Origin: Sinorhizobium meliloti
GTDB taxonomy: Bacteria > Pseudomonadota > Alphaproteobacteria > Rhizobiales > Rhizobiaceae
Assembly: GCF_017876815.1 (NCBI RefSeq)
Contig: NZ_JAGIOS010000003.1
Location: 1,470,001 to 1,502,000 of the forward strand
DNA: 32,000 nucleotides
Direction: 5' to 3'
Part shown: positions 1-32,000 of the stretch, in pieces
How the letters are laid out: each line of letters starts with the position of its first letter
Numbering within the stretch: position 1 is the first letter of the stretch
Translations under genes and position numbers: made by a program
The notes under the pieces: generated by a model
Told to the model about the DNA's origin: nothing
The model's database searches: none
Seen by the model: the letters and a program-made list of their open reading frames with translations, nothing else

Positions 1-509
1 CCGTCGCTGCCCTGTGCAAAAGGCACGATGCCTGCGGCGACGGCCGCGGCGCCGCCGCCGCTGGAACCCGCGACGCCGCGCTCTGGGTTCCACGGATTGC
101 GCGTTGCCCCATAGAGGGGCGATTCCGTCGCCGCCGGCACGCCGAATTCGGAACTCGTCGTGCGGCCGACATTGCTTAGGCCGCCGGCGCGCAACCGTGT
201 CCAGTAGACGGAGTCATGGCCGGCGCGGTAACCTTGCGCCAGACGGCTGCCGAATTCGGCCGGGCGGCCCAATTCGATTGGGAAGTCCTTGGTGAGGGTG
301 GCAATTCCACCGAAGGGGGTGGCGGACGCCACCTCCGGCAGGATCTCGAGCGCGTCCGGATAGAGTTCGATGACGGCGTTCAGCGCAGGGTTCACGGCCG
401 CGACGGCCTGTTCGACGCACCGGCCGAGCTCCTTTGGCGTGACCTCTCCTTTCGCCAGCAGGTGGGCGAGGGCGGTTCCATCATGGGCTGCATATTCATC
501 AAGGCGCAT
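1..509 (-). CDS. amidase-signature family amidase, N-terminal part (gene runs off the window start)
   Basis: Manual minus-strand translation from ATG 509-507: [36 protein letters not shown]...[38 protein letters not shown]. This is the Gly/Ser-rich amidase signature. The start overlaps the upstream ABC ATPase stop by 11 nt. It is absent from the ORF track because it has no stop in the window. Confidence 0.8.
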
Positions 510-2163
510 GGGTCACTACCGGTTGCGAAGGGGGAATCGCAGGGGCCGACGGCAGTCGAGCCAACGAGCCGACCAGCGCCTGCGTATAGGGGTCCTGCGG
601 CGTGAACAGAACCTGCCGCGCCACGCCCTGCTCAACAACGCGCCCGGCTTTGAAGACATAGACACGCTGGCAAAGGCTGCTCACCACGGCGAGATCGTGC
701 GAGATGTAGAGCAGCGTCAGCGAGCGCTCACGCTGGAGACGCACGAGCAATTCCAGGACCTGCGCCTGTGTCGTGACATCGAGCGCCGAGGTGATTTCGT
801 CGGCGATGAGAAGCTGCGGTTTCAGTGCCAATGCTCGTGCAAGGCCGACGCGCTGACATTGGCCGCCGGAAAGCTGCAGTGGCTTGCGATCGCGCAGGCT
901 GCTCGGCAATTCCACCATATCCAGCAAGACGTCGGCCTCTTTCCGCGCCGCCTTTCGGTCCGCGATGCCATGCCGCCAGATCGGCTCGGCGACGGCCTCG
1001 GCAATGGTCAGGCGCGGATTGAGTGAATCGTACGGGTTTTGGAACACCATCTGCACACGGCGACGGAACGCCGTCAGCGCCTCCCCCCCGAGCGCGCCAA
1101 CATCCTGCCCGTCCAGACGGATCGCGCCGCCGCTCGGCGTGTTCAGGCGAATGATCGACCGGGCGAGCGTGCTCTTGCCGGAGCCGCTTTCGCCTACGAT
1201 ACCAACCCTTTCGCCGGTATTGATCTTAAGGTCTATGCCGTCGATGGCCCGGAAGGGATTGTCGGTTCCGAAGCCGCCGAGCAGGCCCCGCCCGGCGGGG
1301 AACGCCACCGAAAGATTTTCGATGCTCAGCAGCGGCGTTGCCCGATCCGGACCGCTCACAGTGCCATAGCTCTTGCGGCCTGGCTGGGATTCGATCAGCA
1401 GTCTTGTATAGGGATGGCGCGGCCGGTTGATGACTTCATCGATCGGCCCCTGTTCCACCACCTCGCCATTCCGCATGACCACCACACGCGAGCAGATATC
1501 CGCGACGACGCCGAGATCGTGCGAAATGAGGATCATCGCCAGCCCGTTCTTGCGATTGAGCTCCTTGAGCAGTTCAAGGATGCGGGCCTGCACCGTAACG
1601 TCGAGAGCGGTCGTCGGCTCGTCGGCGATCAACATCTTCGGCTGGCAGCCGATCGCGGCGGCAATCATCACCCGTTGTTTCATGCCGCCGGAAAACTCGT
1701 GCGGATAGGACCGTGCGCGCTTTTCAGGCTCGCGGATACCCACATCCTCCAGCAACTTGATCGCGCGGTGTAGGCCTTCGCGCTTGCCGATCCCAAGGTG
1801 CCGGAGCATCGGCGCCGCGACCTGCTGGCCGATGCGGCGCAATGGATCGAGATGCGATGCCGGGTTCTGGAAGATCATACCGATGTCGCGGCCGCGAATG
1901 GCACACAGCTCGTCCTCGCCAAGCGTCAGCAGGTCGCGTCCGTCGAGCCTGACCGTGCCCTCGGCGCGTGCCGTAGCCGGCAGCAGCCGCATCAGGGCGC
2001 GGCAGGTCACGGATTTGCCCGAACCGCTTTCGCCAACGATGCCGAGGATTTCTTCCGGCTGGAGCGTGAACGATACTTTCTTCACCGCCGCGAAACCACC
2101 GAAGCTGACGCACAGGTCCTTGACTTCAAGCAGCGGCCGCTTGCCCGTTTCCCCCGCGCTCAT
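499..2163 (-). CDS. ABC transporter ATP-binding protein with two fused nucleotide-binding domains (DppD/DppF-like)
   Basis: Two Walker A motifs (GESGSGKSVTCRAL, GESGSGKSTLARSI) and two ABC signatures (FSGGMKQR, LSGGQCQR). I place the start at ATG 2163 (MSAGETGKRPLLEVKDL), which forms an ATGA overlap with the permease stop at 2160. The track ORF up to 2313 is an upstream extension. Confidence 0.9.
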   Translation of the reverse strand: MSAGETGKRPLLEVKDLCVSFGGFAAVKKVSFTLQPEEILGIVGESGSGKSVTCRALMRLLPATARAEGTVRLDGRDLLTLGEDELCAIRGRDIGMIFQNPASHLDPLRRIGQQVAAPMLRHLGIGKREGLHRAIKLLEDVGIREPEKRARSYPHEFSGGMKQRVMIAAAIGCQPKMLIADEPTTALDVTVQARILELLKELNRKNGLAMILISHDLGVVADICSRVVVMRNGEVVEQGPIDEVINRPRHPYTRLLIESQPGRKSYGTVSGPDRATPLLSIENLSVAFPAGRGLLGGFGTDNPFRAIDGIDLKINTGERVGIVGESGSGKSTLARSIIRLNTPSGGAIRLDGQDVGALGGEALTAFRRRVQMVFQNPYDSLNPRLTIAEAVAEPIWRHGIADRKAARKEADVLLDMVELPSSLRDRKPLQLSGGQCQRVGLARALALKPQLLIADEITSALDVTTQAQVLELLVRLQRERSLTLLYISHDLAVVSSLCQRVYVFKAGRVVEQGVARQVLFTPQDPYTQALVGSLARLPSAPAIPPSQPVVTHAP

Positions 2164-3011
2164 GCCGCAACTCCCATCCGCTGTATCTGCCCCAGTCCAT
2201 CGCCGAGCAGAGCAAAACCGAGGCCGAGCGAAATGGCGGCCAATCCCGGAAACAGGCAAATCCACCAGGCTTGCTGCACGAAAGCCTGACCGTCGGCGAT
2301 CATCACGCCCCATTCGGCGAGCGGCGGCTGCGCGGCCATACCGAGGAAGCCGAAGCTTGCACCGGCGAGCATGACGAGCACCGCGTCGCTGGCTGCGTAG
2401 GCGATGACCGGTCCGATGGCGTTAGGCAGCACATGATGGCTGAGTATGGTGGCCGGCCGATAGCCGAGGCATTTGGCCGCCTGGATATACTCGCTTTCGC
2501 GGATCGTCAGTACCTGCGCCCGCACCAAACGCGCATAGCTTACCCAGCCGACGAGGGCCAGGGCCAGGATGAAGTTGAGGAGCCCCGGCCCGAGCACGCC
2601 GACAATTGCCAGCACCAGAACAAAGAAGGGGAACGCGACGGTCAGGTCATAGATGCGCATGAACACGGTATCGACCGCACCGCCGAAATAGCCGCTCAAC
2701 AGCCCGATTATCGTCCCGATCAGGAGCGGCGGAAGCACCCCGGCCACACACAGCAGCAGATCGACCCGACTTGCGAAAAGAACCCGCGAAAAGACGTCGC
2801 GACCAACTTGGTCCGTGCCGAACAAATGGGCGGCATTCGGCGGCGAAAGCATATTCATGATGTCAACGGCATTGGGATCATAGGGCGCGATCGCGGAGGC
2901 GGCTAGCGCAATCACCAACCATCCACCAAGAATGACGACTGCAATCAGGATGGTAGGGGTGGTGCTGCCGACTGGTGGCGCGGTTTGCACAAGAATAGGG
3001 CTGTCAGTCAT
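2160..3011 (-). CDS. ABC transporter permease (DppC/OppC-like)
   Basis: 283-aa multi-pass hydrophobic protein with a BPD-type permease core (SYARLVRAQVLTIRESEYIQAAKCLG). GAGGAG SD lies before ATG 3011. It sits in the operon with the other transporter genes. Confidence 0.9.
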   Translation of the reverse strand: MTDSPILVQTAPPVGSTTPTILIAVVILGGWLVIALAASAIAPYDPNAVDIMNMLSPPNAAHLFGTDQVGRDVFSRVLFASRVDLLLCVAGVLPPLLIGTIIGLLSGYFGGAVDTVFMRIYDLTVAFPFFVLVLAIVGVLGPGLLNFILALALVGWVSYARLVRAQVLTIRESEYIQAAKCLGYRPATILSHHVLPNAIGPVIAYAASDAVLVMLAGASFGFLGMAAQPPLAEWGVMIADGQAFVQQAWWICLFPGLAAISLGLGFALLGDGLGQIQRMGVAA

Positions 3012-3022
3012 GGGCTATCTCC

Positions 3023-3961
3023 TCAGAACCGGACGCGCGGATCAATGACGGCGGTGAGCAGATCCACTATCAGCGTGATCAGGACGGTCGAGACCGCGAA
3101 GATCAGCGTCAAGCCCTGCACGACATAGTAGTCGCGCCCGAGCAGCGCGTTGACCATCAGCGTGCCGAGGCCGGGCACCGCATAGACGGTTTCGACGATG
3201 ACGGCGCCGCCGATCATAAAGGCCACCATGACGCCGAGCAGGTTGAGTGTCGGCAGCAGGGCGTTCGGCAACATGGTCTGCCAGAATATCTGCCGCTCTG
3301 TGGCGCCCTGCGCCCGCGCGGCGGTGACGAAGTCGGCGGCCGTTTTTTCGATAAGGGCGGCGCGCAGGCTCTGAGTCAGAACCGGCACCAGCCAGATGGC
3401 CGTTGACAGGGCCGGCAAAAAGAGGTGATGAATATGGCCTGTGAAACCGGTGCCGTAGCCCGAGACCGGGAACCAGCCGAGGCTGACGCCCAAGAAGCGC
3501 GACATCATGATGCCCAGCCAGAATACCGGGATGGTGAGGCCGGCAATCCCCAAAAGGCGAATGATCTGGTCTGCGATGCCGCCGGGACGGCGGGCGCCGA
3601 GGATGGCGAGCACGACCGTCGGCGGGATGGCGAGGCATAGGACATAGCCGGTCAGGAACAGCGTCGGCCACATGAACTGTTCAATAAGCTGGCTCACCGG
3701 TCGCTGAAAGCGCAGCGACAGGCCGATATCGCCCAAAGCGAGATTGGCGAGATAGGTCAGGAACTGCCGCCAGAGCGGCAGGTCGAGCCCATATTGCGAG
3801 CGGATCGCCGCGATGGTTTCAGCATTCGCCCTCTCCCCGGCAAGAAGCCGCGCGGGATCGCCGGGGGCCATGTGCACTAGAAGGAACGTCACGAGGCTGA
3901 TACCGGCAAGCACACCGATCAATTGCAGCAGGCGCCGCGAAATGAGTTGCAGAAGGGGCAA
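3023..3961 (-). CDS. ABC transporter permease (DppB/OppB-like)
   Basis: 312 aa with a typical DppB N-terminus (RRLLQLIGVLAGISLVTFLLVHMAPGDPARLLAG) and C-terminal DPRVRF. TTG start at 3961, preceded by GGAGAG. Confidence 0.9.
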   Translation of the reverse strand: MPLLQLISRRLLQLIGVLAGISLVTFLLVHMAPGDPARLLAGERANAETIAAIRSQYGLDLPLWRQFLTYLANLALGDIGLSLRFQRPVSQLIEQFMWPTLFLTGYVLCLAIPPTVVLAILGARRPGGIADQIIRLLGIAGLTIPVFWLGIMMSRFLGVSLGWFPVSGYGTGFTGHIHHLFLPALSTAIWLVPVLTQSLRAALIEKTAADFVTAARAQGATERQIFWQTMLPNALLPTLNLLGVMVAFMIGGAVIVETVYAVPGLGTLMVNALLGRDYYVVQGLTLIFAVSTVLITLIVDLLTAVIDPRVRF

Positions 3962-4000
3962 TCCGGCTCTCCGGTTCGAGCGTCAGGGGGTGGAGGTGGC

Positions 4001-5548
4001 TCACGGAACGATGGAGGTTTCCTCCAGCGTCCACTGTAGCGAGGGCGTCAGCTTTAGACCCTGGAGACGTTTCGAATAGGCAACCGCGTTTGGTGCATAA
4101 TAGAGGGGGATCTGCGCCACCTCCTCGGTGGTGATCTTCTGAATCTCCTTGTAGATTTCCGCGCGCTTGGCCTGATCGGCCTCTTTGGTCCCCTGCTCCA
4201 CGAGCGCGTCAACCTTCGCGTTCGCATAGAACGTGTTGTAGGAGTTCGAGCCGCAGGATCCGCACACGGCCCAGCGGACGGCAAGGTCAGGATCGAGGGT
4301 TTCGTTGTACCACCAGTTGGCAGCAGCGTCGTAATCGCCCTTGCCGGTGGCATCCCACCAGGCGGCGCCATCGACGTTGACGATCACAGGCTTCAACCCA
4401 ATCGCCTGCCATTGGGCCTGGATCAGCAGTGCCGTCTGCTGCGCCGGCGCATCGGCGGTCGCCAGGATCTTTACCTCGCGCCCCGCCATGCCGGATTCGG
4501 CCAGTAATTCCTTTGCCTTGGCGGGTTCGTGCGGAATACCCGGGTAATCCTTGTCATGGAAATCGACGCTGCCCGGCAACGTGGTGTTCGCCGGTTCGGC
4601 ATAGCCACGCGTGATGGCTGCGGCTATGGCTTTGTTGTCAATCGCCATGCCGGCCGCCTGCCGCGCCTTCAGATTGGAGAAGGGCTCGCGCTTGTGGTTG
4701 AGCAGGGTCATGTAGATCGTGGTCGAAGGCTCGAGCCGCATATCCACCAACTCGGTCGCCTTTAGCTCGCCGATCTGCGCCCACGGCACCGCGCGCACCA
4801 CGTCGACCTCGCCGGCCTTCAGCATGGCGATGCGGGTTTCGGGCGATGTGATCTCGATCAGCTCGACCGTGGCGTCCGAATTAGGATAGCCCTTGCGCCA
4901 GTAGTGCGGATTGGGTTGGAGAACAAGCTTCTCGTTCGGCTTCCACTGCTTGACTTCATAGGGGCCGGACGTAACCGGGACCGTGGCGAAAGCCGCCTCC
5001 TCGCCGCGCTTCTCGACATCGGCCTTCGAGACGATCCCCATGTTCCAGATTTCCGCGTTGCCGAGGAACGGCGCGAAGGCCGACTTGAGCGTGATCAACA
5101 CGGTTTTCGCATCCGCCGCGGTCACGGATTCCACGGCCCCCAGCGGCGCAGGATAAGCCGATTTCTTGTCGCTCCGGATACGGTCGAGGCTGAAGGCCAC
5201 GTCGGCAGCCGTGATCGGCGAACCGTCCGAGAACTGGGCATCGCGCAGATGAAAGGTGTAGCTCTTGCCCTCCGGCGAAATTTCCCATTTCTCGGCGAGC
5301 CCCGGCTCGAGCGCGCCGGTTTCAGAGTTCCGGCGCAGCAGACGCGAATAAAGCTGGCCGTAGGTTTCTATATTGCCGGCCGCCGCGGAGCGCATCGGAT
5401 CGAGCGTCGTAGTCTGGTAAGGCGAAACGACGCGGATTACATCGTCGGCGAAGGCCGGAACGGCCCAACACAAACCCATTGCGACGAGGGTGCTGCCGTG
5501 CAGCACCGCACCCGCAGCCCGCGTGCGGGATCCGCTCAAGAAAATCAT
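4001..5548 (-). CDS. ABC transporter substrate-binding protein, family 5 (peptide/nickel/opine type)
   Basis: 515 aa with a signal peptide (GSTLVAMGLCWAVPAFADD) and family-5 SBP-like sequence throughout. GGGAGGAG SD lies before ATG 5548. Confidence 0.9.
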   Translation of the reverse strand: MIFLSGSRTRAAGAVLHGSTLVAMGLCWAVPAFADDVIRVVSPYQTTTLDPMRSAAAGNIETYGQLYSRLLRRNSETGALEPGLAEKWEISPEGKSYTFHLRDAQFSDGSPITAADVAFSLDRIRSDKKSAYPAPLGAVESVTAADAKTVLITLKSAFAPFLGNAEIWNMGIVSKADVEKRGEEAAFATVPVTSGPYEVKQWKPNEKLVLQPNPHYWRKGYPNSDATVELIEITSPETRIAMLKAGEVDVVRAVPWAQIGELKATELVDMRLEPSTTIYMTLLNHKREPFSNLKARQAAGMAIDNKAIAAAITRGYAEPANTTLPGSVDFHDKDYPGIPHEPAKAKELLAESGMAGREVKILATADAPAQQTALLIQAQWQAIGLKPVIVNVDGAAWWDATGKGDYDAAANWWYNETLDPDLAVRWAVCGSCGSNSYNTFYANAKVDALVEQGTKEADQAKRAEIYKEIQKITTEEVAQIPLYYAPNAVAYSKRLQGLKLTPSLQWTLEETSIVP

Positions 5549-5593
5549 CTTGTTCTCCTCCCGATATTTCTCTTGTGCCTGGGCACGAGGCAG

Positions 5594-5623
5594 AGGTTAC
5601 GGGATATTTCTAACTTCTGTCAA
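5594..5623 (-). promoter_or_regulatory. candidate sigma70-type promoter for the ABC importer operon
   Basis: The minus strand reads TTGACA-18 nt-TAACCT about 45 nt upstream of the SBP start, in an AT-richer stretch. This is a pattern match only. Confidence 0.25.
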
Positions 5624-5700
5624 CATTCAAGTTGTAAATATAACACGAAGCCGACTCTTGGCCTCGCAAGCCCCGGCACCTCGGCCAGCGATGGCGGCGC

Positions 5701-6975
5701 AACGGTCGAAAGACGCCGGCCGACGATTGTTCAAAGGCCCCCCCACTCGAGCAGCACCTGAATCGAAAACTTTGTGCTGATCGGGGAGTTCGAACGCACT
5801 CCAAACGCGGGGAGGCTCAGGTTAACGTCGCTATTCGCTGGTTTATCGGCTTCGGTCTGCACGAAGCTCTCCCGGACCATTCGTCGTTGACCCGTATCCG
5901 TCAGCGCTGGGGTGCAGAGCGTTTCCGAACTATCTTTGAGCGGACGGTAAAGGTCTGCGTAGCGGCCAAAGTCGCCAAGGGTGAGGTCGTTCATGTCGAC
6001 GCCTCACTCATTCGGGCCGACGTCAGTTGGGAAAGTCTTGCGGTCCGCCACATAGATGCGGTCACCGACGCCAACGAGGCTACTGAAAGCGAACGAAAAA
6101 GCCGCAAAACAGGCAAATACAAGAAAGTCTGCGTCACCGACCCTGACGCGTCCATGGCGACCAACGGGCGTAATCGGAGACTGGAGCCAGCCTACAAGCA
6201 ACATGCCGTGGTGGACGATGCTTGCGGCGTAATTTTAGATGTGGAGGTCACCACAGGCGAGACTAATGAGGGGCAATTCATACTCAGTCGTCTCGACGCG
6301 GTCGCCGCGATGACCGGCACGACAATCAAAACGGCAACGGCCGACGCCGGCTATGCGTACGCTAAGGTGTTCGCAGGTATGGAGCAACGCGCGATCGAAG
6401 CAGTTATTCCGGCAAAGGCAGAGCCAATCCGTAGCCCCGTGCCTATGCGCCGCTTTCGTTATGACGCCAAGCACGATACCCTTAAATGTCCGCGCGGCAA
6501 AATGCTGAAGGCGGGCCGTGCCGTTAAACATGGGCGCTTCTTTACATCTCGCGCGGCCGACTGTCGGCACTGCGATCTGGCGCGACTTTGCCTTTCCAAT
6601 GGCCGTGTGAACAAGGCGGTAGTGCTCGGCGATGACTATCCGGCACTCCTGCGAGCTCGTCGCCGAAGAGAACGATGGTCGGACGAGGACCGAGCTTTGT
6701 ACCGACGTCACCGCTGGCGCTCAGAGGGATATCACGGCGAAGCGAAGACCTGGCACGGGCTATCGAGAGCGATCCGGCGCGGCCTCATAAATATGAAAAT
6801 CCAAGCCTATCTGACGGCCGCGGCAGTCAACTTGAAACGACTGGCGAGTGCTTTTCTGTCAATTTTGCTGTTCGTGTACAGCCAAGAAGCCACCAGTTCA
6901 GCCCGACATTCCCTCAGGCAAGGAAAAGTTTTTGGAATCGGCTTGTTGGTGGCTTCCGCATAGCTCCGCCGACGA
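5701..6975 (+). mobile_element. IS5/IS1182-superfamily insertion sequence remnant; DDE transposase ORF 5887-6963 with a degraded N-terminus
   Basis: ORF ends ...RHRWRSEGYHGEAKTWHGLSRAIRRGLINMKIQAYLTAAAVNLKRLA, a typical IS5/IS1182 C-terminus. In-frame upstream sequence (no ATG) reads ...EAQVNVAIRWFIGFGLHEALPDHSSLTRIRQRWG, the InsH-type N-terminal domain, so the 5' part is truncated or mutated. Confidence 0.75.
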
Positions 6976-6993
6976 TTGGTTCTTCAACAGCCC

Positions 6994-7333
6994 CACGTAA
7001 CAGCGCTGCCAGGCAGCTTCCGGGATCACCTCGCCAATTGCCGCGACGAGACCGGCATGGTCGTCGGAGACCACCAGTTCGACGCCCTTCAAACCGCGCC
7101 CTTTCAACCTGACGAGGAAGTCCTTCCAGTCGGAACGGCTTTCACGGCCGGCCATCTCGACCGACAGGATCTGCCGCCGCCCGTCCCAGTCGATGCCGAC
7201 AGCGATCAGCACCGCCTGGCTCATCACCACACCGGCCTCGCGCACCTTCTCATAACGGGCATCGAGAATCAGGTAGGCAAACGGCTCTTGAAGCGGGCGC
7301 TCGGCAAAGGCCTTCAGGCTCTCGTCCAGCCGC
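6994..7333 (-). pseudogene. IS256-family (mutator-type) transposase internal fragment
   Basis: Minus-strand translation: RLDESLKAFAERPLQEPFAYLILDARYEKVREAGVVMSQAVLIAVGIDWDGRRQILSVEMAGRESRSDWKDFLVRLKGRGLKGVELVVSDDHAGLVAAIGEVIPEAAWQRCYV. There is a stop just upstream, and homology is lost where the IS5-like element abuts. Confidence 0.8.
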
Positions 7334-7640
7334 TAGCCGCATCACCAGCCTGCCATGACCGCCTCTCTCAGTGAATTTGCAGAACCTTCAACACACTACC
7401 CTGATACACTGCAATGCCTTGTTAGGAGAGCGGCAGCCATCCCATCTTGTTCGCACCCCAAATGTGAGGCGCAATTGGCGGCGCTGGAGCGCGGGTTGGT
7501 CAGCTCACGATGTAGCTGGACCTGGATAAAAAAACCGCGCCGATCGCCAGTTGCAACGAGAAACTATCCGTGGTCACCGGCCCACAGCCTGCCCCGTTAC
7601 ACGAGTGTCAAAATGATCGATCTACAAGATCGTCAACTGC

Positions 7641-8651
7641 TCACCGCACCTTCCTTGAAGGTTGGCGCAAGGCCGCCGAAATCCCGTCGTTGAAGCGGAT
7701 GGTGCGCACCTCCTCCTGGAAATCGGCGCAGGATTGCCGCCAGCGCGAGCCCGGCCAGACCAGTTCCACCGAGGCATCGAGCGGTCGGTAGACGGCGGTG
7801 TATAGCGTGCCGCAGTCACGTCCGTAGTGTGTCTGGTAGACGGGGGGGCGCTGGAAGCCGGAAAGAACGTTCTTGATACTCGCCGAGGCGGGCAGCAGTT
7901 TCTCCACCGCGGCCTCGCGCTCGACCGACTTGGTGGTCTCGGCGTGGCACGCCCATTCTACGCCGTGCTGGTGGTTGGTGCTGACGCGACGCTCCACCAC
8001 TTCCGCCGGGCGATCCGGATTTACATAGACGGTCGCATGGTTTCCCTGACGGTCGATCAGCGCGATGGAATAGGACATGTGCACGGGAATATCCCGGAGC
8101 ATGGCAACGGCTGCGGCCGTGGTGTTAGCAAACTCCAGCACGTAGCGCAGCACAACCGGCATGCCGAATCCCTGCCCCTCGGCGGTGCGCCCGCCGAAAG
8201 CGAGCGAGACGGCCAGCCCGTCCTCGTTGATGCCGTCGAGCACGCCCCACAGGCAATCGACCACCGCGACGACGCGCTTGCCGTTGAAGCGCGACGCGAG
8301 CCAGGTGCCTTCGAGAAGGCGCGGGCTGTAGTCATAGTTGCGAATGAGCGACGACTCCGCACCGGTCAGGATCGCTTGCGAACAGCCTCTCACATAGAAG
8401 GGCGGGCACCACATGGACAGGAAGCGGGCTTCCAGATCGCCGCCGCCGGCCGTCTCCACGATGGCCTCGTAGGTCGGCAGCAGTTTCGGCATATGTGTCC
8501 GCAATGCTTCGAGGCTCATGGAATAGGTCGGGCGCGATCGGACACCTTCGCGCACGAACCAGCGGCTGTAGGCAGGCCAATGGCGATAGAACACCCGGCG
8601 CCATTTGGAACCGGGCACATCTTCGTTTATAGCTTCGAACTGGAGGTCCAT
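7641..8651 (-). CDS. C45-family Ntn hydrolase / acyltransferase (acyl-CoA:6-APA acyltransferase-like)
   Basis: The internal RGCSQ suggests an autoproteolytic Gly-Cys nucleophile. LIRNYDYSP and GINEDGLAVSLAFGG blocks are typical of C45/C59 Ntn hydrolases. I prefer ATG 8651 (AGGA 7 nt upstream); the track start at 8699 is a GTG alternative. Confidence 0.7.
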   Translation of the reverse strand: MDLQFEAINEDVPGSKWRRVFYRHWPAYSRWFVREGVRSRPTYSMSLEALRTHMPKLLPTYEAIVETAGGGDLEARFLSMWCPPFYVRGCSQAILTGAESSLIRNYDYSPRLLEGTWLASRFNGKRVVAVVDCLWGVLDGINEDGLAVSLAFGGRTAEGQGFGMPVVLRYVLEFANTTAAAVAMLRDIPVHMSYSIALIDRQGNHATVYVNPDRPAEVVERRVSTNHQHGVEWACHAETTKSVEREAAVEKLLPASASIKNVLSGFQRPPVYQTHYGRDCGTLYTAVYRPLDASVELVWPGSRWRQSCADFQEEVRTIRFNDGISAALRQPSRKVR

Positions 8652-8668
8652 GGCGTCCTGCAGAATCT

Positions 8669-10108
8669 TCAACGGATCGGCTCCTTCGCTTCGTCGCACT
8701 GGATTTCGGTGACCGCCTTGCTGGCATAGAGGCGCTTGATGCCCGTGATCCAGTTGCAGGCCCGCTCGGTCAGCTCGAATTCGTCGTCCATCACCCGCCC
8801 CCGCATCATCAGGGCTCCAAGGTCGGCGCCCTTCTTTAGGGAGTCGCCGCGGCCGGTGAAGCGCACGAAGAGAGCCTCCTCATCGCTCTCGATCGCCTGC
8901 CGGTGATAGTCGAAGCGGTCGTAGGACACGCTGCCGTCCGGCGCCATGCGGTAGATGCCCGCCGCCGGCGCATGGGTGACGATTCCGTCGAGGTCCTCGG
9001 TCGACTTGAGAATCAACTGCGACCAGGAATCGATGAATTCCTCGCTTGCCCAACGATCGTTCAGTTCCTTTACGTCGATGTTGTACTCGATCCCGGAAAA
9101 TTCCATTAGGTGAAATAGGAAGAGTGGCGCATCGGCATAGGCAAAGGCGGCCTGGTTCATCAGCGAGCTTGCGCCGGATATGCGCGGATTGAGCTCGCCG
9201 AGATAGCCTTCGTTGTTCTCATCAATGAGGAAATCGAGGTTGAAATAGCCGCGATAGCCTTCCTTGCGCAACTGGTTGCCAAAGCGGAAGGCCATGTCGC
9301 GCGTCTTGGCGCGGACATTTTCGGAAAAGGCGCCGGCGAAGATTTCATTGCCAGCCCAGCCGCCCTTGTAGGGCGTCAGCTCCGGCTTGCCGACGACTTC
9401 GGTCATAAGTGGGCCGACGAGCGTGCCGGAGGCCGTGGTGCAGGCCTCCATGGTCGCGCTGCGGCAGTTGACGCGCTTCATGATCTTGACCTCCTCCTCG
9501 GCGGAAATCTCCGCGGCGTGACGGTTGTAGTCATCCTCGCTGGCGATCAAGAAGGTCGTGCGGCCGCTGTCGCCGAAGCCGGTCTGCACCACAAGATCGG
9601 TGCCGAGGCCACCCCTTCTCGCCGAACAAAGAAGTTCCTCATAGGTGCGGGCGGGGCCCAGCGTGTTGGGGACGGAGGGCACGCCCGCTTTGTTGCCGAT
9701 GCGCACGGTCTCCATCTTGTTGTCGCAGCGCTGACGCAACTTGGCCTTAGGATGCCAGACCTCGATGCCGAGTTCCTTGCAAAGTTCTTCGGTCGTCTCG
9801 TCGAACATCAGGAAGACGGCGGCCGGGCGGCCGCCGCGCCTAGCGATATGGTCGATCACTTCCTTGCGCTGGAGCAGGTGGTTGTTGATGCCCTCAATGC
9901 TCTTGCATCGGGTATGGGGGATTTTGGAGGGAGCGAAGACGTTCGGATGCCGCCCGTCGAAGGGGTCGATGTAGTTGATGAACTTGAAGTTCCCCACCCA
10001 TTCGTCGATCCCCATCAGATTGAAATTCGTCCCGGAGACGAAATAGATCGGGCGCTTGTTGCGGTGCATGACGAGGCGAATGTCGGCAATATTTCTGATG
10101 CGTTTCAT
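8669..10108 (-). CDS. ATP-grasp fold carboxylate-amine/peptide ligase (479 aa)
   Basis: Has an N-terminal pre-ATP-grasp-like region and a central ATP-grasp core (GLGTDLVVQTGFGDSGRTTF...YRGYFNLDFLIDENNEGYLGELNPRISG). The start at ATG 10108 is preceded by AAGGAGGG. The track ORF to 10198 is an extension. Confidence 0.75.
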   Translation of the reverse strand: MKRIRNIADIRLVMHRNKRPIYFVSGTNFNLMGIDEWVGNFKFINYIDPFDGRHPNVFAPSKIPHTRCKSIEGINNHLLQRKEVIDHIARRGGRPAAVFLMFDETTEELCKELGIEVWHPKAKLRQRCDNKMETVRIGNKAGVPSVPNTLGPARTYEELLCSARRGGLGTDLVVQTGFGDSGRTTFLIASEDDYNRHAAEISAEEEVKIMKRVNCRSATMEACTTASGTLVGPLMTEVVGKPELTPYKGGWAGNEIFAGAFSENVRAKTRDMAFRFGNQLRKEGYRGYFNLDFLIDENNEGYLGELNPRISGASSLMNQAAFAYADAPLFLFHLMEFSGIEYNIDVKELNDRWASEEFIDSWSQLILKSTEDLDGIVTHAPAAGIYRMAPDGSVSYDRFDYHRQAIESDEEALFVRFTGRGDSLKKGADLGALMMRGRVMDDEFELTERACNWITGIKRLYASKAVTEIQCDEAKEPIR

Positions 10109-10413
10109 GATTGGCCCTCCTTCTCTTCGAGTGTTGCGCATGATCGCGCTTCCTGTCTTCTTCTCTTCTTCGACATACCCTGCCCCTGATGTGCACACTT
10201 CCGGAGATTTTCACTGCCGTTTGGGCATAGGGAGATGGGGCCAAGACTGTCGAGATAGGCGGATGCGCCGCCTTTCTCGTAGGTCGAGGAGGCGACGTTG
10301 CGGTCGCAGAAGGACTTCAGCACCTGGCGCACCCGGAAATGGGGAGGAAGCATGGATCGACTCGCTAGCGCAAATCGGTACGCGCAGATGTGATTTGGTG
10401 CGTGAAAACCCAT
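10105..10413 (-). CDS. small hypothetical protein (102 aa, or 82 aa from ATG 10353), translationally coupled to the ATP-grasp gene
   Basis: It fills the 322-nt gap between the decarboxylase stop and the ATP-grasp start. Third-codon-position GC is very high across FRVRQVLKSFCDRNVASSTYEKGGASAYLDSLGPISLCPNG. Its TGA overlaps the ATP-grasp ATG (ATGA). I recognise no family. Confidence 0.5.
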   Translation of the reverse strand: MGFHAPNHICAYRFALASRSMLPPHFRVRQVLKSFCDRNVASSTYEKGGASAYLDSLGPISLCPNGSENLRKCAHQGQGMSKKRRRQEARSCATLEEKEGQS

Positions 10414-10430
10414 TGTTTGAGGGAGCACAC

Positions 10431-13211
10431 TCAAGACGCGCCTCCATGCCCGGGAGACGGCTTTTGTGCGTCCAGAACTCTGGTAAGCGCTTTCTCCGTG
10501 AAAACCCGAAAACCCTGTTCCGGCCGGAAGCCGTGTATTTCGCGAACATCGAGCGCGCGCAGATATTGCAGTATCGCGGGACTTATGACCTGGCCCGGCA
10601 CGAGAATGGGCGAGCCCGGTGGGTAAGGGGTAACGAGACGCGCAGAGACCAGTTCGCGGCCCCGTGCGATGGCGCCTTCGGCTTCGATGAGGTTGAGATA
10701 CTCGCACTTTGCATTGTCATAGGACAGGTAATAGGCCGAGCGTATGTCGCCATCTCGGCTTCCCATGTTAGTAAAAGAGTCCGTCGCGCGGAACGCCGAA
10801 TGGAAGGCTGAAAAGGTTGGCAGCGGCGGCTGTTTCTGCGTCAGCGAGAGAAACTGTTGATCGTGGATGCTGCGCTCGATCATGGAGAGATCGCGCACTT
10901 TATCGTCGATGTCGCGCGCGATCTTCACCAGCACCCCGATGAGATGGGCTAGGTCGGAGCGTGTGCAGCCGATATTCACTATGAACAACACCGTGTTGGG
11001 CGAGGTCTTGTTGATCTGGATCTTGTGTTCATCCATCAGCTTGTTCTTGAATGGGTCGCCACTGAGGCCTGTCGCGCCGATTTCCAGCGTTACGCGTGTC
11101 GGATCGAGCGCGAATTCGTCCGTCCGCCAGGCCGCCTCAAAATTGCTCCAGCCGGTCTTCTCGTCGAAACAGGATTCCGCGTTCGACTGGCGATATTTCG
11201 GCGGCACGAGATCGTCGCCGCCGAGGACTCGGAAATACTTCGTCAGCAGCGGATGGCGGAACATCTGCTCGCGCAGGCTCATGGCGAGTTCCAGCGTGCG
11301 CTGCACGAGTTTATAGCCTTCCATTTCCACCTGCCGGCGGCCGACGTCGAGCGACGCAAGGATCTGGTAGTTTGGTGAGGTCGAGGTGTGCGTCATATAG
11401 GCCTCGTGGAAGGCCTCCTCGGTCTTTTCCTTGAACTCCTGATCCCAGATGTGAATCATTGACCCCTGCCGCAGTGCCGTCAGCGTCTTGTGCGTCGACT
11501 GGGTTGCATAGACCCGCACCCGCGCCTTCGACGGATCTGGAAGGAGTTGCGTGTTCAGGATCCTTTCGTCGTCCTTCCAGGCCCCGGCGTCGAATTCGGC
11601 GCTGAAGGCCTCGTAGCGGGTGGCGTAGTCAGGAGCCTGCAGCATCGCGGTAAGATTGGCGGCAGCTTTCATAGCCGTGCGCTGCCGGAGTATCGGATGC
11701 GCGTAAGCGAAGGCGAACCAGGCCTCGTCCCACACGAAGACGAGATGCGGCGCGATCGCCAGGCACTCCATCATCACGCGCTCTACGTTATAGACGATGC
11801 CATCGAAGGTGCAGTTGGTGAGCAGCAGCAGACGAACACGGTCGAGCGTGCCGGCGTGCTTGTAGGCGAGAAGGGTCCGCTTCAGGTCCCGCAAGGGCAC
11901 TCCGCCATATATGGAATAATCGTTCCGCGGATAGGGATCCAGATAGTCGACCCGCGCCCCCGCCAGCACCAGCCCGTAATGGTGTGATTTGTGGCAGTTG
12001 CGGTCGGCCAGCACCACGTCGCCTGGCCTGACAAGCGCCTGCAACACGACCTTGTTGGCGGTCGAAGTCCCGTTGGTGACAAAGAAGCTGCGCTTGGCGC
12101 CAAAGGCGCGCGCGGCATATACCTGCGCAAGCTTCAATGGGCCGGTCGGATCGAGCAGGGAATCCAGGCCGCCTGAGGTAGCGGAGGTCTCCGCCATGAA
12201 CAGGTTGATGCCATAGAACCGCGCAAGATCGTCGATCCAACTCGAATTCACGATCGACTTGCCGCGGGAGACCGGCAAGGCATGGAAGACGCTTACCGGC
12301 TGTTTGGCGTGGTTGCGCACGGCATCGAAGAAGGGCGTCTGGTAGCGCAGCGCGACGCCGCGTGTGATGGAGTAATATAGTTCGTCTTGGTGCTCATCGC
12401 GGAAGAAGACGCGCCGGAACGTTTCGCCCATGCGCGCAGCGATGTCCTCGACATTGCCGTCAGTGACGAGATAGAGGTCGAGCTCTGGCCGAAGCTGCGC
12501 AATCTGGCGGCCGAGCAGCGGGCCGCGCTCGGATTCCGGAACGGCATCGATGCCGGCGACTAGCCCGTCGAGGACCCGACGCCACGTGGCCAGATGATGG
12601 TCCTGCGAGCGGGAGGGAAAACCGTAACGGACAACCACGGCCTGGAGGTCGAAGTTGACGAGCGTCGCGATCAGAGCGTCCTCGAAGGTCGGCACGATGA
12701 CTATGTCAAAGACGAAGTCGTCATCGATGCAGCGTTTGCGCTGTACGCGCCGGCGTAGAGCCTCCTGCTCGGAGCCCGACATCTGGCCAACTATCAGCAC
12801 CTCGAAATAGTGGCGAGCCTGCCGCTGTTCGTCAGTTTCGATCTGGGAGGGCAGGTCGCCTTCGGTCTCCGATAACACGCTTTGGCGGCGATAGGTCTGC
12901 CTGGCGAGCATCTTGTGAATCCGCCGCGCGGCGAGATGGGCCTGGACCAGTTCCCGTCGTTCGACCAACCCTTTCAGTTCGGCGAAGGAACGTGCACCGG
13001 GAAAAGCCCAGTAGGTCTCTATGGGGGACAGAGTCTTGATAGCGTGGGTCACCCGCTCAAGGGTTGTAATGAAATCGGAATGGTCCGGGGAAATAGTCGA
13101 GAGCAGCCCCAGATCGTCCACCAATAATGTCCAACTGTCAGAGCGAAGCTCCGCGATGCTGCGGCAGCTATGTAGCGATATTTCGACGGTATCCGTGGTG
13201 GCGATAGTCAT
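10431..13211 (-). CDS. large Orn/Lys/Arg decarboxylase-family PLP enzyme (926 aa)
   Basis: Fold-type-I major domain with PLP lysine motif ATQSTHKTL, plus TSATSGGLDSLLDP and VTNGTSTANK blocks. A wing-like N-terminal domain is preceded by an extra segment of about 140 aa. The start at ATG 13211 forms ATGA with the nifH-derived leader ORF. The track ORF to 13442 reads through the promoter cassette and is not credible. Confidence 0.85.
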   Translation of the reverse strand: MTIATTDTVEISLHSCRSIAELRSDSWTLLVDDLGLLSTISPDHSDFITTLERVTHAIKTLSPIETYWAFPGARSFAELKGLVERRELVQAHLAARRIHKMLARQTYRRQSVLSETEGDLPSQIETDEQRQARHYFEVLIVGQMSGSEQEALRRRVQRKRCIDDDFVFDIVIVPTFEDALIATLVNFDLQAVVVRYGFPSRSQDHHLATWRRVLDGLVAGIDAVPESERGPLLGRQIAQLRPELDLYLVTDGNVEDIAARMGETFRRVFFRDEHQDELYYSITRGVALRYQTPFFDAVRNHAKQPVSVFHALPVSRGKSIVNSSWIDDLARFYGINLFMAETSATSGGLDSLLDPTGPLKLAQVYAARAFGAKRSFFVTNGTSTANKVVLQALVRPGDVVLADRNCHKSHHYGLVLAGARVDYLDPYPRNDYSIYGGVPLRDLKRTLLAYKHAGTLDRVRLLLLTNCTFDGIVYNVERVMMECLAIAPHLVFVWDEAWFAFAYAHPILRQRTAMKAAANLTAMLQAPDYATRYEAFSAEFDAGAWKDDERILNTQLLPDPSKARVRVYATQSTHKTLTALRQGSMIHIWDQEFKEKTEEAFHEAYMTHTSTSPNYQILASLDVGRRQVEMEGYKLVQRTLELAMSLREQMFRHPLLTKYFRVLGGDDLVPPKYRQSNAESCFDEKTGWSNFEAAWRTDEFALDPTRVTLEIGATGLSGDPFKNKLMDEHKIQINKTSPNTVLFIVNIGCTRSDLAHLIGVLVKIARDIDDKVRDLSMIERSIHDQQFLSLTQKQPPLPTFSAFHSAFRATDSFTNMGSRDGDIRSAYYLSYDNAKCEYLNLIEAEGAIARGRELVSARLVTPYPPGSPILVPGQVISPAILQYLRALDVREIHGFRPEQGFRVFTEKALTRVLDAQKPSPGHGGAS

Positions 13212-13354
13212 GGTCTTCCAAGCTCCCGTCGGTGGCTGAGTGCGAGATGATGCCGCGACATCGGACGCGGCTGGTTCCCTCGAAGCAATGGACACGGCAC
13301 CCGCTTGGGCTTGTGTTTCTTGCAGTGGAACGCGATCTGACGCAGAGCTGCCAT
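13208..13354 (-). CDS. nifH-derived leader ORF (48 aa): 9 nifH codons followed by unrelated sequence
   Basis: AAGGAAG SD, then ATG 13354: MAALRQIAFHCKKHKPKRVPCPLLRGNQPRPMSRHHLALSHRRELGRP*. The stop TGA (13210-13208) overlaps the decarboxylase ATG (13211-13209). Confidence 0.5.
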   Translation of the reverse strand: MAALRQIAFHCKKHKPKRVPCPLLRGNQPRPMSRHHLALSHRRELGRP

Positions 13355-13403
13355 CTTGCTTCCTTTGTTGTTTAATTATTTGGGTTGTTCGGAGGGTTGA
13401 TCG

Positions 13404-13419
13404 TGCAAAAGTCATGCCA
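13404..13419 (-). promoter_or_regulatory. sigma54 (RpoN) -24/-12 promoter, copy A
   Basis: Minus strand TGGCATGACTTTTGCA, matching TGGCAC-N5-TTGCA with correct GG/GC spacing. Confidence 0.75.
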
Positions 13420-13507
13420 GGCCGCAGGAGTGACTGAAGCAATGCTAATTGCTTTCTTTCAGATGGTTAGATCGGGAAATTGACGACACGGTCGAAGGAA
13501 CAATCGG

Positions 13508-13523
13508 TGTCGCAAAGCCGACA
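13508..13523 (-). promoter_or_regulatory. NifA upstream activator sequence, copy A
   Basis: TGTCGCAAAGCCGACA fits TGT-N10-ACA and lies about 90 nt upstream of the -24/-12 element. Confidence 0.7.
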
Positions 13524-13607
13524 AAGGTGACGAACAATGTCGTATGGGTGGTCGTCACGCGTCCGAGCATGTGGAGGCGTGGGCGCTCTTCCGAAACTTT
13601 GTTTAGC

Positions 13608-13859
13608 TCACCGAGCGTGGTGCCGTCCTCTAAGTGCTGACGGCATCGGTCGGAACGCACAAGCCCGTCGCCGCATGCGCGACATGACGTTGATGCGGCT
13701 CTGGAAGAGCACTTCGTTATCCGACGGGAAGCCAAGGCTCTCGTCTTCGACGGTGGACTCAGTTATGGTCTTCACTGGAGTCTGTACGGCGCAGGAGGAT
13801 TTGTGGAGGCCGTGGTGCTCCACGGAGCGGGGTCCATACCTGAATGCCAAGTGCGTCAT
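13608..13859 (-). CDS. small hypothetical protein (83 aa), paralogue of the body of the 20362-20664 ORF; 3' end probably decayed
   Basis: AGGGAA SD before ATG 13859 and high GC3. The core VEDESLGFPSDNEVLFQSRINVMSRMR matches IEDRSLGSPSKNEMHFHSRMKVMASMR in the copy-C ORF (16/27 identical). The tail runs into the cassette A upstream region. Confidence 0.45.
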   Translation of the reverse strand: MTHLAFRYGPRSVEHHGLHKSSCAVQTPVKTITESTVEDESLGFPSDNEVLFQSRINVMSRMRRRACAFRPMPSALRGRHHAR

Positions 13860-13887
13860 CGATTCCCTGCTATGAGAGTTTTTGGAT

Positions 13888-14109
13888 CTACAAGATGTTG
13901 CCGTCCGGTGAACCTTGGCGAACAGCGAACGTCGTCGGCTCATCGTCCGCGACACCAGCATCGTAGACGAGGCGTTCCCGTACCGAATTGTCTCGGTTAA
14001 ATGTCAGCACCCGCGATTTGATCTCCGCGATCTGATTTTGCTCAATATAAGCGGAGGAGCAAATGATGACCTCATCTCCAACCTGGCAGGTGCGCGCAGC
14101 GGCCCCCTC
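13888..14109 (-). pseudogene. aspartate 1-decarboxylase (PanD)-like C-terminal fragment fused out of frame to nifH codons
   Basis: Translation: EGAAARTCQVGDEVIICSSAYIEQNQIAEIKSRVLTFNRDN... This resembles the PanD C-terminal region (NGAAA...GD.VII.S.....E.......V.F...N). There is no N-terminal pyruvoyl-forming part and no start codon of its own. Confidence 0.5.
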
Positions 14110-14246
14110 GTAGACTTGCCGATACCCCCTTACCGTAGAACGCGATCTGACGCAGAGCTGCCATCTTGCTTCCTTTGTTGTTTAAACTAATTCGTTTGTT
14201 CGGGACAATTGAATGCGCACAGCATGCGCGCGCCACTGGGTGATCT

Positions 14247-14262
14247 TGCAAAAGTCGTGCCA
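14247..14262 (-). promoter_or_regulatory. sigma54 -24/-12 promoter, copy B
   Basis: Minus strand TGGCACGACTTTTGCA. Confidence 0.75.
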
Positions 14263-14348
14263 GGCCGCAGGAGTTACTAGAGTAATGCTAATGGCTTTCT
14301 TTCACATGGTTAGATCGGGAAGTTGGCCGCATGGTTGAAGGAAATCTG

Positions 14349-14364
14349 TGTCGGGGAGCCGACA
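14349..14364 (-). promoter_or_regulatory. NifA UAS, copy B
   Basis: TGTCGGGGAGCCGACA fits TGT-N10-ACA. Confidence 0.7.
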
Positions 14365-14936
14365 AGGGCGGCGGACAATGTCGTATGCTGTGCAGTCATC
14401 CGTTTCGACACCGGGGCTTCTTCGCCTACAGGATCGAGGTGATGGGGCGGAGAAATGCCGCGACATGAGTCAGGCGCAAATGCTGGAGGCTTTTTCGTCC
14501 GGGACGGTCGGGGTCTTTGCGTCCTACAGTGCAGCGCTCGGCCAGATTGAAAGCAGGTGGCGGGCAAATTTGCACTCAAGGCAGCGCCTTGGCCGATCAT
14601 GTCTAAAGGTGGACGTGTTCCGGCAGGCGGTCGCGTGATCATGATTTATTCGAAGGATCCAAGCAAACAGAAGGCCGAAAACGCAAAACCTGCTCGCCAC
14701 ATCCTACGAGCTGAATCCAAATCAGCGAGCCGCGCTCGACTCCGTTACGCCTGACGAAATGGCTTTCGTATCCCGGTGACAATGGATCAATCAAGGTCAG
14801 CGAGGTCATTCGTGATCAGCTTCGGCGCATTCTTATCGGCCATGAGGAGCCGGCAGCTGTTCTGGCCAACAAAAGGCTGCCGTGCAGCCGCACGTTGCCG
14901 CAAACCAACCCCTCGTCCAAATAAAATCGGAACATA

Positions 14937-14971
14937 GAAGAGGCCCTGCAGGGGGCCTCTTGCGTTTTATT
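14937..14971 (+). terminator. Rho-independent terminator-like hairpin
   Basis: GAAGAGGCCC-TGCAG-GGGCCTCTT followed by GCGTTTTATT. The upstream plus-strand coding sequence is fragmentary (frames broken), so the gene it terminates is unclear. Confidence 0.55.
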
Positions 14972-15301
14972 GTGTAGATTGTCCCGGTCGTCGATCATGT
15001 CCCAGGGAGTTCTCTAATCGCGGTTGTCAAGTTGATCGCAGAGGGTGTCACAGGTCAGGCTCATGGTTCTCTTCGAGGTCGGCACTTGGGCCGCCTCATC
15101 ATGGCGTTGGATAGGCTCAGTCGACCAATGTGGTGTTCGCGGTTACCTGCATGAGCCGGCATTCGCATTCCTGGGATCGGTCTTGACTGCGCCATCGTCC
15201 TGACCGGACGATCTCGCTAATCTCAGCTAATCATGGACATCATTGTAATCATGCCAGCCCGCTCGGCTCTTGCGATGACCAACGGAAGGGTTCGCCGGAT
15301 A

Positions 15302-15770
15302 TCACATGGCGTGGAGGATGACGGCGAGCTTTCGGGCTACCGCCACCTTAGCCTTTCGATAGCCGCCTCGCCGCGCGATGCGCAGCCTCCAGCTCTTTAA
15401 AGCGGAGAACCGTGGAATACGAGTCAGCAGCGAATTGGCTGCCTCATACAGGCTGCCTCGAAGAAAGTCGGCGCCCCGTTTCGAGACGCGCCCGGATCTC
15501 ATCGTCTCACCGGAGGCATAGATGCGAGGTGTCAGGCCAAGGTAAGCTCCGGTGCTGGACGATCGTTTGAATCGTGTCGGATCATCAATGGTCGCGGTGA
15601 AGCCGAGCGCAGTGATGGCGCAGACACCAGGGACCGACATTAGGCGTCTTACGACAGCGTTCTGCCGCGCTATCGAGCGAACCTTCGCATCGAGGAGACC
15701 CACTCGGAAGCGGGAGCTGGTGAGGGGCATGTGCCGAGATTGGATGATCTCGATCCGCGTAGTTGCGGTC
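15302..15770 (-). pseudogene. IS110-family transposase, C-terminal half only
   Basis: RRLMSVPGVCAITALGFTATIDDPTRFKRSSSTGAYLGLTPRIYASGETMRSGRVSKRGADFLRGSLYEAANSLL...KAKVAVARKLAVILHAM is the Transposase_20 domain. The N-terminal DEDD domain is absent. Confidence 0.8.
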
Positions 15771-15873
15771 CACTCGACTTTGATCCACCGACCTCTTCTT
15801 GCACTTCCGCGCCACAGCTATCGAGGTGATCCGTGACGCAAACGCTGCCACGGGTGTGCCGCCACGTTGGCTA

Positions 15874-16299
15874 CCGAAAACGGTTAATGTCGATCAGGGT
15901 ACGGAATTTGCGCCCCCGATCGCAACCTTTAGGCCTATGGACACGGGCGTGATCCTGGACTGCCACGGGTAAGCCTACGGACAGTGCCTACATCGAAGCA
16001 TTCAACAGCCGGTTCAGAGCCGAGCGCCTGAACCAGTACTGGTTCCTGCCCCCTGCGAACGCTCGCGAAAAGATGGAGCATTGACACAGAGATCACAATG
16101 AGTTTCGGACACATGGTGGATCGGCAACAAAGCGCCGATCGCACCCTCCGGGAAGCGCCGCCAGTCCGCTTCCCTGAGAAGGCCGCCCAGTCCCTTGAGC
16201 CGTCTAAACAAGCGCAACGACAAGCGCTGCTGTTGGGGTGCAAGGCCGTTTGATTGCTACTCTTCCCGATTTCCTGAGATTTCCGAGGCGCGGACCTCA
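15874..16299 (+). pseudogene. IS3-family (IS407-like) OrfB C-terminal remnant with frameshifts; possible right terminal repeat ending at 16299
   Basis: Pieces in shifting frames: LPKTVNVDQGTEF..., GKPTDSAYIEAFNSRFRAERLNQYWFLPPANAREKME, GNKAPIA. The sequence ...TTCCTGAGATTTCCGAGGCGCGGACCTCA ends in the TG/CA-type terminus expected for IS3 ends (inference). Confidence 0.65.
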
Positions 16300-16319
16300 G
16301 CCGATGAATGCCGCCAATC

Positions 16320-17306
16320 TCAGCCGTATACGCCGATTATTTCTATTTCACGCATCTCGGCCGGCGTGACGAGCGGCTCGGCCAGGAATTTCTCGGCTTC
16401 CAGCGCCGCCATGCTTCCCATGCCGGCGGCGCTGATCGCCCGACGGAAGACCGGGTCGATTACATCACCGGCCGCGAGTATCCCCGGAACGGATGTCTTC
16501 GTCGACCAGGAGCCAACCTTGATGTAGCCGGCCCGGTCCATGTCCAACTGACCGCGAAACAAGGCGGTTGCTGGATCATGACCTATGAAGAGGCCGTGCG
16601 TGGGCAGTTCCTTCGCGTCGCCGGTATTCACGTCACGAATTCGAACGCCGGTCACCGACTTCCGCGGCTCGCGCTCGCCGATAACTTCATCGATGACGTG
16701 GTTCCAAATGACGTCAACATTCGGTCTGGCCAAAAGGCGGTCCTGCAAGATCGGCTCCGCTCGAAAACGATTTCGGCGATGGACGACTGTGACCTTGGAG
16801 GCAAGGTTCGACAGATAGAGCGCTTCCTCCACGGCTGTGTTCCCGCCGCCGACAACGACCACTTCCTTGTTTCGATAGAAAAAGCCATCAGAGGTTGCGC
16901 AGGCGGAGACGCCGAATCCAGCAAATATCTTCTCTGAGGGAAGGCCAAGCCATCGGGGCTGGGCTCCCGTCGCGATGATGAGTGCGTCGGCGAGATACGT
17001 GTCGCCGGAGTGAGCTTGGAGACGGAATGGCCGCTTCCAGAGATCGACAGAGGTGATGATGTCGTACATCAACTTGGTGCCGACATTTTCTGCCTGCTGC
17101 CGCATCTGCTCCATCAGCAAGGGACCTTTGACCGGCTCAGCGAAACCTGGGAAGTTCTCGACATAAGCCATGGTGGTGAGCTGGCCGCCGGCCTGCCGGC
17201 CGGTTACGAGGAGTGGCTTCAGGTTGGCAAGGGCAGCGCAGATGGCAGCGGTATAGCCCGCCGGTCCGGCCCCGATGATCAGGACCCTGGCGTGGTGGGT
17301 GTTCAT
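16320..17306 (-). CDS. thioredoxin-reductase-like flavoprotein with CxxS (CATS) in place of the CATC redox centre
   Basis: 328 aa from ATG 17306 (AGGAGGAG SD). Motifs: FAD site GAGPAGYTAA, NADPH sites GGGNTAVEEALYL and VHRRNRFRA, and AAGDV. The active-site region reads VSACATSDGFFY, with a TCT codon where TrxB has TGT/TGC. The track ORF to 17540 is an extension. Confidence 0.85.
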   Translation of the reverse strand: MNTHHARVLIIGAGPAGYTAAICAALANLKPLLVTGRQAGGQLTTMAYVENFPGFAEPVKGPLLMEQMRQQAENVGTKLMYDIITSVDLWKRPFRLQAHSGDTYLADALIIATGAQPRWLGLPSEKIFAGFGVSACATSDGFFYRNKEVVVVGGGNTAVEEALYLSNLASKVTVVHRRNRFRAEPILQDRLLARPNVDVIWNHVIDEVIGEREPRKSVTGVRIRDVNTGDAKELPTHGLFIGHDPATALFRGQLDMDRAGYIKVGSWSTKTSVPGILAAGDVIDPVFRRAISAAGMGSMAALEAEKFLAEPLVTPAEMREIEIIGVYG

Positions 17307-17632
17307 GATGTGATCTCCTCCTACGTAACGGTCCGGTGGGTCGGCCGTGACGCGGCCTCGGGGTAGTTGGTGTAGCAAAGGCAGCTCCTTGCGCATTGTG
17401 AAGCACTCAGCAGATCGAAAGGGCTTGGGGCTTGGGGTTTGGGTTCTGCGTTGGGGCTGAGACAGCGGTTCTGAACCAATCTGGTGAGAGCAATCGTGTC
17501 GGCCGGGTTTCGCTGTGTGGTGACACAATGATGCTGCCAAGGGTGATATCGGACAGTGCCGCTGGTCAGCTTTGGAAATTGCAGTCTAATGCCGCATTGG
17601 CGCGCCCGCTTAGGCGCAACTTCAGTGGGACA

Positions 17633-18403
17633 TCAGCACTGGCGCCCGAAGGGCGTACCGAGACGGCCTTGGGCCTCCCGATCGACGAGCAGCGTCACCG
17701 TGCGATCGGGACTGCGGAACAACCTCGCACGACTGATGTTGAGGACGGTCTCAGAGGTGGTCGCTATTTGAACGGGACGGTGAGCGGCCTCGATGACCTC
17801 GACATCCAAGATCGAGTGGTCGCACAAGACAATGGGAGACCAGGCGGGAGGGCACCCGATGGCCTTGCCTGTGACGGCCATGAGCGAAGATCCGAGCGGG
17901 AGGAGCGGCCCCCCGAGCGTACGATTATAGCCGGTGCTGCCGATTGGCGTCGTCAACACGAGACCATCCCCGTTGATGTTCATCGGGTCCCCATTTCCGC
18001 GGACGGCAACGCTTAACTTGGCTTGCTGGAATACCTGCCGCTCAAGGACGATCTCGTTGATAGCGAAAAGCTCTCGGCTGCGCCCTCCCACCTGCTCGAT
18101 CTCGGCTTGCAGCACAGGCAGTTCCTCGCTGGAAGCCGCTTGCAATCGCTCCGTCAAATCATGCGTCCGTAGTGAATTGCAGAGAATTCCGGTGGAGCTG
18201 TCGGTACGCATGGCGAATACGGGCTTTGCCGGCATTGCCGGCATTGCCAGTGCCTCATGAAGCGCCTCCAATGCGGTACCGTCTCCACCGATGGCCACGA
18301 TGAATTCGGCTTCTGCCGCCGGGGTCTGGCCGTAGCGCCCCGAAAGTTCCTTGAGTGCCCCCTGAGCGCGTGGTCTCGGTGATGCCCGGAATGCGATCTT
18401 CAT
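17633..18403 (-). CDS. nadK: NAD(+) kinase
   Basis: Motifs GGDGT (IVAIGGDGTAL), NEIVLER and GDGLVLTTPIGSTGYN. 256 aa. Confidence 0.85.
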   Translation of the reverse strand: MKIAFRASPRPRAQGALKELSGRYGQTPAAEAEFIVAIGGDGTALEALHEALAMPAMPAKPVFAMRTDSSTGILCNSLRTHDLTERLQAASSEELPVLQAEIEQVGGRSRELFAINEIVLERQVFQQAKLSVAVRGNGDPMNINGDGLVLTTPIGSTGYNRTLGGPLLPLGSSLMAVTGKAIGCPPAWSPIVLCDHSILDVEVIEAAHRPVQIATTSETVLNISRARLFRSPDRTVTLLVDREAQGRLGTPFGRQC

Positions 18404-18600
18404 GGTTGAGCCTTTAATTCAAGAAGGCTGACTTCCCCATTCAAAGGGGGGTTGAGCAAAGCTGGCTGGGCGCTAAGATCTCGCAACAAGCCGCGCTTAG
18501 ACGCGACCATCCGTTGCCGCTGCTTCCCAATACGGATGAAAATATCAGCGCGAACTAAACACGCTTTTTTCAGCCACCTGATCATGCCGTTCTCACTCAT
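18400..18600 (-). CDS. small hypothetical protein (66 aa), translationally coupled to nadK
   Basis: ATG 18600 is preceded by GAGGGAGG. Its TGA overlaps the nadK ATG (ATGA at 18400-18403). GC3 is only moderate and I recognise no family. Confidence 0.4.
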   Translation of the reverse strand: MSENGMIRWLKKACLVRADIFIRIGKQRQRMVASKRGLLRDLSAQPALLNPPLNGEVSLLELKAQP

Positions 18601-18660
18601 GATTGCCTCCCTCTTTGTGGCCGTTGTAGGCGGCCACGCCATCAGCACCGTTTCGGGGCC

Positions 18661-19923
18661 TCAGCCCATGAGGAAATGCTGCGTGCCTTGCGCTTCAATG
18701 GCCTCCGCAAGCCGAGAGAGCGCGTGCACATAAGCGGCGCTGCGCAGGGTAATGCCTTTCTCCTGGGCGAGCGTCCAGACCGCGTCTCCTTCCTGCTCCA
18801 TCCTTGTCTTCAGCCGCGCATGCACCTGCTCGATCGGCCAGGAATCGCCTTGCCGGTTCTGCACCCATTCGAAATACGAAACGGTGACACCACCCGCATT
18901 TGCCAAGATGTCAGGGAGCACAACGACGTTCTTGGCGTTGAGGATTTTATCAGCTTCAAGGGTTATCGGCGCGTTGGCGAGTTCGAGGATGACGTGAGCC
19001 TTTACGCGTGCGGCATTTCCTGCGTGAACCATGTCCTCCAGGGCGGCCAAAACGAGCAGCTCGCAATTGACAGAAACAAGCTCGTCGGCAGGAAGCGTGC
19101 AGACGCCGTCTGAGCCTGCAAGGCTGGTGACGCTCCCCTGCCGCTTTGCGGAAATGAGCTTATCGACGTCGAGTCCCGAGGAGCACTGGACCCCCCCCTT
19201 CGAGTCCGTGACCGCCACGATCTTGAATCCGGCGGCTCCAAGCAGCTGCGCAATGTGCTTGCCCGCATTGCCGAAGCCCTGAATCGCCACCCTCGCGCCA
19301 GGCCGCAATCCGAGCTTTTGCGCCTGGTGTAGGAGGAGATAGTAGCCGCCGCGGGCCGTCGCGTCCTCCCGTCCGAGCGAGCCGCCGAGGGCGATGGGCT
19401 TGCCGGTGATCACCGCCGGGGTCACCTCGCCAACGATAGCGGCGTATTCGTCGGCCATCCAGGCCATAATCGTCGAATTGGTATAGACGTCCGGCGCCGG
19501 AATGTCCCGGTTCGGACCGATGACCTTGGCGAAACATTGAACATACCGGCGGGCGAGGCGCTCCTGTTCGGTCGCGGACAGATTGTGAATATCCACCTGC
19601 ACGCCGCCCTTGGCACCGCCAAGCGGCAACTTGATAACCGCGCACTTCATGGTCATCAGGAAGGCGAGCGTCTCGACCTCGTCGATAGTCACATCCGGGT
19701 GGAAGCGAATGCCGCCCTTGGTGGGGCCGAGCGTGTCGTCATAGCGGCAGCGCCAAGCGGGGTAGGACTTGCTCGCGCCGTCGTCCATGCGGATGACTAG
19801 ACGGGCTTGCGTGGTCTCGCGCGGCGATTTGAGTTTCTCGAGAACGTCCGCGGTGATGTTGAGGTACCCGGCTGCTTCGTAGAGACGTGCCCGGGCTTGG
19901 TCTAGCATAGTCTTGGGGACCAT
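18661..19923 (-). CDS. Glu/Leu/Phe/Val dehydrogenase family enzyme (glutamate dehydrogenase-like, 420 aa)
   Basis: Catalytic Lys motif KLPLGGAKGG, PTKGGIRFHP, dinucleotide fold VAIQGFGNAGKH, and C-terminal VSYFEWVQN. Confidence 0.9.
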   Translation of the reverse strand: MVPKTMLDQARARLYEAAGYLNITADVLEKLKSPRETTQARLVIRMDDGASKSYPAWRCRYDDTLGPTKGGIRFHPDVTIDEVETLAFLMTMKCAVIKLPLGGAKGGVQVDIHNLSATEQERLARRYVQCFAKVIGPNRDIPAPDVYTNSTIMAWMADEYAAIVGEVTPAVITGKPIALGGSLGREDATARGGYYLLLHQAQKLGLRPGARVAIQGFGNAGKHIAQLLGAAGFKIVAVTDSKGGVQCSSGLDVDKLISAKRQGSVTSLAGSDGVCTLPADELVSVNCELLVLAALEDMVHAGNAARVKAHVILELANAPITLEADKILNAKNVVVLPDILANAGGVTVSYFEWVQNRQGDSWPIEQVHARLKTRMEQEGDAVWTLAQEKGITLRSAAYVHALSRLAEAIEAQGTQHFLMG

Positions 19924-20258
19924 TTGATTCCGTTCCTTGTGTTCGTTGCAGCTATCGCGGGTCTGGGCGACATGAGCGGCGGTTGGCAGCTGCCGCCCGC
20001 AAGAGTCGTTTTAAAAATTTCGTCGATTTGGCGGTCGAGCCTCAGAGGCATGTTCTGGTTATCCTTCAGGGACTTGCATGAGAGTTGGAAGACGTAGTCA
20101 TTGTTTTCCCCCATGTCTGGCTGCGCTATCGTAGTTGTTAGCTGCTCGCGACGAGGCTGAGTCACTCGCGCCGCTGACGATGTCGGTTTCGACGACGGCG
20201 AGCGTTTTTGCTGACTATGTCCCAGTTTGTGGAACTCCATCTGAAGCAAACCTGACAT
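19902..20258 (-). CDS. hypothetical protein (118 aa from ATG 20258; the track gives 149 aa from 20351)
   Basis: GAAGGAGAG SD lies 6 nt before ATG 20258. Local GC is lower and GC3 only moderate. The 3' end overlaps the dehydrogenase start by 22 nt. No recognisable motif. Confidence 0.35.
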   Translation of the reverse strand: MSGLLQMEFHKLGHSQQKRSPSSKPTSSAARVTQPRREQLTTTIAQPDMGENNDYVFQLSCKSLKDNQNMPLRLDRQIDEIFKTTLAGGSCQPPLMSPRPAIAATNTRNGIKWSPRLC

Positions 20259-20361
20259 CTCGTTCTCTCCTTCATTCATCGGATCGCGGGCGGCGTTAGG
20301 TGTTTCCGATTTTGCTGCCAAGTCAGGCGGCGAGCTAAAGACAGACGCCAAGGTTTTCTTT

Positions 20362-20664
20362 TCAGTTGCTTGCTTTAGGGTTTCCGCTTGGACTTACCAC
20401 CACGGCCCTTGCCGAAATCGGTCTTGGCGTAATCGGCTTTGCCGAAACCGCCCTTGCCTTCCTTGAAGCTGCGGGCGGAACGCGGAAGCCGTCGCCGCCG
20501 CGCATGCTCGCCATGACCTTCATGCGGCTGTGGAAGTGCATCTCGTTTTTTGACGGGGAGCCGAGGCTGCGATCTTCGATGGGCGCGGTTACCGGCTGAG
20601 CCTTTCGCTTGGGCTTGCCGGTACCACCCTTGCCGTAGAACGCGATCTGACGCAGAGCTGCCAT
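20362..20664 (-). CDS. chimeric ORF: NifH residues 1-17 fused in frame to a small basic protein (100 aa as read; probable frameshift near 20465-20481)
   Basis: MAALRQIAFYGKGGTGK, then PKRKAQPVTAPIEDRSLGSPSKNEMHFHSRMKVMASMRGGDGFR. GC3 is near 100% in this frame up to about 20480, then high GC3 switches to another frame that reads SFKEGKGGFGKADYAKTDFGKGRGGKSKRKP* (stop at 20375). Confidence 0.6.
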   Translation of the reverse strand: MAALRQIAFYGKGGTGKPKRKAQPVTAPIEDRSLGSPSKNEMHFHSRMKVMASMRGGDGFRVPPAASRKARAVSAKPITPRPISARAVVVSPSGNPKASN

Positions 20665-20747
20665 CTTGCTTCCTTTGTTGTTTAAACTATTTCGGTTGTT
20701 CGGACACATGAATGCGCAACAGCATACGCGCCCAGCAGGGCTGATCG

Positions 20748-20763
20748 TGCAAAAGTCGTGCCA
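20748..20763 (-). promoter_or_regulatory. sigma54 -24/-12 promoter, copy C
   Basis: Minus strand TGGCACGACTTTTGCA. Confidence 0.75.
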
Positions 20764-20851
20764 GGACGAAGGACTGGCTGGAACGAAGCTAGTTGCTTTC
20801 TCTCAGACAGTTAGATCGGGAAATTGACGACACGGTTGAAGGAACAACCTG

Positions 20852-20867
20852 TGTCGAGGAGCCGACA
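20852..20867 (-). promoter_or_regulatory. NifA UAS, copy C
   Basis: TGTCGAGGAGCCGACA fits TGT-N10-ACA. Confidence 0.7.
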
Positions 20868-21291
20868 AAGGTGATGGACAATGTCGGATGGCTGCGGCAG
20901 TCATCCGCTCGGCGCCGGGGCTTCTTCGCTTAGGGCGCTGAAATGATGGAGCGGAGAATGCGGCCCTTGCAACGGCGCTCACTTTGAAGAGAGCAGAGCA
21001 TGTCAACTCGCCCGGCGGCTGACTGCGGGCCTCGCGGCGAGGGCGCGATGAAGGCCCCTCAAGGCGTGGGGGTTGATAGCGGTCGGCACGCCCTGGTGCA
21101 TGATCGTGTTCGTCACCGGATGGATGCTATTTGCGCAGCATCCGGCGCCTGCTTGATACAGACTACGAGGTGCATGGTATGTCTCCCAGCTGCAATCATA
21201 TGTGGCTAAGGTTTCCGTCTCTTCCAGCATCAACCGAGCCAACCACTGACGTGACCCACAAACCATTGATTTGATCGACGTATTTCCTTCT

Positions 21292-21680
21292 TTAGAGATT
21301 CCGGCGTGTTATAGTTTTGTCGTATTGCGTACAGGATCGTGTTCTTCTAACTGGCACTGCAAGGCGTAAGCGGTGAAGGCCCATCCTGACGATGTGAACC
21401 ACTAACTTCTTTACCGGAACTGTTGGAGACCTGGCCAACTTCAAGAGCGATGCGGCAATTGGTCGTGCTTTCGTTTCGCACGCCTTCTGAAGGCCGCTAC
21501 GCAGCTTGTTGACGACGGGCCTTGCAAGACTTCGCCTTCGGCTGCTCAGCGATAAGGAGCGACTTTGCCCGGCAGACGGCCGACAACGTCCGCTTCTTCC
21601 ATTTGGCCCACCGTCTCTGATTGATGTCATAGCGCTCTGAAAGCGCCCTCACGCCGGCCTCACTATTTTGCATTGCTCGG
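21292..21680 (-). pseudogene. IS481/IS3-superfamily (rve-type) transposase N-terminal remnant, multiply frameshifted
   Basis: EAGVRALSERYDINQRRWAKWKKR resembles the HTH region (..YGINPKTVAKWKKR..). Downstream pieces (LSAEEE.., ..AYALQ..) appear in other frames. Confidence 0.4.
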
Positions 21681-22019
21681 CGACTGCCTGCAGCAGCGTT
21701 CAATCGATGCGGGGTTTGGTCCCGGTAGACCGAAATGCTGACAGAGCTTGGCAGCGATCGCATAGAACGCCTCCCTAGGGCTCGTAATGCTCGCGATCTC
21801 ATGGGTCGCACCTATCCGGGAACATTCGCGGACAAGCGCATCGAGACTGCCGGTATCCACACTGACGGCCTCGATGTTTTCCGTTGCAAGATAGTCATAC
21901 TGAGCTGGATCAGCTGACAGGACAATTGGATGCAATCCAAGACTCTTGGCCGCTTGGACGTAGAGCTGACCAAGACCTCTTATACCGCCTTCAACTAGGA
22001 TGAGCACTTTCGTTGCCAT
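21663..22019 (-). pseudogene. ATP-grasp enzyme, N-terminal (pre-ATP-grasp) fragment truncated by the IS remnant
   Basis: MATKVLILVEGGIRGLGQLYVQAAKSLGLHPIVLSADPAQYDYLATENIEAVSVDTGSLDALVRECSRIGATHEIASITSPREAFYAIAAKLCQHFGLPGPNPASIERCC. This is a typical start of CPSase-L/ATP-grasp ligases, but the ORF ends after 118 aa. Confidence 0.55.
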
Positions 22020-22092
22020 TTGCTGTTAACCTCGATATTGTTTGTTTCACTGCGGTCCGAGAGCGGAGATCGGGATCAGCTGCGTTAGCCGC

Positions 22093-22375
22093 CCCCAGCT
22101 CGACAAGCGCGGCGAGTGTATTTTGGCAGGCCGTAGACTTGCCGATACCTCCTTACGTAGAACGCGATCTGACGCTGAGCTGCCATCTTGCTTCCTTTGT
22201 TGCTTAAACTAGTTCGGTTGTTCGGACACATGAAAGCGCGACAGATGCACGCCAAGGGGCGATCGTGCAAACGTCGTGCCGGACCGCAGGAGTGACCAAA
22301 ATAAAGCTTATAGCCTTCTTTCAAATCGTTAGATCTGGAAATTGACCATATGGTTGAACGAACAACTTGTTCGTT
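22093..22375 (-). repeat. nifH promoter / 5'-coding cassette, copy D (UAS lost; nifH codons 1 to about 32, frameshifted)
   Basis: ATG 22186 gives MAAQRQIAFY. After a 1-nt deletion a second frame reads GIGKSTACQNTLAALVELG (NifH has GIGKSTTSQNTLAALV.LG). Homology to the other copies stops at the position of the UAS. Confidence 0.8.
22266..22281 (-). promoter_or_regulatory. sigma54 -24/-12 element, copy D (degenerate: CGGCAC)
   Basis: Minus strand CGGCACGACGTTTGCA. GG/GC spacing is kept, but there is no TGT-N10-ACA upstream. Confidence 0.5.
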
Positions 22376-22783
22376 CCGTTCCACGGCACATTGCCTGCCG
22401 ATCAGCAGAAGATGCTGCTGAGCCCGTGCCATGCCGGTTAAGGTGAGCGCGAGAAGCTCCCGCGAACGCTCCTGGGCGCCCGAAGACGGCCAGTGTTGTT
22501 TCCGTGATGGCTTCGGCGAAAAAAGAATGGTTGGATCCCGCTTCGAAACCGAACATTCGCCTGGGAGGTGAAAGGATACGACCTGTCGGCGTCCATCTGA
22601 AAGGAGGCGGTAGACACGCACGGCTCCGGTCGAAACCTGATAGCACTTGTAGTTCAGATCACCGTGGGCATAGATCTCGCACCCCGGCTTGTAGGTGGCG
22701 ACAAGATGGGGCCGAGGAATTGCGGCTGGTCCAAGGTGTTCGGCCTCGATGGACTGTGGTTTGGCTTGTGCAGCGGCGTACAT
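22375..22783 (-). pseudogene. Crp/Fnr-family FixK/FnrN-like regulator gene, frameshifted and 3'-truncated
   Basis: Frame a: CYQVSTGAVRVYRLLSDGRRQVVSFHLPGE. Frame b: MFGFEAGSNHSFFAEAITETTLAVFGRP. Frame a again: RELLALTLTGMARAQQHLLLIGRQCAVER. The sequence then joins cassette D, and the C-terminal HTH is missing. Confidence 0.7.
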
Positions 22784-22877
22784 GGACTATCCCCCGTTTG
22801 ATGTGGGGACAGATTGGCAATTCGCGTGACTTGGAGAAATTCGGTTAGATCACTAAGCGTAACTACCTAGCTGCTTC

Positions 22878-23063
22878 AGAAACGGGGTTCTCGTCACGGG
22901 CCTGAGAATGCCTGACATGTCCGGCGAAGAGCTTCTGCGCAATCTCGACGATCACAAGATCAATATACCGTCGATCGTGATTACCGGGCACGGCGACGTG
23001 CCCATGGCGGTAGAGGCCATGAAAGCGGGGGCGGTGGATTTCATCGAAAAACCTCGCCCGTGA
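22878..23063 (+). pseudogene. fixJ: fixJ receiver-domain fragment (about 60 codons)
   Basis: RNGVLVTGLRMPDMSGEELLRNLDDHKINIPSIVITGHGDVPMAVEAMKAGAVDFIEKP is almost identical, from my recollection of the S. meliloti sequence, to FixJ residues about 48-106. Stops lie on both sides. Confidence 0.75.
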
Positions 23064-23492
23064 GTTGACGTTAAGGGCTCGCTCTTGTGGCTAAGGAGAT
23101 TGGCAAATGACTTCGGCTGCTTTGGAATTCGTGTCCGTAACAAAACTTCCTTAGAAGAAGACAGCGGTCATATCTGGCCAGCGAGACGTTCGCCGGGCAC
23201 CGAGTAAAATCTCGTCGCCGATGCCCGACGTAGCTATTGAAGAGAATATTTGACAGAAACTATGGAGACAATGTTCTAACTTTACATGGACCCACGAAAC
23301 AACGATCTCCGTTGCTAGCGCCTGGGTATCGAATTCTCTAAGCCATCCAACTCTGGTTCTCCACAGGCGACACATGGCCTCAGCGTTCAGCCGTGCCGCC
23401 CGCTCGGGTCGCAGCAATCACGGAGCAACGACGCCCGGCCGGCCGCCTGTCCTGGAGGCGATCCTCACACTCCCGCTTGAGACTGACGCCAT

Positions 23493-23591
23493 TTATTTCG
23501 GTTGGAATTCAAAACACGCAGCCCTTCGGCGGTCTCGGAGCGGCAGCTGGCGGAGATCGTGTCCGTCGAGATAGAGCGGATCAAGAGTATC
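23493..23591 (-). pseudogene. possible ATP-dependent DNA ligase (LigD-type) micro-fragment
   Basis: LDPLYLDGHDLRQLPLRDRRR resembles the FDLLYLDG.DLR.LPL..RK block of the ligase adenylation domain. Only about 25 residues are present. Confidence 0.3.
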
Positions 23592-23674
23592 CCTACGGGC
23601 AGAGCCGCCTTGTTTCATTGAGGAATTGAGGTTGTTTTCGTGAGGCTGGCGTTTCGCCACGTTGCTAACCACGA

Positions 23675-23709
23675 GGGGGTAGGGGCAGGATACGTGTAAA
23701 AACCGGTCA
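23675..23709. repeat. Tn3-family terminal inverted repeat (left)
   Basis: GGGGGTAGGGGCAGGATACGTGTAAAAACCGGTCA. Confidence 0.85.
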
Positions 23710-23721
23710 TAGTGGCTCGGT

Positions 23722-25083
23722 CTACCGTCTGAGGTCTTCGATGCTGAGTTCTTTCCAGAGCCATAGAAAATCATAGGTTGCCATGGGGCCTTGCGGGTTT
23801 GGTCCGGCCGAGGACCGCAGTTCGAGATATTTGAGCCAGTCGGCAACTTTCAAGCGACCGTCTTTGGTGCGGGCTGCGGCGCGTGGGGAGATATCGCCGA
23901 GCATGGCGACGGGCTGGTCCAATGTGGCGCGATATTGCTTGTCGAACATGGCGTGGACGAGTGGGGTTGCGACTTCGGGCGGGATATCGTCTGCCGATGG
24001 CCTTCTGCCCTGATGCGCGGCCTTCAACTGTTCGATGGTCTGGATAGCGGAGAGAGGCGTGCGGACCATTTTTCCGAGGATGTTTTGCACGAGCTCGGCG
24101 CCCCTTTGGGCTCGCTCGGCAGAATTGACCATGAGGACGAGAAAACGTCCCTTGATTTCGAGGTTGCCGAGGACAGGCGTGCCGTCTTCCAATGTGACAC
24201 CGGCGACAAGCGCATTCGGGTGTTCGGGCCTGGCTGGGCCCATGGCCGGCGGTCGGCCGAGCCAGTTCCAGAATTGCGGATTTTCCTGACGCAGGTCGTC
24301 CAATCCGGCAAAGCGGTCGGCGATGTCTTTCTCAGTGATGCCGACTTCGAGGGGGAAACGCACCTCATGAAACACGATGTTGTCGCCATCGCTGTTGCAG
24401 ATGAACGGCTGAACCTCGCCGAGCACCCTGGGCAAGGTATCAAACAGCCAGGCATGAGTGAACAGCGGAGCTGCCGGGCGCAACGTGTCGTTGTCAAGGA
24501 TCAGCTTTTTGCGGGATCGCTTCTTGCCGGACATTTCCCTGAGCCCTTCGAGAAGGGCTTCGGACGCCTCCGGCGAATAGGGCAGAATACCACCGGTTAT
24601 GATGTTCGTGCCACCGACCTCCACGATGCGGGCGGCGATCTTTTCCCACTGCCGCAGGGTCTGGGTGGCGGTTCCCTCGCTGACCGTCACGGGGTCGCCG
24701 CCCCGCAAAAGGTCGCGCGCCAGGAAGGATTTGCCGGGCACGATCTCACAAACCTCGTAAAGGCTGATGACGGAGGTGCTGATCGCCTTCAAATAAGTCT
24801 TGCTACGTGCGGTTTCCTTGAATCCCCGGCTCTTGAGAAAGATATCGACGAAGGTCCGGCCGTCTGGTTCGAAGACCTGGGTGAGGAAATCCTCGAAGGC
24901 GCATCCCCAAAGGGTCATGGCCCAATGGTCGCCGAGAACCTCGCCAATCTCCTCGTGATCGAGGCCGAATTCGTCCATGACGGGCCAGAAGTGGTCGCCC
25001 ATCACCTCCTCGAACTGAAGCGCCCAGTCGTCACGGCCGAGGAATTTGACAAGTGCGCTCAGATTGAAGCCGTTTGCGTTCAT
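23722..25083 (-). CDS. hypothetical protein (453 aa), transposon passenger co-transcribed with tnpR
   Basis: ATG 25083 forms ATGA with the tnpR stop. The C-terminal LGDISPRAAARTKDGRLKVADWLKYLE resembles the Xre/MbcA/ParS (DUF2384-like) LGG.SP......G...V...L...E module. The rest is unrecognised. Confidence 0.7.
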   Translation of the reverse strand: MNANGFNLSALVKFLGRDDWALQFEEVMGDHFWPVMDEFGLDHEEIGEVLGDHWAMTLWGCAFEDFLTQVFEPDGRTFVDIFLKSRGFKETARSKTYLKAISTSVISLYEVCEIVPGKSFLARDLLRGGDPVTVSEGTATQTLRQWEKIAARIVEVGGTNIITGGILPYSPEASEALLEGLREMSGKKRSRKKLILDNDTLRPAAPLFTHAWLFDTLPRVLGEVQPFICNSDGDNIVFHEVRFPLEVGITEKDIADRFAGLDDLRQENPQFWNWLGRPPAMGPARPEHPNALVAGVTLEDGTPVLGNLEIKGRFLVLMVNSAERAQRGAELVQNILGKMVRTPLSAIQTIEQLKAAHQGRRPSADDIPPEVATPLVHAMFDKQYRATLDQPVAMLGDISPRAAARTKDGRLKVADWLKYLELRSSAGPNPQGPMATYDFLWLWKELSIEDLRR

Positions 25084-25868
25084 GGATGGTCCTCCGGCGC
25101 TATAGGGCGCGTGCCACTTTGATTGTGTGATCGTGCCTGTCTGACGATCTCGCCGATACGGCCCCGGCTGGCCCGACCATCGACTGCCTCCTGTATCTTG
25201 CGAATGCTGAGAACAGTGGATGTTGCGAGCGTCTCGATTTCCTCGACCAGACGGGAGCTAAGCCTTGGCCGGCCGAGATGCTTGCCGCGCGATCGGGCCG
25301 CCTGCATTCCGGCGGTGACGCGCTCGCTGATCAGGGATGATTCCAGTTCGGCCATGGCGCCGATGATAGTGAACATCGCCCGTCCCATGGGACTTGCGGT
25401 ATCGATCTGGTCCTGCAGGCTGATGAAGCGCACGCCGAGATGGTCGAATTCCTCGAGCGCCGTCAGGAGATGGCGGGTAGAGCGGGCGAAACGGTCGAAC
25501 TTCCAGACCAGAACGCAATCGAGTTCACGGTTCCTGGCGCGGGTCATCAGGGCGTTGAGCTTGGGGCGTCCTTCGCGGCGGCCGGAAACGGCGATGTCAC
25601 AATATTCCCCGACGATGGTGAGGCCGGCGCGCTCGGCATAAGCACGCAGTCCGTCATATTGCAGGTCCGGTTTCTGGTCGGGCGTGGAAACGCGCAGATA
25701 GAGCGCCGCATGGTTTTTCTGCGGTGTGGATGTTGGGCTACGCCGTCCTTTAATGTATTCCTTTCCGGACGGCGGATCGCTATGTCCCGAAGCCTTTATT
25801 TTGCGCACTTTTTTCCATCCCTTCGGCAGACCCTTTTCTGGACATCTTATGACAGCGATCGACCGCAC
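25080..25868 (-). CDS. tnpR: serine recombinase / resolvase; start codon uncertain
   Basis: Catalytic N-terminus AALYLRVSTPDQ, then DRFARS, MFTIIGAMAELES and a C-terminal HTH. There is no in-frame ATG/GTG/TTG within about 35 codons upstream of the catalytic region. Candidates are GTG 25808 or GTG 25868; the latter overlaps tnpA. Confidence 0.8.
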   Translation of the reverse strand: MRSIAVIRCPEKGLPKGWKKVRKIKASGHSDPPSGKEYIKGRRSPTSTPQKNHAALYLRVSTPDQKPDLQYDGLRAYAERAGLTIVGEYCDIAVSGRREGRPKLNALMTRARNRELDCVLVWKFDRFARSTRHLLTALEEFDHLGVRFISLQDQIDTASPMGRAMFTIIGAMAELESSLISERVTAGMQAARSRGKHLGRPRLSSRLVEEIETLATSTVLSIRKIQEAVDGRASRGRIGEIVRQARSHNQSGTRPIAPEDHP

Positions 25869-28821
25869 GGCCTACCCACGTTCTGCAGAGCGCCTCACCC
25901 GGCAGGAACTGGAGCACCGGTACAGCCTGAGCGAAGCCGATTTTGTCTTCATTGGTGGCAAGGCGCGTGGCCCTTCCGGTCGTCTGGCGTTGGCAGTTTT
26001 GCTGAAGGCTCGCCAGGATCTCGGTTTCTTTGCGTCGCCGGCCGACCTCCACGCAGAAACGATCGCACATTTGGCGACACAACTCGGTTTGACCGAGCCG
26101 CTGGCCTGCGTTGTTGAAGGCACCGGAGACAAGACGCTCTACCGGTATCGGATGGCGGTCCGGACCTTTCTCGATATCGTGGCCTACGACGAGGGGGGCG
26201 AGGATCTGTTGACGGCCGTTATCACGGAAGCGGCGTCGACGATGAGCGACCCGGCCGACCTGATCAATCTGGCGATCGAGGTTCTGGGCAAGGCATCGAT
26301 CGATCTGCCGGCATTCAGCACATTGGATCGGCTCGCCAATCACCTGCGCACAAAGGTTCATACGACGATCTACGCCCGGACCGCGGAGCGTCTGGGCGAG
26401 GAAGATGCCACCTTGCTGGATGGGCTGCTGGTCGTTGCGCCCGGGGCGGTGACAACCAGCTTCAACCGTCTCAAGCACGCCCCAGGTCCCGCGCGCCCCG
26501 AAACCATCAAGCTTTGGACGGAACGGCTTGGATGGCTGACCGGCATGCTCGATCCCGATCCTCTCCTTCAGGACATAACCCACACCAAGCGCCGTCAGTT
26601 TGCCGCCGAAGCCCGCAGCATGGAGGTGAGTGATCTTCTGGACATCAGCCGACCTGGCAAGCGTCACACTCTTCTTCTCTGTCTGATCCAGCAGGCCCGC
26701 GCGCAGTGTCGCGACGAACTGATCGAGATGCTGCTGCGCCGGGTGCGCAAAACCCAGAACGCCGCCAGGGAAAAGCTCAAGGCCCTGCAGGACCAGCACC
26801 GGGAGATCGAGGAGAAACTGATCACGGTGTTGGGACAGGTGCTGGAGAACGCCAGGCAGAGCGAAAACGACACGGAAGTTGGCCGTCGAATCAGGGCCGT
26901 ATTGGCGGAACGCGGCGGCCTCGATGCTTTGTCGGAGCAATGCGAGACTGTCTCGGCCTTTCACCACAACAACGACCTGCCGCTCTTGTGGTCGATCCAT
27001 GCCAAGGTCCGTGCCCTGCTGTTCAGGCTGCTCGACCTCATGGACATCCGTTCGACGACGCAGGACCTCAGCCTGCTGGAAGCGCTGAGCATCGTCATCG
27101 ATAACAGGAGCGCTCGCCGCGACGAACTGGCCTATGACATCGATCTGTCGTTCGCCTCGCAGCGATGGCAAAGCTTTGTGGTGAGACGGCGCAAGACGGG
27201 CGTCAATCTGGATCGGCGCGCGCTTGAAGTCTGTGTGTTCGTCCATCTGGCCGATGCGCTGCAAGCCGGCGATCTCTTTGTCGTCGGGGCCGAGACCTTC
27301 GATGATTACCGCACCCAGCTCCTGTCCTGGTCGGACTGCGCGGCACGCCTGGCCGACTATTGCACCGACCTTGGACTGCCGCGCTCCGGGGAGGAGTTTG
27401 CCACGTGGATGAAGGAGCAGCTGATGGCAGCAGCCACCGCGGTGGACGCAGGCTTTCCGGAAAATACGGAATTGAGCATCGACGCAGTCGGCGTGCCGCG
27501 CCTGAAACAACAGAAGGCATCCAGCCGGCCAGAAGGAGGTATGGTCTTCGAAGCCGAAGTTCATGCCCGCATGCGCGAACGGCACCTGCTCGATATTCTC
27601 AAGGACAGCACCAGCTGGACGGCCTTCACCCGCCACTTCGGCCCGCCATCGGGGGCCAATCCGAAGATTGCCAGGGCGCTGCAGCGCTACATTCTCACCG
27701 TGTTCGGGTATGGCTGCAACCTCGGTCCGGTCCAGACCGCCCGTCACGCTGTCGGCATCGCCAGCGCCGATACTTTGCGCCGGCTCAATGCCCAGCATAT
27801 CGACGCGGCCAGGCTTGAGGCCGCGATGACCGATTTGATCAATGCCTATGTTCGTTTCGAACTGCCGAAGCTCTGGGGCGCCGGCCAGTCGGCGATCGCC
27901 GATGGCACGCATGTGCCGCTGCGCGAAAACAATCTCCTTGGGTCCCAGCATATCCGCTATGGCGCCTATGGTGGCATCGCTTACCACCACATCGCCGACA
28001 ATTACGTCGCGTTGTTCACCACCTTCATTCCGTGCGGGGTCTGGGAAGCCATCCATATCCTGGACGGGCTTCTGAAGAACCGCTCCACCGTTCAGCCGGA
28101 CACCCTGCACGCCGACACGCAAGGCCAGAGCGAGCCGGTCTTCGGTCTGGCGCGCCTGCTTGGGATCAAGCTGATGCCGCGCATGCGTAACTGGGGAGAT
28201 GTTACCTTCTACCGTCCCGATAAATCGATGCGGTACGATCATATCGACGCGCTCCTCACGCGTGAGATCGACTGGAGGCTGATCGCAACGCACTGGCAGG
28301 ATATGATGCAAGTGATCCTCTCCATTCAGGCGGGTCTGGTTCTGCCCTCGATGTTGCTGCGAAAACTCAGCTCGCACAACCGCAAAAACCGGCTCTACCA
28401 GGCCTTCCGGGAACTTGGCCGGGTAGAAAGGACACTGTTTCTGTTGCGCTATATCTCCGATCCGCAGGTCCGGCGCTCCATTCGCGCCGAAACGACCAAG
28501 ATCGAATCCTTCAACGACTTTCTCGACTGGATTACCTTCGGTGGCCCCGTCATCAAGAGCGGCGATCCGGTTGAGCAGGAAAAGCAGGTCAAATATGCAA
28601 GCCTTGTCGCCAACGCCATCATGCTATCCAATGTCGCCGACCTGACGGACGTGATCAACTCCATGGCTGCCGACGGTCTGCCCGTCACGCCGGAGCTGGC
28701 TGCCTCCCTAAGCCCCTATGTTCGAGCGAAAATCCGACGCTTCGGGAAATACTCCATCGACATGGAGGATATACCAAAGCCGCTCGCCCCAGTCCCTCTG
28801 CCGTTCGATATGCCCGTGTGA
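25849..28821 (+). CDS. tnpA: Tn3-family DDE transposase (990 aa)
   Basis: N-terminal DUF4158-like region (MTAIDRTAYPRSAERLTRQELEHRYSLSEADFVFI...) and C-terminal catalytic region (HADTQGQSEPVFGLARLLGIKLMPRMRNW). The stop lies inside the right IR. Confidence 0.9.
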   Translation: MTAIDRTAYPRSAERLTRQELEHRYSLSEADFVFIGGKARGPSGRLALAVLLKARQDLGFFASPADLHAETIAHLATQLGLTEPLACVVEGTGDKTLYRYRMAVRTFLDIVAYDEGGEDLLTAVITEAASTMSDPADLINLAIEVLGKASIDLPAFSTLDRLANHLRTKVHTTIYARTAERLGEEDATLLDGLLVVAPGAVTTSFNRLKHAPGPARPETIKLWTERLGWLTGMLDPDPLLQDITHTKRRQFAAEARSMEVSDLLDISRPGKRHTLLLCLIQQARAQCRDELIEMLLRRVRKTQNAAREKLKALQDQHREIEEKLITVLGQVLENARQSENDTEVGRRIRAVLAERGGLDALSEQCETVSAFHHNNDLPLLWSIHAKVRALLFRLLDLMDIRSTTQDLSLLEALSIVIDNRSARRDELAYDIDLSFASQRWQSFVVRRRKTGVNLDRRALEVCVFVHLADALQAGDLFVVGAETFDDYRTQLLSWSDCAARLADYCTDLGLPRSGEEFATWMKEQLMAAATAVDAGFPENTELSIDAVGVPRLKQQKASSRPEGGMVFEAEVHARMRERHLLDILKDSTSWTAFTRHFGPPSGANPKIARALQRYILTVFGYGCNLGPVQTARHAVGIASADTLRRLNAQHIDAARLEAAMTDLINAYVRFELPKLWGAGQSAIADGTHVPLRENNLLGSQHIRYGAYGGIAYHHIADNYVALFTTFIPCGVWEAIHILDGLLKNRSTVQPDTLHADTQGQSEPVFGLARLLGIKLMPRMRNWGDVTFYRPDKSMRYDHIDALLTREIDWRLIATHWQDMMQVILSIQAGLVLPSMLLRKLSSHNRKNRLYQAFRELGRVERTLFLLRYISDPQVRRSIRAETTKIESFNDFLDWITFGGPVIKSGDPVEQEKQVKYASLVANAIMLSNVADLTDVINSMAADGLPVTPELAASLSPYVRAKIRRFGKYSIDMEDIPKPLAPVPLPFDMPV

Positions 28822-30176
28822 CCGGTTTTTACACGTATCCTGCGCCTACCCGCACCAAGCGCGACGTCGACCAGATCCGAAAGCAACCTCTGCGCAGAGG
28901 AGATTTCCCGCCTGGGCGCTCCATCCGCAGTGCGCCACCAATCCAGCGCCAGGTCTGCTTCCGTCCTGATGCTGCTGGGATCTCCGACCTTTAGCAGTCG
29001 AGACAGGCGGTACAGATTGCGCGAGATGCTTGCGGCGGGATGATGAGATTTCAGCAGCGCCTTGAGTTGTGGTGCTTGCTCCTGCAGCGCTTGAACTTCG
29101 TCATCACTAAGGTCCCCAACTTCGATAATTTTCGGGGTGCCGAGGGATGCAAGCGCATCGTTCGCGAGCCAAACCCGCTCAGCGATCGTCCTGAAGACCG
29201 ATGATTTGCCAACGCCGGCATTGCCGCGCAGATGGATGAGCCTATGGCCATCCATTGCTTCATCGATCGCATCGACCACAACCTGCCGAGGCAAATGCAC
29301 CCCCCCGACATCTCGTCCTATGTCTGCCAGGGCGTGAGTGCTGGCCTCAGCCAGTTTCGCCCTGGCTGGCGCGAGATTCCTGTCGCCTGACAAAGAATAA
29401 TGCAGCCGGGTCAGCATTGCTTGGAGCTGTGCCTTGTCGAGCGAGCCGCCGGCTTTTCCCTGGGAGATCGCTATCTCGATTAAATTGCCCCAGAGTGCTT
29501 CTGTCCGATGCTGATCCTGCGCCGACAACACGTGACGAGCGACGAGCAGCGCGTGGTCGCGGGCCTGTGGTGCCCCAGATTCGAAATCAAATTCCAGTAT
29601 CCGGAAGCGTCGCAATAGCTTCCAGATCGTCTGATCGTCATCAGCAATGCCATTCGCAACGACATTGGCGCGGAATGTAGTCACAAAGTCCCGCATTGCT
29701 TCAGATGCGATGCCGGTGGCGGACAATCTGGCAAAAAAGTCTGCACTGTTTGCGACTGCGCGGGCCCACTCCAGAACGTCCTGATAAGGCCCCGAAATCT
29801 TGGCGCTCGTCCGTTGGGTGGCGACCGCTAGAAGATGTCGATCCTCGGCGATGTCGGGGTTACCCGCCGTCTCGGCTATTTGCTGGCAGACGGCAAGGAA
29901 AACAGGGTCTTTGCCAGAGAATGTGATCGTGCGCTTGGACTGGATCTCAAGCACCAGCGGTCCATCAGATGACGAACAGTGCAGCACTAGGTCGTCGAGC
30001 GCGTATCCGGAATCGGCGGCCTGAAACTGGATGCGATTTATCGTGCCACCGGGCGCACCACGGGCCTCGTTGCCGGCGAGCATGGCCAGCATGTAATAGG
30101 CGCCAAGTTCCCCCTCGATGTAGGTGCCGGCTCCCCCTCGAGCGGCAGGCGCTCCGGAATATCTTGCTTCGTTCAT
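28716..30176 (-). pseudogene. P-loop NTPase with an unassigned N-terminal domain, 3'-truncated by the Tn3 insertion (native part 28854-30176)
   Basis: AGAGGG SD before ATG 30176 and Walker A LRGNAGVGKSS. From 28853 downward the reading frame is translating the transposon IR (...DVALGAGRRRIRVKTGH...). Confidence 0.7.
28819..28853. repeat. Tn3-family terminal inverted repeat (right)
   Basis: TGACCGGTTTTTACACGTATCCTGCGCCTACCCGC is the reverse complement of the left IR with 2 mismatches. Confidence 0.85.
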
Positions 30177-30710
30177 AACCTGCCCTCTTTCGAGCAGATA
30201 ACTTACGAAATACTCGCGTTAGCTTCAACTTGGGTTCGGTCCAGAGCGGTCATGGTCGCCGAGAATTCAAGGGAATTCTACGCAGATCTCTAGCGTCGTG
30301 AATTCCGCTGTGATCGACGTCCGCTTCCAGGCGTCGGTGTGGTTGCTCCAACGACCGAAATGGGCGCACACCCGCCGTCCGTGCTAACGAATTTATTGTC
30401 CGCTTCGGGTTACTAAATCGCGTCGGTAGCCAAAGTGCACGGTGTTTGAAGGGAGCCGTTCTTCACGAGCGGCGAACGGCTTGTTGCTAGGATGTTCACG
30501 TTCTGGGCCAAGAAGATCGCATAATGTATCGTCAGGAACACTCGGGGCTCAACGAACCACCAAACTGGATAGTAACATAGCATTTCAGCCGGCGGGGTCC
30601 GCAGTTCGAGTCCTTTCAAGACCCAGAAGGCTCGACGAGCAGTCCACGCATCATAGCATCGGTGATGGCACCGGTTCTGATGAAGCCAACCTTCTCAGGT
30701 AGTGGCATGA

Positions 30711-31430
30711 TTACTCCGCCGCGGCTCGCGAACCAAGGGAAACGTCGGTCGTGTAGTTTTCGCGCAGGAATGCGATGAAATTGTCTTGGAACTGCCGCGT
30801 GTGGGCGTGCGCCAGTTCGTCAGCGCGCTCGACGTCCTTGGCCCTGATGGCTTCGAGCATCAGTTCGTGCTCGTCGGTCAGAAGATAACCGTCGCCGGTG
30901 CGCTCCAGGTATTCGAAATGCAGATGCAGCATGCGCTGCCCCTGGTTCAAAAGCCGCTCGTAGAACGAGGCGAGATAGGGATTCTTGCCTGCATAGGCGA
31001 TGGCCATATGAAACTGCTTGTTGGCTTCCGACATCTTCAGATGCACGTTGGTTTTCACCGCGGCCTCGAATTCCTTCTGCCGTTTGGCGATGATCTTCAG
31101 GTCCGCGTCAGTGCGTAAGGCCGCGGCAAGGCGTGTGTTCATGCGCTGGGCGACGTCGAGGGCCTCGACGTATTTCGGGAAGCTCGCCACCTCTATTGGC
31201 GCGACGATGGTGCTGCGGTTGGAGAGCGTCACCACGAGGTCTTCGCCGGCCAGCCGGATCAGCGCCTCACGCACCGGTGAGCGCGACATGTCGAAGCGTT
31301 CCGCGAGTGTGGTCTCGTCGAGCAGTTGGCCCGGCGGCAGGCTCAGCGCTAGGATCTCGCCCCGGAGCGTCTCGTAGACATTTTTCCAACCGGTGCCGCG
31401 CACCCGTTTCGATTCAAGTTCCTCAGACAC
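30711..31430 (-). CDS. GntR-family transcriptional regulator (FadR/FCD subfamily)
   Basis: N-terminal winged HTH (LPPGQLLDETTLAERFDMSRSPVREALIRLAGEDLV) and a helical FCD-type C-terminal domain. 239 aa. Confidence 0.85.
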   Translation of the reverse strand: MSEELESKRVRGTGWKNVYETLRGEILALSLPPGQLLDETTLAERFDMSRSPVREALIRLAGEDLVVTLSNRSTIVAPIEVASFPKYVEALDVAQRMNTRLAAALRTDADLKIIAKRQKEFEAAVKTNVHLKMSEANKQFHMAIAYAGKNPYLASFYERLLNQGQRMLHLHFEYLERTGDGYLLTDEHELMLEAIRAKDVERADELAHAHTRQFQDNFIAFLRENYTTDVSLGSRAAAE

Positions 31431-31627
31431 TTACGTCCCTTTTCGTCAGCGGCGGGCATTGGGCCAGAAAATCAGGCCGTCATCAATCGTAAAATTTCTG
31501 CTTGACTTTGTCGACAGCGAGACGACATATTTTTACCAGTCGACACGGAGCCGACAAAAAACGACCGCAAGAACGGCCGAAGCCGACGGGTGGAACGCGC
31601 TTACAGCGCTTAAAATGGGGAATGCAC

Positions 31628-32000
31628 ATGCTTTCAAAGATGATGACGTCCGCTCTGCGGGCGACGGCGGCGCTCGCCCTGACGTTGGGTGTTTCGACTG
31701 CGACTGCCTCGGCTCAGACGGCAGAAGGCTATTGGCAGGGCGTTCAGAAATCCGGCACGCTGCGCTGCGGCGCCGCGGTTGCCCCGCCCTATGTGATGCG
31801 TGATCCGGCCAGCGGTGAGTATTCCGGCTTCTTCGCCGATCTCTGCCGCGAATTCGCTGAAGTGCTGCAGGTGAAGCCAGAATTCGTCGATACGACTTGG
31901 GACAACATTGTCGCGGGGCTTCAGGCCGGCAAATGGGATCTCTCCCTGGCGCTGAATCGCACGCCGGCGCGCGCCATGGCGGTGCAGTTTTCGATCCCGG
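31628..32000 (+). CDS. amino-acid ABC transporter substrate-binding protein (family 3), N-terminal part; continues past the window end
   Basis: Manual translation from ATG 31628: MLSKMMTSALRATAALALTLGVSTATASAQ (signal peptide), then GTLRCGAAVAPPYVMRD...DTTWDNIVAGLQAGKWDLSLALNRTPARAMAVQFSIP. It is divergent from the GntR gene. Confidence 0.75.
   Translation, partial: MLSKMMTSALRATAALALTLGVSTATASAQTAEGYWQGVQKSGTLRCGAAVAPPYVMRDPASGEYSGFFADLCREFAEVLQVKPEFVDTTWDNIVAGLQAGKWDLSLALNRTPARAMAVQFSIP

Follow-up and report, generated by a model that had tools for sequence, protein, structure and literature searches.

Among the closest described counterparts of the locus analysed here is the rhizopine system (mos/moc) of S. 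meliloti L5-30, an accessory locus of the symbiosis plasmid in which the synthesis genes lie behind a nifH-type promoter and are linked to an uptake and catabolism module that is also carried by strains without the synthesis genes. The mos locus starts with a nifH-derived ORF, as does the operon described below. Rhizopine synthesis is symbiotically regulated, according to work cited in PMC3538637. Among enzymes, Rv2531c of M. tuberculosis, a long-form KOR-family L-glutamate decarboxylase (PDB 9N0N/9N0O/9N0P), decarboxylates L-glutamate, is inactive on lysine, ornithine and arginine, and keeps up the GABA shunt (PMC13506015, PMC12329521). Its K0.5 for glutamate is very high, about 0.5 M (PMC13506015, PMC12329521), so that free glutamate may be a suboptimal substrate even for Rv2531c. 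Finally, NylA and NylB (PDB 3A2P, 2ZM0), which hydrolyse the cyclic and the linear dimer of 6-aminohexanoate, respectively, act on omega-amino-acid amides and co-occur in nylon-oligomer degraders.

The stretch of DNA analysed here (the window, 32,000 nucleotides) comes from plasmid pSmeSM11c, the symbiosis plasmid of S. meliloti SM11. Three intact genes on the reverse strand follow a copy of the nifH promoter, encoding a PLP decarboxylase (13211-10431), an ATP-grasp enzyme (10108-8669) and a C45-family Ntn enzyme (8651-7641). All three ORFs are full length relative to their homologues, with 322 nt between the first and second genes and 17 nt between the second and third. The first-pass annotation of this DNA had assigned the same three enzyme classes, which are backed by family matches, and had allowed that the proteins might be degenerate paralogues, a possibility that is countered by the intact catalytic residues in the alignments. 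It had also counted a fourth gene, the small ORF at 10413-10105, and had closed the operon at 7641; because it stopped there, it missed a syntenic importer and hydrolase module that lies downstream. The annotation knew of no characterised pathway that has exactly these genes under a nif promoter, and we likewise found no characterised pathway that combines the decarboxylase, ATP-grasp and C45 enzymes, and no description of such a system in the searchable literature.

The small ORF was rejected as a gene. Profile searches on the four predicted proteins returned families for the three enzymes and none for the small ORF, whose frame is broken in relatives: R. leguminosarum Vaf10 has indels of 9, 14, 8 and 4 nt, and two other Rhizobium strains lack about 170 nt of the ORF. 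Its sole conserved part, at 10326-10222 on the reverse strand, is a relic of a carbon-nitrogen hydrolase (CN-hydrolase) gene, namely its 3'-terminal 35 codons, and is 71% identical to residues 267-301 of a 304-residue Shinella CN-hydrolase (E 4e-14 and 9e-10). To judge from this relic, the rhizobial symbiosis-plasmid copies of the locus have lost the CN-hydrolase.

The promoter that precedes the operon, cassette A, consists of a NifA upstream activator sequence (UAS), TGTCGGCTTTGCGACA (TGT-N10-ACA; 13508-13523, reverse strand), and a sigma-54 -24/-12 element, TGGCATGACTTTTGCA (13404-13419, reverse strand), which is an exact match to the consensus TGGCAYG-N4-TTGCW taken from PMC3538637. The window contains four matches to this consensus (three exact, one with a single mismatch), against 0.65 expected by chance. 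Cassette A is homologous to genuine nifH upstream regions: its matches in other pSymA records of S. meliloti overlap an annotated nifH gene. It includes the first 9 codons of nifH, which open a leader ORF of 48 amino acids (MAALRQIAF plus 39 residues; 13208-13354, reverse strand). The TGA of this ORF and the ATG of the decarboxylase share bases (ATGA), an overlap suggestive of translational coupling. A second promoter copy with a degenerate nifH fragment, cassette B (14129-14387, reverse strand), has its -24/-12 element at 14262-14247, lies 843 bp further upstream and is oriented towards cassette A. R. leguminosarum Vaf10 carries a copy of its own species-type nifH promoter, with the nifH ATG joined in frame to the decarboxylase, and in R. 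beringeri a UAS and TGGCACGACGCTTGA precede a full-length decarboxylase, with the A at -12 that R. leguminosarum nifH promoters typically have (PMC3538637). NifA/sigma-54 promoters thus stand before the same operon in three different configurations on rhizobial symbiosis plasmids. The original proposal of a nif-driven operon is borne out by the UAS, the exact -24/-12 element and the nifH-homologous cassette, and nif-type regulation is very probable.

The decarboxylase (reverse strand) is a long-form, four-domain PLP enzyme of the Rv2531c type. It matches Pfam OKR_DC_1 (5e-79) and aligns with Rv2531c (PDB 9N0N/9N0O) over its full length (residues 21-916, E 6e-237, 46% identity) with 792 bits, whereas no basic-amino-acid decarboxylase scores above 203 bits. 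The N-terminal extension of about 140 residues that the first pass noticed as an oddity does exist; it is, however, the extra domain by which Rv2531c-type long-form decarboxylases are defined. This domain is only 23% identical to that of Rv2531c, and is missing from the decarboxylases of R. leguminosarum Vaf10 and a lentil strain. Conserved in the window protein are H407, K408, the PLP lysine K575, R581 and N734, and the two enzymes share the H-K motif, the PLP lysine, R576, T606 (which pairs with a Thr) and N731 of Rv2531c, whereas R718 of Rv2531c is replaced by Lys. None of 39 proteobacterial homologues departs from H405, the PLP lysine, R576 or N731, and K406 is kept in 36; the invariant residues include the arginine proposed to bind the glutamate gamma-carboxylate. 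Since Rv2531c acts on L-glutamate and not on lysine, ornithine or arginine, GABA rather than a diamine is the likely product, and the window enzyme is probably an L-glutamate decarboxylase. The setting of the two genes differs, in that the window gene has a nif promoter and is followed by ATP-grasp and C45 genes; we know of no such neighbours for rv2531c.

The ATP-grasp enzyme (reverse strand) belongs to an uncharacterised but highly conserved "biotin-carboxylase-like" family (NCBIfam PRK06524; 679 bits against a cut-off of 684) with more than 5500 relatives. No close characterised relative was found; the best PDB matches of the model are PurK, biotin carboxylases and the L-amino-acid ligase BacD (TM 0.55-0.60, 12-18% identity). 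The C45 protein (reverse strand; 170 bits against the C45_proenzyme cut-off of 85) is a Cys-Ntn autoproteolytic amidase/acyltransferase with both the catalytic pentad and the Gly-Cys processing site in place, and with G89-C90, R104, D107, N226 and R245 invariant in the alignment. Its fold resembles N-acyl-amine amidases and acyltransferases, the best structural match being isopenicillin-N acyltransferase (PDB 2X1C/2X1D; TM 0.70), followed by NAAA, acid ceramidase and bile-salt hydrolases. The autoprocessing site and the Cys-Ntn catalytic residues are shared with isopenicillin-N acyltransferase, but identity is only about 14%, and the window enzyme is bacterial, paired with an ATP-grasp protein and outside any beta-lactam context. 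An ATP-dependent amide ligase together with a cysteine amidase and a decarboxylation-derived amine is also found in the glutathionylspermidine synthetase/amidase and gamma-glutamyl (Puu-type) pathways. Those pathways use other protein families and the amine here is probably GABA rather than a polyamine, and we do not claim that the operon belongs to them. The logic originally proposed, in which an amine is made, ligated and then trimmed or transferred, is still the best reading.

A survey of 80 genomes placed these enzymes in a wider context. The ATP-grasp gene neighbours the C45 gene in essentially all of the 80 loci, usually with a CN-hydrolase alongside, and the full trio is kept as a neighbourhood in about half of the genomes (~40/80), which disposes of the concern that the grouping might not be conserved. 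The trio is also widespread in free-living alpha-, beta- and gamma-proteobacteria, contrary to the first-pass view of it as symbiosis-specific; what is rhizobia-specific is confined to the promoter and the downstream module. The ATP-grasp/C45 pair adjoins either a window-type decarboxylase or a pathway from arginine to GABA, and gabT/gabD are sometimes present as well. In the arginine-to-GABA loci the pair is surrounded by genes for a 5-guanidino-2-oxopentanoate decarboxylase, an aldehyde dehydrogenase, a ureohydrolase and a D-amino-acid dehydrogenase, and in other decarboxylase-free loci a CN-hydrolase stands just before it. Further partners of the trio include hut genes and Glu/Asp-type transporters. 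From this context, and solely from it, we infer that the pair acts on a GABA-derived amide, a proposal that we regard as evenly balanced.

Downstream of the trio, all on the reverse strand, lie genes for a family-5 solute-binding protein of an ABC importer (4001-5548), two permeases (3961-3023 and 3011-2160), a double ATPase (about 2163-499) and the start of an amidase-signature enzyme (1-509) that is truncated by the window edge; an RpiR regulator and a NylB-like serine hydrolase come next, just beyond it. The closest solved relative of the binding protein is AapF (PDB 7KZ8, E 1e-84), which binds the small amide HEHEAA (7KZ9). The permeases and ATPase are syntenic with those of Vaf10, with 95-96% protein identity. 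NylA (E 3e-76) and NylB (E 9e-62) are the best solved relatives of the amidase and the serine hydrolase, both over full length, and the two hydrolases co-occur as in the nylon-oligomer degraders, differing in that their companions on symbiosis plasmids are an ABC importer and an RpiR regulator. By this analogy, a natural GABA-based omega-amino-acid amide would be a candidate substrate.

These observations suggest a scheme of synthesis and recapture. The duplicated nifH promoter would turn on the operon in nitrogen-fixing bacteroids, where the decarboxylase would convert L-glutamate to GABA and CO2, the ATP-grasp enzyme would spend ATP on an amide bond between GABA (or a close derivative) and a partner, and the C45 enzyme would transfer, cyclise or trim that amide through an acyl-enzyme intermediate. 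In free-living bacteria the pair and the CN-hydrolase may serve glutamate and arginine metabolism through GABA; the symbiosis-plasmid copies lack the CN-hydrolase and instead have, immediately downstream, the AapF-like importer, the NylA- and NylB-like hydrolases and the RpiR regulator, and it is on these grounds that recapture is proposed. The bacteroid product might be a GABA oligomer or an aminoacyl- or acyl-GABA, which rhizobia carrying the module would import and hydrolyse back to GABA, following rhizopine logic with different chemistry. Since the trio adjoins genes that could import and split such amides, the locus may represent a new "private nutrient" system, differing from mos/moc in its enzymes, in having an amino-acid-derived amide in place of an inositol derivative, in the purely positional link between its two modules and in being known from its genes alone. 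Both the GABA-amide product and the functional link between trio and module are drawn from context. Bacteroid synthesis of a GABA amide tied to its re-uptake and hydrolysis is the best overall explanation, tentatively held, and the complete scheme with every step as drawn is doubtful.

The strongest alternative, possible though on the unlikely side, is an internal GABA-shunt or stress function. The decarboxylase would feed the shunt, bypassing 2-oxoglutarate dehydrogenase at low oxygen and using protons in the acidic symbiosome, and the ATP-grasp and C45 enzymes would act in intracellular housekeeping on a GABA- or glutamate-derived amide, for example in repair or as a compatible solute. Nothing would be secreted, and the importer and hydrolases would be an unrelated neighbouring trait. 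Support comes from the role of Rv2531c in the shunt, from the strong induction of gabDT in pea bacteroids (PMC6421345) and from gene neighbourhoods elsewhere, where the trio is accompanied by gabT/gabD and a GabR-type regulator (in the order gabT-gabD-CN-DC-ATPg-C45-SDF-SBP3), by a universal stress protein and an amino-acid permease (Shinella, Labrys) or by kdpDE (Aquitalea). Furthermore, the module is found without the trio in three strains (Rhizobium sp. CIAT894, Rhizobium 32-5/1 and N. galegae), and Shinella has it on a different plasmid; the same pattern also speaks for recapture, being the one expected of a separable catabolic trait. Module and trio also differ in identity between SM11 and Vaf10 (95% and 88%, respectively), which suggests different histories, and their link could be mere co-transfer. 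In SM11 they are separated by a block of insertion-sequence debris (5646-7524; Pfam matches to DDE_Tnp_1 and Mutator-family transposase fragments) in the region between the C45 and binding-protein genes, with Vaf10 homology ending at 5645 and restarting at 7525. However, the rhizobial locus contains neither gabT nor gabD, and a shunt function leaves unexplained the loss of the CN-hydrolase specifically in symbiosis-plasmid copies, as well as the module directly downstream in every one of them (16/16 rhizobial plasmid records in which the ATP-grasp gene is full length).

Catabolism by the whole cluster is unlikely. Here the importer would take in an amide or peptide from plant or soil, the NylA/NylB-like and C45 enzymes would release glutamate, the decarboxylase would convert it to GABA and the ATP-grasp enzyme would activate an intermediate, with the nif promoter timing use to the bacteroid stage. 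All of the genes do run in the same direction, and in Vaf10 the gap between the C45 and binding-protein genes is just 229 nt, with terminator-like sites not above chance. The trio of free-living bacteria is flanked by importers, and in Polaromonas a Dpp-type ABC importer lies immediately upstream of CN-ATPg-C45; because importers and gabT/gabD accompany it there, the free-living trio looks catabolic rather than biosynthetic, which counts against the synthesis scheme. On the other hand, catabolic ATP-grasp ligases are rare, many genomes have the trio without an AapF-like importer, the importer module can stand by itself and comes with an RpiR regulator of its own, and the arginine-to-GABA loci put the ATP-grasp and C45 enzymes at a stage that follows GABA formation rather than precedes it.

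The first-pass model, a Lys/Orn/Arg decarboxylase making a diamine that is conjugated by the ATP-grasp enzyme and trimmed by the C45 enzyme as in glutathionylspermidine or polyamine-conjugate metabolism, is already disfavoured and very improbable: the OKR_DC_1 match, the best named NCBIfam matches (LdcC, CadA, AdiA, SpeF) and a RefSeq label of ornithine decarboxylase on a homologue speak for it, but the NCBIfam scores all fall far under their cut-offs (for example, 234 vs 968 and 178 vs 1167), and the full-length relationship to an enzyme inactive on basic amino acids, the retained glutamate-recognition residues and the presence of Glu/GABA rather than polyamine genes as neighbours all argue against it.

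Only two S. meliloti plasmids in the collection carry the locus, which argues that it is dispensable for symbiosis. The nifH cassette itself occurs ten times in pSmeSM11c.

By sequence comparison the window is 100% identical to plasmid pSmeSM11c of S. meliloti SM11, in which the counterpart of window positions 7400-13600 lies at 262568-268768 of NC_017327.1. Among the S. meliloti plasmids of the collection, the locus occurs only in SM11 and RU11/001, and it is also carried by a set of R. leguminosarum and R. beringeri symbiosis plasmids; it is an accessory locus. The first-pass annotation had described four co-directional ORFs under a nif promoter, encoding the conversion of a basic amino acid to an amine that would be conjugated and then trimmed by an Ntn-type enzyme. 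Three of the four are solid minus-strand genes with family matches, each encoding a protein that is full length relative to its homologues: a decarboxylase of 926 aa (13211-10431; Pfam OKR_DC_1, 5e-79), an ATP-grasp enzyme of 479 aa (10108-8669; the 'biotin carboxylase'-like NCBIfam PRK06524) and a C45 enzyme of 336 aa (8651-7641; C45_proenzyme, 170 bits versus 85; Pfam AAT). The enzyme classes originally assigned, PLP decarboxylase, ATP-grasp and C45 Ntn hydrolase, are borne out by these profile matches, that of the ATP-grasp protein falling just under its cut-off (679 bits versus 684). The remaining small ORF is no gene, as discussed below. Mobile-element debris is dense at 5646-7524, 15302-15730 and 25080-28821, comprising fragments of IS5/IS1182-type and Mutator-family transposases, an IS110-family fragment and a Tn3-family transposase with resolvase, and this density fits a mosaic accessory region of a symbiosis plasmid.

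The assignment of a basic amino acid as the decarboxylase substrate did not survive comparison with profiles and solved structures. The protein falls far below the NCBIfam cut-offs of the lysine, arginine and ornithine enzymes (234 bits versus 968 for LdcC, 178 versus 1167 for AdiA, 159 versus 1310 for SpeF, and 198 versus 1056 for one further basic-amino-acid decarboxylase model), and no Lys, Orn or Arg decarboxylase exceeded 203 bits in a PDB search. By far the best solved relative in that search is Rv2531c of M. tuberculosis (PDB 9N0N/9N0O; 792 bits, E 6e-237, 46% identity), with residues 21-916 of the window protein aligned to residues 24-908 of the 9N0N chain over four domains, including an extra N-terminal one. 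Rv2531c, whose family was characterised only in 2025-2026, is the founding member of the 'long form' of the superfamily, in which an extra N-terminal domain precedes the receiver-like wing domain; the enzyme converts L-glutamate to GABA, sustains the GABA shunt, requires Mg2+ and does not use Lys, Orn or Arg, and its sequence-similarity cluster includes Rhizobium species, according to a cryo-EM study of 2025 and a PNAS paper of 2026 (PMC13506015, PMC12329521). The N-terminal extension noted at first is therefore real, but it is a family hallmark rather than an unusual feature, since the domain is common to the long-form family.

The window decarboxylase keeps H405/K406, the PLP lysine and, of the four glutamate-recognition residues, R576, T606 and N731 (Rv2531c numbering), R576 being the residue proposed to bind the gamma-carboxylate (PMC13506015, PMC12329521). 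Among 39 proteobacterial homologues, H405, the PLP lysine, R576 and N731 never vary and K406 occurs in 36; the fourth recognition residue, R718, is replaced by Lys in the window enzyme and in all 39. Several genomic contexts described below (gabT/gabD/GabR, hut genes and Glu/Asp-type transporters) support glutamate as substrate, and homology and context together make GABA, rather than a diamine, the likely product. The K0.5 of Rv2531c for glutamate is very high, about 0.5 M (PMC13506015, PMC12329521), which leaves room for another preferred substrate. Decarboxylases that lack the extra N-terminal domain are found in R. leguminosarum Vaf10 (positions 15377-12945 of its locus) and in a lentil strain of R. 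leguminosarum (NZ_CP071402.1); their match begins at query residue 120-138, the point at which the promoter copy and nifH ATG join in frame, and they are a natural test of the need for this domain.

The small ORF (10413-10105) had been counted as an operon gene, and a carrier protein was considered as its product; both ideas fail. The ORF has no family match among Pfam and NCBIfam profiles, its region differs between SM11 and Vaf10 by frame-breaking indels of 9, 14, 8 and 4 nt, and about 170 nt of it are absent in R. beringeri SM51 and Rhizobium sp. WYCCWR10014. Only the stretch 10326-10222 is conserved, with 71% identity to the final 35 residues of a carbon-nitrogen (CN) hydrolase (BLASTP E 4e-14, tblastn E 9e-10). 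In other bacteria the gene for this hydrolase adjoins the ATP-grasp gene, so the stretch that separates the decarboxylase gene from the ATP-grasp gene contains what is left of a deleted gene.

The ATP-grasp protein covers positions 14-482 of 493 of the NF005096 (PRK06524) profile at 678.9 bits (cut-off 684), and no characterised member of the PRK06524 family was found. A true biotin carboxylase can be rejected, with accC at 24.6 bits versus a cut-off of 626.5 and no BCCP or carboxyltransferase gene in any surveyed neighbourhood. The position of the biotin carboxylase general base E296 is, as read here, an invariant Ala in the ELNPRISGASS motif. PDB sequence searches with the ATP-grasp and C45 proteins returned weak biotin-carboxylase matches only, or none. 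The folds nearest to the ATP-grasp model (mean pLDDT 78) are PurK, biotin carboxylases and the L-amino-acid ligase BacD, at TM 0.55-0.60 and 12-18% identity. The C45 model (mean pLDDT 87) superposes best on isopenicillin-N acyltransferase (TM 0.70), with further matches to NAAA, acid ceramidase, bile-salt hydrolases and penicillin V acylases, all of them enzymes that cleave or transfer the amide bonds of N-acyl amines. These fold searches placed both proteins in superfamilies, with no close characterised relative from which substrates could be read. The C45 protein scores 170.5 versus 85 for its family and 100.8 versus 23.2 for PF03417, and its predicted Gly89-Cys90 processing site and residues R104, D107, N226 and R245 are invariant in 31 homologues. 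The check for lost catalytic residues, which would have marked degenerate paralogues, thus found the C45 residues unchanged and the key decarboxylase residues kept except for R718. From sequence and models, the ATP-grasp and C45 enzymes look active; the former would spend ATP to form an amide bond, whereas the role of the latter would be to break or transfer one.

The ATP-grasp protein is one of a large and very conserved family; it has over 5500 relatives, with 64-80% identity across the alpha-, beta- and gamma-proteobacteria. In the 80 genome loci surveyed, the C45 gene lies directly downstream in essentially all loci of sufficient length. The neighbourhoods fall into three contexts. In the first (about 40 of the 80 loci), a long-form decarboxylase gene lies directly upstream, usually in the order CN-hydrolase, decarboxylase, ATP-grasp, C45. 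The trio is thus clearly conserved as a neighbourhood and, contrary to what had been supposed, just as clearly not specific to symbiosis; it occurs in Variovorax, Cupriavidus, Accumulibacter, Acinetobacter, Burkholderia, Delftia, Bradyrhizobium and others. One genome of this group carries gabT and gabD (both above curated thresholds), CN-hydrolase, decarboxylase, ATP-grasp and C45 genes and then SDF symporter and SBP3 genes, all divergent from a GabR/MocR-type regulator. DctA/GltP-like and Glu/Asp-like transport genes follow the core in Cupriavidus and in bacterium YEK0313, and the Bradyrhizobium core is divergent from hut genes, the products of which form a pathway that ends in glutamate.

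In the second context (about 25 loci, in Shinella, Labrys and Aestuariivirga), the ATP-grasp/C45 pair occurs without the decarboxylase, within an arginine-to-GABA cluster of permease, universal stress protein, ureohydrolase, 5-guanidino-2-oxopentanoate decarboxylase (737 bits versus 500), aldehyde dehydrogenase, ATP-grasp, C45, D-amino-acid dehydrogenase, Orr-like racemase and RidA genes. The Shinella zoogloeoides cluster holds a gene annotated 'alanine racemase' (positions 6900-8687 of that locus, 595 aa) in which an ornithine-racemase-like domain (393 bits versus 480) is joined to a C-terminal arginase-like domain. In the third context, found in Aquitalea, some Acinetobacter and Polaromonas, the CN-hydrolase, ATP-grasp and C45 genes stand alone. 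In Aquitalea palustris, kdpB, kdpD and kdpE (potassium/osmotic sensing) lie directly upstream of these three genes (2401-8628 of the locus), a possible hint of an osmotic-stress link of the core module. A CN-hydrolase gene lies within 10 kb in 56 of 83 loci and is orthologous between contexts (52% identity between Cupriavidus and Shinella); the true conserved unit is CN-hydrolase, ATP-grasp and C45. From the attachment of this unit to two routes that end in GABA, we infer that the pair acts on GABA or a derivative of it.

The nifH promoter reported ahead of the operon was confirmed. This copy of the nifH cassette carries, on the minus strand, a NifA UAS of the form TGT-N10-ACA (13523-13508, read from the sequence) and a -24/-12 element, TGGCATGACTTTTGCA (13419-13404), that exactly matches the sigma-54 consensus TGGCACG-N4-TTGCW (PMC3538637), and it also holds the nifH ribosome-binding region and the first nine nifH codons. 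In other S. meliloti pSymA records the cassette has matches in DNA that overlaps annotated nifH, so that -24/-12 element, UAS and homology to a genuine nifH promoter are all found upstream of the operon. Ten places in pSmeSM11c match the cassette, and four copies lie inside the window. The nifH-derived frame ahead of the decarboxylase runs for 48 codons and its TGA overlaps the decarboxylase ATG, an arrangement that appears suited to translational coupling. In Vaf10 the operon has its own copy of the nifH promoter, TTGGCACGAATCTTGAGAGC, identical to the promoter of the nifH gene 1 kb away, with the nifH ATG fused in frame to the N-terminally truncated decarboxylase; in R. beringeri a UAS and CTGGCACGACGCTTGA precede a full-length decarboxylase. 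An A at -12 is a known peculiarity of R. leguminosarum nifH promoters (PMC3538637). Three different promoter solutions before the same operon argue for selection for its expression in bacteroids. The literature searched yielded no transcriptome of SM11 or of the locus-carrying Rhizobium strains, and scans for terminators and sigma-70 promoters gave nothing above chance.

The features specific to rhizobia are these nif-type promoters, the CN-hydrolase deletion, and a seven-gene module that lies directly downstream on the same strand and has syntenic counterparts in Vaf10, R. beringeri and others; in SM11, IS debris spanning 1.9 kb (5646-7524) parts it from the C45 gene. The module begins with a family-5 binding protein gene (5548-4001, minus strand) and continues with two permeases and a double ATPase (to 499), an amidase (509-1, continuing beyond the window), an RpiR regulator and a serine hydrolase. 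The closest solved relative of the binding protein is AapF (E 1e-84), whose ligand is the small amide HEHEAA according to its PDB record. That of the amidase is NylA, the 6-aminohexanoate-cyclic-dimer hydrolase (E 3e-76, next best 6e-45), and that of the serine hydrolase is NylB, the 6-aminohexanoate-dimer hydrolase (E 9e-62); both matches are full length (261 and 212 bits), each the best by a wide margin. Each of the 16 rhizobial plasmid records that have a full-length ATP-grasp gene shows the module adjoining it. Rhizobium sp. CIAT894, Rhizobium sp. 32-5/1 and Neorhizobium galegae carry the module without the trio, in CIAT894 next to a chemoreceptor gene, and in Shinella the module and the ATP-grasp/C45 cluster lie on different plasmids. 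Weighing these separations against the adjacency in rhizobia, we regard it as possible, if doubtful, that the operon is an internal GABA-shunt or stress module and the neighbouring importer is unrelated to it. On plasmid pRheCIAT894b of CIAT894, a methyl-accepting chemotaxis protein gene (18293-20191 of the locus) is directly upstream of the binding-protein gene, and a succinate-semialdehyde dehydrogenase gene lies about 7 kb away.

The reading that we develop here follows rhizopine logic, in that a putatively nif-regulated accessory locus is accompanied by a linked, separable and probably catabolic module, with chemistry that differs. Candidate rhizopine- or opine-like traits are the promoter evidence, the constant adjacency and the occurrence of the module alone elsewhere, and the two modules may share a substrate. 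NifA and sigma-54 would turn the operon on in bacteroids, the decarboxylase would convert glutamate to GABA, and the ATP-grasp enzyme would ligate GABA into an amide that the C45 enzyme would transfer, cyclise or trim. The product would escape internal turnover because the CN hydrolase is gone, and cells with the AapF-like importer and the relatives of omega-amino-acid-oligomer hydrolases would import it and convert it back to GABA. Support is reasonable for the steps as far as GABA, and those beyond it we infer from context. In its most far-reaching form the proposal is a tentative and rather unlikely one: bacteroids of certain S. meliloti and R. leguminosarum strains would pass fixed nitrogen through glutamate and GABA into a hitherto undescribed GABA-based amide (e.g. 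a GABA dimer or oligomer, linear or cyclic). This would serve as a private nutrient or signal and be regained via the AapF-like importer and NylA/NylB-like hydrolases, in a second, chemically unrelated rhizopine-type system. That the whole cluster is catabolic seems improbable. The original diamine-conjugate idea, which would need a substrate that Rv2531c does not use, is unlikely. A CadA/AdiA-type acid-resistance cassette was set aside, there being no cognate antiporter gene in the rhizobial locus, as was butirosin-type (BtrJ/BtrK) chemistry on ACP-tethered GABA, there being no carrier-protein gene.

The first-pass annotation knew of no characterised pathway with this exact gene set under a nif promoter, and none came to light here: full-text literature searches found no description of the gene set, of the ATP-grasp/C45/CN-hydrolase unit or of the rhizobial Nyl-like module, and nothing specific on the gene combination, the SM11 plasmid annotations or Nyl-like genes in bacteroids. 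The locus may be of a known kind, symbiotically regulated and accessory with linked catabolism, and its new part may be the chemistry of the module. Rhizobia had not been known to have a glutamate decarboxylase of their own, and nodule GABA was hence ascribed to the plant. An Rv2531c-type enzyme under nif control, carried on symbiosis plasmids, would be a bacterial GABA source open to direct testing. Nodules are rich in GABA, and the gabDT genes of rhizobia show strong induction in pea bacteroids (PMC6421345). The very widespread ATP-grasp/C45/CN-hydrolase module has thousands of homologues and is tightly linked to two different GABA-forming routes; knowledge of its chemistry would close a gap in GABA metabolism that extends far outside the rhizobia. 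If the importer and NylA/NylB-like hydrolases act on the operon product, they would constitute a new nutritional-mediator system, with bearing on strain competitiveness and engineered plant-microbe signalling, and would provide a natural substrate for enzymes known only from the degradation of nylon by-products. If the private-nutrient reading is true, it would also show what the CN-hydrolase/ATP-grasp/C45 module and the 'nylon-oligomer' hydrolase families do in nature.

The other nifH cassettes of the window have varied surroundings. One (cassette B, 14129-14387) has nothing but a frameshifted nifH fragment behind it and reads into the copy ahead of the decarboxylase 843 bp downstream, giving tandem nif promoters. 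A degenerate copy (CGGCACGACGTTTGCA; 22157-22365) lies within a FixK/Crp-like ORF (22783-22085). In Vaf10, about eight tandem copies of the 12-nt unit CGCTACCTTTGT, which repeats half of the NifA UAS region, lie upstream of the duplicated nifH promoter (15500-15620 of the locus). The third cassette of the window (20629-20894, minus strand) has a UAS, the element TGGCACGACTTTTGCA at 20763-20748 and about 17 nifH codons fused to an unrelated ORF. It heads a second accessory operon (16320-19923, minus strand) with a glutamate-dehydrogenase-like gene (19923-18661; 435 bits versus a cut-off of 750), an NAD-kinase-like gene (18403-17633) and a thioredoxin reductase gene that passes TIGR01292 (17540-16320); a nif-driven glutamate dehydrogenase could be a source of glutamate for the decarboxylase.

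Follow-up and report, generated by a model that had tools for sequence, protein, structure and literature searches.

Copies of the nifH promoter ahead of accessory genes have long been known as a means of nodule-specific control. Better et al. in 1983 are said to have described upstream homology shared by the S. meliloti symbiotic promoters P1 (nifHDK) and P2 (fixABCX). Reiterated nifH-promoter sequences (RtRS) were reportedly found by Watson and Schofield in 1985 on sym plasmids of R. leguminosarum bv. trifolii, and the reiterated nifH genes of R. etli, attributed to Quinto et al. in 1985, are said to be full or nearly full and to lie within nif operons.

At the rhizopine (mos) locus of S. 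meliloti L5-30, a mos ORF1/nifH-promoter duplication has been described (Murphy et al. 1993, J Bacteriol 175:5193, cited in PMC6668481; Swiss-Prot Q07602), and rhizopine synthesis is under NifA control (PMC6668481). In the symbiosis island of M. loti R7A, a NifA-regulated promoter lies upstream of a nifQ fragment preceding msi332 (PMC3538637).

We have analysed 32,000 nucleotides of S. meliloti DNA (the window), which are 100% identical to plasmid pSmeSM11c (pSymA) of strain SM11 and carry four cassettes, A to D, made of the nifH promoter and the first nifH codons, ~750 kb away from the nif region. They are further members of an already described kind, since the ORF of cassette C carries the mos ORF1 name in the SM11 GenBank annotation, and constitute a real but largely ordinary example. 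As in L5-30, cassette C joins nifH promoter, leader and N-terminal codons to an ORF1-specific segment. Unlike in L5-30, no mosA, mosB or mosC was found downstream of the cassettes in the window; C is followed by GDH, NAD kinase and TrxB genes and A by decarboxylase, ATP-grasp and C45 genes, and A keeps only 9 clean nifH codons and appears to use a coupled leader ORF. With P1 and P2 the copies share a ~160-nt UAS-to-(-12) module, to which they add the nifH leader and coding start. They are dispersed nif promoter copies on a sym plasmid as RtRS are, but of a different species' sequence. Like the msi332 case, they recruit a nif promoter plus a 5' gene fragment for unrelated genes, though that system concerns another nif gene, another genus and a single copy. 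As in R. etli, several nifH 5' regions on one sym plasmid are recombination substrates, but here they are promoter-plus-few-codon cassettes instead of full nifH genes.

Anatomy and ancestry of the four copies

BLAST places the segments at 13319-13566 (A), 14108-14465 (B), 20610-20958 (C) and 22093-22375 (D), all on the minus strand and essentially where the preliminary description had put four nifH promoter/5'-coding segments. Their features are as follows.

Cassette A, 13319..13566, minus strand: UAS TGTCGGCTTTGCGACA (13523-13508), -24/-12 element TGGCATGACTTTTGCA (13419-13404), leader minus 36 nt, ATG 13354
Cassette B, 14108..14470, minus strand: UAS TGTCGGCTCCCCGACA (14364-14349), -24/-12 element TGGCACGACTTTTGCA (14262-14247), ATG 14164, ~19 nifH codons with a 1-nt deletion
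Cassette C, 20614..20965, minus strand: UAS TGTCGGCTCCTCGACA (20867-20852), -24/-12 element TGGCACGACTTTTGCA (20763-20748), full leader, SD AAGGAAG, ATG 20664, 17 nifH codons
Cassette D, 22093..22375, minus strand: -24/-12 element CGGCACGACGTTTGCA (22281-22266), no UAS, nifH leader, ATG 22186, ~32 nifH codons with indels

The copies match one another with pairwise BLAST E-values of 1e-32 to 1e-87. The 27-mer ATGGCAGCTCTGCGTCAGATCGCGTTC occurs four times (once, in D, with one mismatch) against 0 expected from shuffles, and TGGCAC-N5-TTGCA with at most one mismatch occurs exactly four times against 0.69 expected, a number that 1 of 100 shuffles reached. A TGGCAC element had been claimed for A too; a sigma-54 -24/-12 element is indeed present in each, with the GG and GC dinucleotides intact and canonically spaced, but A reads TGGCAT (and D CGGCAC). 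The UAS, TGT-N10-ACA, was found in A, B and C and was absent from D, as previously noted, and its distance to the -24 element is 102-104 nt, compared with 103 nt at the genuine nifH. It also holds that the window contains no full nifH, and that the copies show a gradient of decay, with D lacking the UAS and A having a shortened leader; the missing part of that leader is real and measures 36 nt.

We have taken the nifH region of the same replicon (SM11 pSmeSM11c 1021729-1031017, locus L020, nifH ATG at 3735) as the reference. A failure of these segments to align with the organism's own nifH upstream region had been named as a refuting outcome; actually, all four align with it, and homology to the GR4 nifH region (L019) was found as well. 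Identity to SM11 nifH is 90–99% in the leader (99% for C) and, over the first 27 coding nucleotides, 100% in A-C and 96% in D. It is 72–85% for the UAS-to-(-24) part, and cassette D matches the genuine GR4 nifH region at 88% identity. The upstream half of A-C is 80–85% identical to fixA P2 versus 73–77% to nifH P1, a modest gap by which this UAS-to-promoter half appears somewhat closer to P2. The genuine nifH promoter is itself preceded, at a distance of 934 nt, by a P3-like promoter copy. The ancestry and anatomy of the four cassettes are plain from these alignments and motif positions.

A 371-nt cassette query gave 15 BLAST places on the SM11 plasmid, against 3-4 in strain GR4 and in S. medicae WSM419; across 201 plasmid records there were 645 places. 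So many dispersed copies could suggest a discrete MITE- or IS-like mobile element with an outward-facing promoter. We regard this as very improbable, for both boundaries vary between copies (relative to the ATG, ~-210, -300, -660 and -190 upstream and +27 to +96 downstream), a search for repeats turned up no inverted termini at the cassettes, and each rhizobial lineage uses its own nifH sequence. The copies are thus not classed as an IS or a MITE.

Genes and relics around the cassettes

The features on the side of cassettes A and B are as follows.

13208..13354, minus strand: 48-codon nifH' leader ORF, read from the sequence and the ORF translation
7641..13211, minus strand: operon behind A (Pfam and NCBIfam matches), composed of the next three genes
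10431-13211, minus strand: 926-aa Orn/Lys/Arg-family PLP decarboxylase
8669-10198, minus strand: ATP-grasp 'biotin carboxylase'-like ligase
7641-8699, minus strand: C45 acyltransferase/hydrolase
499..5548, minus strand: Dpp/Opp-type ABC transporter (SBP, two permeases, ATPase; Pfam matches)
13567..14107, minus strand: relic spacer between B and A, with a PanD-like 3' half (~14095-13890) and a mos-ORF1-like remnant (13753-13647)

In A, the nifH' frame is a separate ORF and not a decarboxylase fusion. Past codon 9 it shows remnants of a C-type junction (AAGCCCAAGCG). Its stop codon, TGA, shares bases with the decarboxylase ATG (ATGA at 13211-13208), an arrangement that points to translational coupling of the two. 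Terminator-like hairpins lie at the operon end (7632-7568) and an IS insertion at 5887-6963. The ABC transporter was probably the distal part of the same operon before that insertion; sym plasmids of R. leguminosarum have decarboxylase, ATP-grasp and C45 genes in this order too, and there the ABC transporter comes directly after the C45 gene. In the spacer, the PanD-like relic gives a weak Asp_decarbox match (E 8e-4, below cutoff) and the mos-ORF1-like remnant is 77% identical to the C ORF region. Overall, 14106-13325 of the window aligns to L029 7243-8030 (81.6% over 828 nt), from mid-panD to the next cassette.

The features on the side of cassettes C and D are as follows.

20362..20664, minus strand: 100-aa nifH'::mos-ORF1-type ORF, 83% identity at 70% coverage to Q07602
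16320..19923, minus strand: operon behind C (Pfam and NCBIfam matches), composed of the next four genes
18661-19923, minus strand: Glu/Leu/Phe/Val dehydrogenase (GDH)
18400-18648, minus strand: 82-aa ORF
17633-18403, minus strand: NAD kinase
16320-17303, minus strand: thioredoxin-disulfide reductase (TrxB)
20966..21323, minus strand: fixA-promoter-upstream-type DNA, continuous with cassette C, containing a fixA 5' coding fragment (21218-21067)
21663..22019, minus strand: truncated ATP-grasp gene (N-terminal 118 aa only), downstream of D
22400..22783, minus strand: Crp/FNR-family pseudogene fragment (partial cNMP_binding, E 9.6e-8), its frame broken across two ORFs

The ORF of C carries its nifH N-terminal codons in frame with the ORF1 segment (GKPKRK...IEDRSLGSPSKNEMHFH.RMKVMA.MR). 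Q07602 is the 'Uncharacterized protein in mosA 5' region', i.e., mos ORF1 of the rhizopine locus, and SM11 AEH81391.1, the C ORF, is annotated 'Hypothetical 11.0 kDa protein in mosA 5'region', so the analogy to mos drawn earlier is literal for C. Elsewhere, the ORF1 segment is represented by KPKR-type remnants in A and by the remnant between B and A, and D has none. A mos-like relic on another part of the SM11 plasmid comprises ORF1, an aldehyde-dehydrogenase fragment, a DHDPS/MosA-like gene and DegT fragments. A terminator-like hairpin (16230-16214) lies beyond the C operon. Two intact operons had been proposed; the A operon is intact, but the C operon has lost, at ~20180, the asd and amino-acid-kinase genes that related strains (L002 and L029) possess.

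The region 20966-21323 is 75% identical over 586 nt to the GR4 fixA upstream DNA and 85.7% identical to the fixA 5' end. The truncated ATP-grasp gene (ATPgrasp_N, E 1.5e-5, just under the Pfam cutoff) has a full homologue behind a cassette in RCAM1750. The Crp/FNR-family fragment, which we take to be FixK-like, directly adjoins the truncated upstream end of D.

Conservation and predicted use of the copies

When 13 non-nifH copies of 5 strains are compared, conservation is highest at the UAS (0.91), in a mid-spacer block at -160 to -131 (0.87–0.95), at -24/-12 (0.94–0.98) and from the SD to +30 (0.92–0.98), versus 0.35–0.85 elsewhere. This pattern is what would be expected of functional promoter and translation-start elements rather than of neutral debris. 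An IHF site between UAS and promoter occurs in many nif promoters, though not in every one. In the 87–95% conserved block, the positionally conserved TTTCAGAT(N)GTTA matches 7-8 of 9 IHF consensus positions, a score not above background since 27% of random windows reach at least 7; the earlier doubt about an IHF site was thus justified. Compared with shuffled sequence, the leader RNA has less structure (z +0.8 to +1.5).

The invariance from the SD to +27 could also result from gene conversion with nifH instead of selection. More broadly, the copies might be kept mainly as recombination or gene-conversion substrates for deletions, amplifications and operon swaps, their identity being due to conversion with nifH and not to selection for expression. 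The nifH reiterations of R. etli are known to mediate amplification and deletion, and here there are four direct repeats on one strand, nested layers of cassette and mos-ORF1 remnants, two complementary partial copies of the asd-to-trxB operon in SM11, and junctions at many different nifH codons. On the other hand, conversion should homogenise whole cassettes, while the upstream parts are 15–28% diverged and the 45-50 nt around the ATG are invariant. As the main explanation we find it unlikely, and it is compatible with the one that we prefer.

The comparison with other strains bears on a further alternative. In R. leguminosarum Vaf10, the orthologous decarboxylase operon stands behind a second, inverted copy of the resident nifH promoter with its leader and ATGGCAGCTCT (92–93% identity); OyaliB has the same arrangement, with an in-frame MAAL fusion in both (bv. 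viciae plasmids). In bv. trifolii 3B and WSM1689 it follows a TGGCACGACGCTTGAA promoter, with the UAS intact in 3B and degenerate in WSM1689, and on bv. trifolii plasmids NifA/sigma-54 promoters also precede orthologous GDH operons. In S. meliloti ml66 it lies behind a decayed S. meliloti cassette. Judged from these junctions, which differ, the R. leguminosarum operon is wired independently to a NifA/sigma-54 promoter. We read this as repeated capture via lineage-specific junctions, in bv. viciae via a copy of the resident nifH promoter.

It could be argued that all four copies are inert recombination debris, with the downstream operons using other promoters or staying silent: the region is crowded with fragments (fixK', fixA', panD', ATP-grasp') and with IS and Tn3 elements, small indels have shifted the frames of B and D, which are left with peptides of just 30 and 33 aa, and the C operon is incomplete. 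This seems improbable to us, given the motif-specific conservation at UAS, -24/-12 and SD-ATG, the preserved UAS phasing, the intact decarboxylase, ATP-grasp, C45, GDH, NAD kinase and TrxB ORFs, and the independent joining of the same operon in R. leguminosarum. In addition, a sigma-70 scan gave no minus-strand site in 7000-23000, and thus none upstream of the A or C operon.

We prefer, with a probability of roughly 0.78, the explanation that the segments originated through recombination as copies of promoter, leader and translation start of S. meliloti nifH (P1), that they belong to the mos ORF1 family and that they are driven by NifA and sigma-54 in bacteroids. Cassettes would have recombined with one another, both homologously and illegitimately, and transposition would have played no part. 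For SM11, NifA/RpoN dependence, start sites, translational coupling and bacteroid specificity are predicted from sequence. In bacteroids, NifA would bind TGT-N10-ACA ~103 nt upstream of the -24 element and activate sigma-54 (RpoN) RNA polymerase at GG-N10-GC. The transcript would bear the leader of nifH, A-rich and unstructured, followed by the AAGGAAG SD and at least the first 9 nifH codons as a strong translation start. At A, ribosomes would translate the leader ORF and re-initiate at ATGA on the decarboxylase/ATP-grasp/C45 operon, while at C the 100-aa peptide would be made ahead of GDH, NAD kinase and TrxB. In alfalfa nodules, GFP is expressed from a consensus built on the 368 bp in front of Sinorhizobium nifH, in which these motifs occur (PsnifH-Sino::GFP; bioRxiv 10.1101/2025.03.04.641427).

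B and D, both relics with shifted frames, may serve as tandem promoters upstream. Since B has a perfect promoter, no intact gene and no predicted minus-strand terminator-like site before A, it is probably a second, tandem promoter for the A operon, in parallel with the P3-like copy near the genuine nifH; terminator predictions overall are no commoner than in shuffles, which makes the proposed operon ends, and likewise read-through from B, tentative. D, without a UAS and with a truncated gene downstream, should be mostly a relic. Some points do tell against the preferred explanation: A has a C to T change at -24 in addition to its leader loss, the C operon is a deletion derivative, and no intact gene follows B or D.

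A possible bacteroid-specific metabolic module

The cassettes may mark a conserved, horizontally shared, bacteroid-specific metabolic module, composed of PanD, Asd, an aspartokinase-like kinase, GDH, NAD kinase and TrxB plus the Orn/Lys/Arg decarboxylase, the ATP-grasp ligase, the C45 acyltransferase and the Dpp-type ABC importer. Its product, which might also be taken up again, could be a new opine-like compound derived from aspartate or lysine, or a new polyamine conjugate. Each lineage would have re-wired the module to its own NifA/sigma-54 promoter (its own nifH copy where checkable), because nifH promoters are not interchangeable between genera, and in Sinorhizobium the invariant nifH SD to +27 would be an obligatory translational or post-transcriptional part. 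This is a tentative reading, possible rather than probable. The repeated capture of the decarboxylase operon forms part of a testable model, promoter replacement after horizontal transfer.

Overall, accessory genes would enter the NifA regulon by recombining with the nifH promoter and translation start that are already resident, and not by the evolution of new promoters. In genome annotation, a short 'MAALRQIAF...' ORF should be labelled a promoter cassette rather than a nifH pseudogene. The downstream genes point to a candidate pathway that nodule metabolomics could take up, as could work on competitiveness or cheating. Since SM11, a dominant field isolate, has ~5x as many cassettes as strains such as GR4, its nodule-specific accessory metabolism may far exceed that of GR4-like strains.

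The four cassettes and their ancestry

Megablast places positions 12000-23500 of the window, at 100% identity, on 267168-278668 of the S. meliloti SM11 plasmid pSmeSM11c (NC_017327.1), so the window corresponds to 255169-287168 of this 1.63-Mb pSymA-type megaplasmid. The sole other full match is the nearly identical RU11/001 plasmid. Genes in the window were annotated in this analysis; the PLSDB annotation for SM11 is empty. By direct reading of the minus strand, we have seen in all four segments the architecture given in the preliminary description, i.e., a sigma-54 element (-24/-12, TGGCAC-N5-TTGCA), the SD sequence AAGGAAG and the first nifH codons, preceded in A, B and C by the NifA site TGT-N10-ACA (UAS):

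13319-13566, minus strand: cassette A
14108-14465, minus strand: cassette B
20610-20958, minus strand: cassette C
22093-22375, minus strand: cassette D

Repeat finding resolves the cassettes into two direct-repeat families of four members each, which can be aligned with MAFFT. The 27-mer ATGGCAGCTCTGCGTCAGATCGCGTTC occurs four times in the window (ATG at 13354, 14164, 20664 and 22186), with a chance expectation of none, and TGGCAC-N5-TTGCA with at most one mismatch is found in the window only at the four cassettes (expected 0.69). The -24 motif TGGCAC had been ascribed to A as well, which actually reads TGGCAT. The UAS lies 102-104 nt from the -24 element in A, B and C (103 nt in genuine nifH), and TGT-N10-ACA was sought in D and not found. 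The account of the nifH-derived parts as short 5' stretches of the gene needs refinement, since B and D are frameshifted and code for 30- and 33-aa peptides, and the frame of A forms a separate 48-codon ORF.

An approximate NifH protein query had an R. etli-type nifH as its best match; a GR4 DNA query led to the SM11 nifHDK region (1024229-1028517), which was taken as the resident reference (L020). As had been proposed, A-D all align to the promoter, leader and 5' coding region of this same-genome nifH. In the UAS-to-(-24) segment, identity between the cassettes and the nifH/fixA promoters is 72-85%, and A-C are somewhat nearer to the fixABCX promoter P2 (80-85%) than to the nifHDK promoter P1 (73-77%), whereas D is nearer to P1. 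The cassette leaders are 90-99% identical to the nifH leader and unrelated to that of fixA, and coding nucleotides 1-27 of nifH are matched at 100% in A-C and 96% in D. Upstream of C, homology continues for 586 nt into fixA-upstream-type DNA including a fixA 5' fragment; the upstream end of D abuts a Crp/FNR (FixK-like) pseudogene. At the level of sequence, these alignments establish the ancestry of the cassettes in nifH/fixA promoters, the intactness of core motifs and phasing in A-C, and the anatomy of the junctions.

The canonical nif region is also a mosaic. Nine codons of nifH with their promoter are present as a "P3-like" copy 934 nt upstream of the genuine nifH promoter; behind this copy comes an rpoN relic with an internal deletion, a Sigma54_AID N-terminus and a Sigma54_DBD C-terminus (2414-2996 of the GR4 nif region, with an equivalent in that of SM11). 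The order P3-like copy, rpoN relic, nifH promoter is present in all listed S. meliloti and S. medicae records with full query coverage, including strain 1021, and suggests that a NifA-driven rpoN copy was formerly present between the two promoters.

In BLAST, the 371-nt C cassette query finds 645 places on 201 plasmid records. pSmeSM11c and the RU11/001 plasmid have 15 each, many other pSymA plasmids (S. meliloti, S. kummerowiae, S. medicae) have 7-14, and GR4 and S. medicae WSM419 have no more than 3-4. Of the 15 SM11 copies, we have located 11-12: the window holds four and the nif region three, and the further SM11 loci L026 and L027 account for three and a half and one, respectively. An exact-pattern scan of species-representative genomes gave matches in R. 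leguminosarum-group genomes, S. medicae and Ensifer sp., and no match in the S. meliloti representative.

Genes joined to the cassettes

The downstream ORFs of A and C are intact, and the coding parts of B and D are relics. In A, the TGA of the 48-codon nifH' ORF overlaps the ATG (ATGA, 13211-13208) of a 926-aa Orn/Lys/Arg-family decarboxylase, to which this leader ORF may be translationally coupled. Next in line are the genes for an ATP-grasp "biotin-carboxylase-like" ligase and for a C45 acyltransferase. A DDE transposase (IS; 5887-6963, plus strand) then separates the C45 gene from a Dpp-type ABC transporter; since the two are contiguous in R. leguminosarum, insertion of the IS has probably interrupted the A operon in its distal part.

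Cassette B adjoins the 3' half of a panD-like gene (about 14095-13890), and window positions 14106-13325 run collinear with the related-strain locus L029 (81.6% over 828 nt), starting in the middle of panD and reaching the following cassette. This collinearity indicates that A is the cassette of the L029 asd operon, joined by recombination near nifH +27 to the decarboxylase leader. Because a terminator scan found no terminator-like site between B and A, B may act as an upstream tandem promoter. The sole gene remnant downstream of D is a 118-aa ATP-grasp fragment, and read-through transcription may arise from both B and D. In L029, an accessory panD (aspartate 1-decarboxylase, 7030-7461) stands just upstream of the cassette-headed asd operon of that S. 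meliloti strain; PanD is absent from most rhizobia (PMC10228743). Two other elements lie near the cassettes:

15302-15730, minus strand: IS110/IS116-family transposase fragment (Transposase_20), between the C operon end and B
23677-28851: transposon of the Tn3 family between 40-nt inverted repeats (90% complementary); it encodes a Tn3 transposase of 1031 aa, a resolvase and, as passenger, a 453-aa ORF without Pfam match

For C, the suggested analogy with the rhizopine mos genes turns out to be literal. Its 100-aa ORF (MAALRQIAFYGKGGTGKPKRK...IEDRSLGSPSKNEMHFHSRMKVMASMR...) has a homologue in Swiss-Prot Q07602, "Uncharacterized protein in mosA 5' region", i.e., ORF1 of the L5-30 rhizopine locus, and its GenBank title in SM11 is "Hypothetical 11.0 kDa protein in mosA 5'region" (AEH81391.1). 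Based on this homology and this name, the C-type unit is of an already described and annotated kind, and the nifH'::ORF1 unit is found again before different operons in other strains. Downstream of ORF1 come remnants and then intact genes for GDH, NAD kinase (NADK) and thioredoxin reductase (TrxB). In related strains (L029, L002) the order is PanD, cassette/ORF1, Asd, amino-acid kinase, GDH, NADK, TrxB; the asd and kinase genes have been deleted from the SM11 C operon. A second cassette-headed locus (L026, pSmeSM11c 1127930-1144262) has them intact, with truncated GDH and TrxB genes. Since this content is reciprocal to that of the window, the two partial asd-to-trxB copies are complementary.

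An 82-aa ORF between the GDH and NADK genes (18400-18648, minus strand) has no family match, and its stop overlaps the NADK start; its L029 counterpart has 80 aa at the same position. L026 also carries a divergent cassette in front of ATP-grasp and radical-SAM genes. The locus L027 (485460-501768 of the SM11 re-assembly) is a mos-like relic, with a 102-aa mos ORF1, an aldehyde-dehydrogenase tail fragment, a DHDPS (MosA-like) gene, split DegT aminotransferase fragments and a DUF1611 gene. In bacteroids of R. leguminosarum UPM791, a "putative glutamate dehydrogenase" encoded on the sym plasmid has been detected (PMC7950203); it is a possible orthologue of the GDH of C.

The decarboxylase operon in other rhizobia

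Sym plasmids of R. leguminosarum also carry the decarboxylase/ATP-grasp/C45/ABC-transporter operon, with 82-88% nucleotide identity. In bv. viciae-type plasmids (Vaf10, OyaliB), the operon stands back-to-back with nifHDK. In front of it, the promoter, leader and first four codons of that strain's nifH recur as an inverted duplicate (arms 92-93% identical in Vaf10), and MAAL is fused in frame to an N-terminally shortened decarboxylase. In bv. trifolii (3B, WSM1689), a TGGCACGACGCTTGAA promoter lies just upstream of the leader GCGAGGGAACCAGC-N-GCGTCCGATGTCGCGG, the same leader as 3' of SM11 cassette A; 3B has an intact UAS, WSM1689 a degenerate one. In bv. trifolii the operon is divergent from a GDH gene, and in 3B this gene is preceded by a UAS and a sigma-54 promoter of its own. 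On an accessory plasmid of S. meliloti ml66, the decarboxylase gene follows a decayed S. meliloti cassette. Taken together, these arrangements indicate that one operon has come under a NifA/sigma-54 promoter via at least three distinct junctions. In bv. viciae, sequence comparison identifies this promoter as a duplicate of the resident nifH promoter; that of bv. trifolii is of NifA/sigma-54 type by motif, with a possible nifH ancestry.

Immediately upstream of the duplicated promoter in Vaf10 (2663-2778 of locus L022), the 12-nt unit CTTTGTCGCTAC is repeated seven times in tandem, so that the array forms an expanded UAS half-site. In addition, sigma-54 nifH promoters head 47-49-aa nifH' ORFs in R. 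leguminosarum, R. laguerreae and R. ruizarguesonis, with nifH' broken at codon 20 (codon 31 in L009). In the M. loti symbiosis island, an analogous promoter carries a nifQ fragment, not nifH (PMC3538637).

Promoters of nifH' ORFs, by locus and position
L003: 5517, without UAS
L007: 5247 and 6671 (inverted pair, 1.4 kb apart), with UAS
L009: 1978, with UAS
L012: 540, with UAS

Conservation, origin and expected function

We have profiled identity to nifH across 13 non-nifH copies from five strains. It peaks at the UAS (0.91), at -160 to -131 from the ATG (0.87-0.95), at -24/-12 (0.94-0.98) and from the SD to +30 (0.92-0.98), and is 0.35-0.85 outside these peaks. Read from the alignment, such a profile is that of elements under constraint for protein binding and translation initiation. 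The -160 to -131 peak is the GTTAGATCGGGAAATTGACG block, for which the preliminary description had doubted an IHF match. The block does overlap a near-IHF motif of conserved position; its 7-8 of 9 matches are not above background, in keeping with that doubt.

An RNA structure or riboswitch in the leader and first codons is unsupported: the Rfam search of the whole window found no family, the leaders, folded singly, are less stable than their shuffled versions (z +0.8 to +1.5), and the alignment fold has no covariation because its columns are invariant. The weakly structured leader would suit a region kept open for efficient ribosome loading better than a structured RNA element. In alfalfa nodules, GFP is expressed from a consensus of the 368 bp that precede nifH in Sinorhizobium, in which these motifs are present, and a Rhizobium version of the nifH promoter is inactive in S. 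meliloti (preprint 10.1101/2025.03.04.641427).

As to origin, the boundaries vary from cassette to cassette, for which reason a mobile-element model was rejected, and a repeat search of the window found no terminal repeats at the cassettes. Because of both features, we infer that the cassettes arose by recombination and not by transposition. NifA would bind at the cassettes and sigma-54 initiation would follow, in a bacteroid-specific manner.

Nif promoter cassettes in reiterated form, and the mos mosaic, date back in the literature to the 1980s-1990s. Cassettes A-D belong to this known kind, and the SM11 annotation already indicates mos ORF1. What is added, of specialist interest, is that one operon has been recaptured in a lineage-specific way, that the partial operon copies complement each other, and that conservation from the SD to +30 is sharply localised.

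Follow-up and report, generated by a model that had tools for sequence, protein, structure and literature searches.

A nifH-type promoter cassette ahead of gdh, nadK-like and trxB-derived genes on a Sinorhizobium meliloti symbiotic plasmid: a putative symbiosis-specific accessory operon

On the symbiotic plasmid pSymA of Sinorhizobium meliloti RU11/001, a copy of the nifH promoter lies ahead of the metabolic genes gdh, nadK' and trxR'. The reading that we favor, with somewhat better than even confidence, is that of a symbiosis-specific accessory operon, in which a nifH cassette was placed before metabolic genes recruited from different places and which would serve nitrogen capture and NADPH supply for aspartate/lysine-branch chemistry. 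Such an operon would probably let nitrogen-fixing bacteroids keep some of the fixed nitrogen for their own amino-acid chemistry. The window, i.e., the whole stretch of 32,000 nucleotides that was analyzed, is 100% identical to pSymA of RU11/001, and its positions 13001-23500 are 99.99% identical to plasmid pSmeSM11c of strain SM11. Cassette C is followed by gdh, nadK' and trxR', all on the minus strand and in the same direction; an earlier note on this DNA had reported this arrangement and had placed the gene set outside the standard nif/fix clusters, and both observations are borne out, including the coordinates. Of the sequenced symbiotic plasmids of the S. meliloti group, roughly 60 in number, only about 12 carry the operon, which is absent from strain 1021. 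The features of the locus are as follows:

20852..20867, minus strand: NifA UAS TGTCGGCTCCTCGACA, aligned to the nifH UAS
20748..20763, minus strand: sigma-54 -24/-12 element TGGCACGACTTTTGCA, the same as the true nifH element on the same plasmid
20614..20747, minus strand: nifH-derived leader with its Shine-Dalgarno sequence, then the first ~17 codons (MAALRQIAFYGKGGTGK) from the nifH-homologous ATG (20664) onwards, as aligned to cassettes A, B and D and to the true nifH
20362..20664, minus strand: chimeric small ORF, 100 aa from the nifH ATG, a nifH start joined to unrelated sequence
19924..20361, minus strand: non-coding spacer with the deletion junction 20179/20180, from alignment to strains bearing asd-ask
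18661..19923, minus strand: gdh, intact, hexameric-type glutamate dehydrogenase (GDH), 420 aa, from Pfam ELFV_dehydrog_N and ELFV_dehydrog
18404..18660, minus strand: gdh-nadK spacer, which contains a weak hairpin (18565-18547) and a 66/82-aa ORF that is not conserved
17633..18403, minus strand: nadK', NAD kinase paralogue of the short alphaproteobacterial type, 256 aa, from Pfam and motifs
17307..17632, minus strand: 326-nt spacer between nadK and trxR', with a strong AGGAGG ribosome-binding site at its end
16320..17306, minus strand: trxR', trxB-derived flavoprotein, 328 aa, from TIGR01292 and motifs
16214..16230, minus strand: weak terminator-like hairpin ~90 nt past the trxR' stop codon, candidate operon end
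15800..16299 (recognizable ~15800-16250), plus strand: IS3-family transposase (OrfB) remnant, from six-frame translation with VDQGTEF...GKPTDSAYIEAFNSRFRAERLN motifs and frameshifts

Over 295 nt, cassette C (20867-20614, minus strand) shares 85% identity with the true nifH promoter, which is located ~390 kb away on the same plasmid; the likeness is far beyond chance. The -24/-12 element is a perfect match to TGGCAC-N5-TTGC with canonical spacing, and a UAS of the form TGT-N10-ACA is found ~100 nt upstream. The distance from the UAS to the -24 element is 104 nt, compared to 103 nt at the true nifH promoter, and the distance from the -24 element to the ATG is 99 nt, compared to 96 nt. The earlier note had drawn its upper limit at 20763, which is the -24 element, and the UAS at 20867-20852 lies beyond that range. 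Identity to nifH runs from the leader to MAALRQIAFYGKGG(T)GK and then breaks, which is the layout of a mos-type mosaic. The chimeric small ORF described previously is a real sequence feature, consisting of the ATG at 20664 and 17 nifH codons followed by unrelated sequence; it gave no match in protein-family searches, and its C-terminal part differs from RCAM1750 by indels of 41 nt and 46 nt. It appears to be part of the promoter cassette, and its protein-coding status is uncertain. Four nifH cassettes are present in the window and roughly ten on the plasmid, and cassette C is expected to be NifA-dependent in RU11/001.

In most carrier strains, asd and a gene for a short aspartate kinase (ask) lie between the cassette and gdh, and the series asd-ask-gdh-nadK-trxR' is intact in RCAM1750, KH35c, S. 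kummerowiae, BIM B-442D and USDA1157. A clean deletion of 2,201 bp, which is also found in SM11, removed asd and ask (L001 12158-14358) from the window copy, leaving a junction with 2-bp microhomology and bringing gdh to ~0.8 kb from the promoter. Since three diverged lineages have asd-ask at this very junction, the deletion is the derived state, and on this comparison cassette-asd-ask-gdh-nadK-trxR' is the ancestral and commonest form. Of the "redox/nicotinamide module" proposed in the earlier note, the genes therefore stand, but they are the distal three of a five-gene series and not a self-contained unit. A second copy in RU11/001, behind another nifH cassette ~285 kb away, has intact asd (346 aa) and ask (363 aa) genes, flanked by the junction that marks the deletion site, while its gdh is truncated to 171 aa, its trxB carries a frameshift and nadK is missing. 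The two copies are exactly complementary, and thus all five genes are retained on the plasmid. Ask is a short aspartokinase of 360 aa in which no Pfam ACT domain was detected at E<=0.01. For gdh, trxR', asd and ask, dN/dS falls in the range 0.22-0.38 at dS of up to 0.2. Against the reading favored here, frameshifts in ABS7 and M270, together with the almost neutral evolution of nadK', show that strains can do without the unit.

GDH contains both ELFV domains (E 3e-67 and 3e-48) and, aligned to GudB, retains the motifs GPTKGGIRF, GGAKGG and NAGGVTVSYFEWVQN, which include the catalytic lysine (GGxKGG) and the glutamate-binding lysine (GPxKGG) and serine (GGVxVS). Its score against GdhA_Arch is 435 bits, below the cut-off of 750, and the NCBIfam library holds no bacterial equivalog for its clade. 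Among solved structures, its best relatives are the B. subtilis enzymes GudB/RocG and the GDHs of Pyrococcus and Thermotoga. We infer an assimilatory direction for GDH; that the closest solved enzymes, GudB and RocG, are catabolic and NAD-dependent counts against this direction. The gene evolves with a dN/dS of ~0.24.

NadK' retains the NAD kinase motifs GGDG (IGGDGT), NE (AINEIV) and TPxGSTxY (TPIGSTGYN), scores 25.6 against NAD_kinase_C (cut-off 23.7) and 18.1 against NAD_kinase_N (cut-off 25.5) in Pfam, and reaches 172 bits against NF003406, for which the cut-off is 211. It is fast evolving and almost neutral (dN/dS 0.5-0.85), and the M270 allele carries a stop codon. Homology to a nadK paralogue on an S. 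fredii plasmid extends to 122 nt upstream of the start codon, and part of the gdh-nadK spacer appears to have come along with nadK. The origins of the genes are, by similarity, mosaic: nadK' has its nearest outside relatives in Usp/PNPOx/Fnr stress loci, gdh is nearest to GDH genes on genome contigs of Microvirga and Methylobacterium, and trxR' is ~85% identical at the nucleotide level to the canonical trxB of pNGR234b.

TrxR' resembles TrxB in that it passes the TIGR01292 cut-off (366 bits, cut-off 343) and keeps the FAD and NADPH motifs (GxGxxG, GGGNxAxEEA, HRRxxxR), and its best PDB match is the Brucella thioredoxin reductase 4jnq (410 bits, residues 2-312). It differs in that the redox-active CATC motif is replaced by CATS in six strains and by CASS in M270, in a deletion of two amino acids in the conserved strand GLF(VA)IGH and in an additional cysteine-to-serine change (GMGC to GMGS). 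All three changes are fixed across the seven strains whose reading frame is unbroken, a count that leaves out the frameshifted copy of the eighth strain, ABS7; CATC is kept in the NGR234 paralogue and in the decayed second trxB of RU11/001. The active site is residue for residue that of the engineered E. coli mutant C138S. The gene had been described as thioredoxin-reductase-like, which holds for its descent from trxB; the second active-site cysteine is gone, however, so that thioredoxin reductase is not the likely activity. With a dN/dS of ~0.29, trxR' is under selection; it cannot serve as a classical dithiol thioredoxin reductase and is most likely some other NADPH-dependent flavoprotein.

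Two further reading frames had been counted as members of the operon, a hypothetical protein of 118-149 aa and an ORF of 66 aa; neither is a gene. The 149-aa ORF (19902-20351) crosses the junction 20179/20180 and is thus a fusion of two intergenic stretches, and indels interrupt the 66/82-aa ORF (18400-18648) in four of the seven other strains. The loss of further genes at the 3' end, which had also been considered, is not supported, with trxR' being the last gene in all eight strains and the next nifH cassette beginning 45 bp past its stop codon in ABS7, BIM B-442D and USDA1157; the IS3-family remnant noted in this region was recovered as an OrfB remnant just downstream of trxR'. Terminator-like hairpins are no more frequent than in shuffled sequence, so that 16214-16230 is a candidate only. 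The spacers of 439, 257 and 326 nt are long for an operon, and the nadK-trxR' spacer is 84-96% conserved among strains, with indels. In scans of the spacers, neither sigma-70-like sites nor FixK boxes turned up and no convincing terminator separates the genes, an Rfam search of the spacers gave no match, and only one weak hairpin (18565-18547) lies between operon genes. Co-transcription of gdh-nadK-trxR' from cassette C is predicted; trxR' may also have a promoter of its own, as the earlier note had considered.

A similar coupling is found in Rhizobium. In R. ruizarguesonis and in Rlv UPM791, a UAS, a Rhizobium-type -24/-12 element and ~30 nifH codons precede a GDH gene whose product is 73% identical, behind which come genes for a hypothetical, an ATP-grasp and a KamA protein, and in R. 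leguminosarum bv. trifolii 23B two NifA-type promoters lie ahead of a 64% identical GDH. Rhizobium sym plasmids couple GDH to nifH-type promoters independently.

Read directly from sequence are the copied promoter, the identity of the genes, the deletion, the second copy that complements it, purifying selection and the Rhizobium parallel. These data fit with NADP(H) supply and with ammonium/amino-acid handling, the two roles that the earlier note had suggested. NifA and sigma-54 would fire the cassette in nitrogen-fixing bacteroids, GDH would take up part of the nitrogenase-derived ammonium as glutamate, and the extra NAD kinase would enlarge the NADP(H) pool used by GDH and Asd. The pathway-specific Ask/Asd pair would push aspartate towards aspartate semialdehyde, which could then enter the modules behind neighboring nifH cassettes, namely MosA (DHDPS), an ATP-grasp L-amino-acid ligase, a KamA-like aminomutase and a GNAT acetyltransferase, whose output may be an amino-acid-derived bacteroid product, probably of the lysine branch. 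MosA, found behind the neighboring cassette in related strains, is near-identical to the solved DHDPS of strain L5-30 (2vc6, 627 bits, all 291 residues), and other cassettes carry an L-amino-acid-ligase-type ATP-grasp protein and a KamA-like protein (TIGR03822, 556 bits). A precedent for a bacteroid product is rhizopine, whose synthesis is NifA-controlled (PMC6668481).

GDH might instead be a catabolic or redox-balancing enzyme, which converts glutamate to 2-oxoglutarate and ammonium, so that nitrogen would be released and not retained; bacteroids would then burn plant-supplied glutamate or regenerate 2-oxoglutarate for transaminases, with the NAD kinase and TrxR' adjusting the pyridine-nucleotide balance. 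The NAD specificity of GudB/RocG speaks for this, and so does plasmid pEmeLPU88b, on which a 95% identical gdh is found in a catabolic-looking setting amid aminotransferases, a succinate-semialdehyde dehydrogenase and a GntR regulator and lacks a nifH cassette. However, similarity to GudB fixes neither the direction of the reaction nor the coenzyme, gdh lies in most strains beside a NAD kinase gene and the biosynthetic genes asd and ask, whose products consume NADPH and ATP, and the Rhizobium GDH sits with a biosynthetic ATP-grasp ligase and an aminomutase; we regard a catabolic role as unlikely.

It is also conceivable, with a still smaller probability, that the RU11/001 locus is a decaying relic, i.e., recombination debris between nifH cassettes that is perhaps transcribed and has no selected function. 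The asd-ask genes are deleted, the neighboring cassette D, which has no UAS, drives no more than a 118-aa ATP-grasp fragment, cassette B faces IS debris and trxR' has lost its active-site cysteine; the near neutrality of nadK', its stop codon in M270 and the frameshifts in ABS7 (gdh and trxR') and M270 (gdh) point the same way. Yet the reading frames of gdh, nadK' and trxR' are intact in RU11/001 and SM11, and the dN/dS of ~0.25-0.3 for gdh and trxR' was obtained at dS of up to 0.2, where drift would have closed a reading frame of 1 kb. The complementarity of the two plasmid copies, with all five genes kept, also argues against decay, as does the fixation of CATS (CASS in M270) in the seven strains with unbroken trxR', although one base change would revert it. 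Least probable, in our view, is that the genes do not form one operon and respond independently of the nifH cassette from their own inherited promoters, for instance under stress or low oxygen. This would account for the long spacers and for the matches to the upstream regions of paralogues on other Sinorhizobium replicons, which cover 58 nt ahead of trxR' and 122 nt ahead of nadK', and nadK paralogues are found in Fnr/Usp-type loci; however, the negative scans for promoters, FixK boxes, Rfam elements and convincing terminators argue against it, gene order and cassette are conserved across diverged alleles, and Rhizobium links GDH to a nifH-type promoter independently.

The accessory operon proposed here shares a nifH-type promoter and a nifH 5' fragment before GDH with the RLV_1887-1884 operon of UPM791, which is located by fixABCX on pRlvC and also occurs on R. 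ruizarguesonis plasmids. RLV_1887, a "putative glutamate dehydrogenase", was detected in bacteroids from pea and from lentil, and RLV_1884, a lysine 2,3-aminomutase, is abundant in bacteroids and undetected in free-living cells (PMC7950203). That the homologue is present in bacteroids supports, indirectly, the predicted transcription of the S. meliloti cassette by NifA and RpoN in symbiosis. Between the ATP-grasp protein of the UPM791 operon and its counterpart behind the adjacent cassette of S. meliloti, identity is 60%. In contrast to the S. meliloti locus, the operon of UPM791 and R. ruizarguesonis lacks asd, ask, nadK and trxR', and its promoter is a variant with TTGA at -12.

In strain L5-30 of S. 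meliloti, the rhizopine mos locus, as reportedly described by Murphy et al. in 1993, has a duplicated nifH promoter and nifH 5' end and a small chimeric ORF1 before non-nif genes, which makes their expression NifA-controlled and confines it to bacteroids. The locus in RU11/001 is best read as a member of this known class of nifH-promoter mosaics, although its cargo is asd, ask, gdh, nadK and trxR' and not mosABC(DEF), with no inositol or aminotransferase chemistry. Pathway-specific pairs of aspartokinase and Asd are known from secondary-metabolite clusters, such as Ask_Ect of ectoine and ask-asd of cephamycin producers. There, too, a second, short aspartokinase accompanies Asd and is co-regulated with a specialized pathway, whereas the operon described here would be under symbiotic control by NifA/sigma-54, and its ask may be feedback-insensitive. 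In R. etli, Mendoza et al. are said to have shown in 1998 that the E. coli NADP-GDH gene (gdhA), placed on a nifH-type promoter, shifted nitrogen partitioning towards the bacteroid. The gdh of S. meliloti differs from that construct in that it is a natural gene, polymorphic within the population, with ask, asd and nadK linked to it, and the E. coli GDH belongs to an unrelated subclass; the locus would thus be a natural counterpart of the engineered NifA-dependent gdhA.

The window is identical to pSymA of S. meliloti RU11/001 (100% identity), and its positions 13001-23500 match pSmeSM11c of strain SM11 with 99.99% identity. It is an IS-rich accessory stretch of pSymA, on which the true nifHDK genes are around 390 kb away, and contains four nifH promoter cassettes (A to D), all of which point towards the minus strand. 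The third of these, cassette C, heads the operon studied here, and the genes for an ELFV-family dehydrogenase, an NAD-kinase-like and a TrxR-like protein were found at the coordinates that an earlier note had assigned to them:

20867-20852, minus strand: NifA upstream activator sequence (UAS) TGTCGGCTCCTCGACA of cassette C
20763-20748, minus strand: sigma-54 element TGGCACGACTTTTGCA of cassette C
20664, minus strand: nifH-homologous ATG of cassette C
19923-18661, minus strand: gdh
18403-17633, minus strand: nadK', a diverged NAD kinase paralogue
17306-16320, minus strand: trxR', a trxB-derived gene

Cassette C shares 85% identity over 295 nt with the true nifH promoter of the same plasmid. The UAS and the -24 element are separated by 104 nt (103 nt at the true nifH promoter), and the -24 element and the ATG by 99 nt (96 nt), while the nifH homology comprises the leader and 17 codons (MAALRQIAFYGKGGTGK) and ends there. 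UAS, sigma-54 element and promoter identity confirm that a nifH-type promoter precedes the co-directional genes. Genes and promoter lie within the range 16320-20763 proposed for the operon, and the UAS is located just beyond its upper limit; overall, the earlier observation holds and its interpretation is supported in part.

Comparison with RCAM1750, KH35c, BIM B-442D, USDA1157, ABS7, M270 and S. kummerowiae indicates that the window operon is a deletion derivative of a five-gene operon. In other strains of the S. meliloti group, the same cassette is followed by asd, ask, gdh, nadK and trxR', in which ask codes for a 360-aa aspartate kinase annotated as 'uridylate kinase'. The window lacks exactly 2,201 bp, corresponding to the whole of asd and ask, and the deletion junction at 20179/20180 shows 2-bp microhomology. 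Since asd-ask is present at the identical junction in three diverged lineages, including a second copy on the RU11/001 plasmid, its absence from the window is the derived state, and an insertion of asd-ask elsewhere was rejected for the same reason. The closest allele, that of KH35c (gdh dS 0.074), retains both genes, and the deletion is therefore recent.

Two small open reading frames previously counted as genes could not be maintained. The hypothetical gene of 118-149 aa is an artefact, as the 149-aa ORF consists of two intergenic stretches fused across the deletion junction and lacks any family match. The 66-aa ORF (66/82 aa, with an ATGA overlap with nadK) has a reading frame that indels interrupt in most other strains; it is not kept in five of them, namely S. 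kummerowiae, BIM B-442D, USDA1157, ABS7 and M270.

All operon genes run in one direction, with a plausible ribosome-binding site in front of each. The long spacers (439, 257 and 326 nt) resemble flanking sequence brought along by each gene on its recruitment. Scans of the spacers found no sigma-70-like promoter, the sites not being enriched over shuffled sequence; internal terminators were likewise not enriched, with one weak hairpin between genes. No FixK box (TTGA-N6-TCAA) was found near the operon genes, and a search of the long spacers for a riboswitch or sRNA returned no Rfam match at E<=1. Co-transcription from cassette C would be the simplest reading of these data, and it is very unlikely that each operon gene has an independent promoter.

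The earlier note suspected that distal genes had been lost at an IS3 remnant. There is no sign of such a loss, and this possibility was rejected: all eight strains have trxR' as their final operon gene, and the downstream content varies. In ABS7, BIM B-442D and USDA1157, homology ends 45 bp past the trxR' stop codon and is followed by the next nifH cassette, which drives ATP-grasp, GNAT and ATP-grasp genes. RU11/001, RCAM1750 and S. kummerowiae carry an IS3-family OrfB remnant after trxR', and in M270 the gene is followed by the true nifH promoter and nifHDK. On M270 pSymA (858241-866571), asd-ask-gdh-nadK-trxR' are arranged in tandem immediately 5' of this promoter, with a frameshift in gdh and a stop codon in nadK.

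A paralogous locus is present in RU11/001 and SM11, around 285 kb from the window operon. On RU11/001 pSymA it comprises a nifH cassette with a UAS and a perfect -24/-12 element, followed by asd; a further cassette on the plus strand has its -24/-12 element at 12758 of the same segment (L101):

RU11/001 pSymA 710938-731136 (L101), outside the window: second operon copy, locus at about 717.7-722.6 kb of pSymA
L101 10132-11172: asd, intact, 346 aa
L101 9038-10129: ask, intact, 363 aa
L101 13011-14240: L-amino-acid-ligase-type ATP-grasp gene, behind the cassette at 12758
L101 14230-15405: KamA-like aminomutase gene, behind the cassette at 12758

Downstream, the second copy has lost nadK, its gdh is truncated to 171 aa, and its trxB carries a frameshift and retains CATC and the VA residues. 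Each copy keeps genes that were lost in the other, and their decay is thus complementary. In a search of a plasmid collection, 31 Sinorhizobium plasmid records contained the 2.2-kb asd-ask segment as a separate block; accessory plasmids of 230-370 kb are among them, as is S. numidicum (80% identity, adjoining a gene for a cobalamin-dependent protein). With gdh-nadK present in 19 records, asd-ask is the more widespread of the two and therefore behaves as its own mobile module.

The gdh product contains both Pfam domains and retains the catalytic and glutamate-binding motifs; it is predicted to be a canonical hexameric glutamate dehydrogenase (GDH). Among solved structures, it is closest to B. 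subtilis GudB/RocG and the Pyrococcus/Thermotoga GDH, and its closest relatives beyond rhizobial plasmids are encoded on contigs of Microvirga (75-77% identity) and Methylobacterium genomes. NadK' retains the GGDG, NE and Gly-rich motifs, scores under the NCBIfam cut-off and occurs in many diverged alleles within the species. The nearest nadK' relatives, in S. fredii and Ensifer adhaerens, are located in Usp, PNPOx, pncB or Fnr-type stress loci and do not adjoin gdh or trxB. trxR' shares around 85% nucleotide identity with the canonical trxB on pNGR234b. In all seven copies with an unbroken ORF, the active site reads CATS (CASS in M270) for CATC, two residues of GLF(VA)IGH are missing and GMGS replaces GMGC. 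Because the second copy retains CATC and VA, these changes arose within the operon lineage, and with the loss of CATC, TrxR' lacks a defining feature of thioredoxin reductases. The combination of gdh, nadK and trxB was not found outside S. meliloti, and the paralogues reside in unrelated loci, which supports a mosaic assembly. Pairwise dN/dS values (dS up to 0.2) are around 0.24 for gdh, 0.29 for trxR', 0.28 for asd and 0.33 for ask, and 0.5-0.85 for nadK'. Of some 60 symbiotic plasmids in the S. meliloti group, about 12 full-length records contain the operon, which was not found in strain 1021.

A comparable coupling of GDH to a nifH-type promoter is found in Rhizobium, at a locus adjoining fixABCX-nifA in R. 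ruizarguesonis and R. leguminosarum bv. viciae UPM791:

5' of the GDH gene, R. ruizarguesonis and UPM791: UAS TGTCAGATCAGCGACA
5' of the GDH gene, R. ruizarguesonis and UPM791: Rhizobium-type -24/-12 element TTGGCACGAATCTTGA

In both, around 30 nifH codons are followed by a GDH 73% identical to that of the window, a hypothetical gene, an ATP-grasp gene and a KamA-family aminomutase. A GDH 64% identical to the window's is preceded by two NifA-type promoters in R. leguminosarum bv. trifolii 23B. Judged by sequence, the Rhizobium coupling is an independent parallel. RLV_1887, a 'putative glutamate dehydrogenase' encoded on pRlvC of UPM791, was detected in pea and lentil bacteroids by proteomics, and the lysine 2,3-aminomutase RLV_1884 was abundant in bacteroids and undetected in free-living cells (PMC7950203). 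Bacteroids thus produce a homolog of the first gene of the window operon, and its regulatory design is the same.

Near the S. meliloti operon, a nifH cassette drives an ATP-grasp ligase with 60% identity to its Rhizobium counterpart, and further cassettes drive DgcN and PdxY. MosA, too, is encoded behind a nearby cassette and is near-identical to PDB 2vc6 (627 bits over all 291 residues). MosA is the orphan NifA-regulated dihydrodipicolinate synthase (DHDPS) of the L5-30 mos locus. A part for it in rhizopine synthesis has been doubted (PMC6668481). A 95% identical gdh without a nifH cassette is located on pEmeLPU88b, a 36-kb mobilizable S. meliloti plasmid (11764-30326), together with genes for two aminotransferases, an acetolactate-synthase-like enzyme, FabG, succinate-semialdehyde dehydrogenase, DgcN, two ATP-grasp ligases and an MFS transporter; a small mobilizable plasmid is thus a vehicle for the same enzyme families. 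The surroundings of the operon in the window are as follows:

13523, minus strand: UAS of cassette A
13419, minus strand: cassette A element TGGCATGACTTTTGCA, one mismatch
10431-13442, minus strand: Orn/Lys/Arg-decarboxylase-like gene, 1003 aa, behind cassette A
8669-10198, minus strand: 509-aa ORF, no family match, behind cassette A
7641-8699, minus strand: AAT-family gene (acyl-CoA:6-APA acyltransferase), behind cassette A
5887-6963, plus strand: IS (DDE transposase), between the AAT-family gene and the ABC transporter
499-5548, minus strand: Opp-type ABC transporter, last in the cassette A region (499-13550)
14134-14393, minus strand: cassette B, complete UAS and perfect -24/-12 element
14990-16299: IS110 and IS3 transposase debris
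23677-28851: Tn3-family transposon, 40-nt inverted repeats, 90% complementary
25080-25868: resolvase, within the transposon
25726-28821: Tn3 transposase, within the transposon
23722-25083: 453-aa ORF, no family match, within the transposon

Cassette A possibly heads a further NifA-driven accessory operon, whose chemistry would once more be of the lysine/ornithine type. Cassette B is aimed straight into transposase debris and is therefore an orphan symbiotic promoter. In the region at 21663-22783 (minus strand) and 22908-23063 (plus strand), cassette D has no UAS, carries CGGCAC as its -24 element and drives only a 118-aa N-terminal fragment of an ATP-grasp ligase. Just 5' of it lie a cNMP-binding (FixK/Crp-like) and a FixJ-like receiver fragment, which suggests that recombination passed through a fixLJ/fixK region.

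Ask, Asd and DHDPS catalyze the first three steps toward lysine, and KamA-like enzymes act on lysine-type substrates. Gene content is what is observed here, and in the pathway that it most coherently suggests, NifA would turn on GDH, which captures ammonium as glutamate, NadK' would meet the NADPH demand, and Ask and Asd would channel aspartate toward the aspartate-semialdehyde/lysine branch, and the ligase, aminomutase and acetyltransferase modules could then form a bacteroid-specific product. It is an unlikely, more far-reaching reading that the nifH cassettes in the accessory regions of pSymA together encode one bacteroid-only pathway from ammonium to a private lysine-branch metabolite or osmolyte. 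Nitrogenase-derived ammonium would enter glutamate through GDH, aspartate would be converted by Ask, Asd and MosA, and the KamA-like aminomutase, the L-amino-acid-ligase-type ATP-grasp enzyme and GNAT would act on the product, a beta-lysine-type dipeptide or acetylated compound that would serve as a new rhizopine-like metabolite or bacteroid osmolyte. If true, some natural strains deliberately assimilate part of their own fixed nitrogen, and the orphan MosA gains a role.

GDH might instead be catabolic, as its similarity to GudB and the setting of gdh on pEmeLPU88b would suggest, and we regard this as doubtful. Somewhat less probable still is that the locus is a decaying relic. The operon is dispensable, since ABS7 and M270 carry frameshifts or stop codons; in RU11/001, every one of the five genes is still present in a single intact copy with a nifH-type promoter in front, which speaks for retention of the complete set.

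According to the textbook view, bacteroids shut off ammonium assimilation and fixed nitrogen goes to the plant. At this locus, the strongest symbiotic promoter stands in front of a glutamate dehydrogenase gene, and in most carrier strains it also precedes an additional NAD kinase and a dedicated aspartokinase/Asd pair. If GDH is assimilatory, the operon would be a natural, polymorphic genetic handle on the fixed nitrogen kept by the bacterium, with direct bearing on partner-quality variation and the question of 'cheating'. It also illustrates how a portable promoter cassette assembles symbiosis-specific operons out of recruited paralogues, and how, after duplication, two copies on one plasmid decayed in complementary ways. 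No description of this operon was found in the searchable literature, and its genes are not mentioned in the searchable supplements of a 2025 PNAS paper on pSymA clusters; its cargo and the complementary two-locus arrangement appear to be undescribed in the literature searched. The architecture itself belongs to the known class of nifH-promoter mosaics, the type example of which is the rhizopine mos locus.

Follow-up and report, generated by a model that had tools for sequence, protein, structure and literature searches.

On the symbiotic plasmid of a Sinorhizobium meliloti strain, a 100-codon reading frame that opens with the first codons of nifH is probably a translated but eroding remnant of a phage gene, with a product that would be non-functional or of residual function. 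Behind its NifH head lies a core shared with mos ORF1 and nfe1, and profile and pairwise comparisons trace this core to temperate rhizobial phages and one of their small early genes, an origin that is new here. The chimera has been in the databases since 1993 and the ORF itself is thus no discovery. The window, by which we mean the whole 32,000-nt stretch analysed, is part of a 1.56 Mb contig (C3) of a genome assembled in four contigs. The 421 bases around the ORF are 100% identical to pSmeSM11c of strain SM11 and to pSymA of RU11/001, both S. meliloti, and the window is pSymA of an S. meliloti strain close to these two.

The nifH promoter cassettes and the chimeric reading frame

Reiterated nifH promoter cassettes are a known feature of rhizobial symbiotic plasmids, as in the repeated sequences of R. 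leguminosarum bv. trifolii and P1/P2 of S. meliloti. The nifH start sequence occurs four times on the minus strand of the window (13354, 14164, 20664 and 22186) against a chance expectation of 0, and ten nifH-type starts were found genome-wide, the real nifH (C3:603836) included. Both a NifA upstream activator sequence (UAS) and a sigma-54 -24/-12 promoter stand upstream of the ORF under study, here called copy C after its cassette (Table 1), and cassette B carries an identical -24/-12 element at 14248-14262. The ORF is then opened by the nifH Shine-Dalgarno sequence (SD), ATG and N-terminal codons; the earlier note had described an in-frame head of NifH residues 1-17, and its translation proved exact. 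Cassette D (start at 22186) is followed by an ATP-grasp-like N-terminus in frame 3 relative to the nifH ATG, and a 232-aa ORF across its promoter (22085-22783) has only a partial FixK/cNMP-binding match.

Table 1. Features of cassette C and of copy B in the window
Feature	Positions	Strand	Basis or remark
NifA UAS of cassette C, TGT-N10-ACA	20852-20867	-	pattern search
Sigma-54 -24/-12 promoter of cassette C, TGGCAC-N5-TTGC	20749-20763	-	pattern search
nifH Shine-Dalgarno of cassette C, AAGGAAG	20669-20675	-	
Copy C ORF, 100 codons	20362-20664	-	translation as in the earlier note
nifH codons 1-17	20614-20664	-	16/17 identical to the genome's NifH (C3:603836)
Core (body), frame 1, phage early-gene family	20446-20613	-	profile, BLASTP, hhalign, GC3
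Junction zone, with SD-like AAGGAAGG	20446-20481	-	homology limits, GC3
3' two-thirds of a Lys/Gly-rich small ORF (47-52 aa), frame 3, start codon absent	20375-20466	-	
TGA stop of the literal frame	20362-20364	-	
Remainder of the portable leader	20179-20361	-	homology breaks sharply at 20179/20180
118-codon ORF	19902-20258	-	GC 54%, no GC3 signal; no Pfam/NCBIfam match
Glu/Leu/Phe/Val dehydrogenase, first real gene of the cassette C operon	18661-19923	-	Pfam/NCBIfam
Copy B ORF	13608-13859	-	family profile matches 13635-13769 (positions 7-50), E 1.2e-4
Copy B alternative-frame ORF	13445-13735	-	encodes the phage family's C-terminal half, as nfe1 does

Domain libraries are silent on the chimera: Pfam and NCBIfam gave no match to the window ORF, Fer4_NifH (PF00142) included, and PHROGs, Pfam and NCBIfam hold nothing for the window ORF, nfe1 or the free-standing relatives described below. 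In the ESM Atlas the NifH P-loop head alone was matched (scores <=0.83), and the AF2 model of the window ORF shows no confident fold (pLDDT 58.6, pTM 0.18). By tblastn against 400 Rhizobiaceae genomes, the body was found in the source genome only. Two candidate origins of the body were rejected: its similarity to nifH coding sequence past codon 17 is not significant (p 0.17), and it is unlike either NifT-like locus of the genome, as an origin from fixU/nifT would require.

Relatives among the mos and nfe leaders

The protein had been described in the earlier note as not assignable to any family; it belongs, however, with Swiss-Prot entries Q07602 (mos ORF1; Murphy et al. 1993, J Bacteriol 175:5193) and NFE1_RHIML (nfe1; Soto et al. 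1993, J Mol Biol 229:570). A search of 5.8 billion proteins returned seven relatives only, among them Q07602, titled 'uncharacterized 11.0 kDa protein in mosA 5' region' of S. meliloti L5-30, which the window ORF matches at 83% identity along 70% of its own length. In the SM11 GenBank record, too, the name given to a sister copy refers to the mosA 5' region, and the annotated 'protein nfe1' (NFE1_RHIML) of pRmeGR4b matches the query. Strains 1021 and 2011 carry the promoter part only. The core that follows the NifH head is common to the window ORF, mos ORF1 and nfe1, and sequence comparison places the window ORF in the mos ORF1/nfe1 group of chimeric leader ORFs. The genome has its own mos ORF1 at C3:661296, ahead of a dapA-like mosA; the interval C3:661296-663269 is a rhizopine-type mos locus with ORF1, the dapA-like mosA and a NifT-like domain at 663081-663269. 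The genes nfe1 and nfe2 reportedly lie behind NifA-dependent promoters, in work of Soto and colleagues in 1993.

A phage early-gene family as the source of the core

Searched against 1.84 billion representatives, a profile of the chimeras returned 24 proteins; these include free-standing ones, 87-110 aa long, that belong to Ochrobactrum/Brucella and Rhizobium laguerreae. A family profile was then built from five free-standing members alone, without any nfe1 or mos sequence, and it recovers both the window (20446-20577, E 1.7e-13, corresponding to profile positions 14-57 of 95) and mos ORF1 (E 1.1e-14). Of 400 genomes sampled from the order, only 2 gave a hit with the same profile, and it detected no intact paralogue in the source genome, where the earlier note had proposed looking for a chromosomal one. 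The family comprises at least 133 clusters, mostly of 95-112 aa and without a Pfam model, from Rhizobium, Sinorhizobium, Mesorhizobium, Agrobacterium, Shinella and other Rhizobiales. It also includes two phage genes, one in Rhizobium phage RHph_X2_25 (QWY83258.1) and one in Sinorhizobium phage NV1.1.1 (UYE95832.1, by tblastn), and in both phages the gene lies in an early operon divergent from the repressor, directly before the replication genes. A phage member is 51% identical to nfe1 over 71 aa (E 7e-20) and 55% identical to the window ORF over 38 aa (E 3e-13), and hhalign pairs the core with the phage family at 98.7%. Compared with the full-length family, copy C retains positions 14-57 only, with NifH where the N-terminus would be and out-of-frame DNA where the C-terminus would be. 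An intact family member is modelled by AF2 as four helices with extended linkers (pLDDT 87.3, pTM 0.43), and Foldseek of this model against PDB and BFVD gave no match at E <= 0.001. One chromosomal family member (L042, G572:C1:1075697-1075891) adjoins an ORF for an S24/LexA-like CI repressor, a setting consistent with a prophage immunity region.

The proposal that a small gene had been placed behind nifH promoter repeats is therefore borne out by the free-standing family, with its members of 95-112 aa, to which the two phage genes belong. Homologues with a conserved reading frame, the lack of which the earlier note had named as evidence against coding, were found in other genomes, and the coding claim accordingly survives. 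It is very improbable that the stretch is nothing but non-coding repeat DNA, or that it is a leader of structured RNA without coding history. Its frames are indeed labile, and the same DNA is read differently at different loci, but protein-level homology to free-standing proteins contradicts such a reading, as does a GC3 of 0.84 in frame 1 over the body. Nor is there a signal for an RNA element: Rfam gave no match, and no stable or conserved fold was predicted (MFE z-score -0.67, covariation term +0.58).

The frame switch as a seam between modules

The reported jump of the codon-bias signal in copy C was reproduced. In the tail, frame 3 (GC3 0.71) overtakes frame 1 (GC3 0.51), the two crossing over at ~20477, and frame 3 reads as the Lys/Gly-rich tail with its stop at TAA 20375-20377. 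Homology to mos ORF1 and the phage family stops at 20446-20454 (for mos ORF1 at ~20454), and homology to a Lys/Gly-rich ORF starts at 20466-20481; the frame switch is therefore a recombination seam between two spliced DNA modules. The GC3 jump arises because the core is joined out of frame to a 5'-truncated copy of the Lys/Gly-rich ORF. On other plasmids this ORF forms a family of 47-52 aa with its own SD and ATG; 7 of 10 full copies are intact, dN/dS is 0.46, and no match was found in phages. Its position is always that of a leader ahead of asd/kinase operons beside ectB. In several Sinorhizobium plasmids (L023:1557-1809, L024, L031-L035) the ATG of the intact ORF is overlapped by the stop of a 33-codon NifH-derived uORF (ATGGCTAA), an arrangement that looks like translational coupling.

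Other accounts of the frame switch had been raised in the earlier note, namely programmed frameshifting, a sequencing error and a recent frameshift. A -1 ribosomal frameshift from frame 1 into the Lys/Gly-rich frame 3 could draw on a frame 3 that has no stop between the beginning of the ORF and TAA 20375, and on an in-phase A_AAA_AAC heptamer at 20545-20551. The heptamer, however, lies 70 nt upstream of the GC3 switch, the junction itself is without a slippery site, and the heptamer is altered in nfe1 and four other copies. Frame 3 is moreover broken by a 2-bp deletion in the equally common 95-aa allele (AK83, pHRC017), in which frame 1 closes on the last 14 tail residues. With no stable or conserved RNA structure found, and with the shift accounted for fully by the module boundary, programmed frameshifting is extremely unlikely. 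It is equally unlikely that the sequence is in error, or that a gene intact in all else has very recently acquired a private frameshift. Indels of 1-2 bp do occur near the seam between close alleles, but 24 contigs encode the exact 100-aa protein, the complete genomes of SM11 and RU11/001, independent of each other, have identical DNA here, and no allele restores a full-length family protein; identity across many independent assemblies excludes sequencing error.

The mosaic was mapped by BLAST and by three-frame translation of every cassette of the genome and of 16 plasmid loci. Four modules, namely the nifH head, the core, the Lys/Gly-rich module and a second nifH initiation region, recur in varying combinations and frames. 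A 307-aa in-frame fusion of NifH(1-11) to an acetylglutamate-kinase-like (ArgB-like) protein is encoded at C4:58275 on the minus strand, and its linker is the Lys/Gly-rich tail DNA read in yet another frame.

A portable leader and its second copy

Promoter and leader together (20894-20179) recur at 92-93% identity in AK83 and pHRC017 with asd next, and constitute a portable unit. Within the leader, a second, diverged nifH initiation region, with SD, ATG and first ten codons, lies at 20229-20260 (ATG 20258) and is 25/32 identical to the original, a similarity reached in 0 of 2000 shuffles; on other plasmids this diverged module starts asd or argB-like genes. From 20180 on, the sequence matches DNA that in ABS7 and AK83 is placed after asd and a 'uridylate kinase'-like gene. 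Given the breakpoint at 20179/20180, the 118-codon ORF is therefore probably a deletion scar, left where asd and the kinase gene were lost, and no gene. A search of the minus (coding) strand of the leader for an attenuator-type terminator was negative.

The paralogue behind cassette B holds up well. Copies B and C align at the protein level with a local score of 86, reached in 0 of 2000 shuffles, the core being ~16/27 identical, and their DNA is 76.6% identical over 111 nt. The further claim that copy B has its own SD and N-terminus stands in part: a weak GGGAA precedes ATG 13859, but this start is not conserved, the ATG being out of frame with the body in the S. medicae and S. meliloti orthologues (L011, L027). 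In another orthologue (L022) the body is internally frameshifted. The alternative-frame ORF of copy B extends into the UAS of cassette A, and copy B retains both family halves, separated by a frameshift and an internal deletion. That the small gene had 'twice ended up' behind nifH repeats does not follow from the two copies, since body and promoter cassette move as one unit on many plasmids and independent capture is needless.

Selection, decay and the most probable history

Decay is evident across the copies, of which 18 out of roughly 560 located on plasmids were compared. In five of 15 A-type bodies the frame is lost, either through indels of a length not divisible by three or through a body that does not share the frame of the ATG, the remaining 10 being in frame with the nifH ATG; B-type copies other than that of the window are all frameshifted, and the C-terminal continuation is different in every lineage. 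Variable sites are distributed 15:9:20 by codon position. Pooled over the ten in-frame bodies, dN/dS takes the values 0.41, 0.81 and 2.17 for frames 1, 2 and 3, and only 2.7% of column shuffles come down to 0.42. Bona fide asd beside the cassettes has a dN/dS of 0.38. As substitutions are codon-structured and dN/dS is near that of asd, weak purifying selection may continue on the core.

Taken with the module boundaries, these observations suggest a history in which a duplicated NifA/sigma-54 nifH promoter, with its 5'UTR, SD and first 17 codons, became cassette C, which would place an operon of dehydrogenase, NAD kinase and TrxR-like genes under bacteroid-specific control. The N-terminal and middle part of a phage early gene would once have been fused to nifH codon 17, and the fusion would have spread with the promoter among plasmids of Medicago symbionts. 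It would have been eroding since, with nfe1 keeping most, mos ORF1 less and copy C only positions 14-57. In copy C the phage-derived frame is cut after position 57 and joined out of frame to the Lys/Gly-rich 3' part. Ribosomes would start at the nifH ATG and follow the literal frame to the TGA at 20362, and the truncated product would have no function of its own or a residual one.

The same selection data bear on a competing proposal, that NifH(1-17) with its core is a functional domesticated phage fragment that bacteroids would produce under NifA control; it might, for instance, serve as a partner-binding peptide with a part in traits such as nodulation competitiveness. In its favour, the frame-1 dN/dS resembles that of the neighbouring asd, the nifH ATG frame is kept in two-thirds of the copies (10/15), the most conserved family motifs fall in the retained segment and nfe1 retains ~71 colinear residues. 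Yet one third of the copies are frameshifted, tails are different in every lineage, copy C is without the C-terminal half that the family conserves, and structure prediction gives the window ORF no confident fold; mos ORF1 itself was reportedly undetectable in nodules and dispensable, in work of Murphy and colleagues in 1993. We consider this proposal unlikely, if worth keeping in view. Somewhat more doubtful is a broader reading that joins these threads, in which a conserved rhizobiophage early gene was domesticated behind nifH promoters, most completely in nfe1, and its retained N-terminal segment, expressed in bacteroids about as strongly as nitrogenase, would still target a partner of host or prophage origin and thereby contribute to strain differences in nodulation competitiveness, with the 47-aa Lys/Gly-rich ORF likewise a bacteroid micro-protein. 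An eroding, translated remnant remains the reading that we favour for copy C.

Significance and comparison with known systems

With the origin of the core traced, the old nfe locus, which concerns nodulation competitiveness, becomes accessible to testing, and a phage early family comes to light that is well conserved, wholly uncharacterised, without a Pfam model and worthy of a name. The locus also details how symbiotic plasmids bring accessory metabolism into the NifA regulon, through a promoter and leader unit of ~700 bp in which short modules bounded by SD-like sequences are pasted before different operons. Annotations should treat both the 100/115-aa CDS and the downstream 118-aa ORF as leader remnants.

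Cassette C resembles the reiterated nifH cassettes in that UAS, -24/-12 element and nifH 5' end are duplicated before unrelated genes, and differs from them in adding a phage-derived coding fragment and further small-ORF modules. In mos ORF1 of L5-30, too, a nifH-type promoter, N-terminal codons of NifH and the core are present; the tail of mos ORF1, however, is a remnant of an ATP-grasp N-terminus where the window ORF has the Lys/Gly-rich module, and the genes downstream are mosABC in the one case and the dehydrogenase/NAD kinase operon in the other. The nfe1 gene of pRmeGR4b has the same NifH head and core, its DNA being 85% identical over 194 nt, but its ORF extends into the next nifH promoter and its ~71 residues colinear with the phage family include the C-terminal half, whereas the window copy is cut after position 57. 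Finally, the proteins of RHph_X2_25 and NV1.1.1, together with ~130 prophage and chromosomal relatives, carry the conserved motifs of positions 14-57 just as the window ORF does; unlike it, they are free-standing, with their own start, a conserved C-terminal half and no nif promoter.
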